Part shown: positions 1-64,000 of the stretch, one piece after another
How positions within the stretch are numbered: the stretch's first letter is position 1
Layout: the number at the start of each line of letters is the position of its first letter
Origin: Promethearchaeota archaeon
GTDB taxonomy: Archaea > Asgardarchaeota > Lokiarchaeia > Sigyniarchaeales > SOKP01
Reading direction: 5' to 3'
Length of the DNA stretch: 64,000 nt
NCBI GenBank assembly: GCA_048940645.1
Contig: JBHLOI010000005.1
Location: 1-64,000 of the forward strand
The notes under the pieces: model-generated
Told to the model about the DNA's origin: nothing
Seen by the model: the letters and a program-made list of their open reading frames with translations, nothing else
The model's database searches: none
Made by a program: the position numbers and the translations under genes

Positions 1-34
1 AATCTTCAAATTTAACAGCTTCCATTTTTGACAT
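1..34 (-). CDS. Probable 5' end of a gene running off the window (MSKMEAVKFED...)
   Basis: ATG at 34-32 on the minus strand with an open frame to the window edge; AT-rich intergenic DNA upstream. Too short to assign a function. Confidence 0.35.
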   Translation of the reverse strand, partial: MSKMEAVKFED

Positions 35-220
35 AAGTTGAAATAATGAAAAAAGAGATAAAAATTTTGACTATAATTACCAGAATATAATTAGAACTTA
101 ACTTAAGTTCCTTTTTATCAATACCTTTTAAAAAATCCAAAAATGCAAAATTTTAAAATCATAGAGATAATCCTTTATGCGAAATGGAGAATGGGCTTTT
201 GAAGTATGAATTAAAAAAAT

Positions 221-502
221 TTACAATAACTCTTTAAAATCCATTTCATTTTCTTTATTTTTTATTCTTTTGATAAAAATAGTTCTCAAATTATCAAAAT
301 CAGCTTTGAGACAAGTTTGACATTCTTCCTGTTCATCGGGAGTAGCGGGTTCAACACGGACTTCATACCCAATTGATTCATACAATTCAACATACTCAGC
401 AACTCTATTTTCTTCAACTGTAAATCCCCTTTCCCAGTCTTTTCCTCTAAGAAGAATATCTAAATCTTTTTCTTCTTGTTCTTTTTCTTTATCTGACACC
501 AC
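221..502 (-). CDS. Small conserved hypothetical protein with CxxC, divergent from the benzoyl-CoA cluster
   Basis: 93 aa; WERGF...EYVELYESIGYEVRVEP...CQTC...RTIFIK resembles small proteins I recall near anaerobic aromatic-degradation clusters. Confidence 0.7.
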   Translation of the reverse strand: MVSDKEKEQEEKDLDILLRGKDWERGFTVEENRVAEYVELYESIGYEVRVEPATPDEQEECQTCLKADFDNLRTIFIKRIKNKENEMDFKELL

Positions 503-611
503 TCTTATCTATTTCCATTTCTATTTTCATTCTCGAATCTACATTAGATATTATGATAATGTTCAGTATAAATATTACTCTTTTTCATATTTCCTCTGAA
601 ATGTGCTTTTA

Positions 612-629
612 GTGGAATTTTATTCCCAC
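612..629. promoter_or_regulatory. Imperfect inverted repeat, possible operator in the divergent promoter region
   Basis: GTGGAAT-TTT-ATTCCCAC, a GC-richer near-palindrome in AT-rich intergenic DNA, about 20 nt upstream of a TTTTAAA TATA-like element before oah. Confidence 0.3.
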
Positions 630-728
630 CAATCGTTTTCTATTAACAAATTTTAAATTAATTTGGAAAATTATCTAAGAATAATAATAAAAATAAAAGA
701 AATCAAATTAAGTATTAAAGTGTAAGTA

Positions 729-1688
729 ATGACATATACAAAAGAACCAAATTTTATTCCTAAGGACCCAAAAGAATTTGATTTTAAAGAAATAATTTAT
801 GAAAAGAAAGATTGGAAAGCAATTGTTACAATTAATCGTCCAGAAGTCTATAATGCTTACTCAACTTTAACACTAATGGAAATGATTGAAGCGTTTCATG
901 ATGCTGCTTGGGATAACAAAATTGCAGTTATAATCTTAACTGGAGCTGGTGATAAAGCTTTCTGTACAGGAGGCGATGTGAAGGAGTATCAGGAAAGATT
1001 TACTGTACAACCTGCTGAATATTGGAAATGGATGTGTATTTTCCAAGAAGCCCATGATGTATTCCGTAATATAGGTAAACCTACCATTGCAAGGATCAAC
1101 GGTATCGTTGCGGGTGGAGGTAATGAATGGCAAATGGCGTGTGATTTAGCAGTAGCCGCAGAGCACGCCACTATTAGACAAGTGGGAACAAGAGTAGGAT
1201 CTGTGGCTTGTGGAGGTGCAACTCAATGGTTACCTATTATAGTTGGAGACCGTCGAGCAAGAGAAATATTATATCTATGCGAACCAATTTCGGCAAAAAA
1301 AGCATTAGAATGGGGTTTAGTAAATTCAGTGGTACCTTATTCAGAAATAGATAATGAAATTGATAAGTATTGTCAGAAACTTATTGATAAATTTCCAGAA
1401 TGCATGAGATATACGAAACAACAGGTTAATTTCTGGAAAGACCTTGTTTGGCATCAAACAATTGGACACGCAAAAGATTGGTTATCTATTCATTATGCTT
1501 CATGGGAACCACTTGAAGGAATGTCAGCATTTGTAGAAAAGCGACCTCCCAACTATAGAGGTGTTCGGGAAAGCCCTCATCCTGAATTTTTATGGGGACC
1601 ACCTTCAATAGTTTGCCCTTCTTGTCAGACAAAGAATTTGCCTTCTGATTTCAAGTTTTGTGGAAATTGTGGAGCAAAACTCAAATAA
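729..1688 (+). CDS. oah: 6-oxocyclohex-1-ene-1-carbonyl-CoA hydrolase (crotonase family) with C-terminal double zinc ribbon
   Basis: Crotonase motifs (AFCTGGD, GGGNEWQMACD, GGATQWLP); INRPEVYNAY; context with dch/had/bzdNOPQ; tail CPSC...CGNC. Confidence 0.85.
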   Translation: MTYTKEPNFIPKDPKEFDFKEIIYEKKDWKAIVTINRPEVYNAYSTLTLMEMIEAFHDAAWDNKIAVIILTGAGDKAFCTGGDVKEYQERFTVQPAEYWKWMCIFQEAHDVFRNIGKPTIARINGIVAGGGNEWQMACDLAVAAEHATIRQVGTRVGSVACGGATQWLPIIVGDRRAREILYLCEPISAKKALEWGLVNSVVPYSEIDNEIDKYCQKLIDKFPECMRYTKQQVNFWKDLVWHQTIGHAKDWLSIHYASWEPLEGMSAFVEKRPPNYRGVRESPHPEFLWGPPSIVCPSCQTKNLPSDFKFCGNCGAKLK

Positions 1689-1762
1689 TTTTAAATTTTT
1701 TTAGAAAGAAATAAGATAAAAGTAGCTTAATAGAAAGTAATAGCCATATTGGATGATATAAA

Positions 1763-2530
1763 TTGACAAATGATTTAATTATAGTTGAAAAAGCCAATAA
1801 TATTGGTAAAATAATATTCAATAATGGTTCATTAAATATTTTAACAATAGCTATGATGGAAAAAATAAATGAAACTCTGGAAGATTTTCTAAAAGATCAA
1901 TCACTAAAAGCAGTAATTTTTGATCATAATGGGAAAGCTTTTTCAGCAGGAGTCGATGTTGGTGATCATATAGGTGATAAAGCTCCCAAAATGATTAATG
2001 AATTTCACGGTATTTTTAGAAAGCTTAATAAGTTAAAATGTCCTACTATTGCAAGCATTAAAGGAGCTGCGTTTGGTGGAGGATGTGAAATTGCTGTATT
2101 TTGTGATATTGTACTTACCTCAGATAAAGCAAAATTTGGACAACCTGAAATTAAGGTAGGTGTATTTCCACCTATTGCTATATTAGCCTTTCCTCACATC
2201 ATCGGAAATAAAAAAGCTTTTGAATTGATTATGTTGGGTGAAATAATCGATGCTAATGAAGCTCAGACATTGGGGATTTCCAATCATGTCTTCCCGCATG
2301 AATCATACGAACAAGAGTTTAATAAATTTATAGATTCATTTAATGATTTAAGCACTATAGTTTTGCAATACACCAAAAAGGCATTTAATATAGCATTAGG
2401 AATCGATTTTGAAACTCAATTAGATAAAATTGAAAATTTTTATCTCAAAGATTTGATGACAACGCATGATGCAAATGAAGGATTACAAGCGTTCTTAGAA
2501 AAAAGATCACCCAATTGGCAGAATCGTTAA
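1763..2530 (+). CDS. dch: Cyclohexa-1,5-diene-1-carbonyl-CoA hydratase (enoyl-CoA hydratase family)
   Basis: AFSAGVDVGDH, GGGCE, FGQPEIKVGVFPP; lies between oah and had. Confidence 0.85.
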   Translation: MTNDLIIVEKANNIGKIIFNNGSLNILTIAMMEKINETLEDFLKDQSLKAVIFDHNGKAFSAGVDVGDHIGDKAPKMINEFHGIFRKLNKLKCPTIASIKGAAFGGGCEIAVFCDIVLTSDKAKFGQPEIKVGVFPPIAILAFPHIIGNKKAFELIMLGEIIDANEAQTLGISNHVFPHESYEQEFNKFIDSFNDLSTIVLQYTKKAFNIALGIDFETQLDKIENFYLKDLMTTHDANEGLQAFLEKRSPNWQNR

Positions 2531-2599
2531 TTTATTTAATTTTGATAAGAAGTAGGTTTAAATTATAATAAAAATAAAAAGAAATTGTAGGAATTTGAA

Positions 2600-3646
2600 A
2601 TGAGAGCCGCTGTTTTTGAAAAGGTTAAGGAACCTTTAAAATTTGATGATAATTATCCTAATCCAAGCATTGTAGGCGAATTTGGTCAAGCTATAATAGA
2701 GATTGAGGCTTGTGGCGTTTGTCATACTGATTTTGGTTATTTAGAGCATGGTGTGCCAACTGTAAAGCAACCTCCTCTTATTTTAGGTCATGAAATATCA
2801 GGAAAAATCAAAGAAGTAAGCGAGGATGTGAGAGATTTTAAAGAAGGGGATCATGTTATTATTCCTGCTGTACTTTCCTGTGGCTACTGTGTTAATTGTA
2901 GGACGGGTCGAGAGAATATATGTCTTAATCAGATTATGCTTGGTAATCATATTGATGGGGGATTTTCCGAGCAAATTAAGGTTCCTATAAAGGATGTCGT
3001 TCATCTTCCAACCGAAATGTCGTTAGAGGAAAGTTGTATAATTTCGGATGCTGTTTCAACACCGTATCATGCTGTAAAAAATCGAGGTCAAATAAGACCT
3101 GGTGATTGGGCGGTGGTTATAGGTTGTGGTGGTATTGGCTTAAATGTGGTTCAGAACATAAAGGCGGCAGGAGGTTTGCCCATAGCTGTTGATATTGTTC
3201 CAGAAAAGCTAGAAATTGCTAAGCAAATTGGTGCTATAGAAACTGTTCTCGCAAAAGATAAGGATGAGAGAGAAATTGTTGGTGCTATTCGAAAAATAAC
3301 CGGAGGGGGTGCAGATGTAGCCTTTGAAGCTATAGGACATCCCTCGACAATGAAACAAGCATTCAATAGTTTACGAACAGGGGGTCGACTAGTTGCAGTG
3401 GGATATTCACCCAAACGTTGGGACGGATTTGATATCGGTCGTGTTATGTTTAGAGAAATGGAAATAATGGGAAGCCTTGGTTGCCGCCCTGTTGACTATC
3501 CACATATTATTGACCTAGTTAAAAATGGTTCACTTCAGCTTAAACCTTTAATTACCCATAAATTCCCACTTTCAGAAATTAATGAAGCTTTTGATGTAAT
3601 GCGTCGGGGAGAAGGAATTAGGATAATAATATTATGTAAAGAATAG
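2600..3646 (+). CDS. had: 6-hydroxycyclohex-1-ene-1-carbonyl-CoA dehydrogenase (Zn-dependent MDR alcohol dehydrogenase)
   Basis: CGVCHTD, LGHE, structural Zn CxxCxxC...C, GCGGIG Rossmann motif; PAVLSCG and GNHIDGGF typical of Had; cluster context. Confidence 0.85.
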   Translation: MRAAVFEKVKEPLKFDDNYPNPSIVGEFGQAIIEIEACGVCHTDFGYLEHGVPTVKQPPLILGHEISGKIKEVSEDVRDFKEGDHVIIPAVLSCGYCVNCRTGRENICLNQIMLGNHIDGGFSEQIKVPIKDVVHLPTEMSLEESCIISDAVSTPYHAVKNRGQIRPGDWAVVIGCGGIGLNVVQNIKAAGGLPIAVDIVPEKLEIAKQIGAIETVLAKDKDEREIVGAIRKITGGGADVAFEAIGHPSTMKQAFNSLRTGGRLVAVGYSPKRWDGFDIGRVMFREMEIMGSLGCRPVDYPHIIDLVKNGSLQLKPLITHKFPLSEINEAFDVMRRGEGIRIIILCKE

Positions 3647-3711
3647 AATGAATTAAGAGGATATTTCAAATAAAATTGTTTATTATGATGCTTATAATAG
3701 AATTTATCTAG

Positions 3712-4851
3712 ATGGAGGCAATAAGTATGTTTGAACAGTTTAAAGATTGGTATGAAAATCGTCATGATTATGCGAAAAAATGGAAAAATCGTACTGGTGG
3801 GAAAGTAATAGGATATTTCTGTACATATGTTCCTGAAGAAATTCTCTATGCTGCGGACATTTTACCAGTAAGGATATTAGGAAGTCATGAACCACAAGAT
3901 GTCTCTGAACCTCATATTTTTGCGATGTTTTGCCCTTTCTGCCGTGATTGTCTAGCACAGGGCCTAAAAGGTAAATATGATTATCTTGATGGAATTATGA
4001 TTGCACAAAGTTGTCTCCATATTAGGCAGGCCTTTACAAGTTGGGAACTTCATATTCCTGTGGATTTTTCATATTATTTATCACATCCAATGCATGTTCA
4101 AAGTTCTCATGCTGTTCCTTATTTAGCAGAAGAATTAAAATCCTTCAAGAAAGCAGTTGAAGAATGGACTGGAAAACAAATTACAGATGATGATATTAAG
4201 CGAGGAATAGAGATAATGAATAAAAATAGACATCTATTACAGCAAGTATATGATTTAAGAAAAAATCCGAATCCACCATTAACAGGTCTTGAAGCAATGC
4301 TTATGGTGGTATCATCGCAAATGACTGATAAACGGGAACATAATAAAGCATTAGAAGACCTATTACAAAAACTTTCTTCAAGAACTTTAGATGAACCGAG
4401 TGAACGATTAATGATCTTAGGATCTGAAGACGATGATACTGAATTTGTGGCAATGGTCGAAGATTTGGGGGCAAGATTTGTTATTGATGAACATTGCACA
4501 GGTACACGTTATTTTAATACAGAAGTAAATACTAATGGAGATCCACTGGTTTCAATCGCAGAAAGGTATGTGAAACGTACACCATGTCCTAGTAAGGATT
4601 GGCCTCAACGTACGAGGCTTGATCGCATTATCCAATTAGCTAAAGAATATGACGTACAAGGAGCTATAATAATGCAAATGAAATTTTGCGACCCACATGA
4701 GCTTGATACTGTTGCAATAAAAGAAGCATTAGAGAATGATCTCAATATTCAGACATTGTTCCTTGAATTTGATGTTACCGTACCAGTTGGTCAATTTAAA
4801 ACGCGTGTTGAGGCATTTCTTGAAATTATAAGGGAGGAGGATCTTTTTTAG
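3712..4851 (+). CDS. bzdN: Benzoyl-CoA reductase (class I, Bzd type) subunit N (BcrC equivalent)
   Basis: 2-hydroxyacyl-CoA dehydratase family; [43 protein letters not shown]. The start may be the ATG at 3727. Confidence 0.9.
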
Positions 4852-4859
4852 AAAAGAGA

Positions 4860-6185
4860 GTGATTAAAATGTTAGAAACTAAATATCCAACTGAATCATT
4901 AAAGTGTTGGAATAAGGCTAAAACTCTTAGAGAGAATTATTATAAAGATTTTGCTGAGGCTCATGAAAAAGGAGGTCTTCGGTGGGCAGGAGGAGCCTGG
5001 TCTTTTGATGCTATTCCTGCAGGATTAGGTGATGATGTGTATTCTTTAACGGGAGAACCTTATGGTGCAACTGTGGCATTTAATGATAAGTTTGCTTTAG
5101 AATGTCATGAAGCAACTGAAGCCAGAGGATTTGCTCGCGATCTCTGTTCCTATATGAGAAATTATTGGGGTTCTATTCTCATAAATAAATATGCTTGGCC
5201 ACAATTTTCTGAAGAATTCCCCAAACCAGACTTTATCTGGCAAGATCACATATGTTGTTCCCATGCTAAATGGTATCAGGTAGCAAGTGATCTTGAAGGT
5301 GGAATTCCTATGTTTAGTATTGATGTTTCGGTAGGACCATACGAAAACCGAACAGAACACAAAATTAACTATATTGTAAGTCAAATGCATGATGGAATAA
5401 AGTGGCTTGAAAAAGTAACTGGAAGAGATTATGATGATGAATTATTAATTAGAGCAGTTAAAAATGAGTTTCGTACTTGTCATTATTGGTCAGCCATTTG
5501 TGAGCTTAATAAAGCAATCCCTGCCCCGTTAGATGAGAAATCAATGTATTCTTTATATGTTCTTGGTACTTTAAGAAAATCAGCTCAATGGACAGCAGAT
5601 TTTTATGAAAAGGAACTATATCCAGAGGCAAAAGATCGTGTTGCACGAGGTATAGCTGCTGTTGGGAATGAGAAGTGTCGAATTATGACAGATACTCAAC
5701 CTCCTTGGGCTTTTTTAAGAATTTTTCGCTATTTGGAGCAATATGGTTGCGTGTCTGTAGGAAGCCTTTACACATTCGGTCTTATTGGATTATGGGAGGA
5801 TAAAGAAGATGGAACATGGGGTCCTAGGTCTATCCCGGATATTGAGATAACTAATAGAGATGAGGCCCTACGAGCTCTTGCTGATTGGAATTTGAGTAAA
5901 CCTGAATGGCAACACTTTTATCATCCAAAGCTTAAATCGGAGATGATGATTAGGATCGCTAGAGAATGGAAATTGGATGGAGTTTTTCTGCATTTTAATA
6001 GAGGATGTGAAGGTTTAAGCCTCGGAATTGCAGAAAATCGCCTAGCTATCCAAAAAGCAGGGATACCAACCATGCCCTTCGAAGGTAATATGGGAGATGA
6101 AAGAGAATTCGATCTTGAGCGAACTATGAAACGTGTAGATGCATTTATGGAATCTCTTGGAATAGAAAAAGCGAATTTACAATAA
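4860..6185 (+). CDS. bzdO: Benzoyl-CoA reductase (Bzd type) subunit O (BcrB equivalent)
   Basis: [61 protein letters not shown]. Confidence 0.9.
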
Positions 6186-6254
6186 ATTAAGCAATATTAA
6201 AAAAAAATAACATAATAATAAATATTTAAAACAAAAAATGAAAAATGGTTAAAT

Positions 6255-7040
6255 ATGATAACAGCCGGAATTGATTGCGGATCTAAAAATACTAAGGTTG
6301 TTCTTTTGAAAGAAATTGTTATTTTATCAACATCTTCAGTATTAAGTGGATTTGATCAAGAAGAATCAGCAGAGCAAGCTTTAAATAACGCTCTTGAAAA
6401 AGCTGAACTTAAACGTGAACAAATTAAACATATTACGGCGACAGGAGCAGGAATGGAAGCAATTTCTTTTGCAAATGATAATGTTACAACTATAACTTGT
6501 GATGGTCGTGGAGCTTTTTTTCTCTTCCCTACAGCTCGTACGATTATCGATATCGGAGCAGAAGAAGGTTTGGTTGTAAAAATCGATGATAAGGGCAAAG
6601 TCAAAGATTTTGGAATAAATGAGAAATGTGCTGCTGGAGCTGGTGCGTTTATTGAAGCAATGTCTAGAGCATTAGAAGTAGATATTGAGACTATGGGAGA
6701 TCTTTCTTTAAAGTCAACAAAACAAATACCTATGAATGCGCAATGTACAATTTTTGCTGAATCTGAAGTTGTTTCATTAATTCACCAAAAAACTTCTAAG
6801 GAAGATATAATTCGAGCAGTACATGACGCTATTGCAGATAGAAATACGAGTATGGTGCGCCAAATAGGTATTGAGCAAGATGTAGCATTGATAGGTGGTG
6901 TTGCTAATAACATCGGTTTTGTAGATGCAATGAATAAGAATTTAGGTTTTGAGTTATTAGTACCAAAAGACGGTATTGCACCAGAATATGTTAGTGCATT
7001 AGGAGCAGCACTTATAGCTCAAGATAAAATTGGAGGTTAA
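6255..7040 (+). CDS. bzdP: Benzoyl-CoA reductase ATPase/activase subunit P (BcrD equivalent)
   Basis: ASKHA activase motifs GIDCGS, IDIGAEE, NEKCAAGAG, CTIFAESEVVSL. Confidence 0.88.
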   Translation: MITAGIDCGSKNTKVVLLKEIVILSTSSVLSGFDQEESAEQALNNALEKAELKREQIKHITATGAGMEAISFANDNVTTITCDGRGAFFLFPTARTIIDIGAEEGLVVKIDDKGKVKDFGINEKCAAGAGAFIEAMSRALEVDIETMGDLSLKSTKQIPMNAQCTIFAESEVVSLIHQKTSKEDIIRAVHDAIADRNTSMVRQIGIEQDVALIGGVANNIGFVDAMNKNLGFELLVPKDGIAPEYVSALGAALIAQDKIGG

Positions 7041-7932
7041 AATCATGTCAAAGGTAGAATCAGAAAAGGAATATTGGAGATGGACTGAATCACGTTATAC
7101 AAACCCTGACCTAAAATGGGAAGTTGGTGAGATCATTTCAGCAGGAGTAGATGTTGGTTCGGTCAGCACCCAAGCTGTAATTATGGTAGATAATCAAATT
7201 TATTGCTATAGTAGCATGAGAACTGGTAGTAATAGTCCAGACAGCGCAAATAATGCTATGGATTGGGCACTTGAGGGTACAGGGTTAACTTTAGATAAGA
7301 TTCAATATGTTGTTGGAACTGGATATGGTCGAGTTAATGTTCCATTTGCAAAACGAGCAATCACAGAAATCGCGTGCCATGCACGAGGTGCTAACTTCAT
7401 TTATGGTCCTGAGATAAGAACGGTATTAGATATGGGTGGTCAAGATTGTAAAGCAATACGTTGTGACCAACGTGGTAAAGTTACTGCTTTCCTCATGAAT
7501 GACAAGTGTGCGGCGGGAACTGGAAGAGGAATGGAAGTTTTCGCAGATTTACTTCAAGTGCATATTAATGACGTAGGGAAAATGTCTTTGGAAGTTGACG
7601 AAGAACCTGAACCTGTTAGTAGCACCTGTGTAGTATTTGCAAAATCAGAAGCCGTTGGATTACTTAGAAAAGGTTGGCCAAAGGAAAAAGTGTTAGCCGC
7701 TTATTGTTCAGCTATGGCACATCGTGTGGTAACTCTACTATTACGGCTTGGAATAGAAGAAAAATTTGCTATAACTGGTGGAATTGCTAAAAATATTGGA
7801 GTAGTCAAACGAATCGAAGATGAATTAAAACTTAAAGCCCCTGAGCCGAGTATTGATCCACAACTTGCAGGAGCTATTGGTGCTGCCTTATTTGCTAAAG
7901 CACTTATCGAAAAAGAACGCAAAAAAGTTTAA
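7030..7932 (+). CDS. bzdQ: Benzoyl-CoA reductase ATPase/activase subunit Q (BcrA equivalent)
   Basis: EYWRW N-terminus, GVDVGSVS, GTGYGR, DMGGQDCK, NDKCAAGTGRG, STCVVFAKSE. The start is probably the ATG at 7045. Confidence 0.9.
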   Translation: MEVKIMSKVESEKEYWRWTESRYTNPDLKWEVGEIISAGVDVGSVSTQAVIMVDNQIYCYSSMRTGSNSPDSANNAMDWALEGTGLTLDKIQYVVGTGYGRVNVPFAKRAITEIACHARGANFIYGPEIRTVLDMGGQDCKAIRCDQRGKVTAFLMNDKCAAGTGRGMEVFADLLQVHINDVGKMSLEVDEEPEPVSSTCVVFAKSEAVGLLRKGWPKEKVLAAYCSAMAHRVVTLLLRLGIEEKFAITGGIAKNIGVVKRIEDELKLKAPEPSIDPQLAGAIGAALFAKALIEKERKKV

Positions 7933-7990
7933 TTTAATTATAATTAAAAATAAATGAATAATAAATAAAGGAAATTATAGGCTTAGAAAA

Positions 7991-8281
7991 ATGACGAAAG
8001 CAAATTATGGTTATAAAGATGGAAGTGGAGAATATTTTATAACTATAGATACTGATTTATGCAACTCATGTGGCAAGTGTGTAGACGCATGCCCTGTTAG
8101 TGTCTTAGAGATGGCTGAAAATGAATTAGATCCATTAAGCGATGAAATAATAGCGACTGTTTCAGAGAATCATCGCAAAAAAATTAAGTACTCATGTGCT
8201 CCTTGTAAACCTAGTGGCGAGACAAAAGAACTACCTTGTGTAAAAGTATGTGAACCACGAGCAATATCTCATTCTTGGTAA
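7991..8281 (+). CDS. Ferredoxin, BzdM-like electron donor for benzoyl-CoA reductase
   Basis: ANYGYKDGSGEYFITIDTD, CNSCGKCVDACP, CAPCKP...PCVKVC; directly follows bzdQ. Confidence 0.85.
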   Translation: MTKANYGYKDGSGEYFITIDTDLCNSCGKCVDACPVSVLEMAENELDPLSDEIIATVSENHRKKIKYSCAPCKPSGETKELPCVKVCEPRAISHSW

Positions 8282-8360
8282 GAAAATTGTATATTATATT
8301 CATTAAACTCTGTATTTCAATTAAAAAAAAATTAATTCTATAATTAATTATAACTAAAGA

Positions 8361-10895
8361 GTGTTAATTATGGATAAAATCTCAATAACTATTAATGGAA
8401 TGAAAATTGATGTCAATAAAGGAATCACCATTTTAGAAGCCTCACAAAATGCTGGAATTTACATTCCTAGTCTTTGTGCACATCCTGATTTACCTCCCCT
8501 AGTAGGTTTAAAGCCAAATGAATGTATCTTCCAAGGTAATATTAAATTTAAAAATGATAATTCAACTCAAGGACATCAAGGGTGCCAACTTTGTGTTGTT
8601 AAAATAGAAGGAATTGAAGGCTTACAAACGTCCTGTAATACCATTGTAGAAGAAGGTATAATCGTCTCGACTGATACATTGGAAATTGAAGCTTTACGCC
8701 GAGAAAAATTAAAGCAGATTCTCTCAAAACATCCCCACGCATGCTTAATATGTGCCCAACGCGAGGGTTGCAGTCGTGAACCATGTTCACCTAATGTACC
8801 AGTGGAAGAACGTTGTTGCCCGATATTAGGGCGATGTGAACTACAAAAAGTAGCTGAATTCATTGGAATCCAAGAAGACACTCCACGGTACAAGCCTCAA
8901 GAACGTAATTTTATAGAAAATGAACCATTATTTATCCGAAATTATGAATTATGTATTGGATGTACAAGGTGTGTCAGAGTTTGTCGCGATCTTCGTGGCG
9001 TTGAAGCCTTAGGGTTTGTTTATTCTAATGGAGAAACTGTTGTCGGGAGTCTTGCGCCTACTCTTAAAGAATCCGGTTGTAAATTCTGTGGAGCTTGTGT
9101 TGAAGTCTGTCCGACAGGAGCTCTCACTGATAAAGATATCTTATGGGCTGGACGTGAAAAATTACTTGTTCCTTGTAGAGATACTTGTCCATTAGGAATT
9201 AATGTACCACGATATATTCGATTGATTTCAGAGGAAAAATTTGCTGAAGCAGCAGCAGTCATAAGAGAAAAAACGCCTTTTCCCTCGGTTCTTGGAAGAG
9301 TATGCTTCCATGATTGTGAAATTGCATGTCGTCGGAGCCAAATTAATGATCCTATTGCTATATGTGCTCTAAAGCGATTTGCAATGGATCGTGATACTAA
9401 TTTATGGAATTCAAAAATAAATATTTCCCCTCCAACAGGGAAGAAAGTAGCAGTGGTAGGTTCTGGGCCTTCAGGACTCACAACAGCTTATTATTTAAAA
9501 AGGTTTGGACATTCTGTCACAGTTTTTGAAGCTGATTCTTATATAGGAGGTATGTTAAGGGTAGGAATTCCAGAATATCGATTACCACGAGCGGTTCTTG
9601 AAAAAGATCTTGAACATATATTAAATATAGGAATTGATATTCAAACTGATAAAGTTATAGGTGAACATTTATCACTTGAAGATTTGAAAGAACAAGGTTT
9701 TAATGCTACTTTTTTAGCTATTGGCGCTCAAAATACTAAAAAAATTAATATCGAAGGATCAAATTTACCAAACATTCTCTGGGGTCTTGATTTTTTGAAA
9801 AAAGTCAATCTAGGTGGAGAAGTTAAAGTAACAAATAATGTTATCGTTATTGGTGGAGGAAATGTAGCTATAGATGTAGCTTTAACAGCTCGACGATTAG
9901 GGGCTAAAAACGTTCAATTAACGTGTCTAGAATGTAGAGAAGAGATGCCCGCTCATGAGTGGGAAATTCAAAAAGCGATAGATGAAGGTATAACACTAAA
10001 TTGCTCATGGGGGCCAAAAAAAATCACTGAAACAAATGGTAAAGTGTCTGAGGTTGAGCTTGTCCATTGTGATTCAGTATTTGATGAAAATAACTTATTT
10101 AATCCTATTTTTGACGAAACCAATAAAAAATCTGTTGAAGCCGATATGATAATAATGGCTATAGGTCAAATCCCTAATTTATCTGTTTTGGGAGGTGAAA
10201 GTAAAGTTAGTATATCCACAGAAGGATTAATTCAAATTAAAGAAGAAAATCTTGAGACGAATATTCCCGGAATATTTGCAGGTGGCGAAGTTATAAGTAG
10301 CCCTGGTTCGGTAGTAGACGCAATAGAAATGGGACGAAAAGCTGCAATTTCAATTGATAAGTTTTTAGAAGGTAATGGTGAAATTGAAGATATTTTTGTT
10401 GAACCAGATATATCTAATCCGTGGTTGGGACGTGATGAATATTTTATTGATAAAACACGCGCTCAAATGCCACTTTTATCGCTAGAAGAACGTCAAAGCA
10501 GCTTTAATGAAATCGAGCTAGGCTTTAATGAAACTAATGCCATAGAAGAGGCTAGTCGATGTTTAAAGTGTGATTTACGTTTTGAAATATCACCTGTGAT
10601 ACTTCCACCTCAGAAATGGTCAGAATTGACTATTGAAAATATACAAACCGTGCCAGAAACTGAAGGTGCCATTCAAGTTCTAAACGAGAAGCAAGAAATT
10701 ATCCTCATAAAAGGGACACCTAATTTACGCCAACTTTTAGAAGAACAATTAAATATAAACTCAAAGGCTTGCTTCTTTAATTATCATGAAGATCCAATGT
10801 ATACAAAAAGAGAAAGTGAGCTCCTTCAACAATTTATGCTGGAATTTGGAAGATTTCCAGAAGATAATGAAGATTTAGATGATGATCTTTTTTAA
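8361..10895 (+). CDS. BzdV-like NAD(P)H:ferredoxin oxidoreductase (2Fe-2S, 4Fe-4S, GltD-type FAD/NADPH domains, small C-terminal domain)
   Basis: IPSLCAHP...CQLCVV...SC; CIGCTRCVRVC; CKFCGACVEVCP; PCRDTCP/GRVC; GSGPSG; GGGNVAID; EASRCLKC. The start may be the ATG at 8370. Confidence 0.82.
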   Translation: MLIMDKISITINGMKIDVNKGITILEASQNAGIYIPSLCAHPDLPPLVGLKPNECIFQGNIKFKNDNSTQGHQGCQLCVVKIEGIEGLQTSCNTIVEEGIIVSTDTLEIEALRREKLKQILSKHPHACLICAQREGCSREPCSPNVPVEERCCPILGRCELQKVAEFIGIQEDTPRYKPQERNFIENEPLFIRNYELCIGCTRCVRVCRDLRGVEALGFVYSNGETVVGSLAPTLKESGCKFCGACVEVCPTGALTDKDILWAGREKLLVPCRDTCPLGINVPRYIRLISEEKFAEAAAVIREKTPFPSVLGRVCFHDCEIACRRSQINDPIAICALKRFAMDRDTNLWNSKINISPPTGKKVAVVGSGPSGLTTAYYLKRFGHSVTVFEADSYIGGMLRVGIPEYRLPRAVLEKDLEHILNIGIDIQTDKVIGEHLSLEDLKEQGFNATFLAIGAQNTKKINIEGSNLPNILWGLDFLKKVNLGGEVKVTNNVIVIGGGNVAIDVALTARRLGAKNVQLTCLECREEMPAHEWEIQKAIDEGITLNCSWGPKKITETNGKVSEVELVHCDSVFDENNLFNPIFDETNKKSVEADMIIMAIGQIPNLSVLGGESKVSISTEGLIQIKEENLETNIPGIFAGGEVISSPGSVVDAIEMGRKAAISIDKFLEGNGEIEDIFVEPDISNPWLGRDEYFIDKTRAQMPLLSLEERQSSFNEIELGFNETNAIEEASRCLKCDLRFEISPVILPPQKWSELTIENIQTVPETEGAIQVLNEKQEIILIKGTPNLRQLLEEQLNINSKACFFNYHEDPMYTKRESELLQQFMLEFGRFPEDNEDLDDDLF

Positions 10896-10950
10896 TTTTT
10901 GTTAAGAAACGAAATTTATTCACTAATTGTAAAATGTTAAATAATAATTA

Positions 10951-11361
10951 TCATAATTCCTCAACCACGTGATAACCATTTTGTTTAAGAACTTCGATTC
11001 CATTTTCATTTTCATCTAGTCTGAATATTATTAAAGGCTGGTCATCAATTATACTCGTATAAAGATATTCAATATTTACATTATTTGAACCAAAGAGTTT
11101 AGCAATTTTATATAATGCTGCAATATTATCAGAAAGCCTAACAGCTACTACTTCAGTAACTGAATATAACAGTTCTTTTTCTTCTAAAATTTTAATACAT
11201 TCTTCAAACTGATCAACTAAAAGTAATAATAGACCATAATCTTCCGTTTCTGCCACTGTAAGAGATCTAATATAAATTTTATTATCCATTAATACCTCAA
11301 AAAATTCGGCAAGCTCTCCCGGTTTATTAGGAAGAAAAACTGAAATCTGATTTATCGACAT
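10951..11361 (-). CDS. Tandem ACT-domain protein
   Basis: QISVFLPNKPGEL...IRSLTVAETEDYG...VNIEYLY; this family is commonly found next to aryl-CoA ligase genes. Confidence 0.85.
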   Translation of the reverse strand: MSINQISVFLPNKPGELAEFFEVLMDNKIYIRSLTVAETEDYGLLLLLVDQFEECIKILEEKELLYSVTEVVAVRLSDNIAALYKIAKLFGSNNVNIEYLYTSIIDDQPLIIFRLDENENGIEVLKQNGYHVVEEL

Positions 11362-11605
11362 TATTTTGGAATTAGAAAATTATTATAATTAAAACATACA
11401 ACTTAATTAAATTAGAAATATAGATTGTTTAAAAATAATACTAAAATAATTCATATTTGATTTTAAAACGGTGTACTACTTAATTTTTTAAGCTTAGTTT
11501 TCTTCAAATTAATATATCGAAGTTAAATCTAAGGAAATTTTTAAGATCTAAATTCTCTTAATAAAATTGTGTTACATAATTAATAGTACGAAAATTGTGG
11601 TTTAA

Positions 11606-12334
11606 GTGATGAAATGGGAGTTTGAGTTCGATGAAAGGTTAAAATGGACAGCCGAATTGCGCGATAATTTATATAAGAAAGCAAATCTTGCTCAAAAGAA
11701 GAACTTATTAGAGGTTGGATGCGTTACTGGTGAACTACTTAAAGAAATTGGAGTCATGTACGACTTAAAATTGTATGGTATAGATAATGACGCTGTGAAA
11801 ATTGAATATGCAAGAGTAAACCTTGAAAAGAATATGATTGATGCAAAATTAATGGTGATGGACATATCAAATAATTCTTTTGAGGATGAGATGTTTGATG
11901 TTATAATTTCCTACTTTTCCTTCCTATGGATAAAGAATTTAAAAAAAGCTATATCAGAAATCCATAGAATTTTAACCAATAATGGTGTATTTTTGATTTT
12001 AGGAGAACCAGACTTTGGGGGATTAATTGAATACCCCGATACTAATCTAAAAAAAGAAATCATATATAATATCAAAAATCTAGGTGGAGATCCTGCAATA
12101 GGAAGAAAACTAAACCAATATTTCACAAACCAATTCAAAGTAATAGAGCATTTTTGTACTAGTCTCCCTTGGATTCCTAACGTAGATAAAATAACTTTAC
12201 ATAAAGAAATTGATTTTTATGAAGAAAATTTGAATCCAAAACAATTTGATATAAATTTAATTAGGACTAGTATTGATTTAGAAAAATTTTTCTTGTTTAT
12301 ACCCATTTTTAGTTATCATCTTAGGAAAATTTAA
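11606..12334 (+). CDS. Class I SAM-dependent methyltransferase
   Basis: LLEVGCVTG motif I, YGIDND, FEDEMFDVI, EIHRILTNNG. Confidence 0.8.
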   Translation: MMKWEFEFDERLKWTAELRDNLYKKANLAQKKNLLEVGCVTGELLKEIGVMYDLKLYGIDNDAVKIEYARVNLEKNMIDAKLMVMDISNNSFEDEMFDVIISYFSFLWIKNLKKAISEIHRILTNNGVFLILGEPDFGGLIEYPDTNLKKEIIYNIKNLGGDPAIGRKLNQYFTNQFKVIEHFCTSLPWIPNVDKITLHKEIDFYEENLNPKQFDINLIRTSIDLEKFFLFIPIFSYHLRKI

Positions 12335-12429
12335 AATTAAATATTAAATCTAAAGCTTTTTATAAGATTTAGAAGAAGAACCAAAAAACTAGTATCTAAT
12401 AACTATTTCATTTTTAAAAAACTATAAGG

Positions 12430-12834
12430 TTAATCTTCAGAATTGTGCTTCAATTTTTCAAATAACCTTTTATATTCTTCTATATATTTTTCATCGTTAG
12501 TTTCTTTTATTTTTTGCAAAAGTTCAACAGATTTAGTTAAAACTTCTGATCTTTTCCTAATTTTTTCCTTATATAAATCTTTTCTATATTGTGATTTTGC
12601 TAATTTCAATTCATTTTTTATTTTTTCAATAGAGCTTTCTATGTTCTTTTGAGAATTTATAACTGAATTAGTAAGTTGCTTTTTTCTTTGCTCTAATGTA
12701 ATACAATTTTCACAGATCAATTCTCCCGATTCTTTCCCTCCTTGTTTAATCATATAAGGATTCCCGCAACGAGAACATTTAACTAACTTAACAATGAGCT
12801 TATTTTCGTTGGAATCGGGCATGGACTGGAACAA
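12430..12834 (-). CDS. Hypothetical protein with zinc ribbon and coiled coil
   Basis: CSRC...CENC followed by a long K/E-rich heptad region. Confidence 0.7.
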   Translation of the reverse strand: MFQSMPDSNENKLIVKLVKCSRCGNPYMIKQGGKESGELICENCITLEQRKKQLTNSVINSQKNIESSIEKIKNELKLAKSQYRKDLYKEKIRKRSEVLTKSVELLQKIKETNDEKYIEEYKRLFEKLKHNSED

Positions 12835-13093
12835 CTAAAATTTTAGATTATGTACTTACTAATTTAATAACTTTTTTATAATTTAATTTTTAATTTTTTG
12901 TTTGGTTTATCTTTTTGGTAGATAAGATATATATTTGTTTACAGGTTTACCCTCTTTTTTTTTAGATTTTTTAGCAGGAACAGTTAGTATTTTTACTGGA
13001 ATTGGAAATCTTTATAAATTGGATTAAAATGTAAAGAATTATAAATTGAGATATTTCATTAATAATTAACACTCCCATTTCAAATAGTTCATT

Positions 13094-14620
13094 ATGAGTA
13101 AAAATAAAATCCTCTTCATAAAGAGCCTTTCACTGATAGATACAGGATTCCCCTTAAGAGTTAGAGATAATCCTAAGTATGATAACAATCCATTAATAAA
13201 TAAGAGCGAAATTGATAAAGCATACGATCAATTTCGAGATAAATTAAACTTTTTAGAAGGTGGGGGTGTTTCAACTATACCAAAATTGGATATAAATATT
13301 GAAGGTCGATTTTTAGCATATAATATTCCCGAAGTTCCTTCTATTGTAGTCGATGAGATTTGTACTAAAAATAATTTAAAAAAAATTTTAAATAATAATG
13401 ATATAACGCATATTGCTTTAAGTACTTATGGAACAGGGCTAGATAGGACGATTGATTTAATAAACGTTATTCAATCCGAATTTAATGATATCACGTTGTA
13501 TATTGGGGGTGTAGGGACAGTTTATCCTCATGTACAAGAATTAGTTGCCCCAAAAAATATATGTATCGGCAATGGTGTCAATTGGCTACGTGAAAAATTT
13601 AATTTAAGACTCCTTTCAAAAGAAGATTTTGAAATTCCAAAAATAATTGGACATTTTTATGAGTTCCCTATAAAAGTAAATACTTCATTTTTAATTACTC
13701 AAATCGGATGTCCATATAAATGCGATTTTTGTATAACTACAAACATTTTGCGACACACCCCCTTTTCAAATCACAAAAAAATTATAAATTTCATTGAGAA
13801 TTTAAGCTTAAAATCAAGTAAAGATATTTTTATATTCATATGTGAGCCTAATGCATTTTATCCAGAATCTATCTGGAAAAAAGTATTTAGTTATTTTATT
13901 GAAAATCCGAGAAGCATAGATAATAATGTTTTTCTAACTTCTCTTGTATCACTTAATCATATAAACAGATTTGATTTAGAAACTATTCAAAAAAAATCTC
14001 CATTGAAGTTTTTAATGATGAGTTGTGGAATTGAAAGTACTTTAGAAGGAGGATATACTAAAAATAAAGGAAATCCTGATAAAATTTTAAATAGATTAAA
14101 TAATTTAGGAATTTTTACCAAGCATAATTTTATAATAGGTTTCCCATTTCATACAAGAGAAAAAATAAATTTGGAAATTAGAAACAATCTAAGATTTAAT
14201 ACCGATATAATTGTTGTTAGCAGTTTAAAACCCATCCCTCATACGCAAATTTTTGACCAATTAAAACTAGAAAATCGTTTATACGATAGAGATTTACCAC
14301 CTGAATTTTTATACGCTTTTGGATTCCTTCCATTTAAGCATAAATTTTTAGGAGGGGGATTTAAAATTTTAAGTTATCTTTTTAAAGCTTCTTATGAAAT
14401 TAAAAAAAAAACTATTGATGTTTTTGATAAATTTGCAAACAAATTATTAGATCTGTTTGCAATCACTAATTCTCGAAAAATTAGAAAAGCAGCTAGGCTA
14501 ATGATGAGATTGAGTAAATTTAACTATAGTTATTTTCAATTTAGAATGCCAAATCATTTATCATCAATCTTTCAGCAAAATATTGTGAGAACTAAGGAGA
14601 GATATAAGGAGATTAAGTAA
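13094..14620 (+). CDS. Radical SAM protein, probably with a B12-binding-like N-terminal domain
   Basis: TQIGCPYKCDFC (CxxxCxxC), CGIES, NFIIGFP; upstream IALSTY...LYIGG resembles a cobalamin-binding fold. Confidence 0.8.
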   Translation: MSKNKILFIKSLSLIDTGFPLRVRDNPKYDNNPLINKSEIDKAYDQFRDKLNFLEGGGVSTIPKLDINIEGRFLAYNIPEVPSIVVDEICTKNNLKKILNNNDITHIALSTYGTGLDRTIDLINVIQSEFNDITLYIGGVGTVYPHVQELVAPKNICIGNGVNWLREKFNLRLLSKEDFEIPKIIGHFYEFPIKVNTSFLITQIGCPYKCDFCITTNILRHTPFSNHKKIINFIENLSLKSSKDIFIFICEPNAFYPESIWKKVFSYFIENPRSIDNNVFLTSLVSLNHINRFDLETIQKKSPLKFLMMSCGIESTLEGGYTKNKGNPDKILNRLNNLGIFTKHNFIIGFPFHTREKINLEIRNNLRFNTDIIVVSSLKPIPHTQIFDQLKLENRLYDRDLPPEFLYAFGFLPFKHKFLGGGFKILSYLFKASYEIKKKTIDVFDKFANKLLDLFAITNSRKIRKAARLMMRLSKFNYSYFQFRMPNHLSSIFQQNIVRTKERYKEIK

Positions 14621-14747
14621 TAAGAATTCCAACTTTGCTTTATATAGTTCTAAGATTTTTACAAAAATGTTTAAATATTAACTGATTATTTCTTAAACTA
14701 CATATTAGTTCTCGAAAAATATATAATTAAATTAATTGCAAAGAACT

Positions 14748-15068
14748 ATGAGTGATCAAAGACCACCAATTCCAAAAATGGGAACTTATACGATTATTCT
14801 AACTATTGTATTGAATATTATATTCGTTTTAATAGGGGTTTACTTATTTTTACATAATTTTTGGATAATTGCAATTATAATCTGGATACTAATACTTATC
14901 CTTGATATAATAGTCTATCTTGTAATAAAGAGAATACAAGAGTTTCGTGACCTAACAATAAGAAGAACAATAGCAGGTCTACCTGAGCAAACTTGTGCAC
15001 TATTTTTACTAATCTTTATGGGCACTATACTTACTATTTATATCATTAGCATTAGCACCATAGTATAA
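14748..15068 (+). CDS. Small 3-TM membrane protein, copy 1
   Basis: Three hydrophobic segments; IAGLPEQTCALFLL shared with copy 2. ATG at 14748 preferred over TTG at 14736 by alignment to the paralogue. Confidence 0.8.
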   Translation: MSDQRPPIPKMGTYTIILTIVLNIIFVLIGVYLFLHNFWIIAIIIWILILILDIIVYLVIKRIQEFRDLTIRRTIAGLPEQTCALFLLIFMGTILTIYIISISTIV

Positions 15069-15315
15069 TGAGAAAGAGTAAATTAAACCATTTTTTTTTA
15101 ATTTAGAACGCCTAATCATTCAACATTAATCTTTCAGCAAAATTTTATAAGATCTAAGGAAAAATATAAAGGGATTAAGCGAAAAAAATTCAAAGTTTGC
15201 ATAGTTTTTTATATAGCCCCAAGCTTTTTACAAAAATGTTTAAATACTAACTGATTATTTTTCATCCTTAACTCATTTAATTAAAAATTTATAACTAAAC
15301 TAATTGTGAAAAATT

Positions 15316-15630
15316 ATGAATGATCAACCCCCAAATTTTCCAAAATTAGGAATCTATTTAATTTTTATTACTATTATATTGAATATAATATTTATCTTAA
15401 CAGGTGTTTACTTCTTTTTACATGACTGTTGGATAATTGCTATTATCATTTGGATACTAATCGCTATTATCGATATAATTGTAATTCTAGCAATAAAGAA
15501 ATTATTGGAATTTCGTGACCTGATATCTAGACTTATCGCAGGTCTACCTGAGCAAACTTGTGCACTATTTCTATTAGCTTTTATTAGTGCTATACTTACC
15601 GTTTTTATTGTCAGTATTATAATACTATAA
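15316..15630 (+). CDS. Small 3-TM membrane protein, copy 2
   Basis: Paralogue of 14748-15068 (MNDQPP.., WIIAIIIWILI, EFRDL, IAGLPEQTCALFLL). Confidence 0.8.
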   Translation: MNDQPPNFPKLGIYLIFITIILNIIFILTGVYFFLHDCWIIAIIIWILIAIIDIIVILAIKKLLEFRDLISRLIAGLPEQTCALFLLAFISAILTVFIVSIIIL

Positions 15631-15771
15631 TTTTAGAGGCTAAGAAATTGCTTAGCTTTTTTTTTTAATATCTACCTAATGAAGAAGGATAAAATTTTAA
15701 TACCAAGCAAAAACACATGAAATTTGGATATAAAGTTTATTTTTAAATCATAAAAATTGGTACAATAGAAA

Positions 15772-16854
15772 ATGATTTTACTATCTACCGAAAGTTTTGC
15801 AGACGGACTTTCAGCTATGTTATGCCTTATTTTTGCTTGGATTCTAGGATTAGGAATTATCATTCACGCTAGAAGATTAAATGCCAAACTCCTTTCATAT
15901 ATGGGCTTAAATATATTTTTAGCAGGTTTTTTCTGGCTAGTAATTTGCTGTGACTTTTTAGCAGTGTTAATATCAGGTCGTAATCTAAATAATCCATATG
16001 GATGGATGGGAATAGTCCACATTATGTGGGCTCCGCTTGTGTTATTAATTTCCGTATATATTGGCGCTGAACTCATGGTTCCTAAAAAAAAGTGGTATTT
16101 CGTTTATTCTTTTCTAATTTTAAGCTTATTATTTGAATTTTTTATTCTTATTAATCCTTTAGGTACTTTTTATTTTGAATACCCGGATACACCTGGCGAA
16201 AGCTTAATTATTATTATGATTATGTCTAATACTCCTGCAAATCTTTTAACATATGCTTTTGAAATTTTTGGATTACTTTTTTGCGGATTTGGATATTTAA
16301 TAAAGAGTTTTCGATCAGTTGGATTAATAAAAAATAAATTTATATTATTATCGATAGGATATTTTCTTTTTATTGGATTTCCTATTGTAGCAGCATTGAC
16401 ATCTCGTTTTGGTTTTTTCATTCCTATAGTTTATTCTAGGATTGGAATGGTAAGCGGATTCTTCTTTTTTTATGCAGGTTTGAGAGAAACGCCCATCTCA
16501 AAAAAGAAAAAAGAGAAAAGGGAAAGGATCAAAAAGGATGTAAAAGTTGAAGAATCATTGTTTAGATTATTTGAAAGACCATATCATATTTCCGAAGAGG
16601 AAGTCATTTTTCATAAAGAAAAGAAAATTTGTCTTGTTTGTAAAGGAAAAGTCCTAAGAGTAAACTATATTTGCCCTAAATGCAATGCCCTTTATTGTAT
16701 TAATTGCTCAGAAGTATTAAGTAATCGGGAGAACATGTGTTGGGTATGTGATGAACCTTTTGATGAATCTAAACCTATATCTCCGTATAAAAGAAAGATC
16801 AAGAAAGATGTCGCAAAAATTTTGGATGTACATAAAGAACCTGAAATTTCATAG
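15772..16854 (+). CDS. About 7-TM membrane protein with C-terminal C4C4 RING-like zinc finger (candidate membrane E3 ligase)
   Basis: About seven hydrophobic helices, a basic linker, then C-x2-C-x10-C-x2-C-x4-C-x2-C-x10-C-x2-C (CLVC..CPKC..CINC..CWVC). Confidence 0.75.
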   Translation: MILLSTESFADGLSAMLCLIFAWILGLGIIIHARRLNAKLLSYMGLNIFLAGFFWLVICCDFLAVLISGRNLNNPYGWMGIVHIMWAPLVLLISVYIGAELMVPKKKWYFVYSFLILSLLFEFFILINPLGTFYFEYPDTPGESLIIIMIMSNTPANLLTYAFEIFGLLFCGFGYLIKSFRSVGLIKNKFILLSIGYFLFIGFPIVAALTSRFGFFIPIVYSRIGMVSGFFFFYAGLRETPISKKKKEKRERIKKDVKVEESLFRLFERPYHISEEEVIFHKEKKICLVCKGKVLRVNYICPKCNALYCINCSEVLSNRENMCWVCDEPFDESKPISPYKRKIKKDVAKILDVHKEPEIS

Positions 16855-16910
16855 TCTAATATTAACTAAAATCAAGGATTTTCAATTGAATATTAATTTT
16901 TCTTATTACG

Positions 16911-17528
16911 TTAATATAAATATTCGAAGCAATCGAGATTCCCTCTAATTTGAGCAGCTATATCGTCTCTATCATCTTCAATTAATTCATCAATTGTAGT
17001 CTGATAATATTCAACCGCTTTAGCATACGCCGTATCATGAGAATCTCCTTGTGCGATTGAATGGTCAATTTGAGAATCACATTCAAAAAGAAGATGTCGA
17101 TGGTTCTCATCTGGATAGAGAAAATAATGAGAGTATCCAAAAAATGCTGTACAACCTTTATCTACAAAATCGTTTCCCAATGTATCAGCTGTAAAGCATG
17201 AGGTAAGGTGTATTACTTTATCCAAAACTTCCTCTTTTGAATAACCTTTTCCACGTAGAGGGCACTTTTTTTTAAAAATGTACTCACCCAGATGACCCAT
17301 AAAAGTAGATTTATTCCCATGCCCAGATCCTGTAATAAACTTGATGTCGGGATCTATAGCTATTTCTTCAACCTTTTCTCTTGTTGCGAGTTGTCCTTGT
17401 CTCATTTCAAGAGTTCTGGTAAACTGATTAATGTATGGATAAACTTTTATATTACGATAATCATAAATTATTCTAGTATCATTATCATAGTTAGAATCAA
17501 TTCCAAGGAATTTAATAGTTCCACTCAT
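16911..17528 (-). CDS. Stand-alone clan CD (caspase/gingipain/CHAT-like) cysteine peptidase
   Basis: Hydrophobic strand then HG (IKFITGSGHGN); hydrophobic strand then SC (KVIHLTSCFTA); followed by LGNDFVDKGCTAFFGY. Confidence 0.7.
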   Translation of the reverse strand: MSGTIKFLGIDSNYDNDTRIIYDYRNIKVYPYINQFTRTLEMRQGQLATREKVEEIAIDPDIKFITGSGHGNKSTFMGHLGEYIFKKKCPLRGKGYSKEEVLDKVIHLTSCFTADTLGNDFVDKGCTAFFGYSHYFLYPDENHRHLLFECDSQIDHSIAQGDSHDTAYAKAVEYYQTTIDELIEDDRDDIAAQIRGNLDCFEYLY

Positions 17529-17986
17529 AAGTCTAATTCACCTGCCTGTATTTTTCTTTTTGCTTTCTCTAAAACAAATTGGATCGTAAAAATTTCGATA
17601 TTAATTAAGCGCTTTCCTAATTTCGATTTCTTTTGTATTTCATCTATACCTCTGGCTTGTTCAATTTTTCCTATACCTGGAACAAAAACTTCGTATTCAG
17701 GTCTTACTTTAATTCTTTCTATTGCTATTTCTGATTTTATTTTTAAACTTAAGGTATCATAATCTATCTCCAAATTCTTTTCAAGAATATCTCTTACTGA
17801 TAATTTTTCATTTGCTTCTTCATCAATTCCACCAACCATGTCCAACTGAGCTTCTAGATTTTGTTTTGGTGTCTTTGTCTCAATTTTTTTAATGTTTTCT
17901 CTTATTTCTTTTCTTATTTTATCTTTATAGTCATCATCTAATCCAGGTAATTCTACACTTACTTTTTTCTTATAATAATAGGGCAT
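17525..17986 (-). CDS. Hypothetical protein translationally coupled to the caspase-like peptidase
   Basis: 153-aa charged protein; its stop overlaps the next start (ATGA, 4 bp). Confidence 0.7.
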   Translation of the reverse strand: MPYYYKKKVSVELPGLDDDYKDKIRKEIRENIKKIETKTPKQNLEAQLDMVGGIDEEANEKLSVRDILEKNLEIDYDTLSLKIKSEIAIERIKVRPEYEVFVPGIGKIEQARGIDEIQKKSKLGKRLINIEIFTIQFVLEKAKRKIQAGELDL

Positions 17987-18166
17987 TTAAGCTCATATTT
18001 CTTATTAATTAATGTTTATAATAGAATTTAATTAGAATTTCTATAATAAAATAAAATGGGTAGATATTTAATTTTTACAATTTTTTAAAAATTTTAATAT
18101 TATAAGATAATTATAGATAAGTATTGAAATTCAATAATCAATCTTTAAAATCTAAAAGGAAATTAT

Positions 18167-18448
18167 ATGAGATTATCCGTGGAAGATTCCAGAACTGGTA
18201 AATTAATAAAACTTGACGTTAAAGAGCACCACCAAATTGAACGTATCATCGATATTATTATAAAGCATATGGGTATTATTAGTGTGGAGCAACGGTCATA
18301 TACATTGGTGCTTCATGACAAAGAATTACCAAATAGCATAACAATTGAAGAGGCTGTCCATAAATATGGATTAAAAGAAAACGATAAATTAGCATTATGG
18401 GCTAGAGTTATTGGTGGATATCTTTTTTTGTTTAATCATCGATTATGA
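18167..18448 (+). CDS. Ubiquitin-like protein (pro-form: GG followed by a 9-residue extension)
   Basis: Beta-grasp pattern MRLSVEDSRTGKLIKLDV...YTLVLHDKEL...YGLKENDKLALWARVIGG; adjacent to E2/E1/JAB. Confidence 0.85.
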   Translation: MRLSVEDSRTGKLIKLDVKEHHQIERIIDIIIKHMGIISVEQRSYTLVLHDKELPNSITIEEAVHKYGLKENDKLALWARVIGGYLFLFNHRL

Positions 18449-18992
18449 TTATATCATCATTATCTTCATCATTCAATTCTCTGGTATGGTATTGCTTTTT
18501 TAAGGTTTCAATATCTACTTTTTTAAAGAACTCTGCTGCTTCTAAACATATATTATAGTTAAGAGGATCGTCTGGATTTGGATCTTCTAACAATTTTTCT
18601 AATGCTTTCACAGTAGTCTCTAAATCAGACAGCCTTGACCATTGTTTTAAAATATTTAAACAAATATAACCTGTGCCTGGATTTACAGAATGGGGTAATT
18701 CAACAGGATGAATATTAGGATGAAAAATAGTAGAATACCAAGCAAAATCTATACCACCGGGGTAAGGGAAAGATCGATTTAATTTGAATAGGATGCGGTG
18801 AGTAGTTTTGGGGGATAAATTCTGAGGATCTTCTATTTCTCGAATGAAACCTAATGCTTTTAATACAATTAAGAACTCAACATTGTTTTCTTGCCAAATT
18901 ATCGAATCTTTTTCAATAATCTTGAGTTTTTCTAGACTTTTAATCTCATTATTTATTCGATCCTTCCAGATTTCAAGCGGTAATTCAGGCAT
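18432..18992 (-). CDS. Ubiquitin-conjugating enzyme E2
   Basis: FPYP, IFHPNI (HPN motif), GYICLNILKQW (catalytic Cys), LLEDPNPDDPLN...AA. Confidence 0.92.
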   Translation of the reverse strand: MPELPLEIWKDRINNEIKSLEKLKIIEKDSIIWQENNVEFLIVLKALGFIREIEDPQNLSPKTTHRILFKLNRSFPYPGGIDFAWYSTIFHPNIHPVELPHSVNPGTGYICLNILKQWSRLSDLETTVKALEKLLEDPNPDDPLNYNICLEAAEFFKKVDIETLKKQYHTRELNDEDNDDIIIIDD

Positions 18993-19038
18993 ATCTAATC
19001 TTAATCTTAAACTTTAAATTATTTAAATATATAGATAC

Positions 19039-19920
19039 TTATTTTGATTTTTTATATGAGCATGTCCAACAATCAGGATCTTTTATTTTTTCAATAATAT
19101 TAAATTTATTTGTAAGGCCATTATATATTAATTGTTTCCCAATTAATGGTGAACCAATTTCATTGTCCCAACTTTTTTTCTCTTTAAAATAATCAATACC
19201 AAGTATAAATTTAATAACTTGTTGAGATTGAATCCCTCCAATAATTGAAGTTGTAGTAATGATAGTGGCTATTTTTCTTGTTGTTTCACCATCTTTAGAA
19301 TCAATTTCTTGCCCCGTACAGGAAAATCTCTTCCACATTAAATCTAAATCTGTGCCAGTAATTCCACATTGGAGGCAAGCAGCTTCACTTACTTCAGAAT
19401 AGACTGCTTGGATAGTTCCAAAGTGACCATCAATCCCCGAGTCAATAAAGGGGGTATTATAGTAGTAAGCATAATTGTTTGCCTCAATTCGGGCCTCAAT
19501 ATTATCCAAGCAAGAGCAGATAACATCACATTGTCTATAAAGATTCTTATCTATCTTATTCAATTCTTTTTTTATGGCTACAATCTCAACATCCGGATTT
19601 AAGATCCGAGAAGCTTCTTTAATGATATCAACTTTGTATTCCTTTTTTTCTGCAGTTTTTACATTAAAAAAAACACAACGATTTAAATTAGAAGCTTCTA
19701 TAAAGTCATAATCAATTAAGTAAATTTTACCTATCCCTGCTAAAACTAGATTTTTTACAAGTTCATTTCCTGTAGCTCCAGCACCAATCACCATTATCTT
19801 AGCATTATAGATCTTATCTTGATCCCATCCCTTAATTCGTTTCTGGCGATCATACTTATCTGAATCAATTGAATCTTGCCCTATGATCTTAATATCTTGT
19901 TCTTCCTTTTTATTATTCAT
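19039..19920 (-). CDS. Ubiquitin-activating enzyme E1 (ThiF/MoeB family)
   Basis: YDRQ, VIGAGATGNE, DYDFIEASNLNR, CLDNIEAR, CLQC and CWTC Zn sites, putative catalytic Cys in RFSCTG. Confidence 0.92.
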   Translation of the reverse strand: MNNKKEEQDIKIIGQDSIDSDKYDRQKRIKGWDQDKIYNAKIMVIGAGATGNELVKNLVLAGIGKIYLIDYDFIEASNLNRCVFFNVKTAEKKEYKVDIIKEASRILNPDVEIVAIKKELNKIDKNLYRQCDVICSCLDNIEARIEANNYAYYYNTPFIDSGIDGHFGTIQAVYSEVSEAACLQCGITGTDLDLMWKRFSCTGQEIDSKDGETTRKIATIITTTSIIGGIQSQQVIKFILGIDYFKEKKSWDNEIGSPLIGKQLIYNGLTNKFNIIEKIKDPDCWTCSYKKSK

Positions 19921-19952
19921 ATTTACTCTTTAATACTTTCAATTTACACCAT

Positions 19953-20444
19953 TTAATTTTTAGATATAATTGCATTACTAATAGTTTTATATTTTTTTTT
20001 GGAAGCATTATCTAATGTGTAAAAGTCATAAGTGTCTTTGATAGGATCTATAACTAATGCGACTTGAAAATTTTCGGGAAAAAAGTGTTGTTGAGTCTTC
20101 AAATCAGTTGGAGATAGAAAACAACCTAAATTGGGATGAGAATGCCACCAACCTACAACCCATAAATTCTTGTTTTTATTATTTTTTTTTAATTTTTGAA
20201 ATTCCTTATCGTATTTTCCGGCGGTTCCTTCAATTTGAGCAAATGATACCTTATGACTATAGAATGTTTCTTCAATGAATATTTTATCTTCTATAATAAT
20301 ATAGATTTGTTCTTTCCATTTACATATCAATCCAATTAAATAACCAAATATTTCATTTTCATAATTTTTGCACAAATCTTTAATCCCATTTAAAACATTT
20401 TCATAGATATACACTGGGAACACATAATCCTTATTAATAGTCAT
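19953..20444 (-). CDS. JAB/MPN+ (JAMM) metalloprotease, Rpn11/CSN5-like deubiquitinase
   Basis: EIFGYLIG and VVGWWHSHPNLGCFLSPTD (E...HxH-x10-D), VALVIDP. Confidence 0.92.
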   Translation of the reverse strand: MTINKDYVFPVYIYENVLNGIKDLCKNYENEIFGYLIGLICKWKEQIYIIIEDKIFIEETFYSHKVSFAQIEGTAGKYDKEFQKLKKNNKNKNLWVVGWWHSHPNLGCFLSPTDLKTQQHFFPENFQVALVIDPIKDTYDFYTLDNASKKKYKTISNAIISKN

Positions 20445-20467
20445 AATTCCTGCTCGAATTTCTGTTT

Positions 20468-21352
20468 CTAACCATCAATATTATCTATAATTGAAATCGT
20501 TAACATTTTTTTAATAATCTTTAAAATTTTTCCTTTAGAAGCATCTTCCACTGCAGAAAAGCTAAAAGTTTTAAGACCAAACATTTCTTCTATCTGTTTT
20601 GAATCAATTGCAATGGCTTCTTTATCTTGGAAATTTGCTAGCATGAAAAAATGTTTATTAACTTTATTCTTTAATAAAGAGAATAGTCTTTGAGTTCGTC
20701 CTAAATTTGTAGCAGCAGAATTTGTAATAAGACAGATGATATCTGCTGAATTTAATATATCCTTATATAAATCTGAATAATTAATTAGATTATTTAGATT
20801 TACAGCTCTTATTATACACTCTTTTATTCCACTTAATCCTGAGAGCTTGATCTGTTTAAAAAGTATTTCATTCATATTATCATCTAATTCTATAATTGTT
20901 TCTGTTGGGAGTAAATTAATCATTGTTGTCTTTCCAACTCCTTTCTCTCCCGTAAATATTATATTTGGCGGAATGTAAATATTTTCCTCTATAAAGTCAT
21001 CGAAGTCATTAAAGACACTCACAAGACCAGTCCAAGTTTCTAAATAAGGACGGTATCTCTTAATAAACTCCGTCTTCATTAATTTCAAATTTTTTTTTGC
21101 ACTTTCTTCTAAATCATCTTTATCAATAGCAATAACAAAAATACATTTAAATTCATGAGAGTATGAATATACAAATTTAAAGTTCTTAAAGATTAATGAC
21201 TCAATTTTGCCGCCTTTAATTTCCCTTGCAAAATCACTAACAGCTGTAATATACCCGCTAATTATTTCGTCCCTTTTATCCAACTTGTCAAAAAAGTCTT
21301 TGGTATAGCAAAGAATGCCTCCAGGTCCTATGATAAAGATTTTTGAGATCAA
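20468..21352 (-). CDS. Longin-domain plus small GTPase-like fusion protein
   Basis: Longin-like N-terminus (IFIIGPGGILCY...IISGYITAVSDFAREI...FNDFDDFIE); P-loop GEKGVGKTT, G4-like ANFQD, G5-like FSA; no DxxG G3 motif. Confidence 0.8.
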   Translation of the reverse strand: MISKIFIIGPGGILCYTKDFFDKLDKRDEIISGYITAVSDFAREIKGGKIESLIFKNFKFVYSYSHEFKCIFVIAIDKDDLEESAKKNLKLMKTEFIKRYRPYLETWTGLVSVFNDFDDFIEENIYIPPNIIFTGEKGVGKTTMINLLPTETIIELDDNMNEILFKQIKLSGLSGIKECIIRAVNLNNLINYSDLYKDILNSADIICLITNSAATNLGRTQRLFSLLKNKVNKHFFMLANFQDKEAIAIDSKQIEEMFGLKTFSFSAVEDASKGKILKIIKKMLTISIIDNIDG

Positions 21353-21459
21353 ACTATTTCCTTTTCTATCTACACATTTGTAATTAATTTAATAAATGAT
21401 ATTAGAATTAATTAAAGTGTTTGTGAAATTAAAATTATATTTCAAAGGGATTAAAATAA

Positions 21460-21606
21460 TTGAACGATAAAGAAAAAGAAGAAAAGCTGGAAAACCATCA
21501 ACCAGAAATATTAGATGTTGAGATTAAAGAAATTACTGAGCAAAAGCCGCCTAATGACAAAATTGTTTATTATAACCTTAAAAACAATAATAAAAAAGTG
21601 AAATAA
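21460..21606 (+). CDS. Putative 48-aa small protein missed by the ORF track
   Basis: TTG start, MNDKEKEEKLENHQPEILDVEIKEITEQKPPNDKIVYYNLKNNNKKVK*; AAGGGA upstream; purine-rich, coding-like composition. Confidence 0.45.
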   Translation: MNDKEKEEKLENHQPEILDVEIKEITEQKPPNDKIVYYNLKNNNKKVK

Positions 21607-21738
21607 GCTAATAATTTATTTATTCTATTTTAAATATTTTTAATTTCAGCCATACAAATTAATAAATAGGAATAAGAACAAAAAAAAATTTTGAGAATTT
21701 AAGATCATACCTTTTTCTAAAAATTAAAAAAGTGATAA

Positions 21739-21838
21739 AAAATGTTTTAAACTGAAACATCTATTATTAATTATTCTTAAAGCTAAGAATTTTAAAATCA
21801 GAAAACCAATATTGTTTTAATTTAATATTAGTAAATAG
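21739..21838 (+). promoter_or_regulatory. Conserved upstream/promoter region, copy 1
   Basis: AAAATGTTTTAAACTG-AAC-TCTATTATTAATTATTCTTA-AGCTAAGAA...AAAACCAATA, closely matched at 25703-25800; contains TTTTAAA TATA-like box. Confidence 0.7.
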
Positions 21839-24800
21839 TTGAGGATGGTAGGAATCACTCAAGGTGAATTACTAAGTAAAGCAGAAGCAGAAAAAAATAA
21901 TTATAATTGGGAAGAAGCAGCAGATTTATATGAGCAAGTTGCTAAAGAAGAGTTAAATCAAAATAGGTTAGAATATGCTGCCAAGTTTTATGATAAGCTT
22001 GGTAATATATGCATTCGAGCTGTTTTAGCATCGAACACTAAAGAAGATTATTTATTTTGGAATGAAAAATCGGTCAAAGCTTTTCTTAAGGCGGAGGATC
22101 TTTTTAACCGGATTGATATTAACCCCCTAAGTATGGAATGTAAAGCCAAAGCTCTTAATGCTATGAGTTATGTGATTACTTCAGTTGAAGAAGCACGAAA
22201 AAATTTAAAAAAATCAGTTGATATTTTTTTAGAACTTAAAGAAAAATATTTAAAAGCGAATGATAAGAAAAACTGTGTAAGATTATCAATCCTGACGATA
22301 GAATCCATAAATTCTTTCATGTTCCTATGTAAAGATCCTTCTGAATTAGACTTTTATAACCAGATGGCTTGTAATTTAATAGAAAAGGCTTGGATACATT
22401 TAAAAGAAAATGATACAATCAAAATTAGAGAAAGATTATTGTGGGGTGAAAATATGGTAATTAATTTTAATCGGTGGGCGGAACTTACTTATGGAGATGA
22501 AAAGCAAAAGGAAATCCTAAAGAGATATTTAAAAAGATGTGAAGAAACATTGCATTTAGCTGAAAATTGCGATGATTATGATATTCTTGGAGGTATTTAT
22601 GGTGCATTTGGTTTTCAAAATTGTATATTTGGAGGACTATTAGTTGAAGAACAGAAGGAGCGAGTAAGACTTGCTGAAAAAGGATTTGAGTTATTAGAAA
22701 AAAGTATAACATTCTATAGAAAATCAAGAAATGTTCTTGGAGCTATAACTTGTCGTTATGGTTTAGATTATCAAGCTGCTATTTTTGGCAGATATGAATA
22801 TTTACAGAAAAGAATTCTAAATGATGTGCATGAAGTTCAAAAATTAGATAAAATCTTCGATAATCAATATACTGGGCTTTATTGTTTCATGGATTTTATA
22901 CCTATAAGTTATTATAACTTATTTACAGGTAGAAGTTTTTTAAAGGCGGATACAAGGAAATCATATGCAAAAATAGGGATTCAATACACCAATGAAACTT
23001 TAAAGAGACTCGCATTTGGACCTTATATAATCTTTGCATATCAGATTTTAACTCTTTTATATTCAGAGTTGGTCACTCTTGCCATAGAAGGTGATCCCCG
23101 AGAAAAATATATTCAAAAGATGTTAGATTACGCAAAAGCAGCAGAAAATATCGCTAAAGACTATAAAGGAGGAGCTGTTAGAGCGGGAGGCTTAACTTCC
23201 ATTTATAGAGCATATAAGACAATGGCAGATATTACTAAAGGTAAAAAAGAAAAAAAATTAAATCTATTAACTGCAATAGAGGCTGCAAAGAAAAATGTTA
23301 AATATTCAATAGAATCTTATAGACTATATATAACCTCTCAAATGCGTTTAGGGCAGCTTTATGAGGAATTAGGAATTCTAACAACTGAAGAAAAACCCTT
23401 AATGGAAGCAAGAGAGCTATTCCTCCGTATAATTGAAGATAGTTCGGAAAAAGGTTATTATTATTATACAGCTGCTTGTTATGAATTTATTGCTCGTTTA
23501 GAAGATCGTCTTGGAAATCACATGACTTCTGCAGAATACTATGAAAAAGCGTGGGAGGCTCATGATAAGTCATTAATAGCAATTGAATTTAAACCATTAA
23601 AAGACAGGGTTAATGAAAAGATTGAATATGCTAAAGCATGGAATTTAATTGAGAAAGGTAAGGCATATCATAAAAGAGAACAGCATTTAAATGCCAAAGA
23701 ATGTTATAGAGAAGCATCTGAGATCTTAAAAACACTACCTAGTTTTAATTATGAAGCAGTTTATTATGGAGCCTGGATAGCTTTAGAAGAAGCTGAGGAT
23801 CTTAGTAAGCAGGAAAAACATGATCAAGCTATAAGGAGCTATGAGAAAACTAGAGAACATTTTGAGAATGCTGTCTTTAGTATTAGATTTATTAGGAAAA
23901 ATGTTAGAAGGTCAAAAGAATTAAAAAAACTTGAGAAAGTAGCTAAAATAAGGATGAATCATTGTTCTGCCAGAATAAATCTTGATAAGGCAAGAATTTT
24001 AGGAAAAAAGGGAGATCACCTTGCCGCTGCTGAAAAATTTAACAATGCAGCATCTCAATTCAGAGATATTTGTGTATTATATAAAATTAAAAGAGAGCGA
24101 GCAGAATTAGAGGCAATATATTATCTCTGTAGAGCTTGGGAAAGCATGGAATTAGCTGAAAACTACGAGGATCCTGAAAAATTTGCAGAAGCGGCAGACT
24201 TATTCGCAGAAGCTAGCGATTTCTTTACGGAAAGTAAATTGAAATTCCTAGCTCAGGGTAATTCAAATTTTTGTTTAGCTCTAGAAGAAGGATGTAAATT
24301 TGATCAGTCCCATGATATGAAAATTAAAACAATATTGTATCCCAACGTTAAATTAATTCTTAGAAAAGCAGCAGATTTATATGAAAAAGGTGGTTTTAAA
24401 AATGGTGCAGACTGGGCACTTGCAACATCAATATATTTCGATGCAGCATGGTATTTAATTCAAGCCGATGATGAATTAGATATAAATAAAAAACAGGAGT
24501 TTTTAAGTTTTGGATCAAATTATTTGAAGTCAGCAGCAGAACTCTTTCGTAAAGCTGGATATCAAGACAAAGAACGAGAAATTTTAGACAGATTAAAAAG
24601 AGTCATTAAAGAGGAAAAGATACTTTTTTCCGCCTTAAACACAATTAATAAACCCTCTGTTTCAGGAAGTATTGAAGGGATAGTTACACCATCATGTCCG
24701 ATAGAAACAAGCCAATCACCACGGATAGGTGAAATTCAACAATACTCTGAAGAAGTGAGTAAATTCTTAGAAATAGATAGTAAAATAAAAAAATATAAAA

Positions 24801-25666
24801 TAGAATATAGGGATTTGTTAAAAGATTATCCAAAATCCCCAAGGAACCAATGTAGAGTTGGTGTTGCTCAAATCGGTATTTCCAATTCTGGTGCTATAAT
24901 GAATGAGTTTTATGATGAAAAACCTAAGGGGCTTCTAACACTTAAAGAAGAGAAAGTTAATGATGTTGATTCAAAAGTTAAAGAAATGATTGAAAAAGCC
25001 CATCAAGCAGGTGTAGACATATTACTTTTTCCAGAAATGGCAGTAGATCTCAAATATAGGCAATTTTTAGAGCATATATCAAATCTTGCTAAAGCATATG
25101 GAATGTATATTATCCCTGGATCATACCACGACGTTGAAACAAAAAGCAATATTAGCTTAGTCATAGGACCTGAAGGAATTCTCTGGCGACAAGAAAAACA
25201 TATCCCTGCAATAATTAGTCTAGAGAGAGGTAGATTTAAAGAAGGAATAGATACAACTACTTTACCGCATAAAACATTAGTGTGTAATACAGAATATGGA
25301 AGAATAGCTATTGCAACATGTCGGGATTTTCTTGATATGGATTTAAGGGTTGAGTTAAAAAATTTCGAGCCCCCAGTGGATATTGTTTTAAACCCAGCTT
25401 TTACGCCTGTTACAGCTGATTTCAAGGCAGTTCATTTTGATGCGCGGAGATCCATTTATGCTTACACTTTTTTTGCAAACATTGCTGATTTTGGGAACTC
25501 TCTCATATATACGCCGGAAAAAGAGCGTGTTGAAAGAAATCTCCCTCCAAAACAGGAAGGTTTAATCTATAAAGATGTAGATCTTTTTAGACTTCGTTCA
25601 GAACGGAAGAAATGGGAAAAAGAACAAAAAAAAGAAGTTCAATTTATTCAAAGTACTAGATCATAA
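21839..25666 (+). CDS. Large TPR/SNAP-like helical repeat protein with C-terminal nitrilase (carbon-nitrogen hydrolase) domain, copy 1
   Basis: About 930 aa of helical repeats (AADLYEQ, AAEKF, AADLF), then E-K-C triad LLFPEM / QEKHIP / IATCRDF. Confidence 0.85.
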   Translation: MRMVGITQGELLSKAEAEKNNYNWEEAADLYEQVAKEELNQNRLEYAAKFYDKLGNICIRAVLASNTKEDYLFWNEKSVKAFLKAEDLFNRIDINPLSMECKAKALNAMSYVITSVEEARKNLKKSVDIFLELKEKYLKANDKKNCVRLSILTIESINSFMFLCKDPSELDFYNQMACNLIEKAWIHLKENDTIKIRERLLWGENMVINFNRWAELTYGDEKQKEILKRYLKRCEETLHLAENCDDYDILGGIYGAFGFQNCIFGGLLVEEQKERVRLAEKGFELLEKSITFYRKSRNVLGAITCRYGLDYQAAIFGRYEYLQKRILNDVHEVQKLDKIFDNQYTGLYCFMDFIPISYYNLFTGRSFLKADTRKSYAKIGIQYTNETLKRLAFGPYIIFAYQILTLLYSELVTLAIEGDPREKYIQKMLDYAKAAENIAKDYKGGAVRAGGLTSIYRAYKTMADITKGKKEKKLNLLTAIEAAKKNVKYSIESYRLYITSQMRLGQLYEELGILTTEEKPLMEARELFLRIIEDSSEKGYYYYTAACYEFIARLEDRLGNHMTSAEYYEKAWEAHDKSLIAIEFKPLKDRVNEKIEYAKAWNLIEKGKAYHKREQHLNAKECYREASEILKTLPSFNYEAVYYGAWIALEEAEDLSKQEKHDQAIRSYEKTREHFENAVFSIRFIRKNVRRSKELKKLEKVAKIRMNHCSARINLDKARILGKKGDHLAAAEKFNNAASQFRDICVLYKIKRERAELEAIYYLCRAWESMELAENYEDPEKFAEAADLFAEASDFFTESKLKFLAQGNSNFCLALEEGCKFDQSHDMKIKTILYPNVKLILRKAADLYEKGGFKNGADWALATSIYFDAAWYLIQADDELDINKKQEFLSFGSNYLKSAAELFRKAGYQDKEREILDRLKRVIKEEKILFSALNTINKPSVSGSIEGIVTPSCPIETSQSPRIGEIQQYSEEVSKFLEIDSKIKKYKIEYRDLLKDYPKSPRNQCRVGVAQIGISNSGAIMNEFYDEKPKGLLTLKEEKVNDVDSKVKEMIEKAHQAGVDILLFPEMAVDLKYRQFLEHISNLAKAYGMYIIPGSYHDVETKSNISLVIGPEGILWRQEKHIPAIISLERGRFKEGIDTTTLPHKTLVCNTEYGRIAIATCRDFLDMDLRVELKNFEPPVDIVLNPAFTPVTADFKAVHFDARRSIYAYTFFANIADFGNSLIYTPEKERVERNLPPKQEGLIYKDVDLFRLRSERKKWEKEQKKEVQFIQSTRS

Positions 25667-25702
25667 CTTTTTTCCAAATCCAATTTTATGATTATTCTAT
25701 GT

Positions 25703-25800
25703 AAAATGTTTTAAACTGGAACGTCTATTATTAATTATTCTTAGAGCTAAGAAATTCAAAATCGAAAAACCAATACAGCTAATTTAGTATTAATAAAAAG
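25703..25800 (+). promoter_or_regulatory. Conserved upstream/promoter region, copy 2
   Basis: Closely matches 21739-21838. Confidence 0.7.
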
Positions 25801-28800
25801 TTGAGGATGGTAAGAATCACTCAAAGTGAATTATTAAGTAAAGCAAAAGCAGAGGAAAAGAATTATAATTGGCTTAAGGCTGCAACCTTATATGAACAAG
25901 TTGCAAATGCATTTTTAGATGAACAATCATTGGAAAAAACCGCGAAATATTGCAAGAAATTGGGTCATGCTTATGTAAAGGCATCGCATACTGCTGACAC
26001 ATCAGAAGGATTTAGAAATATAAACAACCTTGCAATTAAAGCATATAAGAATGCTTTAAATTTTTTTAACCAGATTAAAAAGAATCCAGAGGATTTAGAA
26101 TGTGAAGCAGAAATATTCAGCATCAAAGGAGTACTTGCTAATTCTGCTTTGGAAGGAAAGATAAACTTTAAAAAATCTTATGAGTTATTTGTTAAATCAA
26201 GTGAGATCTATAGAAATAATGACGATCAAGAAAGTACAGCAAGAACTTTAAGTAGTGCTACAGAATCTCTTTTTCGACTAGTATTTTGTAGTCCTGAGCA
26301 AGAGGAAATCGAAAATTATATTCAAAAAGGTTTAAAAATAGGTCAAGAAGCTTGGGTTCTTGCTAAAAAAGGTAATTATTATGATATACTTGCTGAATTA
26401 TTATATTCTATAGGAAAGTTGACTTTTCTTTATTGTTTTGTCATACCTTTTAAATGGACCGATGATTTTAGAAAGTATTTTAATAAATACAAATCAATAG
26501 GAGATATTAGTTTAAAGCTTATTCAAGAATGTACCGCTCCAGATGTAATAGCAAAAGTCAATTTATTTACAGGAATAATCTATGCCAGTTTCGCTATTCA
26601 AATTATTGAAGACTCAATCAAACAGAAAGAATATGGAGATAAGGGCATTGTGTTGATGGAAATTGGACTAAATTACATGAAAAAAGTCAAAGATAAAAGA
26701 GATATAATATATGGTATATTTTTTTTAAACTATTTAGCAACTTCTTTAAGAAGATTTAATTATGTACAAAAGAGAATATGGCAAGATGTGCATACTCTTT
26801 TAGAATTGGGGGAAGTGTATAAAGGATTATTAATTGAGCCTTATTTCCTTAGAACCATTTTCCCTGCTTTTTATTATACGAATCTTTCTCAAAGAAGTTT
26901 TATTAAACCTGATCAACAAAAAAAGTATGCTAAGTTAGCTATTCAATACTCCAAAGAATCTTTAGAAGTTTTTTCTTTCTTACCTATGTTAACTTGGTCA
27001 TACCAAGCATTAACATGGTCTTATTCAAAATTAGCATATCTTACAAATGTACAGGATGAGCAAAATAAATATATAAATAAAATGACTAGTTATGCTAAAA
27101 AGGCAGAGAATCTAGCTAAAAATTATAAAGGAGGGTTTTCTGTAGCAGCAGGATACTCATCTTTATTTAAAGCCTATAAGACTCAGGCAGATTTATCAAA
27201 AAAAGCTGTAAAAAAAATAGAATTGCTTAAATTATCAATTGAAGCTCATAAGAATTACCTTGGAAATGAAGTTGAATCTCCTACAGGAATAATTGCAGCG
27301 CAAATACGCTTAGGATTATTATACCAAGAACTCGGCATTCTAACTCAGCAATCTGAAACATTTGAACGAGCTAGAGATGCATTTCTATTGGTTGAACAGG
27401 AAAGTAAGAGGAGGAAATTCTTTTATTATACTGCCACTGCTTATGAATATCTTGCTCATATAGAAGACCGAATTGGAAATTATTCTGACTCTGCAAATTA
27501 TTATGAAAAAGCACGAGAAATTTATCAGAATTTACTTGATACTGTAGAACAAAAACCTCTAAGAAAGAATATTATAGAAAAAGTTGAATATACAACAGCC
27601 TGGAATTTAGTAGAGAAGGCTAAGTCATTCCATAGGAATGAAGAACATCTAATGGCAAAAGAAAGTTATCAAAAAGCAAGTGAAATCCAAAATAATATTC
27701 CAAAGTTCAATTTTGAATCCCACTACTATGAAGCATGGGCATTATTGGAAGAAGCGGAACATTTCAGCAAGCAAGAAAAGCAAAGGGAGACAATTAATAA
27801 GTATAAAGAAAGTCAAAATGCCTTTGAAAACACTATAGATATTCTAGTTGAGAAATCAAAATCTTCGAAATTAAGAGAAGTTAAAGAGAGAATAGAGAAA
27901 CTTGAGAAAGTTGCTAAATTAAGAATAAATTATTGCTCTGCAAAGATAAATCTGGAGGAAGGTAGGATTTTGGGAAAGCGGGGCGAGCACTTTAAAGCTT
28001 CTGAACGTTTTGGAAAAGCTGCTTCTCAATTTAGGAATGTATGTACGCGATATAAAATAGAAAAAGAAAGAAAAGATCTTGAAGCAATATATTATCTTTG
28101 TAGAGCTTGGGAAAATATGGAGCTTGCTGAAAATTATTTGGAGCCAGAAAGATATGCAGAGGCTGCAGATCTTTTCTTGAAGGCAAGTCAACTCTTTCAA
28201 GATAGCAAAATGAAATTATTGGCATCAGGAAATTCTGCTTTCTGTAATGCTTTAAAATTAGGATGTAGATTTGATGAGTCTTATGACTCAGAAACTAAAG
28301 GGAAGTTGTATCCTAACATTAAAGCAATGCTAAGAGGAGCTGCAAATTCTTATGAGAAGGGAGGTTTTAAAAATGGTGCAGATTGGGCTATAGGTACTTC
28401 TACTTATTTTGATGGTGTATGGCATGTAATTAAAGCAGATGAAGAGCTGGATCTAGAAGAGAAAGAAAGACTTCTCAAATTAGGAGAACAAATTCTAAAA
28501 TCAACAGCAGATCTTTTCGGTAAAGCAGGTTATGAAGATAAACAAAATGAAGTATTGAATCGTATTGAATTGATTAAAAAAGAAGAAAAGATTTTATTTT
28601 CTGCTTTAAATTCGATTAAAAAGCCTGAAATCTCTGGAAGTACAACTGGTATTATTGCTCCAGCTTGCCCTATAGAAATTAGTCAATCTCCTAGATTAAG
28701 TGAAGTACATCAAATCACAGAAAATATAATAAGAAGATATGTAGAAGAAAAAACTGAACAGAAAAAATATGAAATTACATATACAGATTTTCTTAAACAA

Positions 28801-29637
28801 GACTTAAAAACCCAAAAAAGTCAATTTAGAATAGGAATTGCTCAAATTGGCTTATCAAAAACCAGTGATATTATAACTGATTTTTTTGAAGAGAAATCCA
28901 ATGGTTTGTTGGGATTTAAAAAGGAGAAAATAAAACCCGTGATAAGTAAAGTTAAAGAAATGGTTGATAATGCTAGTAGCCATAAAATTGATGTTCTAAT
29001 TTTTCCAGAAATGGCTATAGATTTAAATTATAAAGAACTTTTAGAAGAGATATCAAACCTCGCCAAGAAATATAACATGTATATCATTCCAGGTTCTTAT
29101 CACAATCAAGAAACAAAACAAAATATAAGTATGGTTATCTCTCCTGAAAGAATTCTATGGATACAAGAAAAACATATTCCTGCTATAATTCACTTTGAAG
29201 ATAAAAAGTTTAAAGAAGCTATAGAAACCAGCTCAAGACCTCGAAAGATATTAGTATGCAATACTGAATACGGAAGAATTGCCATCACTATATGTCGAGA
29301 CTTCCTTGATATGGATTTAAGAGTTGAATTAAAAAATTTTGAACCTCCTGTTGACATTGTTATAAATCCTGCATTTACCCCCGTCACAGCTGATTTTAAA
29401 GCGGCTCATTTTGATGCACGTAGATCGATTTATGCTTATTGTTTTTTTGCTAATGTAGCTGAATTTGGTGAATCCCTCATCTACACTCCTGAAAAAGATC
29501 GTACTGAAAGAAGCATTCCAGCAAAAGAAGAAGGTCTGATATATAAAGATGTCAATTTATTCAAATTACGATCAGAACGTAAAAAATGGGAAAAAGAGCA
29601 AAAAAAGGACGTGCAATTTATCCAGAGCACGAGATAA
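25801..29637 (+). CDS. Large TPR/SNAP-like helical repeat protein with C-terminal nitrilase domain, copy 2
   Basis: Full-length paralogue of the preceding gene; LIFPEM / QEKHIP / ITICRDF; CRDFLDMDLRVELKNFEPPVDIV identical between the copies. Confidence 0.85.
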   Translation: MRMVRITQSELLSKAKAEEKNYNWLKAATLYEQVANAFLDEQSLEKTAKYCKKLGHAYVKASHTADTSEGFRNINNLAIKAYKNALNFFNQIKKNPEDLECEAEIFSIKGVLANSALEGKINFKKSYELFVKSSEIYRNNDDQESTARTLSSATESLFRLVFCSPEQEEIENYIQKGLKIGQEAWVLAKKGNYYDILAELLYSIGKLTFLYCFVIPFKWTDDFRKYFNKYKSIGDISLKLIQECTAPDVIAKVNLFTGIIYASFAIQIIEDSIKQKEYGDKGIVLMEIGLNYMKKVKDKRDIIYGIFFLNYLATSLRRFNYVQKRIWQDVHTLLELGEVYKGLLIEPYFLRTIFPAFYYTNLSQRSFIKPDQQKKYAKLAIQYSKESLEVFSFLPMLTWSYQALTWSYSKLAYLTNVQDEQNKYINKMTSYAKKAENLAKNYKGGFSVAAGYSSLFKAYKTQADLSKKAVKKIELLKLSIEAHKNYLGNEVESPTGIIAAQIRLGLLYQELGILTQQSETFERARDAFLLVEQESKRRKFFYYTATAYEYLAHIEDRIGNYSDSANYYEKAREIYQNLLDTVEQKPLRKNIIEKVEYTTAWNLVEKAKSFHRNEEHLMAKESYQKASEIQNNIPKFNFESHYYEAWALLEEAEHFSKQEKQRETINKYKESQNAFENTIDILVEKSKSSKLREVKERIEKLEKVAKLRINYCSAKINLEEGRILGKRGEHFKASERFGKAASQFRNVCTRYKIEKERKDLEAIYYLCRAWENMELAENYLEPERYAEAADLFLKASQLFQDSKMKLLASGNSAFCNALKLGCRFDESYDSETKGKLYPNIKAMLRGAANSYEKGGFKNGADWAIGTSTYFDGVWHVIKADEELDLEEKERLLKLGEQILKSTADLFGKAGYEDKQNEVLNRIELIKKEEKILFSALNSIKKPEISGSTTGIIAPACPIEISQSPRLSEVHQITENIIRRYVEEKTEQKKYEITYTDFLKQDLKTQKSQFRIGIAQIGLSKTSDIITDFFEEKSNGLLGFKKEKIKPVISKVKEMVDNASSHKIDVLIFPEMAIDLNYKELLEEISNLAKKYNMYIIPGSYHNQETKQNISMVISPERILWIQEKHIPAIIHFEDKKFKEAIETSSRPRKILVCNTEYGRIAITICRDFLDMDLRVELKNFEPPVDIVINPAFTPVTADFKAAHFDARRSIYAYCFFANVAEFGESLIYTPEKDRTERSIPAKEEGLIYKDVNLFKLRSERKKWEKEQKKDVQFIQSTR

Positions 29638-29717
29638 TTTTTTATCTGAAATCTTATATTCTTTTAAATATATTTAAAATTAAGGGATTAAACTAATTTC
29701 TTAAGTGAATTTTTTAC

Positions 29718-30533
29718 ATGAGTAAGGGATTTAGACTTCTTCGAGTAGAGTATCTTTTTTCTGTATTAATACCATGTTTATTATGTATATATTTGAATGA
29801 TTATGATGTAGTTTCTCACATTTGGATTTTAGCTGGATTTGGCTTTTACGCTATTACAGGGAATACTCTTAATGATGTAATTGATATGAAGGATCCTAAA
29901 GAAAAAGAAACACTTGAACGAGTTGAGGGATACGGACGTAAAGAAATAGGAGTTCTTTCAATCTCAAGTTTTATGATAGGTACAATGTGTTTCTTGAATG
30001 AAATTTTAATAAAGCCATTATTAGCTGTTTATTTAGCATTAATCATAATTATGGTAATTTTTTACTGCTTATTTAAAAAATTGGTGATAATAAACCATAT
30101 AATATTAGGAATTTCTCATATATTTTTACCTTATTTTATGATTAAAATTAATGCAGGAGACACCATCTTGAATTACTTTCCTAATTTGACATTATCAGAG
30201 TGGCTTATTGTAGTCTCAGTAACTTCTGCTGGTTTTGTAGGACAAATGTTACATGAAATGATTGATGGAGATGCTCTTGCTAGATTAAAACCAAGATCTT
30301 CTCAAATTGTCATGTGGATTTCATCCTTAATTGCATTAACAATGTCAATAATATCATTGATAATTACTAATTATTTGATTTTTCTGCCAATAATAATTTT
30401 CCCAATTGGGGTTATATATATTTTCAGGAAACCTAGGAAGGATCTATTAGGTAAAACTTCATTAAAGGATACAGGTATCATTTTGGGTAATCTGATATTT
30501 GCATATATTATAATTCTTATTGTTACTTCATAA
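29718..30533 (+). CDS. UbiA-family prenyltransferase-like membrane protein
   Basis: Multi-TM; NTLNDVIDMKD (NDxxDxxD) and a second acidic motif HEMIDGD. Confidence 0.7.
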   Translation: MSKGFRLLRVEYLFSVLIPCLLCIYLNDYDVVSHIWILAGFGFYAITGNTLNDVIDMKDPKEKETLERVEGYGRKEIGVLSISSFMIGTMCFLNEILIKPLLAVYLALIIIMVIFYCLFKKLVIINHIILGISHIFLPYFMIKINAGDTILNYFPNLTLSEWLIVVSVTSAGFVGQMLHEMIDGDALARLKPRSSQIVMWISSLIALTMSIISLIITNYLIFLPIIIFPIGVIYIFRKPRKDLLGKTSLKDTGIILGNLIFAYIIILIVTS

Positions 30534-30631
30534 AGATAAGGAAAGATTTATATTTAGGTTTAAAAGTTTATATTAATTTTTGCTAATATTAGATAAAGGG
30601 ATATATTAATTTAAATAAAAGAATAAAGATA

Positions 30632-31903
30632 ATGTCAAAGATTAAGCCAATTAAAAAAGAATTTTTCATGGATTTTAATGAGGGGGCATGTACTTTATGT
30701 GGTGAATGCTTTCATAAATGTCCGGTTATGTTACTCCCTATTGATTTTGCAATTGATGAGATGAAAAAACTTATTGCTGACGAAGATACTGTGAGAATTT
30801 TAAGCGAGTGCCAAAGTTGTTTTTCATGTAATTTTTATTGTCCCGAGAATGCCCACCCAACAAGTCTTATTTTAAAACGTTGGAATGAACAGTATAAAAA
30901 ACAGGGATTACGTATAAGGGGAAAGCATTATATGACTCTATATCCTCATTATCCTAATTTCCGTTCATATGTTATGGAACATATACCAAAAAGGACAAAA
31001 GAACTTGTTAAACAGTGGGCATCGTTAGAACCGTTAAAGGGAGATACCCTAACATATCCAGGATGTAATGTTATCACTTTTGCTGAGCTTACACAAGCTA
31101 GTTTTTTTAAAGGTCTAGATATTAGGGGTAGGTTAGAATATTGCTGTGGAGAAACCTTATTTCGAACTGGCTATAAAGATGAACTATTTCAAATCACTAA
31201 AAGATTAGATAAATGGTTTAATATTTTAAAGCCGAAAAAGTTGCTTGTACTATGTACTGCAGGAACTAATGTTTTTAAAAATGTATTACCTCACTACGGT
31301 TTAAATTATCAATTTGAAGAAATAAAATCATATATCCAATATTTATGGGAGAAAATACAGAACGGAGAAATCCAAATTAAAAATAAATTGGATATGACGG
31401 TAAGTATCCAAGATTCTTGTTATGCTAAGATGTTTGGTGATGAATATATGGATCTGCCCCGAAAAATATTAGAGACGATTGGAGTAAAAGTTAGAGAAAC
31501 CGATTCATTTAGGGAGAATATGCGATGTTGCGGAATAGGAGCAGGTTTTTCAACTAACTCTGCTTATCATTCATTTAAAATAAGATCCTCAACTATTAGA
31601 AATTTTAAAGCTTTTAGAAAAACTAAAACAGATGCAATATGCGTGTATTGTGCTGGATGCCTTGCAACATTCATGGGTAATAAGAAACTCTATTTCAGAA
31701 AGCTTAGAGTGTATCATATAATCGAATTATTACAAATGGCGATTGGAGAAAAATCTTCTCTAACAAGGAAAGCGAAAAAAAAGAGAGGGAAACATTTTTT
31801 TTGGGGAGCAATTCGGAAACAAATTCCTAAAATCTCTTCAAAGAAAACTTTTAAGATGGCAGAAATACCTGAAAATCCTCCTAATTATGATGAGGCTTGG
31901 TAA
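30632..31903 (+). CDS. Fe-S oxidoreductase with CCG domains (HdrD/GlpC-like)
   Basis: CTLCGECFHKCP, CQSCFSCNFYCP, YPGC, YCCG, QDSC, RCCG, YCAGC. Confidence 0.85.
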   Translation: MSKIKPIKKEFFMDFNEGACTLCGECFHKCPVMLLPIDFAIDEMKKLIADEDTVRILSECQSCFSCNFYCPENAHPTSLILKRWNEQYKKQGLRIRGKHYMTLYPHYPNFRSYVMEHIPKRTKELVKQWASLEPLKGDTLTYPGCNVITFAELTQASFFKGLDIRGRLEYCCGETLFRTGYKDELFQITKRLDKWFNILKPKKLLVLCTAGTNVFKNVLPHYGLNYQFEEIKSYIQYLWEKIQNGEIQIKNKLDMTVSIQDSCYAKMFGDEYMDLPRKILETIGVKVRETDSFRENMRCCGIGAGFSTNSAYHSFKIRSSTIRNFKAFRKTKTDAICVYCAGCLATFMGNKKLYFRKLRVYHIIELLQMAIGEKSSLTRKAKKKRGKHFFWGAIRKQIPKISSKKTFKMAEIPENPPNYDEAW

Positions 31904-33267
31904 AAATGAGCAGATCTAAAAGAATTACAGGCTTTAGAGAAAATTTATGTAATATATGCGGTGAATGCCTTCATTTATGTCCTGTCTTAAATTTATCAAT
32001 TGAAGAATCAAAAAAAGAAGTTAAGAACTTAATCGATGGTAAAAAGTCCAAGTACGCACTTTATAAGTGTACTACTTGTTTTTCATGTAACTTATATTGT
32101 TCTCAGCATGCGAATCCATATCAGTTAATCCTTGAAAGATGGAATGAGCTATATAAAGAGCGAGGAGCTCCTCCATTATATCGATTTGTGTGTCCTACTA
32201 TGGAATCCAATATTTGGCAACTTCTCAATGTGTTTCTATCAAATCAGGAAAGAAGATGGATTTACAAATGGATGCATTATATCCCAAAATCAAATGACAC
32301 ACCCTTATTGATTGGAAACTATACCCACTTATTTCCATTTATAATTGGTGGAAGTAAGTTATTGGATTATTTCAAACCGATTGATAGAATTGACCAATGG
32401 GAAGGCGGTGCTTACTTATATCAAGGTGGTTACTTAGATACTGTTCAAAGGATCGCTCAAAGAACAAAAAATGATTTTGATTCTTGGGGCGTTAAGAATA
32501 TAGTCGCTTGCTTGGATGCTGTAGAGTATATATTTAAAGAAGTCCATCCTAAGGAGATGGGAGTGAATCACTCGCAAAATTTCATTAATTTTAATCAATG
32601 GCTATTAGATAAAATAAATTCTGGAGAGTTAAACTTAATAAAACAGTTAAATCTAAGTGTTACTGTTCACGATAATTGCTATTCTAAGACTATAGAAGGT
32701 CCTTATTGGGAAATTCCAAGAAAAATATTAAAAAAGTGTGGTTGTAAGTTAATTGAAATGATGCATAATAGGAAAGATTCGCTATGTTGCGGATTTGGCT
32801 CTGGAGCATCTTGGGTTAAAAATTTATCAATCATTTTTGATATTATCACAGAAGGAATGAAAAAGTTTAAAGAAGCAGAAGAAACAGGGGCAAAAGCTTT
32901 AATATCTTATTGTGGTGGCTGTATCTATTTATTATGGGCCACAAAAGAACTCTTAAGAAGTAAAATAGAAATTTTTCATGTTATAGAGGTTGTGAGGATG
33001 GCAATGGGAGAAAGATTGAATTATCCAAGAGATCATATTAGTAGAGCATGGGATATAATAGCAATAATGACCTATTCACTGCTTTTATCATTTTTTAATA
33101 AGAACTTCTATATAAAACAAATCACATATGATAAGGATTTAAGCACATTTAAACCAAAGAAATATAGGTTATTAAAAACCATTAGATATGTAATGGATTT
33201 TCCTCTAATGAAGAATATATTCGCAAAAGTTTTTCATTTATTGCGTGTAATCCTAAAATCTAAATGA
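31897..33267 (+). CDS. Fe-S oxidoreductase with CCG domains (HdrD/GlpC-like), first CCG domain degenerate
   Basis: CNICGECLHLCP, CTTCFSCNLYC, HDNC, LCCG, YCGGC; the first CCG position reads QWEGG. Confidence 0.85.
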   Translation: MVKMSRSKRITGFRENLCNICGECLHLCPVLNLSIEESKKEVKNLIDGKKSKYALYKCTTCFSCNLYCSQHANPYQLILERWNELYKERGAPPLYRFVCPTMESNIWQLLNVFLSNQERRWIYKWMHYIPKSNDTPLLIGNYTHLFPFIIGGSKLLDYFKPIDRIDQWEGGAYLYQGGYLDTVQRIAQRTKNDFDSWGVKNIVACLDAVEYIFKEVHPKEMGVNHSQNFINFNQWLLDKINSGELNLIKQLNLSVTVHDNCYSKTIEGPYWEIPRKILKKCGCKLIEMMHNRKDSLCCGFGSGASWVKNLSIIFDIITEGMKKFKEAEETGAKALISYCGGCIYLLWATKELLRSKIEIFHVIEVVRMAMGERLNYPRDHISRAWDIIAIMTYSLLLSFFNKNFYIKQITYDKDLSTFKPKKYRLLKTIRYVMDFPLMKNIFAKVFHLLRVILKSK

Positions 33268-33287
33268 AATGAAAAAGGAGAAATTAC

Positions 33288-33569
33288 ATGTTTATTCATA
33301 TGTCAATTCATTATCCGAAACCAGAAAAAGAACAGCTACTAATTGATTCTATGCATCGTTTTGGAAAAGCTATGGAAGGAAAAGCAGGGCTTATTGCAGC
33401 TCATACAACCAAGGATCAAGATACAGGTCGCCTTATTGGTCTTGCTATTTGGAATTCAAAAGAAGAATGGCTTGCTGCAAGACCTGCTATGATCGAAGCG
33501 GTCAAAGATGATCCTTTTGAAGATTGGGAAGAAAAACCACCCGAAGTTTATCATCTATCTAAAGTTTAA
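33288..33569 (+). CDS. Antibiotic biosynthesis monooxygenase (ABM)-like dimeric alpha/beta barrel protein
   Basis: Size and pattern (GLIAAH...LIGLAIWNSKEEW...PPEVY). Confidence 0.75.
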   Translation: MFIHMSIHYPKPEKEQLLIDSMHRFGKAMEGKAGLIAAHTTKDQDTGRLIGLAIWNSKEEWLAARPAMIEAVKDDPFEDWEEKPPEVYHLSKV

Positions 33570-33580
33570 AATGAGAATGT

Positions 33581-34633
33581 ATGGATTTTACTAATCCACG
33601 ATATTTGAAAAAAGCAATTTATCAAGAAATTATTAGTGAAAAAATTTCTCAATGTTTAACTTGTGAACGTAATTGTGAAATTTCAAATGGAAATTCAGGT
33701 TTTTGCCAAACACGTATCAATCTTAATGGAGAAATTTTTAGTATTGTTTATGGACTAATTCCTGCGCTATCTTTTAATCCAATAGAGAAGAAACCTTTAT
33801 ATCATTTTTATCCTGGAAGTGTTGCCATTACAATTGGAACATATGGCTGTAATTTTAGTTGTTTTTGGTGTCAAAATCATCATATTTCGCATCCAAAGAA
33901 AGCCATATCTAATATAGTTAAAAATTCAAAAGAATTCTTGTCTCCAGAAGAAGTAATTAAAATAGCAAAAAAGAATAACTGCCAAGGCACTTCAATTTCC
34001 TTTAATGAACCCACTTTACTTTTTGAATATTCATTAGAGGTCTTTAAATTAGCTAAAAAGGAAGGGCTTTACAACACATATGTTACTAATGGATATATGA
34101 CTGAAAAAGTACTAGAGGATTTAATCAAAAATGGTTTAGATGCAATGAATATAGATATAAAAGGAGAAGCAGATATGGTCAAAAGATATTGTGGAGCAGA
34201 TGTAGAAAAAGTATGGAGAAATTCAAAAATAGCTAAAGAATCTGGTGTTCATATCGAAATTACAACGTTATTGATTGAGAACTTAAATACAAATCAAGAG
34301 ATAATAAAGCGCATTGCACAGAGGATTTTAAATGATTTAGGTGATGATACACCTTTTCATTTAACACGGTTTTTTCCGCATTATAAATCTAATGAACATG
34401 AACTTTTTGACCCTACTCCAAAAAATCTTTTATCTCAATCCTATAAAACATCAAAAGAAGTTGGATTAAAGTTTGTTTATTTAGGAAACATACCTTATTC
34501 AGAATATGATAATACTTATTGTAATAAGTGTTCAAAATTAGTAATTGAGAGATCTGGTTTAGGAGTCAGGAAGTTATATTTGGATAATCATGGAAATTGT
34601 AAGTATTGTGGATCTTCCATATGCAAAATTTGA
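33581..34633 (+). CDS. AmmeMemoRadiSam-system radical SAM enzyme (PflA-like)
   Basis: CLTCERNC, NPIEKKPLYHFYPG, GCNFSCFWCQN, FNEP, TNGY, RFFPHY, YLGN. Confidence 0.9.
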   Translation: MDFTNPRYLKKAIYQEIISEKISQCLTCERNCEISNGNSGFCQTRINLNGEIFSIVYGLIPALSFNPIEKKPLYHFYPGSVAITIGTYGCNFSCFWCQNHHISHPKKAISNIVKNSKEFLSPEEVIKIAKKNNCQGTSISFNEPTLLFEYSLEVFKLAKKEGLYNTYVTNGYMTEKVLEDLIKNGLDAMNIDIKGEADMVKRYCGADVEKVWRNSKIAKESGVHIEITTLLIENLNTNQEIIKRIAQRILNDLGDDTPFHLTRFFPHYKSNEHELFDPTPKNLLSQSYKTSKEVGLKFVYLGNIPYSEYDNTYCNKCSKLVIERSGLGVRKLYLDNHGNCKYCGSSICKI

Positions 34634-34691
34634 TAATTTAATATATAGTGAGTAAAAACTCTTAATAAATTCATTAATATATTTAATCGTT

Positions 34692-35519
34692 ATGAATGAA
34701 AAATTCGCAGAAGTTAATGGAATAAATATCTGCTATGAAATCCTTGGTGAAGGATATCCTTTAATTTTAATTCACGGGTATGGTGGAACAAAAGAAATTT
34801 GGTTTGTAATGAAAAATAATTTAAGTAAACATTTTAAGCTAATTATTTTTGATAATCGTAGTGCTGGCAAATCTGATCATCTGAATGAACCAATTTCTAT
34901 GCAAATGTTTGCAGATGATGTAAAAGGATTAATGGATTATCTCAATATAAAGAAAGCACATATTGGAGGAGAGTCTCTTGGGGGTATGATCGCACAACAG
35001 TTTGTGTTAAATTATCCAGAGATGGTTAAAAAGTTGATATTAATCAATACACATTACTCTGGTGTTATGGGAGAAATTATCAAGAGAACAATTATTCAAA
35101 ATTTTGAATCCGGAAAATTAAATCCAGAAGAGGCTTTTTGGGAGAGAGCACAATTTGGATTTCATATAAGTTTCAGAAAGAAATTACAAACAGAGCCTAA
35201 AAAAAAATTTTTTGATACTTTTTCAGTTGAAGATTTAATTAGAATGGAAGCGGAAAATCCAGTAAGCATAAGTGATTTAGAAAACCAAGCTCATGCTTTC
35301 GAGAATTTTAATACTTTAGATAAACTAAATGGAATAAAAAGTCCTACCCTCTTAATTGCGGCTTCACATGATCGAATACTCCCCAATTCACAAATGAAGG
35401 AAATGCATGAAAAAATTCCAAATAGTACTCTCAAAATTCTTCAAAAAACGGGTCATTTTTCAACGACATCTAAAGCCCCCGAAATAGTTAAATTAATTCT
35501 AGATTTTTTAATAAGTTAA
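34692..35519 (+). CDS. Alpha/beta hydrolase 1 of 5 (enol-lactonase/proline iminopeptidase-like fold)
   Basis: LIHGYG, DNRSAGKS, GESLGG, HD, GH. Confidence 0.9.
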   Translation: MNEKFAEVNGINICYEILGEGYPLILIHGYGGTKEIWFVMKNNLSKHFKLIIFDNRSAGKSDHLNEPISMQMFADDVKGLMDYLNIKKAHIGGESLGGMIAQQFVLNYPEMVKKLILINTHYSGVMGEIIKRTIIQNFESGKLNPEEAFWERAQFGFHISFRKKLQTEPKKKFFDTFSVEDLIRMEAENPVSISDLENQAHAFENFNTLDKLNGIKSPTLLIAASHDRILPNSQMKEMHEKIPNSTLKILQKTGHFSTTSKAPEIVKLILDFLIS

Positions 35520-35529
35520 TTGTCACCAA

Positions 35530-36378
35530 ATGGTTTTATTTATGGCAGAAGCTTTTGCTAAAGTAAATGGAATCAAAATTTGCTACGAAATCCACGGTGA
35601 AGGATATCCAGTTATTTTAATACATGGGTTTGGCTCTAGAAAGGAAAGTTGGATGGGCCAATTCCCGATTTTAAGTCAAAAATATAAAGTAATTAGATTC
35701 GATAATAGAGGAGCAGGGAAATCCGACCATCCTGATATGCCCTATACAATGGAGATATTTGTTGAAGATATTAGGGCTCTCATGGATTTTTTGGATATCA
35801 ACAATGCTCATTTTTTAGGATTTTCATTAGGCGGAACAATTTTGCAACATTTCACATTAAAATATCCAGAAAGAGTTAATAAACTTGTTCTAATTAATTC
35901 AATAGCAAAAATGCCTGAAGGCTATGGCCCAGATATGTTTATAAATTCTCATCTTAGAGGTTTGGAATTAATAAAAATAGATCCTGTAAAAGCTTTTTGG
36001 CATGGAGCTAAAACAGGATTTTATGTTAAATTTAGAAAAGAAATGGAATCGAATCCCAAAAAAAAATTCTACAATCTGTGGTCAGTAGAGGATCTAATTA
36101 ATTATTATAAAACCTTCTCACCCACACCTCAAGATATAAAAAATCTTGCTCATGCACTTACAACAATTAAAGCTTTTGAAAAATTAAGCGAGATTAAATG
36201 CAAAACTTTAGTTTTAACAGCTTCTCATGATAGATTAGTGCCAAAATCCATAATGTATGAGATTCATAAAAAACTACCTAATAGCATTTTTACAGTGATA
36301 GATAAAGCAGGACATGAATCTCCAAAAGAAAGAGCTCCAGAAGTAAATGAAGCAATTTTAAATTTCCTTGAAAATTAG
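35530..36378 (+). CDS. Alpha/beta hydrolase 2 of 5
   Basis: HGFG, DNRGAGKS, GFSLGG, HD, AGH. Confidence 0.9.
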   Translation: MVLFMAEAFAKVNGIKICYEIHGEGYPVILIHGFGSRKESWMGQFPILSQKYKVIRFDNRGAGKSDHPDMPYTMEIFVEDIRALMDFLDINNAHFLGFSLGGTILQHFTLKYPERVNKLVLINSIAKMPEGYGPDMFINSHLRGLELIKIDPVKAFWHGAKTGFYVKFRKEMESNPKKKFYNLWSVEDLINYYKTFSPTPQDIKNLAHALTTIKAFEKLSEIKCKTLVLTASHDRLVPKSIMYEIHKKLPNSIFTVIDKAGHESPKERAPEVNEAILNFLEN

Positions 36379-36453
36379 AATCTTAAATTGATAAAAGTAA
36401 CTTTTATTATTATAGAAAAATTGTACTTATTAAAATAAATTAAGGGAATTATA

Positions 36454-37305
36454 TTGACCGAAGCATTTGCTGATGCAAATGGGATAAAGCTATGTTATGA
36501 AATTCTTGGTGAAGGTTTTCCTGTTATTTTAGTCCATGGTTTTGGCGATAAGAAAGAACACTGGCGTGCTCAAGTTGGGGATTTATCTGATTATTTTAAA
36601 GTAATTAGGTTTGATAACCGAGGTGCAGGAAAATCAGAAAGACCCGATGGACCCTATTCAATGGAACTTTATGCAGATGATATTAATGCTTTAATGGATT
36701 ATTTGGAGATTGAAAAAGCTCATATTATAGGACATTCATTAGGGGGTATGATAGTACAGAACTTCATTCTTAAATATCCGCATAAGACTAGCAAAGTAAT
36801 ATTAATAAATACTCTTTCAGGAATAACCTTACCAGGAATCCCTAATGAAAAAGGGATAGAAATGTACAGAAAAAACGCTATCGCTAATCTTAACGAACTA
36901 ATGGAGGATCCAACTAATAAGTTTTTAGAAAGTGCAAAAAGAAGTTATTCTCGGTCATTTTGGAAATTAATGGTAGAGAACCCCCAAAAAAAATTTCATG
37001 GGATTTGGTCGGTTGAAGATTTAGTACAAGAAAAAATGAATAATCCTACTAGAATAAAAGATATAAATAATCAAGTAGAAGCTCTTAAAACGCATAATGT
37101 TTATGAAAAATTACCAACAATTGAAAATGAAGTTCTTATTCTGGCAGCAGAGAAAGATAAAACTTGCACCACAACTATGAACGAAAAAACTCATGAGCTT
37201 ATCCCAAATAGTAAATTAATAGTAATTGAAAAAGCAGCTCATCAATCTATTTTAGAAAAAGCTCCAGAAGTTAATAAATTGATAATTGAATTTTTAAAAA
37301 GTTAA
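36454..37305 (+). CDS. Alpha/beta hydrolase 3 of 5
   Basis: HGFG, DNRGAGKS, GHSLGG, KD, AAH. Confidence 0.9.
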   Translation: MTEAFADANGIKLCYEILGEGFPVILVHGFGDKKEHWRAQVGDLSDYFKVIRFDNRGAGKSERPDGPYSMELYADDINALMDYLEIEKAHIIGHSLGGMIVQNFILKYPHKTSKVILINTLSGITLPGIPNEKGIEMYRKNAIANLNELMEDPTNKFLESAKRSYSRSFWKLMVENPQKKFHGIWSVEDLVQEKMNNPTRIKDINNQVEALKTHNVYEKLPTIENEVLILAAEKDKTCTTTMNEKTHELIPNSKLIVIEKAAHQSILEKAPEVNKLIIEFLKS

Positions 37306-37318
37306 AAACAATATAAAT

Positions 37319-38155
37319 TTGACAGAATCTTATGTAACTGTTAATGGAGTAAAAATCTGCTATAAAATCCATGGAGAAGGATATCCAGTTGTTCTAATTC
37401 ATGGTTTTGGGCTACATAAAGAATTTTGGATAGCACAAATATCGGAATTAGAAAAATATTTTAAAGTGATTGCTTTAGATAATAGGGGATCTGGAAAATC
37501 AGATCACCCAAAAGAACCGTACAAATTAGAAAATCTTGCTAATGATGTAAAATGCCTTTTGGATGTATTGGATATTCAAAAAGCCCATGTAATTGGATGG
37601 GCAACTGGAGCAATGATCGCCCAATATTTAGTATTACAATATCCTATGCGTGTTAATAAACTTGTACTCATCGCAGCTCTTACAAAACTTCCTGTAGATA
37701 AATCTGGGCTTGAAATGTTTAAGAATAGTCAATTAGCGTTTCATAAAGAGAAACTGAAGGATCCTGAAAATGCATTTTTCGCAAAAATGAAACAAAGGTT
37801 TTCTCGAAAGTTTTATAAACGATTAGTTGAAAATTCAGATGTAAAATTTCATGGAATCTTTACTACAAATGACTTAATGGACCTTGTTTTTAAGGATTCT
37901 TCACAACCTCATGATATTGAAAATAGAATTAATGCCATAGCAGGATTAAACACAATTGATCAAATACACTGGATACAAAATGAAGTTTTAGTACTTGCTG
38001 CCGAGAAGGATAGAATATCTCCAAAAAGTGTAAGTGTAGAGTTAAATAACAAATTAAGGAGAAGTAACCTTATTGTGTTGGATGGAGGCCATTATTTTCC
38101 GTTAGAAAATGCTCCAGAAGTCAATAAATATATTATAGACTTTTTAAACAATTAA
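37319..38155 (+). CDS. Alpha/beta hydrolase 4 of 5, nucleophile Ser replaced by Ala
   Basis: HGFG, DNRGSGKS, GWATG in place of GxSxG, KD, GGH. Confidence 0.88.
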   Translation: MTESYVTVNGVKICYKIHGEGYPVVLIHGFGLHKEFWIAQISELEKYFKVIALDNRGSGKSDHPKEPYKLENLANDVKCLLDVLDIQKAHVIGWATGAMIAQYLVLQYPMRVNKLVLIAALTKLPVDKSGLEMFKNSQLAFHKEKLKDPENAFFAKMKQRFSRKFYKRLVENSDVKFHGIFTTNDLMDLVFKDSSQPHDIENRINAIAGLNTIDQIHWIQNEVLVLAAEKDRISPKSVSVELNNKLRRSNLIVLDGGHYFPLENAPEVNKYIIDFLNN

Positions 38156-38206
38156 ATTTTATTTTAAGATATTCTTTCTTATTAATGAATAATTAATGTA
38201 TTTAGG

Positions 38207-39058
38207 TTGATGATAATTATGGGTGAATTATTTGCTGATGTTAATGGAGCTAAAATATGTTATGAGATATTTGGAGAAGGAGAACCGTTTATTTTGTTAC
38301 ATGGTTTTGCTATGTATAAAGAATTCTGGATCACTCAAGTAAAAGGATTATCTGATAATTTTAAACTCATAATTCTTGATCTTCGAGGTTGTGGAAATTC
38401 AAGTCATCCAAAAGAAGCTTTCTACATGGAAACTCTAGCAGATGATGTTAAATGTTTGATGGATCACTTGAAAGTTGAAAAGGCACATCTCGCAGGACAT
38501 TCATTTGGAGGTATGGTTGCTCAACATTTCGCGTTGAAATATCCAAATAGATTAGGAAAATTAATTTTAATGTCAACATTTCCTAATTTACCATTAGATA
38601 AATCTGGACTTGATATGTATAAAAGAAGTCAATTAGAAAATTATGAAGCTAAGGAAAGGGATTCTACTAAAGCCTTCTATAATAAGATGAAACAAAGATT
38701 CACTCGAAGCTTTTACAAAGAAATAGTTGAGGATCCAAAGAAAAAATTTCATGGCCTCTTTTCGACAGAAAATCTAATCGAGTTGGAGAATTCTAAAGGG
38801 ACATCAAAGCCTCAAGACATTCTAAATCTAATAGAAGCTATAGTTAAACATGATACAGTTGATAAACTCCATGAAATTAAAAATGAAGTGCTAATCCTTG
38901 CGGGAGAAAAAGATAGAATTGTATCAAAAGTAGCTAGTAATGTACTTCATGATAAAATCCCAAATAGTACCCTAAAAATACTTAATGGAAGCCATTTCTT
39001 TCCTTTAGAACAAGCTCCTGAAGTTAATCAGATAATAATTGATTTTCTAATGAAATAA
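38207..39058 (+). CDS. Alpha/beta hydrolase 5 of 5
   Basis: HGFA, DLRGCGNS, GHSFGG, KD, GSH. Confidence 0.9.
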   Translation: MMIIMGELFADVNGAKICYEIFGEGEPFILLHGFAMYKEFWITQVKGLSDNFKLIILDLRGCGNSSHPKEAFYMETLADDVKCLMDHLKVEKAHLAGHSFGGMVAQHFALKYPNRLGKLILMSTFPNLPLDKSGLDMYKRSQLENYEAKERDSTKAFYNKMKQRFTRSFYKEIVEDPKKKFHGLFSTENLIELENSKGTSKPQDILNLIEAIVKHDTVDKLHEIKNEVLILAGEKDRIVSKVASNVLHDKIPNSTLKILNGSHFFPLEQAPEVNQIIIDFLMK

Positions 39059-39095
39059 AGTCTCAACCCAATAGGTTAAAAGGTATTATATTTGA

Positions 39096-40343
39096 TTACA
39101 TTTTGGATGTTAATTCTGGGTTAGTTAATCTTTGCTTTTTCAATTCTATTTTTTCAAAACTCATTATAAAAGGAACTAAGGCTATTGAACCAATTACAAA
39201 ACTTAAGAAGAAGGGAGCAAAATAATTAAGCATAAAGGTACCAATTAATGGTCCTATTATTTGGGCAAAACTATCTAATCCAGATGAATAACCATTAATT
39301 TTTCCTTGTTCTCTTGGTGATACTGATTGACTAATTTTGCTATTCAACGGTCCTCGTGTTAAAGAGGCAGCAAAACTAATAAACAATATTAAGATGAAAA
39401 ACATAATAACAGAAACAGAAAAACCTACAATAAAAAATGAGACTAAGAATATACCTAATCCAACTAATATGGCATTATTTTCTCCTAATTTATTGATTGC
39501 AGGTTTAAATAGAGTAAATCTTATTGTAGCTCGAAAAATGCCAGAGATCATTAATAAAATCCCAATTTCAGGAGCCTCCATGCCAAACACAATTTCAGCA
39601 AAAAATGATAATGATGCCATTGCAATCATGAATGAAGCAGTATGAAATCCAAATAATGTTAAATAAAACATAGCAGCTTTATTTTTTCTAATTTTAATTA
39701 TAATCTTTGTTTTCATTTCATGATATTGTAGACGTTTCGATTTAGGCCAAGTTTCCTCTAATATAAAAATCGTTATTATTATAGTAAAAATAGACAATCC
39801 AGCAGCAAATAAACCAGGGAGTAGGATTCCACCAATACCGTATAACGTTCCCCCTAAACCTGGTCCAATAAGAGAAGCTAATACATGGGCCACTCCAATA
39901 TTTGCCATTTGAATACTTCTGTCTTTAGGGGGCACTTCATCACCAATAATAGCTTTTGCAATCGGAAAATTACCACCAAAAACTCCATCAACTATACGAG
40001 ATATAATAATCATCCAAATTGAATTAGAAAAAGCTAGTAACAAAAAACCTGCGCAAGTACCAACCTGTGAGATTAAAAGTAACGGCTTTCTTCCATATAT
40101 ATCACTTAATTTTCCTAATATTGGTCCAAAAATGAATGAAAACATAGCATTTACAGAGAGAATAATTCCCATGGGAAATATTTCTATATTAAAATCATAG
40201 GCAATAAAAGGTGCCATTGGTAAAATCATAGAAAAACCAATAATATCGATAAAAACAGCAATCCAGAGTGGAGTTAGCATTCGATATTTGAAAATTTTTC
40301 TATTATTTGATGATTTAATGTTATTTAGAGTTTTTTCATTCAT
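39096..40343 (-). CDS. MFS transporter (TetA/DHA1-like)
   Basis: About 12 TM; motif A GKLSDIYGRKP, SRIVDG, GPGLGG, second repeat with EQG. Confidence 0.9.
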   Translation of the reverse strand: MNEKTLNNIKSSNNRKIFKYRMLTPLWIAVFIDIIGFSMILPMAPFIAYDFNIEIFPMGIILSVNAMFSFIFGPILGKLSDIYGRKPLLLISQVGTCAGFLLLAFSNSIWMIIISRIVDGVFGGNFPIAKAIIGDEVPPKDRSIQMANIGVAHVLASLIGPGLGGTLYGIGGILLPGLFAAGLSIFTIIITIFILEETWPKSKRLQYHEMKTKIIIKIRKNKAAMFYLTLFGFHTASFMIAMASLSFFAEIVFGMEAPEIGILLMISGIFRATIRFTLFKPAINKLGENNAILVGLGIFLVSFFIVGFSVSVIMFFILILFISFAASLTRGPLNSKISQSVSPREQGKINGYSSGLDSFAQIIGPLIGTFMLNYFAPFFLSFVIGSIALVPFIMSFEKIELKKQRLTNPELTSKM

Positions 40344-40466
40344 GAACCTTAATCCGAAAGTTGTTGAAAATAATTTCTAAGGTAAATACATAGAATATTA
40401 AATAAAATTGATTTTAATCTAAAAGATTTTTGATTATAAAAATTTAAGAATAAAGAAACCATTGAT

Positions 40467-43223
40467 TTACTCTAATTTTATAACATGTTTTTGAGTAGCA
40501 AAAACTATTCCCTCTTCATCGATATTACCGCTATCAGCCTTTATTTTATATGGTTTGATTAATATTCCTAAATCATCTTTTTCTGTTGTCCAACAAGCTA
40601 AAACTAGCAAATTTTCTTTTTTTAATAAGTTATCCATAAGATAAAAATCATGTTGTGGACCATAAGTACCCCAATAATTTCCAACATAAAGCCCATTTAA
40701 GAAAATATGCACATTGTGTTTACCTTCAACATGTAATCTCAAGGGTATTCTTACTTTTTCTTCTATTTCCCAGTTAAAAATAGTTTTATACCATATGATT
40801 TGGTCATTTGGTGTTACAGTTGGTTGATGATTGATTTTTGTCCATTCCTTGCCTTGACCATGCTGAAAACCAAATTTTTCCCCTGGAAGCCCGGCAGTAT
40901 TATATGGTTGCTTTAATTTAGTTACATCAATTCCAGAGATATACCAACTTTCTGAAGTAAGTGGTCTGGAAAAATCCACGGATAAAATCCCTCTAGGATT
41001 TCTAAGATCGTTTGCAACAAAGAAATTTTTATTTTGACCTAAATTTTCTGTTAAAATGAATAAAATATTTCTACCCTTTTCAATATATTTTGTTAAATCG
41101 TAAATTTCCCCACCTTTATCTGGAGGGTCTATACCCATCATGGCTCCAGGTTGCATAGAATTTATATTATAGGTATTATGCCCCCCAATGAATTGATTAT
41201 TAAACCACACTGCAGTTTTATGTCTTGAGTTAATCTTAACAGTTAAATTTTGAAAATCAGAAGTATAGAATTCACATTTATATAATACATGTCCGCACAC
41301 ATAATTGTGATCTATAGGATCTTTATCAATTTCAAAATCGATCTCTTTCCAAATATTCGAATTATCCTGGTTAGGCCAATTCGTTTTAAGCTTGTACCAT
41401 TTACCAAATGATAACTCAGGGAATTCAATATTAGATGAATATCTCTTCTTCATCAATCCTGGAATAATTGAATCCTCCACTTTTTCAAATCCTTTAGCTA
41501 GATTACTAGAACCTAAAATCCAAATAGTTTGGGATCCTAGAATCTCAGCCTCTACAGTATTACTCTTAGAAAAAAACAAAGAATATACTCCCCACGCTAA
41601 TTGGGTATTATAACTATTTAAATCTGCATTTAAAGTAAGTGCCATTTCCTCAGATAAACAAAGAATATACAATTTCTTTTCATTTTTGTCAGTTATAAGG
41701 CCAGATCCTTCAGAATCAAATGATATTCTAGTAAACTTCTCTTCAAAAAAGGATTTGATTGTTCCACTTATTTTAAAGTCAGTTCCTTCTAGTAATAGTT
41801 CCCCACCATTATTGATTATGACAATTAGATGTCCATTAGCATAAGGTCCCTTTAGAATTATATTCAATGAACAGAACCTTATATTAAAATCTCCAATCTG
41901 ATGATTCCCAATTGCTATGAAAGAATCGCGGGATCGTAAATATTGATTTTTCTCTTTAGGTATTTGTAAATTTTCTGAAAAATATATATTAAATCTCTCA
42001 ACTTCATTCTTATTGAAATTTCTGAAGAAATAGAAATTAGTTCCATCATTTCCTAATCGTTGCCTATAAAGGATGTTTTTTTGATCACAAAAAATTTTAG
42101 GGGAATTTACTAAATCTGTCTGAAAAAAACTATCTTTAAAACTTTCAATAAATAATGAAAATAATCTTAAATGTCTCAGTCTAGAAGATTGGAATCCATA
42201 TTCTCTTATGCTTGCTGAATAATCATAGCTGGTATAAACCTCAGGATTTGGAAGTGAGGCCCATGTAGTTCCACCATAGAACATGTAAAGCACCATCATT
42301 GTTACTCCTTGAGCGGCTAAACTCTGAAGTAGCATTTTCTGGTATGTTTCTCCATAAAAATTATATAAAGTGTCATACCCATAAATTATTCCCCAATGAT
42401 TGTACCACCCACCTTGAAGTTCGGGAATAAAGAGTGGAGAATTAATAACGGCTCCTCCAAAGGATCTAACTTTTTCTTCAAGACGATCAATCTTTTTACG
42501 GAATGAAACAAATCTCCAATCAGTAAGTGGTAAATTTTTGGGAGTTTTATCTGCCCAAATTGGATATTTATCAAAGCCATATAAGTCAACTAAGCCATTC
42601 CAAGATCCTAATTCTTTTACATCATTATGAAAATTAGGAACCGTGATGCCAAATTCTTCAGCATAAGAGACAAGTTCTTGCATATATCTCCTAAGTGTTG
42701 TTTCATGTTCAGTATATTCATTTTCTATCTGGAAAGCAACTATTTTACCTTTTGAGTTTTCCGTAATTTGATGCTTATTAATTAATGTTATAAAATTTTC
42801 ATACCACTGCTTACAATATTTCATATACTGAGTGTCGTAAACTGATTTACCTATATCTTTTAAATGTTTAATTCTTATATCTTTATTTCTTAAAAGCCAT
42901 AAAGGATATCCTCCAGCTGTCGTTTCAGCACAAATATAGGGGCCTTGAGCGACAAACACATATAAATCTAATTCTTCACATAATTCTAGTAAATATTTTA
43001 TATCTCTATTACCATCAAAATAGTATTTTGTTTCGTTAGGATTATGATATCCCCAATGAAAATAGATTCTAACACTATTTAAACCGGCAATTTTATACAT
43101 TTTCAGTATATCTTTCCAACGATCCCTATCAGGTATCCTCCAATAATGAAACTCACCACCTAAAAGAAAAATTCTTTTTCCATCTATTTTTAAGCTATAT
43201 TTATCCCAAGTAATTTCTGACAT
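40467..43223 (-). CDS. Beta-galactosidase, glycoside hydrolase family 35
   Basis: GGEFHYWR, GPYICAE, FQIENEY (acid/base), PELQGGW (nucleophile), YMFYGGT, YTSYDY, GPQ. Confidence 0.92.
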   Translation of the reverse strand: MSEITWDKYSLKIDGKRIFLLGGEFHYWRIPDRDRWKDILKMYKIAGLNSVRIYFHWGYHNPNETKYYFDGNRDIKYLLELCEELDLYVFVAQGPYICAETTAGGYPLWLLRNKDIRIKHLKDIGKSVYDTQYMKYCKQWYENFITLINKHQITENSKGKIVAFQIENEYTEHETTLRRYMQELVSYAEEFGITVPNFHNDVKELGSWNGLVDLYGFDKYPIWADKTPKNLPLTDWRFVSFRKKIDRLEEKVRSFGGAVINSPLFIPELQGGWYNHWGIIYGYDTLYNFYGETYQKMLLQSLAAQGVTMMVLYMFYGGTTWASLPNPEVYTSYDYSASIREYGFQSSRLRHLRLFSLFIESFKDSFFQTDLVNSPKIFCDQKNILYRQRLGNDGTNFYFFRNFNKNEVERFNIYFSENLQIPKEKNQYLRSRDSFIAIGNHQIGDFNIRFCSLNIILKGPYANGHLIVIINNGGELLLEGTDFKISGTIKSFFEEKFTRISFDSEGSGLITDKNEKKLYILCLSEEMALTLNADLNSYNTQLAWGVYSLFFSKSNTVEAEILGSQTIWILGSSNLAKGFEKVEDSIIPGLMKKRYSSNIEFPELSFGKWYKLKTNWPNQDNSNIWKEIDFEIDKDPIDHNYVCGHVLYKCEFYTSDFQNLTVKINSRHKTAVWFNNQFIGGHNTYNINSMQPGAMMGIDPPDKGGEIYDLTKYIEKGRNILFILTENLGQNKNFFVANDLRNPRGILSVDFSRPLTSESWYISGIDVTKLKQPYNTAGLPGEKFGFQHGQGKEWTKINHQPTVTPNDQIIWYKTIFNWEIEEKVRIPLRLHVEGKHNVHIFLNGLYVGNYWGTYGPQHDFYLMDNLLKKENLLVLACWTTEKDDLGILIKPYKIKADSGNIDEEGIVFATQKHVIKLE

Positions 43224-43248
43224 ATTATCAAATCTAATTAATTACTAC

Positions 43249-44199
43249 TTATTCATCAGTTTGTATTAATTCTATTTTTACTTGAAATCTACTGAGTGAG
43301 ATTGTTGAAATTAATATTAAAACAAGTGCAATTAAAAATAAAATGAGATTTTGAAAACTTTGATTAAAAACAAATAAACCTGCGATTATAGGTATTATTA
43401 GCATTATTGCATTTTGGATTGGGACAATTTTTAAAGCTTTACTTTTTTGAAGAGCTGATTGTAAAAAAATAACACTTGAAATGTAGAATACTAGCATTCC
43501 CCAAGAACTTATAAACATCCATAAATGCAAATAGTCAAACCAAAAAATACCAAATAAAATCTCCCAAAAGAATAATGGAAAAATTTTGGCTTCAGTAAAA
43601 GCTTGTGCTAAAATGTTAGTAAAAATCGCTCCGATTGAATACAAAATCGCTCCTATAAACATTAAAAACATTCCTTCAAACTGAGTACCTCGTTTTTGTT
43701 TTGACAGGAAATAAAATCCAAAACATATTACGATTAGCGGACTCAAAAATATAATGAAAGTTATAACAAATTGATATAAATCAATTATAATATTTGTAAT
43801 TCCTGCAAGTGTTATTAATATTGGAGATACTATTAAAATTCCTATGGCAATAATTTCATAGTATGTAATCTTTTCATTCAGCATTTTAACCGCAGATATT
43901 ACGAAAAAAAGTAGCCCAATGCTCATTAATGGTTGTACAACAACTATTCCAACTAGTCCCATCGCAATGGCATAAGGTATCATTCCAATCAATCCCAATA
44001 GAGTCCCAGAAAGCCAACTTTTATTTTTGCTAAACTCCTTAAAAGTATTATATAAATTTCTTACTCCCTCTTCAATTTTTATCTCAGAACCATCTCTTAA
44101 ACCTTTCTTCTGGAGGACAATACCAAAATTAAAACAAAAAGAAGCAATAATTGAAACAAATATCCCAAGAATCGTAGTGAATATATCAACCATATACAA
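43249..44199 (-). CDS. DMT-superfamily membrane protein (NIPA Mg2+ transporter-like)
   Basis: About 9 TM; GIVLQKKG, W..G, VVVQPL, LNEK. Confidence 0.7.
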   Translation of the reverse strand: MYMVDIFTTILGIFVSIIASFCFNFGIVLQKKGLRDGSEIKIEEGVRNLYNTFKEFSKNKSWLSGTLLGLIGMIPYAIAMGLVGIVVVQPLMSIGLLFFVISAVKMLNEKITYYEIIAIGILIVSPILITLAGITNIIIDLYQFVITFIIFLSPLIVICFGFYFLSKQKRGTQFEGMFLMFIGAILYSIGAIFTNILAQAFTEAKIFPLFFWEILFGIFWFDYLHLWMFISSWGMLVFYISSVIFLQSALQKSKALKIVPIQNAIMLIIPIIAGLFVFNQSFQNLILFLIALVLILISTISLSRFQVKIELIQTDE

Positions 44200-44254
44200 T
44201 GTTAAATATTCAATCGTAATTAATTTTTTATAATGAAATATTAATAGATATATT

Positions 44255-45067
44255 ATGGATGATAATACGATATTAAATAAGGAAAGTTCAAATGAGGCAC
44301 AAGAGAAGAAAACTGTTGAACTTCCTGCATTAGATTTCTTTAAGATAAATTTTATTAGTTTTTTAGTTCCTTTATATATATGTTTAGGTCTTTTTCTTCT
44401 TTTTGAGTATGGAATTATTAATATTTTCTTTTCATTTGATTCAATTTTTCATTTTATCATGCTTCCAGTATTTCTATTTTTATTATATTATATCTATCTT
44501 ATCTTACTTGTAGAATTTACCGCTTTATGGGCAAAACGTTGGAATAAAAAATCACCACCTAAGCAAGGAGTATTTGCTCGTGTTCTTGATGATTTGGATA
44601 GTCCAGAAGGAAAAATGATGAAGTATTATCACAAAAGAGGATTTATCATAAAATTCCCTATGTGGCTAACATCAAAATCACCCTTTCCTTGGCTTGTAAA
44701 TCGTACTCTAAAAAGGATAAGTCATAATAAAATAGGTAAGAACGTTATTTATTGCGATGGGTATGTTGGATTGGAATTCACTGATTTAGGAGATAATGTA
44801 TTCTTCTATCCTACTTCTGGTATATCTTCTCATGCAGTCAATTCTATATTCGGAAAAATAACGATGATAGAAGTAAAAATAGGTAGAAATACTACATTTT
44901 ATCCCGGTGATATAACTGGACCAAATGCGTTAACAACTGATAATAATGTAATTTTTCCAAACACAGTACTACATAAAAATTGGAGAGGTAAGCCTGGAGT
45001 ATTTTACTATCAAGGAAGTCCTGGACGTCCTATAGAAATTAAGCATATAAAGAAAAAACCTTCTTAA
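44255..45067 (+). CDS. Membrane-anchored left-handed beta-helix (acyltransferase-like) protein
   Basis: Two N-terminal TM helices; hexapeptide-like KIGKNV, DLGDNV, KIGRNT; YQGSPGRP ending. Confidence 0.65.
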   Translation: MDDNTILNKESSNEAQEKKTVELPALDFFKINFISFLVPLYICLGLFLLFEYGIINIFFSFDSIFHFIMLPVFLFLLYYIYLILLVEFTALWAKRWNKKSPPKQGVFARVLDDLDSPEGKMMKYYHKRGFIIKFPMWLTSKSPFPWLVNRTLKRISHNKIGKNVIYCDGYVGLEFTDLGDNVFFYPTSGISSHAVNSIFGKITMIEVKIGRNTTFYPGDITGPNALTTDNNVIFPNTVLHKNWRGKPGVFYYQGSPGRPIEIKHIKKKPS

Positions 45068-46597
45068 TTAATTTCGTGGATATTTTCCATACTTTTGTAA
45101 AAATTCCCTGTATTTATTCACATTATCAAGCACTTTTCCAGCAAGATCAAAGCTTTCGAACACAGGAACATTTCTATTTAATAACCTAAGCTTGAATTTA
45201 TAGCGACTTTTATATTCTTCAAAACCCTCTGAAATTTTTAGCATTACACAAATCATAGGTTTTGTGCAAATCCTTTTAGCTTTTCCGATGTACTTTATAA
45301 AAGATTTATTCAAATCTGTGCCCTTTTCAAAACCTAATTTTCCAACCAAAGAATCCTCTAAATTTTTAAATCTTTCAGGATCTTTAACAAAGATTATGGC
45401 AGAAATGTTTGGATCCTTATCTAGAGTCAACATTGTACGATAATATATGTGTGGTAATGCACCTTGAGCCCCCAAATCGATAGGATTAGCAAAATTAGTA
45501 TTAACATCATTTAAAAATCGACTCAATTTGTCACTGGTTTTTTCTGTTAAGTTAGGTATTTTCAAGCCATACTTTTCTAAAGTATCTCCTGCCTCAATTG
45601 TTGATCCACCACCAATCCCTATTAATCCAATATTTCTTGATTGAGGTAAGTGAATTAATTTAAACGCGGATGCTAAAGCAGCAAGTTCTACAGAATTATT
45701 AACAAGTGAGCAACCAGTTTGTTTAGCAACTGCTTCCCATATCTTATTATTTCCAGCTAATCCTCCTGTATGAGACATGATTGCTTTTTTAGTTGCGTCT
45801 CCATAGCCAGCTCGCCATAAAATCACTGGTTTTCTGTTTAAGTTGCAATCTTTTGCGGCCCTCATAAATCGGCTTCCATTTTGTCGTGTTTTAAGATTTT
45901 CTAAGTATAATCCAATAATTGCTGTTCGGCTATCATATAAAAAATATTCTAAAAAATCTGGGTGCGTTAAATCAATTGCATTTCCTACAGAGATCATTTT
46001 TGATACTTCAACACCATATGCATCAGCCAACTGGGCAACATTTACAGCTAACCCGCCAGATTGTAATACAGCTCCAAAATTTCCTGCTTTTTTTGACTGA
46101 GCTCTTCCAATATACAGTCCTGCTTCAGGGTTATATACTCCTAAACAATTGGGTCCAATAATTCGAATATTATATTTCTTTGCTATATCTAAAACTTCTT
46201 TTTCAAGACTCTCATTACCAATTTCACTAAAACCAGAGGCAAAAATAGTTACAAAAGGGACTTTCTTTTGACCTACTTCATTTAAAATTATTGGAACTAT
46301 TTTAGCAGGGACTCCAATTATTACGTAATCAATTGGTTTATCCTCTGGAATTTCTAAAATCGATCCATAAACCTCCAAACCATATAGTTTTTGCCCCTTT
46401 AAACGGGGATTAAAAATATAAATAGGTTTTCGAAATCGATCTTTCATTATTTCGACGAAGTAACCTCCACCTGCTGGATTATAAGATGCTCCTACGATTC
46501 CTATCGCTCTGGGATAAAATAATCTTTCAAACCTCTTTATAATTAGTTCTTTAGTGTCTAACATGGTAAAAAGTAAGAGATTAGTTTTTTTAAGCAA
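45068..46597 (-). CDS. Acyl-CoA synthetase (NDP-forming) alpha subunit / CoA-binding protein
   Basis: LFYPRAIGIVGAS, ASGFSE, RIIGPNCLG, QSGG, SVGNAID, SHTG (phospho-His), NPIDL. The start is likely the ATG at about 46564. Confidence 0.88.
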   Translation of the reverse strand: MLKKTNLLLFTMLDTKELIIKRFERLFYPRAIGIVGASYNPAGGGYFVEIMKDRFRKPIYIFNPRLKGQKLYGLEVYGSILEIPEDKPIDYVIIGVPAKIVPIILNEVGQKKVPFVTIFASGFSEIGNESLEKEVLDIAKKYNIRIIGPNCLGVYNPEAGLYIGRAQSKKAGNFGAVLQSGGLAVNVAQLADAYGVEVSKMISVGNAIDLTHPDFLEYFLYDSRTAIIGLYLENLKTRQNGSRFMRAAKDCNLNRKPVILWRAGYGDATKKAIMSHTGGLAGNNKIWEAVAKQTGCSLVNNSVELAALASAFKLIHLPQSRNIGLIGIGGGSTIEAGDTLEKYGLKIPNLTEKTSDKLSRFLNDVNTNFANPIDLGAQGALPHIYYRTMLTLDKDPNISAIIFVKDPERFKNLEDSLVGKLGFEKGTDLNKSFIKYIGKAKRICTKPMICVMLKISEGFEEYKSRYKFKLRLLNRNVPVFESFDLAGKVLDNVNKYREFLQKYGKYPRN

Positions 46598-46682
46598 AAA
46601 TTAATTGATATAATAATCTTTTGCTAAAATAATTTTTTAAAGCAATATAATTATGAGCATAATAAGTAAAAGGATAATAAGA

Positions 46683-47402
46683 TCAACGACCCAGCAATTC
46701 TTTTGCTAAGGGAATGTCGTCAGTGATTATACCATCAACTCCAAGTTTTATAAGTCTTTCCATGTCTGGTCTTTCATTAATTGTCCATACATTGACTTTT
46801 AAATTACTATTATGAGCGAAATCTATCAATTCTTTATCAACTCCAGCGAAATGTGGATGAACCGCAAAGAGATTTTTTTTTATCACTCTCTTAGTAGCTT
46901 TTGTTAAATCTCTTGGATCTGAAATTCTTTCAGAAAGTAGCGCACCTAATTTAATCTCGGGCTCCAATTTTTTAATTTTTAATAATTCGCTATGTATAAA
47001 TGAACTAATAAGAGTGGACTCGATAAGATTAGCATCTCTTAACATTTCAATAATTTCATTTCCAATATCATTAACTTTTATTTCAATTTGTAATCCAATT
47101 TCCCCTTGTGTTAGTTTAATTACTTCTTGTAAAGTTGGAATTTTTTCACCTTCTCCCATATCTAATTGTTTTAATTCATTAAGAGTCATTTCTTTAATAT
47201 TAACACTATGTCCAGTTAATTCTGAAATTTCATAATCATGGATTACGACTATTTCTCCATCTTTTGATACTTGAACGTCAAATTCAATATAATCTGCTTG
47301 AAGTTCTATTGCTTTTCTAAAGGATTTTAATGTATTTTCTGGTTCGCTTTTATTTGCTCCTTTATGTCCTATAATTAAGATTTGAGATTTGTTACTTTTC
47401 AT
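46683..47402 (-). CDS. Glycerophosphodiester phosphodiesterase
   Basis: IGHKG, PENT, EFDV, VIHD, IPTL, IEIK, WTIN, GVDGIITD. Confidence 0.92.
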   Translation of the reverse strand: MKSNKSQILIIGHKGANKSEPENTLKSFRKAIELQADYIEFDVQVSKDGEIVVIHDYEISELTGHSVNIKEMTLNELKQLDMGEGEKIPTLQEVIKLTQGEIGLQIEIKVNDIGNEIIEMLRDANLIESTLISSFIHSELLKIKKLEPEIKLGALLSERISDPRDLTKATKRVIKKNLFAVHPHFAGVDKELIDFAHNSNLKVNVWTINERPDMERLIKLGVDGIITDDIPLAKELLGR

Positions 47403-47683
47403 CTTTAATCAAATTCCATAATGATCATATGATCTAAAACTCTCTAATTTTTAAATAGTTTTAGTTAAATAATTATCTATCTAAAAATAGAAACGTCGAA
47501 ATATATCAAAGATTTAATAATACAACTTTGATGTAAAAGAAAAATTTATATATTTGATTGAGTCACAATAATATCGGTTTCAATTAAATTTATAAATGTT
47601 ATACGTTTTTATTATTTCTGAATTTAAAAAAATGAACTGAATCGAAAAGTTTTTATAGCAATAAAAAAGGTGATCGCGGAAAA

Positions 47684-47938
47684 ATGAGATTTTGCCCTAA
47701 TTGTGACAATATCTTAATCCCGAAAAAGAAGAAACTGTTTTGTAAGGCGTGTAACCAAGAGTTTGAGTTAGATAAAGATTCTCCAGACGATTACAAATTA
47801 GTCAAAACAATTAAACATGATGAAAAAGAGTCTGCTCCAATTATTGTTAAAGAAGGTTTGAGAGGAGAAAGGATTTCTGGTGATGATCGTAAAGCTTATG
47901 AGGATCTCTTTGATATCTCAGAAGCAGATGGTTATTAG
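47684..47938 (+). CDS. TFS/RpoM-like protein with only the N-terminal zinc ribbon
   Basis: MRFCPNCDNILIP...LFCKAC matches the TFS/RPB9 N-ribbon; no C-terminal ribbon or RxxDE loop; acidic tail. Confidence 0.7.
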   Translation: MRFCPNCDNILIPKKKKLFCKACNQEFELDKDSPDDYKLVKTIKHDEKESAPIIVKEGLRGERISGDDRKAYEDLFDISEADGY

Positions 47939-48091
47939 CGGCGATAATTAGGGGATTTGTGCTTAGTTAGTTCATTACATCTTCCTTCTTTTGACCTAGA
48001 ATATTTAAAAGTTTTGTAATTTTTAAAGCTTTAAATCATATTAGATTTAATTAATTACTAAATATAAAAAAAATAGAATGAGCTGATATTA

Positions 48092-48487
48092 ATGACTGAG
48101 GAAAAGAAGAAAAGGTTAAAGGGATTTGCTGGAGTAGTAGCAAAACAAGTAGAACCGTTAAATAATATCGAAAAATTTAAAGAGGATTTTAAGGATACTG
48201 AACTCAAAATTCTATTAAATGCAAAAGATGGTAAATATGCGGCCTTATTAGTAATTGATAAAGGAAAAGCATATGTTGAGAGTATCGAAAATAAACCAAA
48301 AGAAAATATAAAAAAGAAGGTAGTTGGTTGGGATGGATTATTACAAGCGAAAACTGAAATATTTGTGGATTTGTTAGGAGGAGAAGACATTTCAATGGGA
48401 AGTATAGTTGGAAAAGTCCTTACAGGGAGGATTAAAATAAGAGGAATAAAAAAAGTATTGGTTTTACTTAAATTATTTGAATACTAA
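48092..48487 (+). CDS. SCP2 (sterol carrier protein 2)-like lipid-binding domain protein
   Basis: DGLLQAK..IFVDLLGG...VLTGRIKIRG pattern characteristic of SCP2 domains. Confidence 0.7.
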   Translation: MTEEKKKRLKGFAGVVAKQVEPLNNIEKFKEDFKDTELKILLNAKDGKYAALLVIDKGKAYVESIENKPKENIKKKVVGWDGLLQAKTEIFVDLLGGEDISMGSIVGKVLTGRIKIRGIKKVLVLLKLFEY

Positions 48488-48532
48488 AAGTATCAATTCC
48501 AAATTTTCTTATTAATTCTTGCTTTTAAAATT

Positions 48533-48958
48533 CTAAATTTCTAATTTAAATACACTAATTAAAGGGAGTATTTTTTCTTTTAATTCTTCTGGATTTGCAT
48601 CCTTTATAGATTGAATTAATACATTTTTATCTTGTTCTGAAATTTCATGAAATCTGTCTAAAAATAATCGTAGGTATATTATCTTCTTCGAAGGGGTTTT
48701 TTTAATATTCGAAATTAAATTATCAAGAACAACTGAAATAGAGTCTGTTTCACCAGACTCAGATGTACAAACACTTTCTTTCGAGAAACCCTCCTCGTGT
48801 AAAATTTTATGTTGCTTTATAATATCGTTTGTTATTTCAATAAGCATTTCCTTTCTGGATAATATTGGTAATTCAGAAAGATTTTTTTCTATTTCGAGAT
48901 TTTTTTTATCAATAGATTTAATGTTTGAGAGAGTTTCATCAAGCTTATCTTTTTCCAT
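48533..48958 (-). CDS. Hypothetical protein
   Basis: 141-aa ORF filling the gap between genes; no recognisable motif. Confidence 0.6.
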   Translation of the reverse strand: MEKDKLDETLSNIKSIDKKNLEIEKNLSELPILSRKEMLIEITNDIIKQHKILHEEGFSKESVCTSESGETDSISVVLDNLISNIKKTPSKKIIYLRLFLDRFHEISEQDKNVLIQSIKDANPEELKEKILPLISVFKLEI

Positions 48959-49018
48959 ATAATAAATTAGTTTTGTCTAAGTTTTTAAATTTTTCTTAAT
49001 ATATTTATAGTTAGGATT

Positions 49019-49762
49019 ATGAAAAAGCAAGTTGAGCTTAAATTAATAGGGTTTCAAAAGTTTATTGATTATAAATTTAACAATTCTGAAATTCTGCTTC
49101 AGGCATTAACAACTCCGCAATTTGGAAATGAAAACGATTTGCCTCATTACGAGATTCTAGAAACCTTAGGAGATGCGGTTATTAAATTGATTTTTAGTCT
49201 TAAAATCTATAATAAAGGAGAGGTAGATCCCGGAAAATTAACTCGAACTAAACAATGTTTAGAAAATAATCGCACATTTTCAAAAATTGCCTTAAATATG
49301 AAGCTAAATAATTACATTTTTTCCTCTAAAAAGCAAACTATTGAAGGTACTTCTGTCCTTGCAGATGCTTTTGAAGCAATTTGTGGGGCTATTTATATCG
49401 ATTCTAATTATAATTTAAAATTAGTGGAACAAAAAATCATAGATCGTTTCATAAAAAATTGGGATCTCTTTATAGAAGAATCATCTAATTTTTCTAAGAA
49501 TGAGTTGTTAGAATTTTTACAAAATAAGTTAAAATTAACTCCTAGTATTACATATGAGTATGAGAAATTAGGACCCCAACACAATCTTCGATGGATTGCT
49601 AAAAATCCTAAAATTTTAGATCAGAATGAAGAGGAGATAATAAAGATTCCATTAAATTTAGAATCTAGGCAATTTAATACTAAAAAGGATGCTGAAAAAG
49701 AATTAAGCGAAATTATTCTTAGGTATTTACAAAAAAATAGTAATCTATTTGAAGAAGTTTAA
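49019..49762 (+). CDS. rnc: Ribonuclease III with putative C-terminal dsRBD
   Basis: LLQALT, YEILETLGDAV (signature), LADAFEAICGAIYID, KNELLEFLQ...GPQH...KKDAE. Confidence 0.85.
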   Translation: MKKQVELKLIGFQKFIDYKFNNSEILLQALTTPQFGNENDLPHYEILETLGDAVIKLIFSLKIYNKGEVDPGKLTRTKQCLENNRTFSKIALNMKLNNYIFSSKKQTIEGTSVLADAFEAICGAIYIDSNYNLKLVEQKIIDRFIKNWDLFIEESSNFSKNELLEFLQNKLKLTPSITYEYEKLGPQHNLRWIAKNPKILDQNEEEIIKIPLNLESRQFNTKKDAEKELSEIILRYLQKNSNLFEEV

Positions 49763-49970
49763 AAATTTTATATTAGACTCATTTTATGGATTAATTAAAG
49801 AAATGGCTCTAAAGTTCTATTTTATTAGAATCTGAAGGTTTAAAAAATTAAAAGCATTCATTTAAACCTAAGAATATAAAAAAAGAAATTAAGATAATTA
49901 CATTATTAAATTATAATAATTTTAAAAATTACTAATCTCACTGTAATTTAAGCTTATTAGGTAAAAAACC

Positions 49971-51149
49971 ATGTCTGAAGATTCTAATATGAAAAAAAGC
50001 CCGGAAATGGAAAATTATGAACAAGAAACAGGAAAATTGGCAATTTGGAAAGGAAAAGTAAGCAAAGACTTTAAAAAATGGCAACAGAAAAAGCAAAAAG
50101 AAGAGATTAAAAAACAAAAACTAGAAATTCTTACAATATCTCGCGAAGAGAGGAAGCAACTTAAAGAAGATATTAAACATGGAAGAGATATAGGAAAAGA
50201 TTATGCCCATTTAATAGTTGCTGAGAACCTACATAAAACTTACTTATTAGGAACTACAGCCGTAGCTGCACTCCGAGGTGTAGATTTAATTATTGATAGA
50301 AAAGATTTTGTAGATATAATGGGTCCGAGTGGAAGTGGAAAGACTACTTTACTTAATTTAATCGGAGGATTAGACACTCCAACAAGAGGAAAGATCTTTT
50401 TGGAAGGCAGAAATATCTCAATGCTTAATGACAATGATTTGGCTGATATTAGAAAAGAAAGAATCGGTTTTGTTTTCCAATTTTATAATCTTTTACCTCA
50501 AATGACTGCTCAAGAAAATGTGATGGTTCCTTTGCATTTTTCTGGTAAATTAAGTAGGAGAGGTAAGAGAAAAAAGGCACTTGATTTATTAAGGCTTGTC
50601 GAACTTGAAGAAAGAGCTCATCATACCCCATCAGAACTATCAGGTGGAGAGCAACAAAGAGTGGCTATAGCAAGAGCTTTTGCTAACGATCCTGCTATAG
50701 TAATATTGGATGAACCTACAGGAGACCTTGATAGCAAAACGGGAGTTATGATTTTAAATCTTCTTAGAGATTTGAATAGAAGAGGTGCAACATTTATAGC
50801 TGTGAGCCATGATGCAGCAGTTTCAGAGTTTGCCACAAGAGTTTTTCATATGAGAGATGGTAAGTTAACCCATGAAGGAAAAGTGGGTGGTTTAAAAGAA
50901 ACAGCCGCAATGGAATTAAATAGGAAACAAGAAGCTGAAATAAATAAAGAAAAATGCAAGGGCATGATTTTTAGATATTTATTTTCTAATCAAGGTAAGA
51001 CGGAGATAAGTGTAAATGATATTAAGAGTAGTGTTCCAACACCGATTATTATGAATTTACCAGAGCATTTTGATGATATTTTAAGAGAATTATTAGAAAA
51101 TAATAATATTAATGGAAAATTAGAAGGAGATTTACTTATTCTCCAGTAA
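49971..51149 (+). CDS. ABC transporter ATP-binding protein (LolD/MacB-type) with N- and C-terminal extensions
   Basis: GPSGSGKTT, GFVFQFYNL, LSGGEQQRVAIARA, ILDEPTGDLD, VSHD. Confidence 0.92.
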   Translation: MSEDSNMKKSPEMENYEQETGKLAIWKGKVSKDFKKWQQKKQKEEIKKQKLEILTISREERKQLKEDIKHGRDIGKDYAHLIVAENLHKTYLLGTTAVAALRGVDLIIDRKDFVDIMGPSGSGKTTLLNLIGGLDTPTRGKIFLEGRNISMLNDNDLADIRKERIGFVFQFYNLLPQMTAQENVMVPLHFSGKLSRRGKRKKALDLLRLVELEERAHHTPSELSGGEQQRVAIARAFANDPAIVILDEPTGDLDSKTGVMILNLLRDLNRRGATFIAVSHDAAVSEFATRVFHMRDGKLTHEGKVGGLKETAAMELNRKQEAEINKEKCKGMIFRYLFSNQGKTEISVNDIKSSVPTPIIMNLPEHFDDILRELLENNNINGKLEGDLLILQ

Positions 51150-51185
51150 ATTTGTATAATTTTAATTTATAACCCTTTATGATAA

Positions 51186-54100
51186 ATGTTAAATATCAAA
51201 TTAGTATTTAAGTATGCTTTTAAGGATTTAGGAAAGCAAAAAGTACGAACTTCAGTTGGAATTTTCGGTGTAATGATTTCTGTGGGATTATTAGCGATAG
51301 TCTTATTTTTATCTGATTCTATAGCCGTTACCTACATCGATTATATGGCGATTGATGCTGGAAATGCAGATATGAAAATAAGTGTTAGGCATTACCATAA
51401 TGAACCTGAAGATCGATCGAATTATTTTGAATTTAACCCATTAATAGATTCTATTAAATCTAATTTTGATGAAATTGGAAATTTCGTACCACGTATGGAT
51501 TTATGGGGAAATGTAAATATTTCTGAGAGTTTTGAGTCAACTCTTCTTACTAATCAGAGAATATCTGTGTTTATTTCTGGAATTAACTTTACACTAGAAA
51601 ATGATATAAATTTTGGGGCGTTTGTTAAGCCTGAAACGACCCAATTACTTGAATTACCATCTTTACCCTTATATCATTGTGCAATTTACTATAAATTCAA
51701 TGATATTATCAAATATGCTGTTAATGATACAATGGAAGTTAGAATGAGATTAAACCATGGGAATGTGAGTTATTATAGAGTCCAAAATTTTACTATTGAT
51801 AAAATATTTGATTTTCAGTTGAAATTTCCATATTCATATACAAATCGGCCTTTAATCATAGTAGATATTAAGACGCTCTATGAAATTTTTGGCAATGCAA
51901 CCTTTCAAGGTAGATGTAATGAATTGATATTAACTTTCAAAAATGGTAATGAATTTTATGACGCTAGAGATTTAAGTGGATCTAAGGATCGGGTAAGAAA
52001 AATAGCTGGAGATATTCGCCTAATGATTGGAATAAATCAATATAAGGTGGAAGTGCCTAAACTCGAAATTCTCGGATTCTCAGAACTGTTAAGTGTTGGA
52101 ATAACAATCATTTTTGTTTTCGTATCGATGATATCCATGTTAATTTCTGGAGTATTAATTAATGGTATATTAAAAACCTCAGTAGAAGAAAGAATAAGGG
52201 AATTTGGAATTTTTAGAACACTTGGTGCTACAAAAAAATATAATTTATCGATAGTTATCGTCCAAGGATTATTAATATGTAACTTTGGTACAATTTTTGG
52301 TATGTTAGGAGCTTATTTAGCAACTCAATTTCTGATAGTACCCATCGCAGAAAACGTTGCTGGCCAAAGTATTCCTGGTTTAGCAGGAAATTTTGCTTTT
52401 TCTATCTCATTTTGGTCCCTTCTCATATCATATTTGATGGGTCTCATTGTAGGAATTATCGTAAGTTTGTCTCCTGCTTTAAAAGTGATGCGTCTTCAAC
52501 TTATTGAGTCAATTCACCCATATCGCCATGAAGATACACTTTATCACTTACAACAAAAAGCTTCAGTGAATTATAAATTAGTTGTAGTGGGCGTTATATT
52601 AGCAGCAAATGGTGCATTTGTGCTTCTCATAATTCCAAGAATATTAATTTCAGCAGACATGTCGTTAATAGCGGGGGTTTTAATAGCTCTCTTGATTGTC
52701 TTTCTTATTGGAACTACGTTAGCGGGATTGGGATTAATGCCTTTAGTTTTAAGATTCTTCATTCAAGTATTTCGTCTATTTTCTAAGAAATTAGCTCCTG
52801 TTTATAGAATATTTATATTTCGTTATGCAAGACGAAATGCCACGACTACTATTACTTTCGCTTTTACATTTTCTTTTGTCATTTTTACAGCAGCTGCAAT
52901 TCAATTTCTTACTAGTCAAGTTGAAATAGGAGCAAATTTATCATATGGATCAGATTTAGTTATTGAAACTACAGGGTGGGAAGAAGAAGAGGAATTAGAC
53001 CAAGGAGGAGGCCCTTTTGGCATCCAATCTATTATTCAAGGTTCGAATAGTATTTATTATTCTCAAGATATTCCGATTCAGTCTCAGACAACTGAATATC
53101 CAATAAACCCTACAAGAATTCTTACCACTGATTTTGAAGAAGTTTTACTTGGTATTGAGGGTATTGAAAAAGTTTCAAGTGTTATTGCAAGTCCCTCTCA
53201 TCTTACTCAAGTATATTCAGAAGAGGATAAAGAATTCACAGTAGAAATAGGAGATTATATTGGGTTATTTACACAAGAAGTTACTCTATTAGGGATCGAT
53301 GAGGAATTCATATCTACAATAAATACTAATTATATTGAACTTACAAAGGGAGGGATTGACGATTCCTTTGATCAATTATTTGATATTAATAATGGGTATA
53401 CTTGTATTATTTCAGAAAGCTTATCTGTAGATTTGGATTTAACAATAAATAATTTTATCAGTTTATTTATGCAAAAAGGAGAAGAAAGTGAAATATATAC
53501 CTTTCAAATAGTGGGTGTTGCTGCGAGTATGCCAGGATTTTCTGAATTTTTTGGTAGATCAAGTTCAACTGCCCGTATGGGAGGAGTTATGGTTTCACAT
53601 AGTAATTATCTCGATATTATGGATATACCTCCTATCCCTTATGTTGACAAAATTTTTATTAAATTAAGATCAAATGACTTGAGAACATCACAGACAATAG
53701 AGGAATTAATAGAAGATAATTTTGAAAGAGATTATGATTTCGAGGTTACTAACCTTAAAAGAACCGTTATATTACAAACATCATTTTTTTCAATATTAGA
53801 TATATTTTTTACAATAACGCTTGATGCAACAATCATTATTTCCTTATTTGGCTTATTATCATCTTCATATTCCACTATTATAGAAAGAAAAAAGGAAATA
53901 GGTATTATACGAACTTTAGGTTTAAAAGGAAAACAAATTAATCATTTGTTTACAATTGAAGCATTAATTATTATGCTAAGTAGCGGGACTGTGGGAGTCA
54001 TTGTGGGCTGGGCAACAGGATTATTATTATCATCTTCGATAAATGTATTAAGTAATTTACCCAATAGTCCGATTTTCCCCTTTAACAATATGATAACTAT

Positions 54101-54200
54101 ATATTTAGTTTCAATTATCGCAACTTTGATTGGAATGAAAATTTTATTGAGGAAAGTTCGTAAGAAAAAGATTGTAGATATTTACAGAGAAACTATGTAA
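51186..54200 (+). CDS. FtsX/MacB-like ABC permease (two FtsX modules)
   Basis: SVEERIREFGIFRTLG and IIERKKEIGIIRTLG; multiple TMs with two large extracytoplasmic loops. Confidence 0.9.
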   Translation: MLNIKLVFKYAFKDLGKQKVRTSVGIFGVMISVGLLAIVLFLSDSIAVTYIDYMAIDAGNADMKISVRHYHNEPEDRSNYFEFNPLIDSIKSNFDEIGNFVPRMDLWGNVNISESFESTLLTNQRISVFISGINFTLENDINFGAFVKPETTQLLELPSLPLYHCAIYYKFNDIIKYAVNDTMEVRMRLNHGNVSYYRVQNFTIDKIFDFQLKFPYSYTNRPLIIVDIKTLYEIFGNATFQGRCNELILTFKNGNEFYDARDLSGSKDRVRKIAGDIRLMIGINQYKVEVPKLEILGFSELLSVGITIIFVFVSMISMLISGVLINGILKTSVEERIREFGIFRTLGATKKYNLSIVIVQGLLICNFGTIFGMLGAYLATQFLIVPIAENVAGQSIPGLAGNFAFSISFWSLLISYLMGLIVGIIVSLSPALKVMRLQLIESIHPYRHEDTLYHLQQKASVNYKLVVVGVILAANGAFVLLIIPRILISADMSLIAGVLIALLIVFLIGTTLAGLGLMPLVLRFFIQVFRLFSKKLAPVYRIFIFRYARRNATTTITFAFTFSFVIFTAAAIQFLTSQVEIGANLSYGSDLVIETTGWEEEEELDQGGGPFGIQSIIQGSNSIYYSQDIPIQSQTTEYPINPTRILTTDFEEVLLGIEGIEKVSSVIASPSHLTQVYSEEDKEFTVEIGDYIGLFTQEVTLLGIDEEFISTINTNYIELTKGGIDDSFDQLFDINNGYTCIISESLSVDLDLTINNFISLFMQKGEESEIYTFQIVGVAASMPGFSEFFGRSSSTARMGGVMVSHSNYLDIMDIPPIPYVDKIFIKLRSNDLRTSQTIEELIEDNFERDYDFEVTNLKRTVILQTSFFSILDIFFTITLDATIIISLFGLLSSSYSTIIERKKEIGIIRTLGLKGKQINHLFTIEALIIMLSSGTVGVIVGWATGLLLSSSINVLSNLPNSPIFPFNNMITIYLVSIIATLIGMKILLRKVRKKKIVDIYRETM

Positions 54201-54218
54201 GAGGTAATGGACTGAAAG

Positions 54219-57200
54219 ATGTTCAAAAATATTAATAGAAAAGTATTAATTATCGGCATTTTAATTATGGTTTTTAATCCAATTTTAATTGTAAACTTTT
54301 TAAATTTAAGTTCTAAAAAAACCGTTAATAATGTCTCAGAAGATAATGTATTAAAAGCAGCAGATATTGCTGGCACTGATTTATATGCTGAAAGAATTAA
54401 TGCATTTGTTGCTGGTAATAAGTCAATAATTAAGCAGTCTCTTTTCACTAATGATACTAATATCTTACCCCATTTTGATCTCCGAGATCCAGCCTTTTAT
54501 CAATGCAATCTTTTATTTAGCGCATCAAATGGGATTACTCCAAATATTTTTCCAAGAGTTTTAAATGAAAATGGGTTTTCTTATCAATATGAAATGTGTT
54601 TTAATGGTTTTTCTGGATTTCTTTATTATGATGAGAAGCTCGATGAAGACGACGCAAAAATAAGAGCGAATAGAGCCCTTGAAATAATTAGAAGAAAATT
54701 TGCGATTGACTTAATTTTGATAAACGTTTCAGAACCAAATTTTTTCCCTTTCATAGGACATTATCCAGATTGGAAGATTTTCTTACATGAATTAACAACT
54801 AATTTACCCATGGATGGTTATTGGAAAGCTTTAGATATTAACCGATTAACAAGTGAAGAATATTTAGTGAATCATCATATCTCCTCTACGTTTTTTCTAT
54901 TAAATTCATTAGACTTCTTTGAAAAAGATCTTTTTGAATCAATAAATCAAGTAGATTTCAATTTAGATTCATTAGATTTATCATTTATCTATAGTTTAGA
55001 AATTGAGAATCTTTTTGAACAATTTACAAATATAGATTTTGAAACGATTTTTGGTAATCTCTCACAATTTATAGGAGATAATCAAACCATTTCACAAGAA
55101 GATGTTGAAGAATTTAGTGAATTTTTCGATATTTTCTCATTGTCAAATAAGTCGCATTATACAAGTATAATGATACAATATGAAGGTGTAGAAGAAGCTA
55201 TTCAGAAGGTTAGTAATAATCAATATAGGTTTAATTTATGGAATGCTTTAAATTATAGTGGAGAACCATTGCGGCCAAGTGAGAAAATATTTATAGCATT
55301 AGCAGGAGCCTTTATGAGTGAAATAGATATTACCATATTATGTTCTGATATTATTGATACCACCCCCGAGTATTTTGATTTATATGATTTTTTATTAGAA
55401 CAAATAGAATTGATTTTATTTTATGCGGGGGTTGATTTTGATATTGATACTGTAAGAGACTATACTTTTGAATTGTTTTGGGTTGATAAAGGTGGAATAA
55501 AACAAAATTATATTAAACCTGTAAATTTAGATGATCCAACTGATTTTATTAACTTCTTGCCCATTTTAGGAGTTCAAGGTCTTCCAAGTATTCCAACTGG
55601 AATATTCGACCCAATCCAAGAATTTATTGTAACTTATCTTATCAATACTTCTGAACCCAATATAATGATTAGAAAAGAATTAGTAAATGAAAATGCTTCA
55701 TTCGGAGTATATAAGGATTTTTCATTTAATATCACCGCTAAAAACATTGGAAACGAAACATGTTGGGGCGTTCCAACGCAATTTCCCTTAGATCTTGATG
55801 ATTTTTTAAGTATTATAATATTACCGTTAATAGCACTCGACATCCTTGATGTTGATGATTTTAAAGATGATCTTTGGCAGTCGGTAGAAGACCTATATCC
55901 AAATCAATATGATTCTTTAGAAGATTTTTTTAATTGTGAAGAAGATCCACGCATTTTCTATTTTGATACACTGGGTTTGGGATTAATTGATACATATTAT
56001 CCAAATATAAACAATGTGTCAAATCTATGGCCTTATAATGAGAATGCTGATGCTGTGTTAGCTGATACCTTCACTACTAATCAAATCTATAATATATTAG
56101 ATCTAGAAGAATCACAAGAACTTTTTACAAATGAATATAGCATTTGGAATGCAGAAAATTGGAGATTAGAGCCTGGTGAAAAAATTTCCTATATTTATTC
56201 TAATTTTTCTATAGATGCTTATGATTCCTATACGGAGTTCTATAAATATAACTTCACCATTAAAGAGAGTATTCCTAAGCTCCCGGTTATCATTTCTGGA
56301 TTTTCTATTATGGGTACCAATCCTTATATGGCATTGACTAACGATGAGGAAAGCTGGGTTATTGAAGCAGAAGAAAAGTATCTAGATCAATATGATTTAG
56401 AACTTGTTTTTCTCTTTCAGAATCATACTAATATAGATTTTACCAATAAATCTTTAGATAGCATTTCAATTAGTATAAATTACACAGGTCCCTTCGATGT
56501 AATAGAATTAGAAGTGTTTAATTACTCAGTTGAAGAATATCAAAATATTAACCCCTATTTAACATCTAGAGATAATAATACGTCTACATTTTCCTTTACA
56601 AATGTAAATGGAGATTTAAATTGGATCTTTGACCCATATGCTCCAAATAATTATACGATTATTATTAGAATAAAAGGGACAGATTCAAATGTGTTTAATG
56701 TCTCTATTAATGATTTTAATATTCATTTTTTATATCGAGATATTAACGAATATAAAGGACAAAGTTCAAGAATAATATACTCATCAACGTCAGGGAAGAT
56801 TCAATATGTCAGAAGATCTAATTCTATTTCACTTAGCACTCATAATATGAGTTCTATCATAGCGTTTTCGCAATTAAGTAATTATAATTTAAGAGTAGGG
56901 GATTTGAATACATATACGTTACATTTTCAAAATATAGGTACCAATATTGCCCAAGCTGTAAATATTTCGATCTTAATTCCAGGGATCATACAAGATAATA
57001 ATAATTTTACTATCAAAGATAATTATTTAACCTATTTCTTACCTGAACTTGCCCCATTAGAAGAAAAAGAGATTAGTTTCACGTTCTATGTCCCTAATTC
57101 TGAGTCCATATTTTCCACTGTAATTATTTACAAGGATTCCCAATTAATTGCTAATCTTAATAATAGTGAGCTAAATGCAAAACCTAATGAAGTCTATTTA

Positions 57201-58178
57201 TCTGCCTTAGTTGATTATTATGATTATTTTCCTTTTGTTCATGCTTTAGAGATTTATCTCAACTCCTCAAACTTGGCACCCTCAATTGGAGGTTTATTTA
57301 ATTTATCTCTAAACTTAAAAAATGTCGGGCCATCTAATTTTTCTATAGAGGAAATTAATTTTACTCTAGGGGATCAGTTTGGTGATCTTATTTATGCTAG
57401 TCCTAATCATTCTTTAAGTCTTAAAAATATTGAATTTAATAATATAAGAACTATCAATTTTACTTTAAAAAAGAATGATTGGAAAGGTTATTATTATCCT
57501 TCTATTGCTTATCTTGATAATAAAGATAACAGAATCTTTCAAATTTTATCCTCAACTCCAATTGTTTTAGGTAATATTTCATTCTTAATCTCTAAATCTG
57601 TGAGCCAAAATCAAATAGAAGTTGGAGAAATTATTACTGTAAACGTTACTATTGTAAATACAGGAACAATTTGCGTAAAAAATGTTACATTAAGTGATAT
57701 AATTAGTTTTAATCAAATAGAGTTTACGCTTATTGAAGGGAATTTAATTAAAATGATTGAACAACTTGAAGCTAATGAAACTATCTCGATTTCATATAAA
57801 ATTAAAGCAAAAACTCAATCACTAGTTACATTAAAACCAGCAAGTATAGAATATTATTTTTTGTCAAAATCTAAAGAAATTTCAAACCAAATTATGGTAA
57901 AAATTATAATTCCTACGAGAATTCAACTTTATTTTACTTTTATTCCCTCATTGGTTTCATTATTAATTTTGATATACTTTATTTGGCGTACTCGTAAATA
58001 TAGAACAAGGAAATATGAAATTCAAAGAAGTGAGATGGTGCTTTTTAAAAAAGGACCGCGAGAATCAATTCTGAAAATCGAGAATACACTAAAAGAACAG
58101 TTAGCAAAACTAGACCAGGAAAAAAATAAGATTCCTAAGGTGACTGATAATACTACAAACAATGGAGGAGGTGAATAA
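54219..58178 (+). CDS. Large secreted, C-terminally membrane-anchored surface protein with Ig-like (CARDB/DUF11-like) repeats
   Basis: N-terminal signal/TM; repeats such as FNITAKNIG, YTLHFQNIG, LSLNLKNVG, VNVTIVNTG; many NxS/T sequons; C-terminal TM plus basic tail. Confidence 0.8.
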   Translation: MFKNINRKVLIIGILIMVFNPILIVNFLNLSSKKTVNNVSEDNVLKAADIAGTDLYAERINAFVAGNKSIIKQSLFTNDTNILPHFDLRDPAFYQCNLLFSASNGITPNIFPRVLNENGFSYQYEMCFNGFSGFLYYDEKLDEDDAKIRANRALEIIRRKFAIDLILINVSEPNFFPFIGHYPDWKIFLHELTTNLPMDGYWKALDINRLTSEEYLVNHHISSTFFLLNSLDFFEKDLFESINQVDFNLDSLDLSFIYSLEIENLFEQFTNIDFETIFGNLSQFIGDNQTISQEDVEEFSEFFDIFSLSNKSHYTSIMIQYEGVEEAIQKVSNNQYRFNLWNALNYSGEPLRPSEKIFIALAGAFMSEIDITILCSDIIDTTPEYFDLYDFLLEQIELILFYAGVDFDIDTVRDYTFELFWVDKGGIKQNYIKPVNLDDPTDFINFLPILGVQGLPSIPTGIFDPIQEFIVTYLINTSEPNIMIRKELVNENASFGVYKDFSFNITAKNIGNETCWGVPTQFPLDLDDFLSIIILPLIALDILDVDDFKDDLWQSVEDLYPNQYDSLEDFFNCEEDPRIFYFDTLGLGLIDTYYPNINNVSNLWPYNENADAVLADTFTTNQIYNILDLEESQELFTNEYSIWNAENWRLEPGEKISYIYSNFSIDAYDSYTEFYKYNFTIKESIPKLPVIISGFSIMGTNPYMALTNDEESWVIEAEEKYLDQYDLELVFLFQNHTNIDFTNKSLDSISISINYTGPFDVIELEVFNYSVEEYQNINPYLTSRDNNTSTFSFTNVNGDLNWIFDPYAPNNYTIIIRIKGTDSNVFNVSINDFNIHFLYRDINEYKGQSSRIIYSSTSGKIQYVRRSNSISLSTHNMSSIIAFSQLSNYNLRVGDLNTYTLHFQNIGTNIAQAVNISILIPGIIQDNNNFTIKDNYLTYFLPELAPLEEKEISFTFYVPNSESIFSTVIIYKDSQLIANLNNSELNAKPNEVYLSALVDYYDYFPFVHALEIYLNSSNLAPSIGGLFNLSLNLKNVGPSNFSIEEINFTLGDQFGDLIYASPNHSLSLKNIEFNNIRTINFTLKKNDWKGYYYPSIAYLDNKDNRIFQILSSTPIVLGNISFLISKSVSQNQIEVGEIITVNVTIVNTGTICVKNVTLSDIISFNQIEFTLIEGNLIKMIEQLEANETISISYKIKAKTQSLVTLKPASIEYYFLSKSKEISNQIMVKIIIPTRIQLYFTFIPSLVSLLILIYFIWRTRKYRTRKYEIQRSEMVLFKKGPRESILKIENTLKEQLAKLDQEKNKIPKVTDNTTNNGGGE

Positions 58179-58183
58179 AGACA

Positions 58184-61100
58184 CTGAGAAAAAAGCTAAA
58201 TAGCGTTATTTTATTAATATTAATTATAGTTTCAAATTTAGGATTTTTAGTTTTATATCATAATCTATATTCTGCATCTAATTCTTTCGATAATAGAGAA
58301 AAAAAATATGAAGTTCAAATTTCGGATATAAGTAATGAACATGTTATTGTTTTTTTCAACCAATCCTCCTACAATCCAAATGTGAAATTAAGGTTTGAGT
58401 ATTATGGAGGAATAGTGAAACTTGAAAATGATTGGAATAATATATTTAGTTCAATATCTGGTTTTTCTGGTATCATACCTATCGAGAACATTACTCTATT
58501 TAAAAATGAATTTCCTGATATAAATATTGAAATCGATGAAATAATTGAGACTCAAATGAATTATGCTAGTTTTCAAACGGGAGCAAAAAATTCAACGTGG
58601 TACCTTAATGGTTATACTGGAAACACAGATTCCTCAATTGCTGTTTTAGATAGCGGCCTAAATTTGAATCATGTTTTTTTAAAAGATAAAGTTTCCGGTT
58701 GGCAGAGTTTTATTGAGGATAAATCAATTTTAGATGATTTTGGCCATGGGACATTAATATCATCCATTATTGCTGGTACGGGTTCTGATTTGTATAATTC
58801 AGGTACTCCTTCCATAGTAAATCTCTATGGCAAATATTCCCATATAGATTTATTTGGATCTGATCCAAGTCCAAATAATTTTACAATAAAGGCTTTCTCC
58901 TTTAATACATCTAAAATTAATTCAAAAATTATCTTAAATTCATCATGGAATTTATTAAAAGATGGGATTGACGGATTTTGGTTTGAATTATACTGTGATA
59001 ATATTTTAGTAAATTCGTCTAGCAATGTTATTCCTACTCAAAGAAATTTAATAATTCATCAAGTTTCTGAAAGTGGTTTAGGTGTCTATGATCTTTATAT
59101 TAAATACCATAAAACTAATAAATTTCCAATATTCTCTTTTAATTCGAGTACCTCATTTTTTCCAGAATTTTATGTAATAAATAATAATCACTATACAGGT
59201 ATTGCTAATAGTTCCCAAATTTTAGCGTATAAAATAGTTAATGAAACGGGTAAAGGTTATGTTTCTGATTTGATTTCTGCATTAGGAAGCATAATTCAAA
59301 ATAGAAGTAAATACCATATAGTGAGTACGTGTTTAAGTATTGGGACTTATGGAGATAATTTTGGGGCTATTAATAAAGTAATAGATGATGTTATTGATAA
59401 CGGGATTATGGTAATTATTGCTGCAGGAAATAGAGGTGTATTGGGTACACAATCCACCGTGAATAAGTTAGCTATAGCTAATGATGCTATAGTTGTAGGA
59501 GCTACCAATGATAATGACCAAATTACTTCCTATAGTGGAATAGGGCACCAGTTAGATATTGTTGCTCCTGGTGGTAGTAAATTAAGAAACCATAGGACGG
59601 TAATTAGCGCAGATTTTAAATCTAATTCAACAACCTCTGCATTTGGGACTTCTATATCTACAGCTATAGTTTCTGCTGCTACGAATGTTTTAATTGAAGC
59701 AATATGGGGCGATTGGACAGAATGGGAGGATCATGATCCTCAAGAAAGAGTAGGAATTATCAAATCAATTTTATTAATGACAGCTTCTGAAACCAATCTC
59801 CAAAGAGAGAATGATCCTCTAACTAGTGTTGACGAAAGGCAGTATTCACCTGCAAGTTTTTCAGGATCGTTAAATAGTATAAAAGATGAACATGAAGGGT
59901 ATGGTAGAATTAATCTTCAAGTAGCAATTGATGCTTTAACGAAATATTTAGACGTAAATACTTCAATTAGCGATTATTTATATAGTTCAGAAGAAAATCC
60001 CCTCGCTAAACATGCTTTCGCAAGAAGAGTAGTTTTAAAGCCAAATAAACAATACCTTTTTAATATTACAAGTAAGGACACAACAGGAGATTTTGATCTA
60101 TTCTTATTTTCAAATGAATCTAAGGGGAATGGAGAGCCAATCATACTCCAAACCTCGGGAAATTGGTTAGATTTGCTCTACTTTACTCCTAAACAGAATC
60201 AAACAGAATGTATAATTGTTGTAAAAACTAATAATGGCTATGGTAATTTTACTTTGAAGATTTCAAACGTTAAAAACAATTATGCGCCTCAATTAGAAAT
60301 TCCTGAAATTTCATATTTTGATGATACCAAATCTAAAAATACTACAGTTATGGGATTTCAAGAGTATACAGGGAGTTATCGTCCTAAGAATTATTCGATT
60401 GATAGTTATCGGTTCTATATAAACTATTTTGATAATGACTCAACTAATATCCCACCTCAAGAAGTATATGTATCGATTATCGAACTCTCTATGAATTACT
60501 CATTATCTCAAGATAATGAGTCAGATAATAATTATATGGATGGAGCGTTGTTTATTAGCAACTATCTTAAATTGTCAGTCCCAATGATATACCATTATTT
60601 TTTTATTGCAAGCGATGGTTCGCATATAACAAGATACCCCGAAATCGGTGAAATTTCTATTCTCATAGAATATCCCTACGACTCTGAAAAGTTTCCGAAT
60701 TATCATAGTTTTAACACTGGTCTGGGAAATTGGACTTTTAATGGCACAGGATGGGGACTGTTAAAACAATATAATTCTGTTGATAATCGAGCGAATATTT
60801 ATGAAAATAATTGGACTTCTTTGTATTTTGGAGCATCTCATAATTATCCTATGAATTATTCATATCAACCTTCCTTAATTACAGAATCTTATCCAAATGG
60901 AACATTATTCAGTCCTCTATTTGATTTGACTCAATTAAACGAGAATCTTACGACACCTTTTGCTAAATTTGGATTGAGAACAAGTATTAATTTAGGAGAT
61001 TTAATAATCTTAGAAATCGGCTTAAATTGGACAAATTGGATTACACTAAGGATATTTACTAATGAAGAAAGAGAGTGGTATATTGAAGAATTTAATTTAA

Positions 61101-62905
61101 CCGAATATATTGGAAATTTTATTCAATTCAGATTCATTTCATTTTTGGATGATAATTTTGACCCTCTGAATTATAAGGGGTTAATGCTGGATTCTTTTGA
61201 ACTAAGTAATTATTCAAATTTATATACCCCTCGCATCTTTTTTGATTTGAGCAAGGACATTTCCTCACTTAATGGTTCAAAATTCGAAAAGTTTGGTTTT
61301 TCTTGTGAATATTTTGATAGGGATAACAATTATCCGGATTTTGTATATATCGAAATGGATGGAGCTAATTATTCAATGTATAACGTGTTTGGACATTGGA
61401 ATATTAGCTTAAATATTAAATTTATCAGATCATTATTATTAGGCGAGATAAATAATCATACTTTTAGATTTCATGCATCTGATGGCATATATATTAATTC
61501 TACTGAATGGTTCAATATTAATAACACCCTCTTTAATTTTATTAATCCCATACCTTATCAGTTTAATTTGAATTATAGCAATAAATTAATTGGATACCAA
61601 TTTTCAAGCAAAGTTATGACAGATTATTATGTTGTAGGAACCCCAAATCCTAAAGAAAGTACTGCTTGGTTTAACGGAGATAATACATGGCATCCAATTA
61701 AACGATATCAACAAGATTATATTTATGGAGGTAGAGGAAATAGTTATAAAAGTATATATCAAGGATATGGACCAAATTGGGATACAAAATTAATTACATA
61801 TCCACTATATTTAAGAAGTGAATATAATTGTTATCTAAAATTTGATTATGAAATTGTTCTACAAGAAGACTTAGATAGGTGTATTATCTCCGTATCAATA
61901 GATTATGGAGAAAATTGGATTATATTAAAAGAATATTATTCTGATTTATCAGGGAATGAGTCTATAGATCTCTCAGAATATACAGACGAAATAATTATGG
62001 TTATGTTTACCATAAACTCTGATGATGAGACGACAAGTCTAGGATATGGCTGGCTTTTATCAAACATATATATTGGTTATGATAAAACAACAGATTTTAT
62101 AAATCCAAAAGTTTACATTATTAGCCCATTAAATCAAGAGACTGTAAGTTCAATTTATACCATAAGAGCAAATTTATCGGATAATATTAACTTAGATAGC
62201 TCAAGGATTTATATCTATATAGATGGAGTACTTGTAGAAAGAAATTTATATAGTTTTGACAAGGACACAGGAATTTTAGAATATAAATGGGATACAACTT
62301 ATTATTCTGATGGAAAACACGAAATAAGTGTAACTGCTTTTGATAAAGAGGGAAATAGAGAAGACGCAACTGTTAATGTAATCGTGCGAAATGGATTTTT
62401 CAACTGGCGCACTTGGGGACCATGGGTAATGGTTTTTCTAGGTTTAATTATTATCGGTTTTATTACTTATAAAGTAGCTAAAAGGAAGATAAAGATTAGG
62501 AAGGAAAGAATTAAGAATTTAAGTATAGAAAAAATTAGATTTAAAGAAATAGAGACAGAGCAAAAAATAAAAAGAATTGAGGCAATTAAATTAGAGGAAG
62601 AAAGGGGCAGACCTTTAACACTTTATTGTAAATATTGTAAATCATGGTTTAAATCAATTAAATTCGATTATATTTGTCCTATTTGTGAACATGATCAGAT
62701 TTATGCTGCGTATAATTGCTTAAATTGTAATAAATGGTATTTTAAAGATGAACCTGCCGAGGATTATTATTGTAAAAATAAAACTTGTAAAAATATAAGA
62801 TTAGTTAGAAGAGAAGAAGAAGAGATAAAAGAAATTCTGGAAAATGATGGGATTATACTTCGGAAATTTGATCGAAAAAAAAGGAAATTCAGTATATTAG
62901 ATTAA
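58184..62905 (+). CDS. Membrane-anchored S8 (subtilisin-like) serine protease with extracellular beta domains and cytoplasmic zinc finger
   Basis: IAVLDSG / GHGT / AAGN / GTSIS triad; Ig-like WDTT..DG.H; TM; four Cys pairs at the C-terminus. The frame is open upstream of the ORF-track start (58382) to a CTG at 58184, preceded by GGAGGTGA and encoding a signal peptide. Confidence 0.85.
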   Translation: MRKKLNSVILLILIIVSNLGFLVLYHNLYSASNSFDNREKKYEVQISDISNEHVIVFFNQSSYNPNVKLRFEYYGGIVKLENDWNNIFSSISGFSGIIPIENITLFKNEFPDINIEIDEIIETQMNYASFQTGAKNSTWYLNGYTGNTDSSIAVLDSGLNLNHVFLKDKVSGWQSFIEDKSILDDFGHGTLISSIIAGTGSDLYNSGTPSIVNLYGKYSHIDLFGSDPSPNNFTIKAFSFNTSKINSKIILNSSWNLLKDGIDGFWFELYCDNILVNSSSNVIPTQRNLIIHQVSESGLGVYDLYIKYHKTNKFPIFSFNSSTSFFPEFYVINNNHYTGIANSSQILAYKIVNETGKGYVSDLISALGSIIQNRSKYHIVSTCLSIGTYGDNFGAINKVIDDVIDNGIMVIIAAGNRGVLGTQSTVNKLAIANDAIVVGATNDNDQITSYSGIGHQLDIVAPGGSKLRNHRTVISADFKSNSTTSAFGTSISTAIVSAATNVLIEAIWGDWTEWEDHDPQERVGIIKSILLMTASETNLQRENDPLTSVDERQYSPASFSGSLNSIKDEHEGYGRINLQVAIDALTKYLDVNTSISDYLYSSEENPLAKHAFARRVVLKPNKQYLFNITSKDTTGDFDLFLFSNESKGNGEPIILQTSGNWLDLLYFTPKQNQTECIIVVKTNNGYGNFTLKISNVKNNYAPQLEIPEISYFDDTKSKNTTVMGFQEYTGSYRPKNYSIDSYRFYINYFDNDSTNIPPQEVYVSIIELSMNYSLSQDNESDNNYMDGALFISNYLKLSVPMIYHYFFIASDGSHITRYPEIGEISILIEYPYDSEKFPNYHSFNTGLGNWTFNGTGWGLLKQYNSVDNRANIYENNWTSLYFGASHNYPMNYSYQPSLITESYPNGTLFSPLFDLTQLNENLTTPFAKFGLRTSINLGDLIILEIGLNWTNWITLRIFTNEEREWYIEEFNLTEYIGNFIQFRFISFLDDNFDPLNYKGLMLDSFELSNYSNLYTPRIFFDLSKDISSLNGSKFEKFGFSCEYFDRDNNYPDFVYIEMDGANYSMYNVFGHWNISLNIKFIRSLLLGEINNHTFRFHASDGIYINSTEWFNINNTLFNFINPIPYQFNLNYSNKLIGYQFSSKVMTDYYVVGTPNPKESTAWFNGDNTWHPIKRYQQDYIYGGRGNSYKSIYQGYGPNWDTKLITYPLYLRSEYNCYLKFDYEIVLQEDLDRCIISVSIDYGENWIILKEYYSDLSGNESIDLSEYTDEIIMVMFTINSDDETTSLGYGWLLSNIYIGYDKTTDFINPKVYIISPLNQETVSSIYTIRANLSDNINLDSSRIYIYIDGVLVERNLYSFDKDTGILEYKWDTTYYSDGKHEISVTAFDKEGNREDATVNVIVRNGFFNWRTWGPWVMVFLGLIIIGFITYKVAKRKIKIRKERIKNLSIEKIRFKEIETEQKIKRIEAIKLEEERGRPLTLYCKYCKSWFKSIKFDYICPICEHDQIYAAYNCLNCNKWYFKDEPAEDYYCKNKTCKNIRLVRREEEEIKEILENDGIILRKFDRKKRKFSILD

Positions 62906-62934
62906 TAAGAATAATTAAAATATGAAGTGATAAA

Positions 62935-64000
62935 GTGGGATTAAAAAGAATCTTATATAAGATTAGAAATAAATTGAATCTTCAATTCATAAAACATACT
63001 TGGCTTAATTTAAAGAGAGATCGGGCAAAAGCAATATTTGCTATATTAGGAATTATGATCTCAATCGTTTTATTAACTGCAATTGGGATGGTAAATGATA
63101 CAATGTCATATAATTATATGCAAATAATAACCAGTAGTACTGGGAATGCTGATATTATGATCTCAAAAAGGATAAAGACAGATATTAGTTTTAATCCTTA
63201 CTTCGATGAAGACATCATAAATAATGATTTACAAGACATTGAAGGGGTTGAAGAATTCTTCCCAAGGATAATGATGCTAGTCCGAGCATCTTCAAATAAG
63301 TCCTCTACAAATTCAACTTTAGAATTGTATGGCTTAGATTTTTTAAAAGAGGCTAGTAATGGTCATATGGGAGATTTATTATTAGTTGATGAAAATGGAC
63401 TTAAAACTGGAAGTCGTTATTTAAACGAACCTGCTAGTGGACAGTGTGTGATCTTATGGAGAGTTGCTGACTTAATGAATTTAACCATAGGTGATTTTAT
63501 CCATCTAGAATATTTAGATGATATTAATTTAGAAGTTGTCGCGATATGTGAACAAGATTTAAAATTCACAGAATTGGAAAATTCATTGATATTAGTTAAT
63601 CTACAACAGGCACAGTCTTTTCTTGTATCAGGAAATAAGGAAATCAACTTCATATATGGTACCTTAGAAAATCCCGAGAGGGTATACGATATACGAAATA
63701 TTGATGAAACTAAGAGAAAATTAAGAGAAATTGGTACACGTATACAATCTAATTTAGATATAAATGAATTTAGTGTTTCACTGCCTAAACTTGAAGAAAT
63801 TGGTGCTGAGGAGTTCATGCTAATTGCTATGACTGTTATTTTTTGGTTCATTACAATTATTGGAATGCTTATTACAGGGATATTAATAAACTCAATATTA
63901 TCAACTTCAACTGAAGAAAGAGTTCGGGAATACGGAATTCTTCGAGTTGTTGGTGGTAAAAAAACTTTTCCTGTTAAAGTGGTCGTGTTTGAAGGTGCTT
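62935..64000 (+). CDS. FtsX/MacB-like ABC permease, partial (runs off the window; absent from the ORF track)
   Basis: GTG start, MGLKRILYKIRNKLNLQFIKHTWLNLKRDRAKAIFAILGIMISIVLL... reading through to STEERVREYGILRVVG; paralogous to 51186-54200. Confidence 0.85.
   Translation, partial: MGLKRILYKIRNKLNLQFIKHTWLNLKRDRAKAIFAILGIMISIVLLTAIGMVNDTMSYNYMQIITSSTGNADIMISKRIKTDISFNPYFDEDIINNDLQDIEGVEEFFPRIMMLVRASSNKSSTNSTLELYGLDFLKEASNGHMGDLLLVDENGLKTGSRYLNEPASGQCVILWRVADLMNLTIGDFIHLEYLDDINLEVVAICEQDLKFTELENSLILVNLQQAQSFLVSGNKEINFIYGTLENPERVYDIRNIDETKRKLREIGTRIQSNLDINEFSVSLPKLEEIGAEEFMLIAMTVIFWFITIIGMLITGILINSILSTSTEERVREYGILRVVGGKKTFPVKVVVFEGA

Follow-up and report, generated by a model that had tools for sequence, protein, structure and literature searches.

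A probable accessory ubiquitylation island with a candidate membrane RING ligase in a Loki-type Asgard archaeon

Gene content of the island and its ubiquitin core

The window, which is the whole 64,000-nucleotide stretch of DNA analysed here, comes from an uncultured Loki-type Asgard archaeon. An earlier note had listed in it genes for ubiquitin-type conjugation, a membrane RING protein, a clan-CD protease pair, a longin-GTPase and two giant TPR-nitrilases, and all of these ORFs were found in place. They lie in an accessory island of ~16.9 kb (12835–29717), which comprises a radical-SAM gene, two small ORFs and all genes from that of the seven-helix transmembrane (7TM) RING protein to that of the second giant protein, and which is spread over several transcription units. 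The island is bordered on the left by backbone genes for an ACT protein (10951–11361) and a methyltransferase (11606–12334) and, directly adjoining, a gene at 12430–12834, and on the right by UbiA (29718–30533, directly adjoining) and a CCG gene (30632–31903). In four cassette-free genomes of the same genus (G017, G008, G016 and G024), this backbone is contiguous, and a single 266-aa TauE gene, the only one between its two halves, replaces 12835–29717; the cassette is an insertion at a fixed chromosomal site. As the earlier note had stated, no ESCRT gene or small soluble RING gene was found nearby, in the region of 12–34 kb.

The pro-ubiquitin-like modifier (18167–18448, plus strand) ends in VIGG followed by a 9-residue tail, and its gene is convergent with that of the E2, overlapping the 3′ end of the latter by 17 nt. 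All of the 22 modifier orthologues, with a mean identity of 75%, end in GG plus 0–9 residues. The modifier had no match with the Pfam ubiquitin model; its profile aligned residues 7–84 to ubiquitin 6–76, end to end, at a weak ~6.6 bits per repeat. The UBC-type E2 (18432–18992, minus strand) scored 41.6 bits against Pfam UQ_con (cut-off 27) and has an HPN motif (H91-P92-N93) and Cys111, invariant in 18 orthologues, as well as an invariant Pro76-Tyr77 loop; the PY loop of the Caldiarchaeum E2 is required for E3-dependent transfer (PMC5654768). Analysis of the minimal ThiF-type E1 (19039–19920, minus strand; ThiF 156.8 bits) revealed a GxGxxG motif, two CxxC pairs and Cys201, all invariant in 33 sequences, with Cys201 as the predicted thioester site. 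The JAMM/Rpn11-like metalloprotease (19953–20444, minus strand; JAB 41.1 bits) has E31, H101xH103, S111 and D114 conserved in 34 sequences. The reported proximity of pro-ubiquitin, E2, E1 and JAMM was confirmed, with Pfam matches and catalytic residues for the last three and an invariant GG end for the ubiquitin-like modifier. The genome contains two further E2 genes, each adjoining an E1-like gene, so that the cassette is an accessory third E1–E2 set.

The good scores of the E1 against ThiF/MoeB models (e.g. TIGR02356 at 9e-31, under the curated cut-off) would accord with a SAMP/Urm1-like or sulphur-carrier pathway, one that uses the ThiF-type E1 and its beta-grasp partner for cofactor or tRNA thiolation and not for protein tagging. 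However, conserved together with these two are a JAMM peptidase, a RING partner and a UBC E2 of canonical type, with its HPN motif and Cys; the modifier is synthesised as a precursor whose GG is followed by a tail, and the genome carries additional ThiF/MoeB-type genes. We regard this pathway as very improbable.

The membrane RING-type and GTPase-like proteins and their link to the core

The 7TM protein (15772–16854, plus strand) carries a C-terminal C4C4 RING-type finger (Cys287–Cys326; DNA 16630–16749) and is a candidate membrane E3 ligase. Its AlphaFold2 model (pLDDT 82.6) consists of seven TM helices, a disordered Lys-rich linker and a beta-beta-alpha zinc finger, with zinc ligands 5 and 6 at the start of the helix, and the ligand spacing, C-x2-C-x10-C-x2-C-x4-C-x2-C-x10-C-x2-C, is that of a cross-brace. 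Seven of the eight ligands are invariant among 24 paralogues, ligand 5 being His in four, and the FG-GAP and helical-repeat RING proteins have His as ligand 2. Comparison of the RING profile with solved structures gave the TFIIH p44 C4C4 RING as the best match (1e-4), followed by RNF4 (1.4e-3) and Mdm2 (~0.01), whereas Pfam zf-RING_2 was sub-threshold in 23 of 25 members and C1_2 and DZR (C1, double zinc-ribbon) matched as well; the putative assignment as a RING depends on these profile E-values of 1e-4 to 1e-2, which are marginal. The top 50 fold matches of the model were all 7TM bundles (e.g. the GABA-B 7TM domain; Z 15.2, rmsd 4.0, 229 aligned), a result that is generic for helical bundles, and Foldseek with the whole model yielded weak class-C GPCR matches only (E 5e-4, TM-score ~0.4). 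Judged by the positive-inside rule and the Lys-rich linker, the RING would face the cytoplasm.

Val/Ile289 and Trp324 of the RING are invariant, as is Pro76-Tyr77 of the E2. Hennell James et al. found that E2/RING contact residues are needed in Caldiarchaeum (PMC5654768), and the residues named here appear to resemble them, a likeness that is suggestive only. Complex modelling of the E2 with the RING domain, which the earlier note had proposed, was run on E2 residues 1–172 and RING tail 262–342 with their own alignments, and passed our mark with a score of 0.47, against 0.00 for the best control; runs agreed in at least 38% of contacts, and partner pLDDT was at least 75. Of 80 solved complexes, 58 passed this mark, as did 2 of 110 mismatched pairs; passing scores of 0.60 or less came from only 7 of the 80 and from both of these mismatched pairs, and the support is weak. 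Moreover, since E2 and RING are a textbook pair, the pass may reflect the predictor's familiarity with such complexes, and the prediction is not counted as evidence.

RING paralogues number up to 18 per genome and are scattered across many contigs. Other carriers adjoining cassettes combine the RING with a signal peptide, an FG-GAP propeller and a single TM helix; in a sister family (f4), the E3s next to JAMM–E1 are small RING proteins of 67–158 aa.

The first gene of the operon (20468–21352, minus strand) encodes a P-loop protein with an N-terminal longin-like domain (residues 1–125) and an Arf/SR-beta-like G domain, and the gaps downstream of it along the operon are 23, 32 and 46 nt. Its G1 and G4 motifs are GEKGVGKT and NFQD, with GxxGVGK and N-x-Q-D at least 95% conserved in 49 sequences. 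The description as a longin-GTPase held for the GTPase half, which matched Arl1/Arl5/Arf1 over the whole length of the G domain in profile searches (5e-4 to 6e-2), but weakly for the longin half: the best solved-structure match of the N-terminal 125 aa was the SRX longin domain (5ck3), over its full length at a sub-significant E of 0.12, and comparison with the genome's own Robl_LC7 domains gave an hhalign probability of 33%. No DxxG switch II motif is conserved in the family; we therefore call the protein GTPase-like and claim no working switch. Distant longin-GTPases from other families of the class (~30% identity), one of them in a single-contig 4.4-Mb genome, had no adjoining ubiquitin genes, which makes the ubiquitin link specific to this orthologue group. 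A second ubiquitin/GTPase locus was found on contig 11 of this genome, and the notion that it is decayed was rejected, its ORFs being intact.

To compare gene neighbourhoods, as the earlier note had suggested, loci were anchored on the E1 and on the longin-GTPase. The E1-anchored search gave nine assessable loci in two families, all with a GTPase-family gene and a RING gene beside JAMM–E1; in each of the nine, the GTPase gene either immediately preceded JAMM or lay within the locus, and P-loop-anchored loci agreed. The longin-GTPase anchor added 25 loci, with JAMM–E1–E2 directly downstream in 23 and a RING protein within 5 kb in ~20 of the 22 that were assessable. The conserved cassette is thus [longin-GTPase]–JAMM–E1–E2, a convergent pro-ubiquitin gene and one to four membrane RING proteins. 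Among 161 genomes of the class, 72 contained both the cassette and the RING type, 1 the cassette only, 11 the RING only (two of these with E1 fragments at contig ends) and 77 neither, a table that overstates the case because related genomes are not independent samples. The presence of the cassette was patchy (about 73/161 genomes, and 14/41 in the genus), and it was absent from 14/14 genomes of a neighbouring family (f2), including single-contig genomes of 4.4 and 6.0 Mb. Adjacency in nearly every assessable related locus, as well as co-occurrence across the 161 genomes, bears out the claimed link of the ubiquitin core with the membrane RING and the longin-GTPase and supports the three as one conserved unit.

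Optional nitrilases and an unrelated protease pair

In the neighbourhood comparison the RING and GTPase were nearly constant, but the nitrilases proved optional and the protease pair unrelated, and about 45 related loci resolve into three layers, namely the conserved cassette, an optional nitrilase output and an unrelated protease pair. The first giant helical-repeat protein (21839–25666, plus strand; 1275 aa), with a C-terminal nitrilase-superfamily domain, is encoded divergently from the operon across a 486-nt spacer, and the second (25801–29637, plus strand; 1278 aa) is a paralogue 50% identical to it, whose residues 680–1278 are the part fused to the longin-GTPase in relatives. CN_hydrolase scored 29.9 and 38.4 bits in the two giants (cut-off 23.2), and TPR_12 was slightly under its cut-off. 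The catalytic residues of the nitrilase, E42, K96, E128 and C137, are invariant in 15 sequences, mean identity of the nitrilase is 83%, and the C-terminal IQSTR is invariant. A single-sequence search of solved structures with the TPR-nitrilase half gave no match at 0.01, and the nitrilase profile matched DRT1 weakly, at E 6e-3, a level similar to that for Nit2 (2e-4) and beta-alanine synthase.

About 15 sampled loci have, immediately ahead of JAMM in the operon, a gene that joins the longin-GTPase to the TPR-nitrilase half, whereas the two are separate genes here; the fusion proteins (791–880 aa) head the operon and match residues 680–1278 of the giants at 55% identity. Further fusions join the helical-repeat segment of that half to a RING (L040, 452 aa) and to a GTPase alone (G000 contig 11). 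The longin-GTPase–nitrilase fusions establish a family-level link of the giant TPR-nitrilases with the system, of which the earlier note had made them a part. Obligate membership did not hold: the nitrilase occurred without the cassette in 18 genomes and the cassette without the nitrilase in 27, and giant TPR-nitrilases are mostly located elsewhere in genomes. Among this genome's three nitrilase modules, two adjoin the operon, an arrangement that recurs in two other genomes (G150 and G022), and the third stands alone. Since the cassette can do without the nitrilase, which in turn is found apart from it, the two giants of the window could work independently.

The minimal 205-aa clan-CD (CHAT/caspase-fold) cysteine protease, p205 (16911–17528, minus strand), and its 153-aa partner (17525–17986, minus strand), whose stop overlaps the protease start by 4 nt, form an inserted two-gene cassette. 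The partner had no match in Pfam or NCBIfam, and a p205 profile found nothing among solved-structure sequences or in Pfam; only the fold search resolved p205. Its model (pLDDT 97) matched SAVED-CHAT (8tl0; Z 15.9, rmsd 2.7, 170 aligned), gingipain (Z 14.4), separase (Z 13.3) and legumain (Z 11.9), with caspases as the top Foldseek matches, and His70-Gly71 and Cys111 are invariant in 56 homologues. The CHAT Pfam model matched two other proteins of the genome but not p205, and the Caspase Pfam model matched none across the genome. p205 thus shares its fold and His-Gly / Cys dyad with SAVED-CHAT, Csx29 and other CHAT-type clan-CD proteases, but differs from SAVED-CHAT and Csx29 in its length of only 205 aa without a sensor domain, in the ~150-aa partner gene ahead of it and in having no Pfam model. 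The earlier assignment of this protease to the ubiquitin system fell: the pair was present in only 2 of ~45 related loci (the window and one in G019) and recurs in unrelated contexts, where a partner homologue directly precedes a protease homologue on contigs L076 (40% identity, E 1e-30) and L077 (E 8e-12). A p205-type protease is always preceded by a partner of ~150 aa, and one of the unrelated contexts carries bacterial-type genes. The protease pair is a separate mobile insertion, outside the ubiquitin system.

That the flanks are coincidental, with only Ub, E2, E1 and JAMM cooperating and the 7TM zinc-finger protein, the P-loop protein and the giants having separate jobs, would suit the several transcription units, the unrelated protease pair and the giants' mostly distant locations, including the third module standing alone. 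For the RING and GTPase, however, it is contradicted and largely refuted by the two-family synteny, the fusions and the 72/1/11/77 table, and for the giants the placement of two of the three modules beside the operon, as in G150 and G022, speaks against it; we consider it unlikely. With a probability of roughly 70%, we read the locus as an accessory island for ubiquitylation that is specific to a lineage, the Loki-type (Promethearchaeia) Asgard archaea; its obligate part would be the longin-like/Arf-like GTPase–JAMM–E1–E2 operon, a convergent pro-ubiquitin gene and at least one C4C4-RING membrane protein, and its biochemistry is our inference.

Relation to known systems and possible roles

The operon of Caldiarchaeum subterraneum contains Rpn11, Ub, E2, E1 and a small RING finger protein (PMC3082918; PMC5654768; PMC6043591). 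The island has in common with it a pro-ubiquitin with a 9-residue tail after GG and a compact locus of JAMM peptidase, minimal E1, PY-loop UBC E2 and RING-type E3, and the small RINGs of the sister family resemble Caldiarchaeum srfp. In contrast to Caldiarchaeum, the RING here is C4C4 and not RING-H2, and forms the tail of a 7TM protein, or in relatives the tail of single-pass FG-GAP receptors or helical-repeat proteins, with up to 18 paralogues per genome; furthermore, a longin-like GTPase heads the operon, and a nitrilase output is attached in many genomes. Asgard ESCRT-linked ubiquitin clusters, reportedly described by Hatano in 2022, likewise combine an E1/E2/RING cascade with pro-ubiquitin. 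In Helarchaeia, E1/E2/RING acts on UEV-Vps23 (bioRxiv 10.1101/2023.07.25.550441). The island differs from such clusters in having no ESCRT genes and in being an accessory third E1–E2 set that is absent from the neighbouring family f2. Eukaryotic membrane RING ligases include the multi-pass Hrd1, MARCH and TRC8 and the single-pass PA-TM-RING proteins RNF43, ZNRF3 and GRAIL. The RING proteins here resemble these in joining a membrane or ectodomain part to a putatively cytosolic RING that would bring E2~Ub to the membrane, but their membrane part matches 7TM bundles generically, with no sequence or specific fold tie, and the distribution points to an independent, lineage-specific invention of membrane RINGs relative to the eukaryotic ones. 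Among the papers searched, we found no description of a ubiquitin kit combined with a seven-helix membrane RING and a GTPase-like adaptor, often amidase-fused in relatives, and class the island as a variant of archaeal ubiquitin operons in an apparently unpublished combination.

Gene content, catalytic residues, folds, synteny, fusions, co-occurrence and island status form the observed frame for a proposed route, in which each biochemical step is conjectural, as are the substrates and whether tagging controls the amidase or the reverse. JAMM would cut the modifier tail after Gly-Gly, and could later remove the tag; ubiquitin would be activated by the E1 through Cys201, handed over to Cys111 of the E2 and, as E2~Ub, docked by the 7TM-RING protein at the inner face of the membrane. 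If docked there, tagging would fall on membrane or membrane-proximal proteins, with each RING paralogue selecting its targets through its own diversified membrane part or ectodomain. The switch-II-less GTPase-like protein may be a nucleotide-bound adaptor or regulator rather than a cycling switch, and could, via its helical-repeat partner, couple the cascade to the optional amidase output, which is fused to the GTPase in many relatives and would here be supplied by two separate giant proteins.

The role of the system may be membrane signalling, turnover or antiviral defence, and the sense–modify–execute defence circuit of the earlier note is a hypothesis. A tentative reading, to which we give limited credence, is that Loki-type archaea possess a receptor-type ubiquitin network, in which one E1–E2 pair would serve up to 18 membrane RING ligases, either 7TM or single-pass with an extracellular FG-GAP propeller, passing information across the membrane by ubiquitylation with the switch-II-less longin/Arf-like GTPase as adaptor and the conserved amidase as one output. 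Were it true, transmembrane ubiquitin-ligase signalling and E3 diversification would be a prokaryotic invention independent of eukaryotes. Archaeal ubiquitin operons are models for the ancestor of the eukaryotic system and have so far been described with small soluble RINGs or beside ESCRT genes; in the variant proposed here, the E3 would be membrane-anchored and multiplied, a trafficking-type GTPase module added, and the whole coupled to an amidase. The cassette, being an accessory island absent from family f2, should not be taken for a eukaryote-like trait of ancestral origin. Should the RING tails prove active, they would be, to our knowledge, the first prokaryotic membrane or receptor-type RING ligases, and would offer a compact, reconstitutable system for the origin of E3 diversification and membrane targeting, as well as a way into what effector-type nitrilases, that of DRT1 included, do.

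Compact Ubl–E1–E2–JAB cassettes of bacteria, namely Bil, type II CBASS Cap2/Cap3 and the 6A–6E operons, are said to act in defence. The island resembles them in its compact and patchy set of Ubl, E1, E2 and JAB genes, with E1 and JAMM matching PADLOC E1-E2 and JAB models, but differs in its separate, canonical HPN UBC E2, in its RING E3 and in containing no cyclase or known effector of theirs; against the 6A-MBL model, E1 scored 30.9 and JAMM 25.9 bits (cut-off 320). An antiviral or conflict system akin to Bil, CBASS Cap2/Cap3 and the DRT1 nitrilase, in which a membrane or helical-repeat sensor would detect infection and ubiquitin conjugation or deconjugation would release a toxic nitrilase effector, and perhaps the protease, is conceivable and would fit the patchy presence of the cassette, although patchiness is common among Asgard eukaryote-like genes generally (10.1101/2020.10.19.343400). 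No PADLOC system model was matched beyond generic E1 and JAB homology, the component matches being those to the E1-E2, JAB and RT-associated nitrilase models, with none for the Ub, E2, GTPase or protease genes. The very high conservation of ubiquitin (75%) and nitrilase (83% mean identity) and the scattered RING paralogues, which suggest an E3 network more than a single defence operon, also count against it, as do the 27 cassette genomes without nitrilase and a scan of viral contigs with ubiquitin and nitrilase profiles, which found no relatives. On the other hand, the PADLOC RT-associated nitrilase model (2e-14) fitted better than Pfam CN_hydrolase (1e-9), and versions of the same nitrilase (70–76% identity) occur joined to TPR, kinase, FIST and alpha/beta-hydrolase plus AAA_16 modules, an effector-like habit. 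In the DRT1 reverse transcriptase-nitrilase, the nitrilase acts as an effector of abortive infection and has a conserved lid at its C terminus (PMC13275509). Like DRT1, the giants have a nitrilase with an intact catalytic tetrad behind an alpha-helical repeat, and their C-terminal end is conserved too, in their case as the invariant IQSTR; they have no reverse transcriptase, however, and by profile they resemble DRT1 itself weakly (E 6e-3). The fixed chromosomal site of the insertion and rapid fusion, fission and copy-number change, with a satellite locus lacking E1, E2 and JAMM, would likewise be in keeping with defence, as would the arrival of a mobile CHAT-type protease cassette in this island.

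Conservation of the ubiquitin cassette and its GTPase-like protein

Inspection of open reading frames revealed all eleven genes of the earlier note where it had placed them, and Pfam agreed with its assignment of the E2 (UQ_con), the E1 (ThiF), the JAMM protease (JAB) and a C-terminal CN_hydrolase domain on both giant TPR-nitrilases (21839–25666 and 25801–29637; 1275 and 1278 aa). Alignments of 18–34 orthologues showed that every expected catalytic residue was kept, namely HPN and Cys111 in E2; GxGxxG, two CxxC pairs and Cys201 in E1; and E31, H101xH103, S111 and D114 in JAMM. The modifier was very conserved (75% mean identity across orthologues), with a C-terminal Gly-Gly in all of them followed by 0–9 variable residues, and profile comparison revealed end-to-end but weak similarity to ubiquitin. 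From precursor trimming through E2 charging, the steps would be those of the cascade reconstituted for Caldiarchaeum (PMC5654768, PMC6043591).

An E1-anchored search of 41 relatives detected orthologues in roughly one third of the genus as well as in a second family. The nine loci that could be assessed all had a RING gene and a GTPase-family gene beside JAMM-E1, supporting the grouping of these genes into one locus that had been proposed from the window. When the GTPase-like gene was used as the anchor across 161 genomes of the class, orthologues were found in about 73; JAMM-E1-E2 lay directly downstream in 23 of the 25 fetched loci, ubiquitin was convergent wherever the sequence extended far enough, and one to four RING proteins were usually adjacent. 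Distant longin-GTPases of other families (about 30% identity) were not located beside ubiquitin genes.

The C-terminal half of the GTPase-like protein (20468–21352, minus strand) aligned with Arl and Arf proteins across the whole G domain. Its P-loop and N-x-Q-D guanine motif were conserved in an alignment of 49 sequences, in which DxxG was absent; one fused homologue is annotated by JGI as SRP receptor beta. Of the longin-GTPase proposed earlier, the G domain was thus supported, whereas matches of the other half were sub-significant: the N-terminal 125 residues matched the SRX longin domain over the full length at E 0.12, and the genome's Roadblock domains at 33% probability. Because of these values, "longin" is used here as a reasonable label and not as a result. 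Longin-GTPase fusions have been noted in Asgard archaea by Liu et al., this neighbourhood not being among them, and the literature searched described no membrane RING, longin-GTPase or nitrilase in an archaeal ubiquitin operon. Two genomes of the genus have, upstream of JAMM, a gene for a 338-aa protein with an N-terminal G domain and a helical C-terminal extension, without a longin domain (L016, 11551–12567; L017, 11505–12521).

Membrane RING-type proteins

In the AlphaFold2 model of the RING protein (15772–16854, plus strand; pLDDT 82.6), a disordered, Lys-rich linker connects seven TM helices (residues 6–237) to a beta-beta-alpha zinc finger. Judged by the positive-inside rule, the loop charges place the N-terminus outside and the C-terminus inside, and the finger is therefore predicted to be cytoplasmic. 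Profile comparison of the finger returned the C4C4 RING of TFIIH p44 first (E 1e-4), matching the earlier C4C4 RING-like call, and then RNF4 and Mdm2; Pfam RING models scored under threshold against it. Ligands 2 and 5 of the finger alternate between Cys and His among paralogues, as metal ligands do. The likeness of the 7TM part to GPCR and rhodopsin bundles was generic only, the best match being the GABA-B 7TM domain (Z 15.2, rmsd 4.0, 229 aligned), a range that is uninformative for helical bundles. Modelling of the E2–RING complex, which the earlier note had suggested, passed weakly only and is given no weight as evidence.

RINGs of the second family are small proteins (67–158 aa), as in Caldiarchaeum, and the 7TM-RING fusion is accordingly specific to the window's family. 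Some RING carriers that adjoin cassettes combine a signal peptide with an FG-GAP beta-propeller, a single TM helix and the same type of RING, a predicted layout resembling a single-pass receptor-like ligase. These proteins are 505–901 aa long (L030, 12358–17998; L039, 7759–9276; L040, 15843–17414).

Nitrilase modules and the protease pair

The nitrilase residues E42, K96, E128 and C137 were conserved in the alignment. The first gene of about 15 loci encodes a protein of 791–880 aa in which a longin-GTPase, a helical-repeat segment and a nitrilase are joined, the latter two showing 55% identity to residues 680–1278 of the window's giants. In view of these fusions, the nitrilase has been recruited to the cassette, and the arrangement in the window is a split variant, common to two other genomes (G150 and G022). 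The module occurred in 64 genomes, 46 with and 18 without the cassette, and was absent from 27 cassette genomes, which makes it an optional output module. The inclusion of the giants in the system gained from the fusions in relatives and lost from the 27 cassette genomes without the module, and we place the dependence of the window's two giants on the cassette at about even odds. The window's own genome carries three copies of the module: a pair next to the operon and a solitary third. Other metagenomic proteins (P0209, P0241, P0254, P0216 and others) carry this highly conserved module (70–76% identity) joined to protein kinase, FIST, or alpha/beta-hydrolase plus AAA_16 modules, and TPR modules are a further fusion partner. 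Two genomes have genes for giant TPR-nitrilases (about 1280 aa) in tandem, three or four at a time, at sites away from any ubiquitin cassette (G109:C1:157875-170593 and G141:C33:148257-156942).

Further fusions join the helical-repeat segment to a RING (L040) and, on contig 11 of the window's genome (L078), to a GTPase without a nitrilase. The latter 409-aa protein, which also lacks a longin domain, belongs to a satellite trio (6018–8908) with a 304-aa multi-TM RING protein and a convergent ubiquitin paralogue (84 aa, 68% identical). No E1, E2 or JAMM was present in L078, and the satellite presumably relies on the window's enzymes.

The 205-aa protease (16911–17528, minus strand) belongs to an unannotated family of 352 representative clusters with no Pfam model, in which His70-Gly71 and Cys111 are invariant. 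Its model (pLDDT 97) has a clear clan-CD fold, as the earlier note had called it, with matches to SAVED-CHAT (Z 15.9), gingipain (14.4), separase (13.3) and legumain (11.9). Its membership of the ubiquitin system was not supported: among about 45 ubiquitin loci, it was found in the window and one sister genome only. The same pair, a partner of roughly 150 aa followed by the protease, recurred on unrelated contigs (L076 and L077), one of which bears genes of bacterial type (secretin, ammonium-transporter and P-II). From this rarity and recurrence, we conclude that the pair (16911–17986) is a mobile cassette, complete in itself, which inserted between the genes for the RING protein and ubiquitin. 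This CHAT-like protease and its upstream partner form a two-gene module that is widespread.

Genomic setting and role

The window corresponds to contig 60 of a metagenome-assembled genome (3.8 Mb, about 90% complete, about 30% G+C), whose nearest named relatives are MAGs of the Promethearchaeia/Promethearchaeota, Loki-type Asgard archaea. The island is flanked by an ACT protein, a methyltransferase and a 134-aa gene to one side and by UbiA and CCG to the other. Four genomes of the same genus that lack the cassette have these flanks contiguous but for a single TauE gene, in place of which 16.9 kb (12835–29717) stands in the window. The genome carries two more E2 genes, on contigs 80 (about 17924–19701) and 121 (about 8645–13384), each with an E1-like neighbour (414- and 536-aa ORFs) of a type found in nearly all of the 41 relatives searched; these pairs probably represent the core ubiquitin-like systems of the lineage. 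Given the replacement of TauE and the two other pairs, the window cassette is an accessory third ubiquitin-like system.

Among the 161 genomes of the class, 83 contained the RING type and 73 the cassette, with both in 72 and neither in 77, and RING-type copies numbered 1 to 18 per genome. Since the RING paralogues are many and scattered and sequence conservation is strong, we favor a tagging network close to the membrane, serving signalling or turnover (probability about 0.45), over antiviral defence. A defence role is the less likely of the two; the island status of the locus, its modular effector and the resemblance of its nitrilase to defence nitrilases speak in its favor. In the tagging network, the RING tail would dock E2~Ub at the membrane, the GTPase may serve as an adaptor, and the amidase may be subject to control.

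Inside the island and adjoining the RING gene, 13094–14620 encodes a 508-aa radical-SAM-like protein under the Pfam cut-off; such a gene also lies beside the RING gene in one relative (G019), and five genomes of the genus without the cassette yielded none. Elsewhere in the window, open reading frames were present at 729–10895 and 34692–39058, where a benzoyl-CoA-type operon and five tandem alpha/beta-hydrolase paralogues had been flagged.

Follow-up and report, generated by a model that had tools for sequence, protein, structure and literature searches.

Two giant genes lie in tandem in the genome of an Asgard archaeon (Promethearchaeota, Loki-type), each joining a long helical-repeat solenoid to a nitrilase-superfamily domain, and the locus raises the question of whether such proteins are ordinary amidases, adaptors of the ubiquitin genes encoded next to them, or sensors that set off an enzymatic output. 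The window analysed here is a stretch of 64,000 nt of one contig, the open reading frames surveyed span its positions 10000-42000, and the coordinates of all features are given in Table 1. Public annotation names proteins of this type "carbon-nitrogen hydrolase family protein" or "predicted amidohydrolase".

Both open reading frames are intact and the catalytic residues are present in each, in agreement with a sequence-only reading of the locus that had described two giant tandem paralogues with an intact triad. The two proteins share 50% identity over their full length (BLASTP), their orthologues in two relatives are 89% (gene 1) or 95% and 87% (gene 2) identical, and gene 1 has Pfam matches to CN_hydrolase and TPR_12. 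Since the public copy of the gene 1 protein begins with MVGITQ (1273 aa), at an ATG two codons inside the TTG-based frame, the true starts are probably the ATG codons at 21845 for gene 1 and at 25807 for gene 2 (1276 aa). The 73-nt element upstream of each gene is a probable promoter or leader that precedes array members of this locus lineage, was found nowhere else and has no fold signal (z -0.67); because its second copy sits in the spacer ahead of gene 2, each gene appears to have a start region of its own.

Table 1. Features of the locus (positions in the window)
Feature	Position	Strand	Basis or remark
7-TM protein with C-terminal RING-type finger	15772..16854	+	BLAST co-occurrence
Ubiquitin-like protein	18167..18448	+	translation ends …VIGG + short tail
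E2 (UQ_con) conjugating enzyme	18432..18992	-	Pfam UQ_con E 1e-10
E1-like ThiF-family activating enzyme	19039..19920	-	Pfam ThiF E 7e-46
JAB/MPN deubiquitinase-type protease	19953..20444	-	Pfam JAB E 2e-10
Longin-like + small-GTPase-like protein	20468..21352	-	P-loop GExGVGKTT and NFQD kept
73-nt conserved upstream element, gene 1	21739..21811	+	90% identical to 25703-25775
TPR-solenoid-nitrilase gene 1	21839..25666	+	ORF and translation; 1275 aa from TTG
Variable N-terminal two-thirds of solenoid, gene 1	21845..23908	+	residues ~3-690; 16-52% identity between copies
Conserved C-terminal third of solenoid (scafC), gene 1	23909..24790	+	residues ~691-984; 58-67% identity between copies
CN-hydrolase (nitrilase-superfamily) domain, gene 1	24791..25663	+	model, invariant residues, profile matches
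Catalytic codons, gene 1	E1066 25034-25036, K1120 25196-25198, E1135 25241-25243, C1161 25319-25321	+	
Invariant C-terminal F-I-Q-S-T-R, gene 1	from 25643	+	
73-nt upstream element, second copy	25703..25775	+	within 134-nt spacer preceding gene 2
TPR-solenoid-nitrilase gene 2	25801..29637	+	ORF and translation; 1278 aa from TTG
CN-hydrolase domain, gene 2	28762-29634	+	
Catalytic codons, gene 2	E1070 29008-29010, K1124 29170-29172, E1139 29215-29217, C1165 29293-29295	+	

The N-terminal ~980 residues are modelled as an all-helical, TPR-like solenoid (37 helices, pLDDT 86), and the 982-residue scaffold model resembles Ctr9, Ski3, IFT-A and TTC7 (Foldseek E 5e-10 to 1e-5). These proteins and the N-terminal region of separase form a comparable paired-helix superhelix, a likeness of fold class that gives no evidence of shared descent or function (TM-scores 0.2-0.38, identity 9-13%). 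In windows of 100 residues, identity between the two copies is 48% at residues 1-100, 16-29% at 50-300, 34-52% at 300-650, 58-67% at 690-900, then 45-50% across the linker region and 78-82% over the core of the nitrilase. Across 62 full-length family members, mean column identity ranges over the variable part from 0.25 to 0.58 (0.25 at residues 151-250), and reaches ~0.65 at 700-950 and 0.90 at 1151-1200. Divergence is thus not uniform along the protein, and the earlier view of a variable N-terminal half, followed by highly similar later repeats, linker and nitrilase, stands; its even block of the first ~450 residues does not, as divergence is graded, worst at residues 50-350, with the first ~45 residues fairly conserved. 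We propose the variable part as the recognition part. The linker is rich in Cys and Pro; its motif P-x-C-P-I-E-x-S-Q-S-P-R occurs in both copies (C953 and C956; in gene 1 it reads P-S-C-P-I-E-T-S-Q-S-P-R inside scafC, with the Cys953 codon at 24695-24697) and is kept in the TIR, longin and RING variants of the scaffold, including scaffold proteins from another family that are just 30% identical.

The word "diversifying", taken as positive selection, is not supported: between orthologues, omega is below 1 in every 100-codon window (0.06-0.67), being higher in the variable part (0.23-0.54 vs. 0.06-0.23), and an arms race is not demonstrated. The first two-thirds of the solenoid vary strongly from one paralogue to another, and some blocks differ between orthologues as well; for instance, residues 1-300 of gene 2 are 67% identical to the orthologue and the remainder 94-96%, with dS raised. 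This mosaic of N-terminal blocks suggests recombination.

A sensor-effector architecture had been predicted, together with a search for the same scaffold carrying other effectors, and such proteins were found. TIR occupies the nitrilase position in at least 9 clusters (TIR_2 E 3e-15 and 1e-14), a 1070-aa protein with a RING (L070:8981-12193) is encoded in the same array as scaffold-nitrilase genes, and other scaffolds end in a longin domain (hhalign 96%, E 3e-9) or in a metallophosphoesterase (Metallophos). The scaffold forms a family of its own, confined to Asgard-labelled MAGs, and its output position is a swap site. Long helical repeats N-terminal to a swappable enzymatic effector, TIR among the alternatives, and patchy, multi-copy occurrence are likewise known from TPR-CHAT/Csx29 (type III-E CRISPR), TPR-TIR and TPR/STAND conflict proteins (Kaur et al. 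2020, PMC7159879). In contrast to these, the effector here is a nitrilase, a word absent from the text of that paper, and it comes without a CHAT protease (no Pfam match to CHAT or peptidase C14 in either protein) or a STAND NTPase (no NACHT, NB-ARC or AAA_16 in either protein; a GTPase has its own gene here, or forms part of a fusion elsewhere in the family). A small protein encoded at 16911-17528 gave no caspase match in Pfam either, and it is not conserved together with the family.

The nitrilase domain itself has nearest outside relatives that mostly match defence-nitrilase models, in line with the earlier reading. The best profile match of both proteins is PADLOC RTasNitrilase (E 9e-11 for gene 1 and 2e-14 for gene 2), which outscores the general Pfam CN_hydrolase model on both, and most of the 72 nearest relatives outside the family match CARF-nitrilase (49/72), RTasNitrilase (47/72), RT_UG5-nitrilase (42/72) or Drt1a (27/72) models, with LRR, HEAT, TPR and nSTAND3 as further domains. 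The clade is small and almost Asgard-only (1.84 billion representatives yielded only 49 clusters below E 1e-30), and sensor or signalling modules (TPR, Ras+kinase, RING+kinase, longin-GTPase or beta-helix) nearly always precede its nitrilase domain in the chain. Judged by similarity, the domain is closer to defence-nitrilase models than to recognisable metabolic amidases, and it would be of the kind that bacteria use as an anti-virus effector.

The partners known from those systems are not part of this locus. No reverse transcriptase or CARF domain was found in the two proteins or evident in the flanks (ORFs 10000-42000), neither protein reached the E 0.01 threshold with the CARF-nitrilase model, and the surveyed ORFs contain no CRISPR genes. 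Likewise, neither the proteins nor the flanks include an NTPase, a nucleic-acid sensor or another known defence gene, PADLOC gave beyond the nitrilase only generic JAB and E1 matches, and the locus is set among metabolic genes (UbiA, Fe-S proteins, hydrolases) rather than in a defence island.

In DRT1 and the class 3 UG-Abi reverse transcriptases with their RT-associated nitrilases (RTasNitrilase, RT_UG5-nitrilase; PDB 9yfd), the CN-hydrolase is the C-terminal output of a large multidomain protein, as it is here. DRT1 is an earlier example of a nitrilase effector that depends on oligomerisation and has a C-terminal lid acting in trans (PMC13275509). A conserved extreme C-terminus is common to both, with a profile match to DRT1 (residues 1157-1225) that is only weak (E 0.01). 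A phosphohydrolase is the alternative to the nitrilase in class 3 DRTs (PMC13275509), much as a metallophosphoesterase is here. The proteins differ from the DRT1 type in having neither a reverse transcriptase nor a DNA adduct, in their 980-residue TPR solenoid, in their archaeal host and ubiquitin operon link, and in an identity of only ~25-30%. CARF-nitrilase ancillary proteins of type III CRISPR (CARF_m7--CARF_nitrilase) also fuse a sensor to a nitrilase output, but by means of a CARF domain that is lacking here.

We lean, with somewhat better than even confidence, towards each gene encoding a polymorphic single-chain sensor-effector of a conflict or stress system coupled to an accessory ubiquitin cascade. 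The variable solenoid would bind a trigger, e.g., a viral, other foreign or stress-related protein, and binding would alter the assembly state so that the nitrilase domain becomes active; it is in this sense that the repeats may gate the amidase. By analogy with other nitrilases and DRT1, the domain would presumably need oligomerisation, with its invariant C-terminal tail probably serving to complete the active site of the neighbouring protomer. The active enzyme could then cut a C-N bond of an essential small molecule or protein, leading to cell arrest or signalling, and the proteins may act with the adjoining longin-GTPase and E1/E2/JAB/ubiquitin/7-TM-RING genes, as regulator or regulated.

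The association with the ubiquitin operon, also anticipated from the sequence, recurs in relatives both as neighbourhood and as gene fusion. The longin-GTPase gene is divergent from gene 1 and opens the JAB-E1-E2 unit, the E1 is the single copy of its type in the genome (with an orthologue in 14/42 genomes of the genus), and the ubiquitin-like gene co-occurs with E2/E1/JAB in every relative examined. Fusions of longin-GTPase, scafC and nitrilase (870-882 aa) lie directly upstream of JAB-E1-E2 in relatives, while the same loci may instead hold GTPase+scafC proteins (338-409 aa) or GTPase-TIR proteins (~300 aa), the latter joining the GTPase part of the longin-GTPase to TIR and adjoining the ubiquitin gene; of the whole scaffold, the longin-GTPase fusions and GTPase+scafC proteins retain scafC alone. 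A finger of the type found in the 7-TM protein takes the place of the nitrilase in one scaffold paralogue and also opens a RING-kinase-nitrilase protein (P0004), in which a RING-like N-terminus 56% identical to the 7-TM protein tail is followed by Pkinase and nitrilase. Because fusions with the first gene of the operon are found in several gene orders, the neighbourhood is not chance synteny, and a functional link exists between the nitrilase family and the ubiquitin operon, of which we found no published description.

As in CBASS type II (Cap2/Cap3), Bil and Caldiarchaeum-type archaeal ubiquitin operons, E1, E2, JAB and a ubiquitin-like protein form a compact locus beside effector-type proteins. 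What sets it apart is that E1 and E2 are separate, eukaryote-like genes (not a fused Cap2-type) with a RING partner, no CD-NTase or cyclase is among the scanned locus proteins, and nitrilase or TIR is joined to TPR, longin or GTPase parts in the effectors.

The link to ubiquitin may just as well reflect a role in proteostasis, and the strongest competitor, which we nevertheless consider unlikely, is a ubiquitin-pathway substrate adaptor in which the solenoid recruits target proteins for modification by the C-terminal module. For the nitrilase this would mean deamidation of Asn/Gln at the N-terminus or in side chains, making degrons in the manner of Nta1, or cleavage of an isopeptide or amide bond; for the RING version it would mean ubiquitylation, and the family would serve regulated proteolysis or signalling and not defence. 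Yeast Nta1 is indeed a nitrilase-superfamily enzyme of the N-degron pathway. The scaffold-RING paralogue within the array, the RING-kinase-nitrilase and longin-GTPase-nitrilase fusions, and the tight adjacency to E1/E2/JAB/Ub/7-TM-RING in several gene arrangements all fit such an adaptor, as do the closest structural matches of the scaffold, all of them TPR platforms that bind proteins in eukaryotes, with a CRL2 substrate receptor among them. However, TIR and metallophosphoesterase at the same position suit protein modification poorly, the sequence neighbours of the domain match DRT/CARF-type nitrilase models, and Nta1 is absent from the listed sequence and fold matches, among which every nitrilase branch scores alike. 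Moreover, many family members are far from any ubiquitin gene, about half of the family loci lack a conserved partner, and a close relative has kept its ubiquitin operon after losing the array.

That an ordinary small-molecule amidase or nitrilase is mounted on a TPR platform so as to be localised or built into a complex, with its position next to the operon a chance synteny inherited in one genus, is improbable and already disfavoured. The public annotation and the metabolic flanking genes are in line with it, and so is the fold. The domain has the alpha-beta-beta-alpha sandwich of CN-hydrolases, the catalytic Glu-Lys-Cys with a second Glu, and PF00795 scores of 29.9 and 38.4 bits (gathering cut-off 23.2); its AlphaFold model (pLDDT 91.6) matches mouse Nit2 best (2w1v; Foldseek E 1e-14, VIA Z 25.4, rmsd 3.4 over 236 residues), and the top structural matches are metabolic enzymes (Nit2, beta-ureidopropionase, carbamoylases). 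Yet ~50 further solved CN-hydrolases give Z 23-25, equal over all branches, and the model places the domain in no single branch; identity to metabolic enzymes is 12-25%, and no solved one matches the single domain sequence better than E 0.4. The operon fusions and the exchange of the effector for TIR, RING or Metallophos also stand against it, as does the spread of the family, which is patchy, multi-copy, in tandem arrays and deletable. Within the genus, 17/36 genomes carry it, with 2-3 copies to an array, and one close relative (G064) has lost the array except for a 62-nt remnant of the gene's 3' end. Family and E1 occur together in 10 of 36 genomes, E1 alone in 2, the family alone in 6 and neither in 18, a Fisher p of 0.001 that is overstated since the genomes are kin; all relatives belong to one phylum, many to one genus, so their neighbourhoods cannot be counted as independent.

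Nitrilases form dimers and spirals. A mainly structural or oligomerising domain on a non-enzymatic scaffold is nonetheless the least probable explanation, for although nitrilase domains make all intra-tetramer contacts in DRT1 (PMC13275509) and extreme conservation extends beyond the active site over the entire C-terminal 120 residues and the tail, such a role would not need the Glu, Lys, Glu and Cys, which are kept in 30 diverse members (Lys and the second Glu in 30/30, the first Glu and Cys in 29/30, with one Cys lost), and the TIR and Metallophos alternatives are enzymes.

Beyond the two sensor-effector genes preferred here, a wider picture can be offered tentatively, as possible but not the likelier outcome, namely that Loki-type Asgard archaea possess an undescribed immune-like network in which an E1-E2-RING-JAB ubiquitin cascade of eukaryotic type is connected to a set of exchangeable sensors (giant TPR solenoid, longin, small GTPase) and equally exchangeable outputs (nitrilase, TIR, metallophosphoesterase, RING). 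If this is true, the control of innate-immune or cell-death signalling by ubiquitin would have a precedent in archaea, and the nitrilase would represent an effector of a new class, arresting cells or generating a signal by way of a putative C-N substrate.

The two long plus-strand frames of the tandem (G+C of the window ~30%) each carry a TTG at the start and an ATG two codons on, and because the publicly deposited version of protein 1 (1273 aa) opens at this second-in ATG, the likely starts are those given in the table below. The two copies share 50% identity end to end, with 48% over residues 1-100, 16-29% over 50-300, 34-52% over 300-650, 58-67% over 690-900, 45-50% in the linker and 78-82% in the nitrilase core, and the same gradient was found in 62 full-length relatives (0.25 at residues 151-250, ~0.65 at 700-950 and 0.90 at 1151-1200). 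These windows and relatives bear out the sequence-only reading of two paralogues with a variable N-terminal half and a conserved catalytic end; the diverged stretch is N-terminal as described, but identity is lowest at 50-350, after a fairly well conserved stretch of ~45 residues at the very start. Pfam CN_hydrolase was matched above threshold at ~1042-1258, and TPR_12 weakly near 506-576.

The scaffold was modelled over residues 3-984 (19 homologues, pLDDT 86) as an unbroken solenoid of 37 helices of ~20 residues, and its best structural matches were giant TPR platforms (Ctr9, Ski3, IFT-A subunits, TTC7, and separase), with TM-scores that were low, as expected with flexible superhelices. The model of residues 985-1275 (30 homologues, pLDDT 91.6) is a complete nitrilase-superfamily sandwich, with a VIA Z of 25.4 to mouse Nit2 and of 23-25 to ~50 others from all branches, at 12-25% identity; since all branches score Z 23-25, the nitrilase branch is not assignable by structural comparison, and the absence of Nta1 and DRT1 among the structural matches listed is to be read with all branches scoring alike there. 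Across 30 diverse members, no exception occurs at the Lys of E-K-H-I-P or at the Glu of F-K-E-G; 29 members keep the Glu of F-P-E and 29 the Cys of C-R-D-F-L-D-x-D-L-R, and the C-terminal end F-I-Q-S-T-R is nearly invariant; the catalytic residues of copy 1 are E1066, K1120, E1135, and C1161.

In searches of the PDB, the nitrilase domain as a single sequence retrieved no solved structure better than E 0.18-0.44, and its last 100 residues retrieved just cyanide dihydratases (E~1), without recovering the tail alignment with DRT1; matches to NCBIfam were sub-threshold. The family profile hit archaeal nitrilases at E 3e-4 and, at E 0.01, DRT1 (9yfd) in its C-terminal part; the PADLOC model for RT-associated nitrilases scored higher than the general Pfam model (39.4 and 51.4 bits vs. 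29.9 and 38.4). When 1.84 billion representatives were searched exhaustively with phmmer, only 49 clusters fell below E 1e-30, followed by a gap and then by weak relatives. Among 72 of the latter (≥ 200 aa), PADLOC models for CARF-nitrilase, RTasNitrilase, RT_UG5-nitrilase, and Drt1a were matched by 49, 47, 42, and 27, respectively, Pfam CN_hydrolase at 1e-5 by only 25, and their other domains were LRR, HEAT, TPR, and nSTAND3. By these similarities, the window nitrilase stands beside defence-effector nitrilases and not with recognisable metabolic amidases, so that the affinity to defence-associated nitrilases raised from the sequence alone is answered in the affirmative as far as similarity goes.

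The TPR scaffold exchanges its C-terminal output module. Three genomes of the same genus have scaffold genes whose nitrilase is replaced by a TIR domain (Pfam TIR_2, E 3e-15 and 1e-14), and in one of the three the TIR gene immediately precedes a nitrilase copy. Clusters returned by a wide search include at least nine with TIR (~1117 aa) and three with a metallophosphoesterase (~1303 aa). This alternation of nitrilase and Metallophos parallels that of nitrilase and phosphohydrolase in class 3 DRTs. One array has the order scaffold-nitrilase, scaffold-nitrilase, scaffold-RING, its finger being of the C4C4 type found in the tail of the 7-TM protein, and a genome of another family in the same class has eleven scaffold copies with a ~150-residue C-terminal domain that corresponds to the longin-like N-terminus of the window longin-GTPase (profile comparison: 96%, E 3e-9). 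The RING variant favours the main rival reading, a role in proteostasis in which the scaffold would bring in substrates as an adaptor and the nitrilase would be an amidase acting on proteins (a ubiquitin-adaptor amidase); the TIR and phosphoesterase variants and the sequence neighbours of the nitrilase domain weaken this explanation, and we consider it rather unlikely.

The precomputed Pfam annotation of the ~1303-aa scaffold homologues P0246, P0250, and P0265 has Metallophos (PF00149) replacing the nitrilase. The nitrilase clade is nearly always C-terminal, and its other N-terminal partners include classical TPR_12/MalT repeats, Ras plus protein kinase, RING plus protein kinase, longin-GTPase, beta-helix giants, and alpha/beta-hydrolases. 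The NosD/beta-helix partners occur in proteins of 1600-1800 aa (partner-fusion set P0010, P0004, P0028, P0031, P0003, and P0038); P0003 has the nitrilase in an internal position, with an AAA_16 piece before and an alpha/beta-hydrolase after it, and the composition of P0038 and similar proteins suggests high-G+C bacteria. At three loci, the TPR-nitrilase gene is followed by one for a ~740-aa membrane protein whose C-terminal longin-like domain is related to the TPR-longin tail.

Features of the tandem, its surroundings, and related loci (window coordinates unless a locus is named)
Feature	Location	Strand	Remarks
Gene 1 (copy 1)	21839-25666	+	likely start 21845
Gene 2 (copy 2)	25801-29637	+	likely start 25807
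73-nt noncoding elements	21739-21811; 25703-25775		one before each gene
Longin-GTPase, JAB, E1 (ThiF), E2	upstream of gene 1	opposite	longin-GTPase at 20468-21352
Ubiquitin-like gene	beyond E2	convergent	
7-TM-RING gene	15772-16854	+	beyond the ubiquitin-like gene
205-aa and 153-aa proteins	16911-17986	-	
Rejected ORF	25003-25425	-	
Form (a)	around E1		window arrangement; scaffold-nitrilase or scaffold-TIR genes (one to three), divergently arrayed
Form (b)	around E1		single 870-882-aa gene: longin-GTPase, scaffold residues ~695-975, nitrilase
Form (c)	adjoining ubiquitin gene		~300-aa GTPase-TIR gene
GTPase-TIR genes	L059 (G026:C50) 11720-12676; L056 (G014:C186) 7231-8121	-	operons without TPR-nitrilase genes
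Form (d)	upstream of JAB-E1-E2		338-aa GTPase + scaffold-fragment gene
Form (d), 409-aa version	adjoining second RING gene		window's own genome
RING-tailed membrane protein, then 409-aa protein	L004 (G000:C11) 3-464; 937-2166	+	
Form (e)	around E1		same flanks, without the array
62-nt nitrilase 3' remnant	L057 (G064:C154) 8936-8997		matches window 29574-29637 and 25600-25661; encodes ...F-I-Q-S-T-R-stop
~740-aa membrane protein	L117, L122, L138; ~10200-12490	+	just downstream of TPR-nitrilase gene

The E1 of the ubiquitin operon is single-copy in the window's genome and has an orthologue in 14 of the 42 genomes of the genus, and the loci around it take five forms, (a) to (e). The fusion of form (b) occupies the usual place of the longin-GTPase, directly upstream of JAB-E1-E2; the ~300-aa TIR proteins of form (c) keep the GTPase part of the longin-GTPase, and the 409-aa protein consists of this GTPase and the C-terminal third of the scaffold, without an effector domain. 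In the form (e) locus of G064, the genome of a close relative, a nitrilase remnant persists between the longin-GTPase gene and UbiA, and therefore the array was deleted there, not inserted elsewhere. Since longin-GTPase, the conserved scaffold third, and nitrilase are fused, and in several gene orders, the tie between operon and family is not chance adjacency. Across 36 genomes, both E1 and the family were present in 10, E1 only in 2, the family only in 6, and neither in 18 (Fisher p 0.001, which is overstated as the genomes are kin). At the level of genomes, the family's coupling to the longin-GTPase and to ubiquitin genes is established. Full-length genes of a second lineage, among them the third copy in the window's genome (contig C68), lie away from any ubiquitin gene, and neighbour clustering of 78 loci gave this stand-alone lineage no conserved partner, so TPR-nitrilase proteins can presumably act alone.

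An apparent partner, a 97-aa ORF recurring in 38 loci, was rejected; like the minus-strand ORF inside gene 1, it is an antisense shadow of the strongly conserved nitrilase coding region. The 205-aa and 153-aa proteins had no Pfam, NCBIfam, or PADLOC match, and relatives lack them next to family or operon genes, bar a weak homologue of the 153-aa protein (35%, locus L063); as the two genes do not accompany the family, an idea of linker cleavage was set aside.

The copies are paralogues of old standing: saturated dS makes dN/dS between them uninformative, and two relatives hold a separate orthologue of each (87-95% identity). Between orthologues, omega was 0.16-0.67 in the N-terminal half and, in the C-terminal half, 0.06-0.23 for gene 1, with gene 2 reaching 0.64 in a single linker window. 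The N-terminal half is under relaxed constraint; omega never exceeded 1 in any 100-codon window (maximum 0.67), and a claim of positive selection, which these values do not show, was dropped. In N-terminal blocks, dS and dN jump jointly between orthologues, which, as the sole basis, suggests recombination with unsampled alleles; gene 2 and its orthologue in genome G030 are 67% identical over residues 1-300 and 94-96% over the rest, and no donor of this block was present among the sequences compared. The 73-nt noncoding elements are 90% identical to each other, next to coding DNA that is saturated. At related loci they are likewise conserved ahead of the array genes, exclusively in this array lineage. 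They gave no RNA structure signal, and a scan for sigma-70 promoters and terminators, ill-suited to an archaeon, stayed at background level; the element is probably a promoter or leader.

With one genome per species, 269 loci of the nitrilase clade were found, the best 80 of which are almost all in MAGs labelled Promethearchaeota/Lokiarchaeota or Hermod-, Hod-, Thor-, or Odinarchaeota, while the few labelled otherwise look mis-binned. The contigs L091, L098, and L114, whose records name a Nanopelagicaceae bacterium, Pacearchaeota, and Bathyarchaeia, are probably Asgard in origin and mis-binned; their TPR-nitrilase genes are 68-71% identical. The names in public databases were assigned automatically ("carbon-nitrogen hydrolase family protein", "predicted amidohydrolase/TPR repeat protein", "TIR domain-containing protein"). 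Full-text searches that paired nitrilase with any of Asgard, ubiquitin, TPR, TIR, or defence brought up no publication on the family, and the word "nitrilase" is missing from two Asgard defence surveys and from a conflict-system survey (PMC7159879).

With a variable solenoid, a conserved adaptor third plus linker, and a swappable enzymatic output, the anatomy fits a single-chain sensor-effector, and we lean slightly towards one acting in conflict or stress. The variable solenoid would be the recognition part and the conserved scaffold third with the linker the adaptor, while the output would be exchangeable, its nitrilase version being akin, by similarity, to defence nitrilases. Metabolic, structural, or other roles share the probability left over by this sensor-effector reading and by proteostasis.

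The nitrilase domain of DRT1 can serve as an anti-phage effector; it requires tetramerisation, and conserved residues at the C-terminus cap it in trans. Its substrate is not known, and the DRT1 authors describe nitrilase effectors as uncommon in defence systems (PMC13275509). The Asgard family offers a second, independent candidate setting for such effectors, and a soluble 290-residue nitrilase domain with many natural partners could aid the search for their substrate.

Asgard ubiquitin genes are usually taken as forerunners of eukaryotic protein tagging. Here, an accessory Asgard ubiquitin operon is repeatedly tied, by fusion and neighbourhood, to TIR and defence-type nitrilase domains on variable sensors. 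If this tie is functional, it would give archaeal ubiquitylation a concrete, testable context, that of conflict or stress signalling, and would bear on whether ubiquitin-regulated immunity predates eukaryotes.
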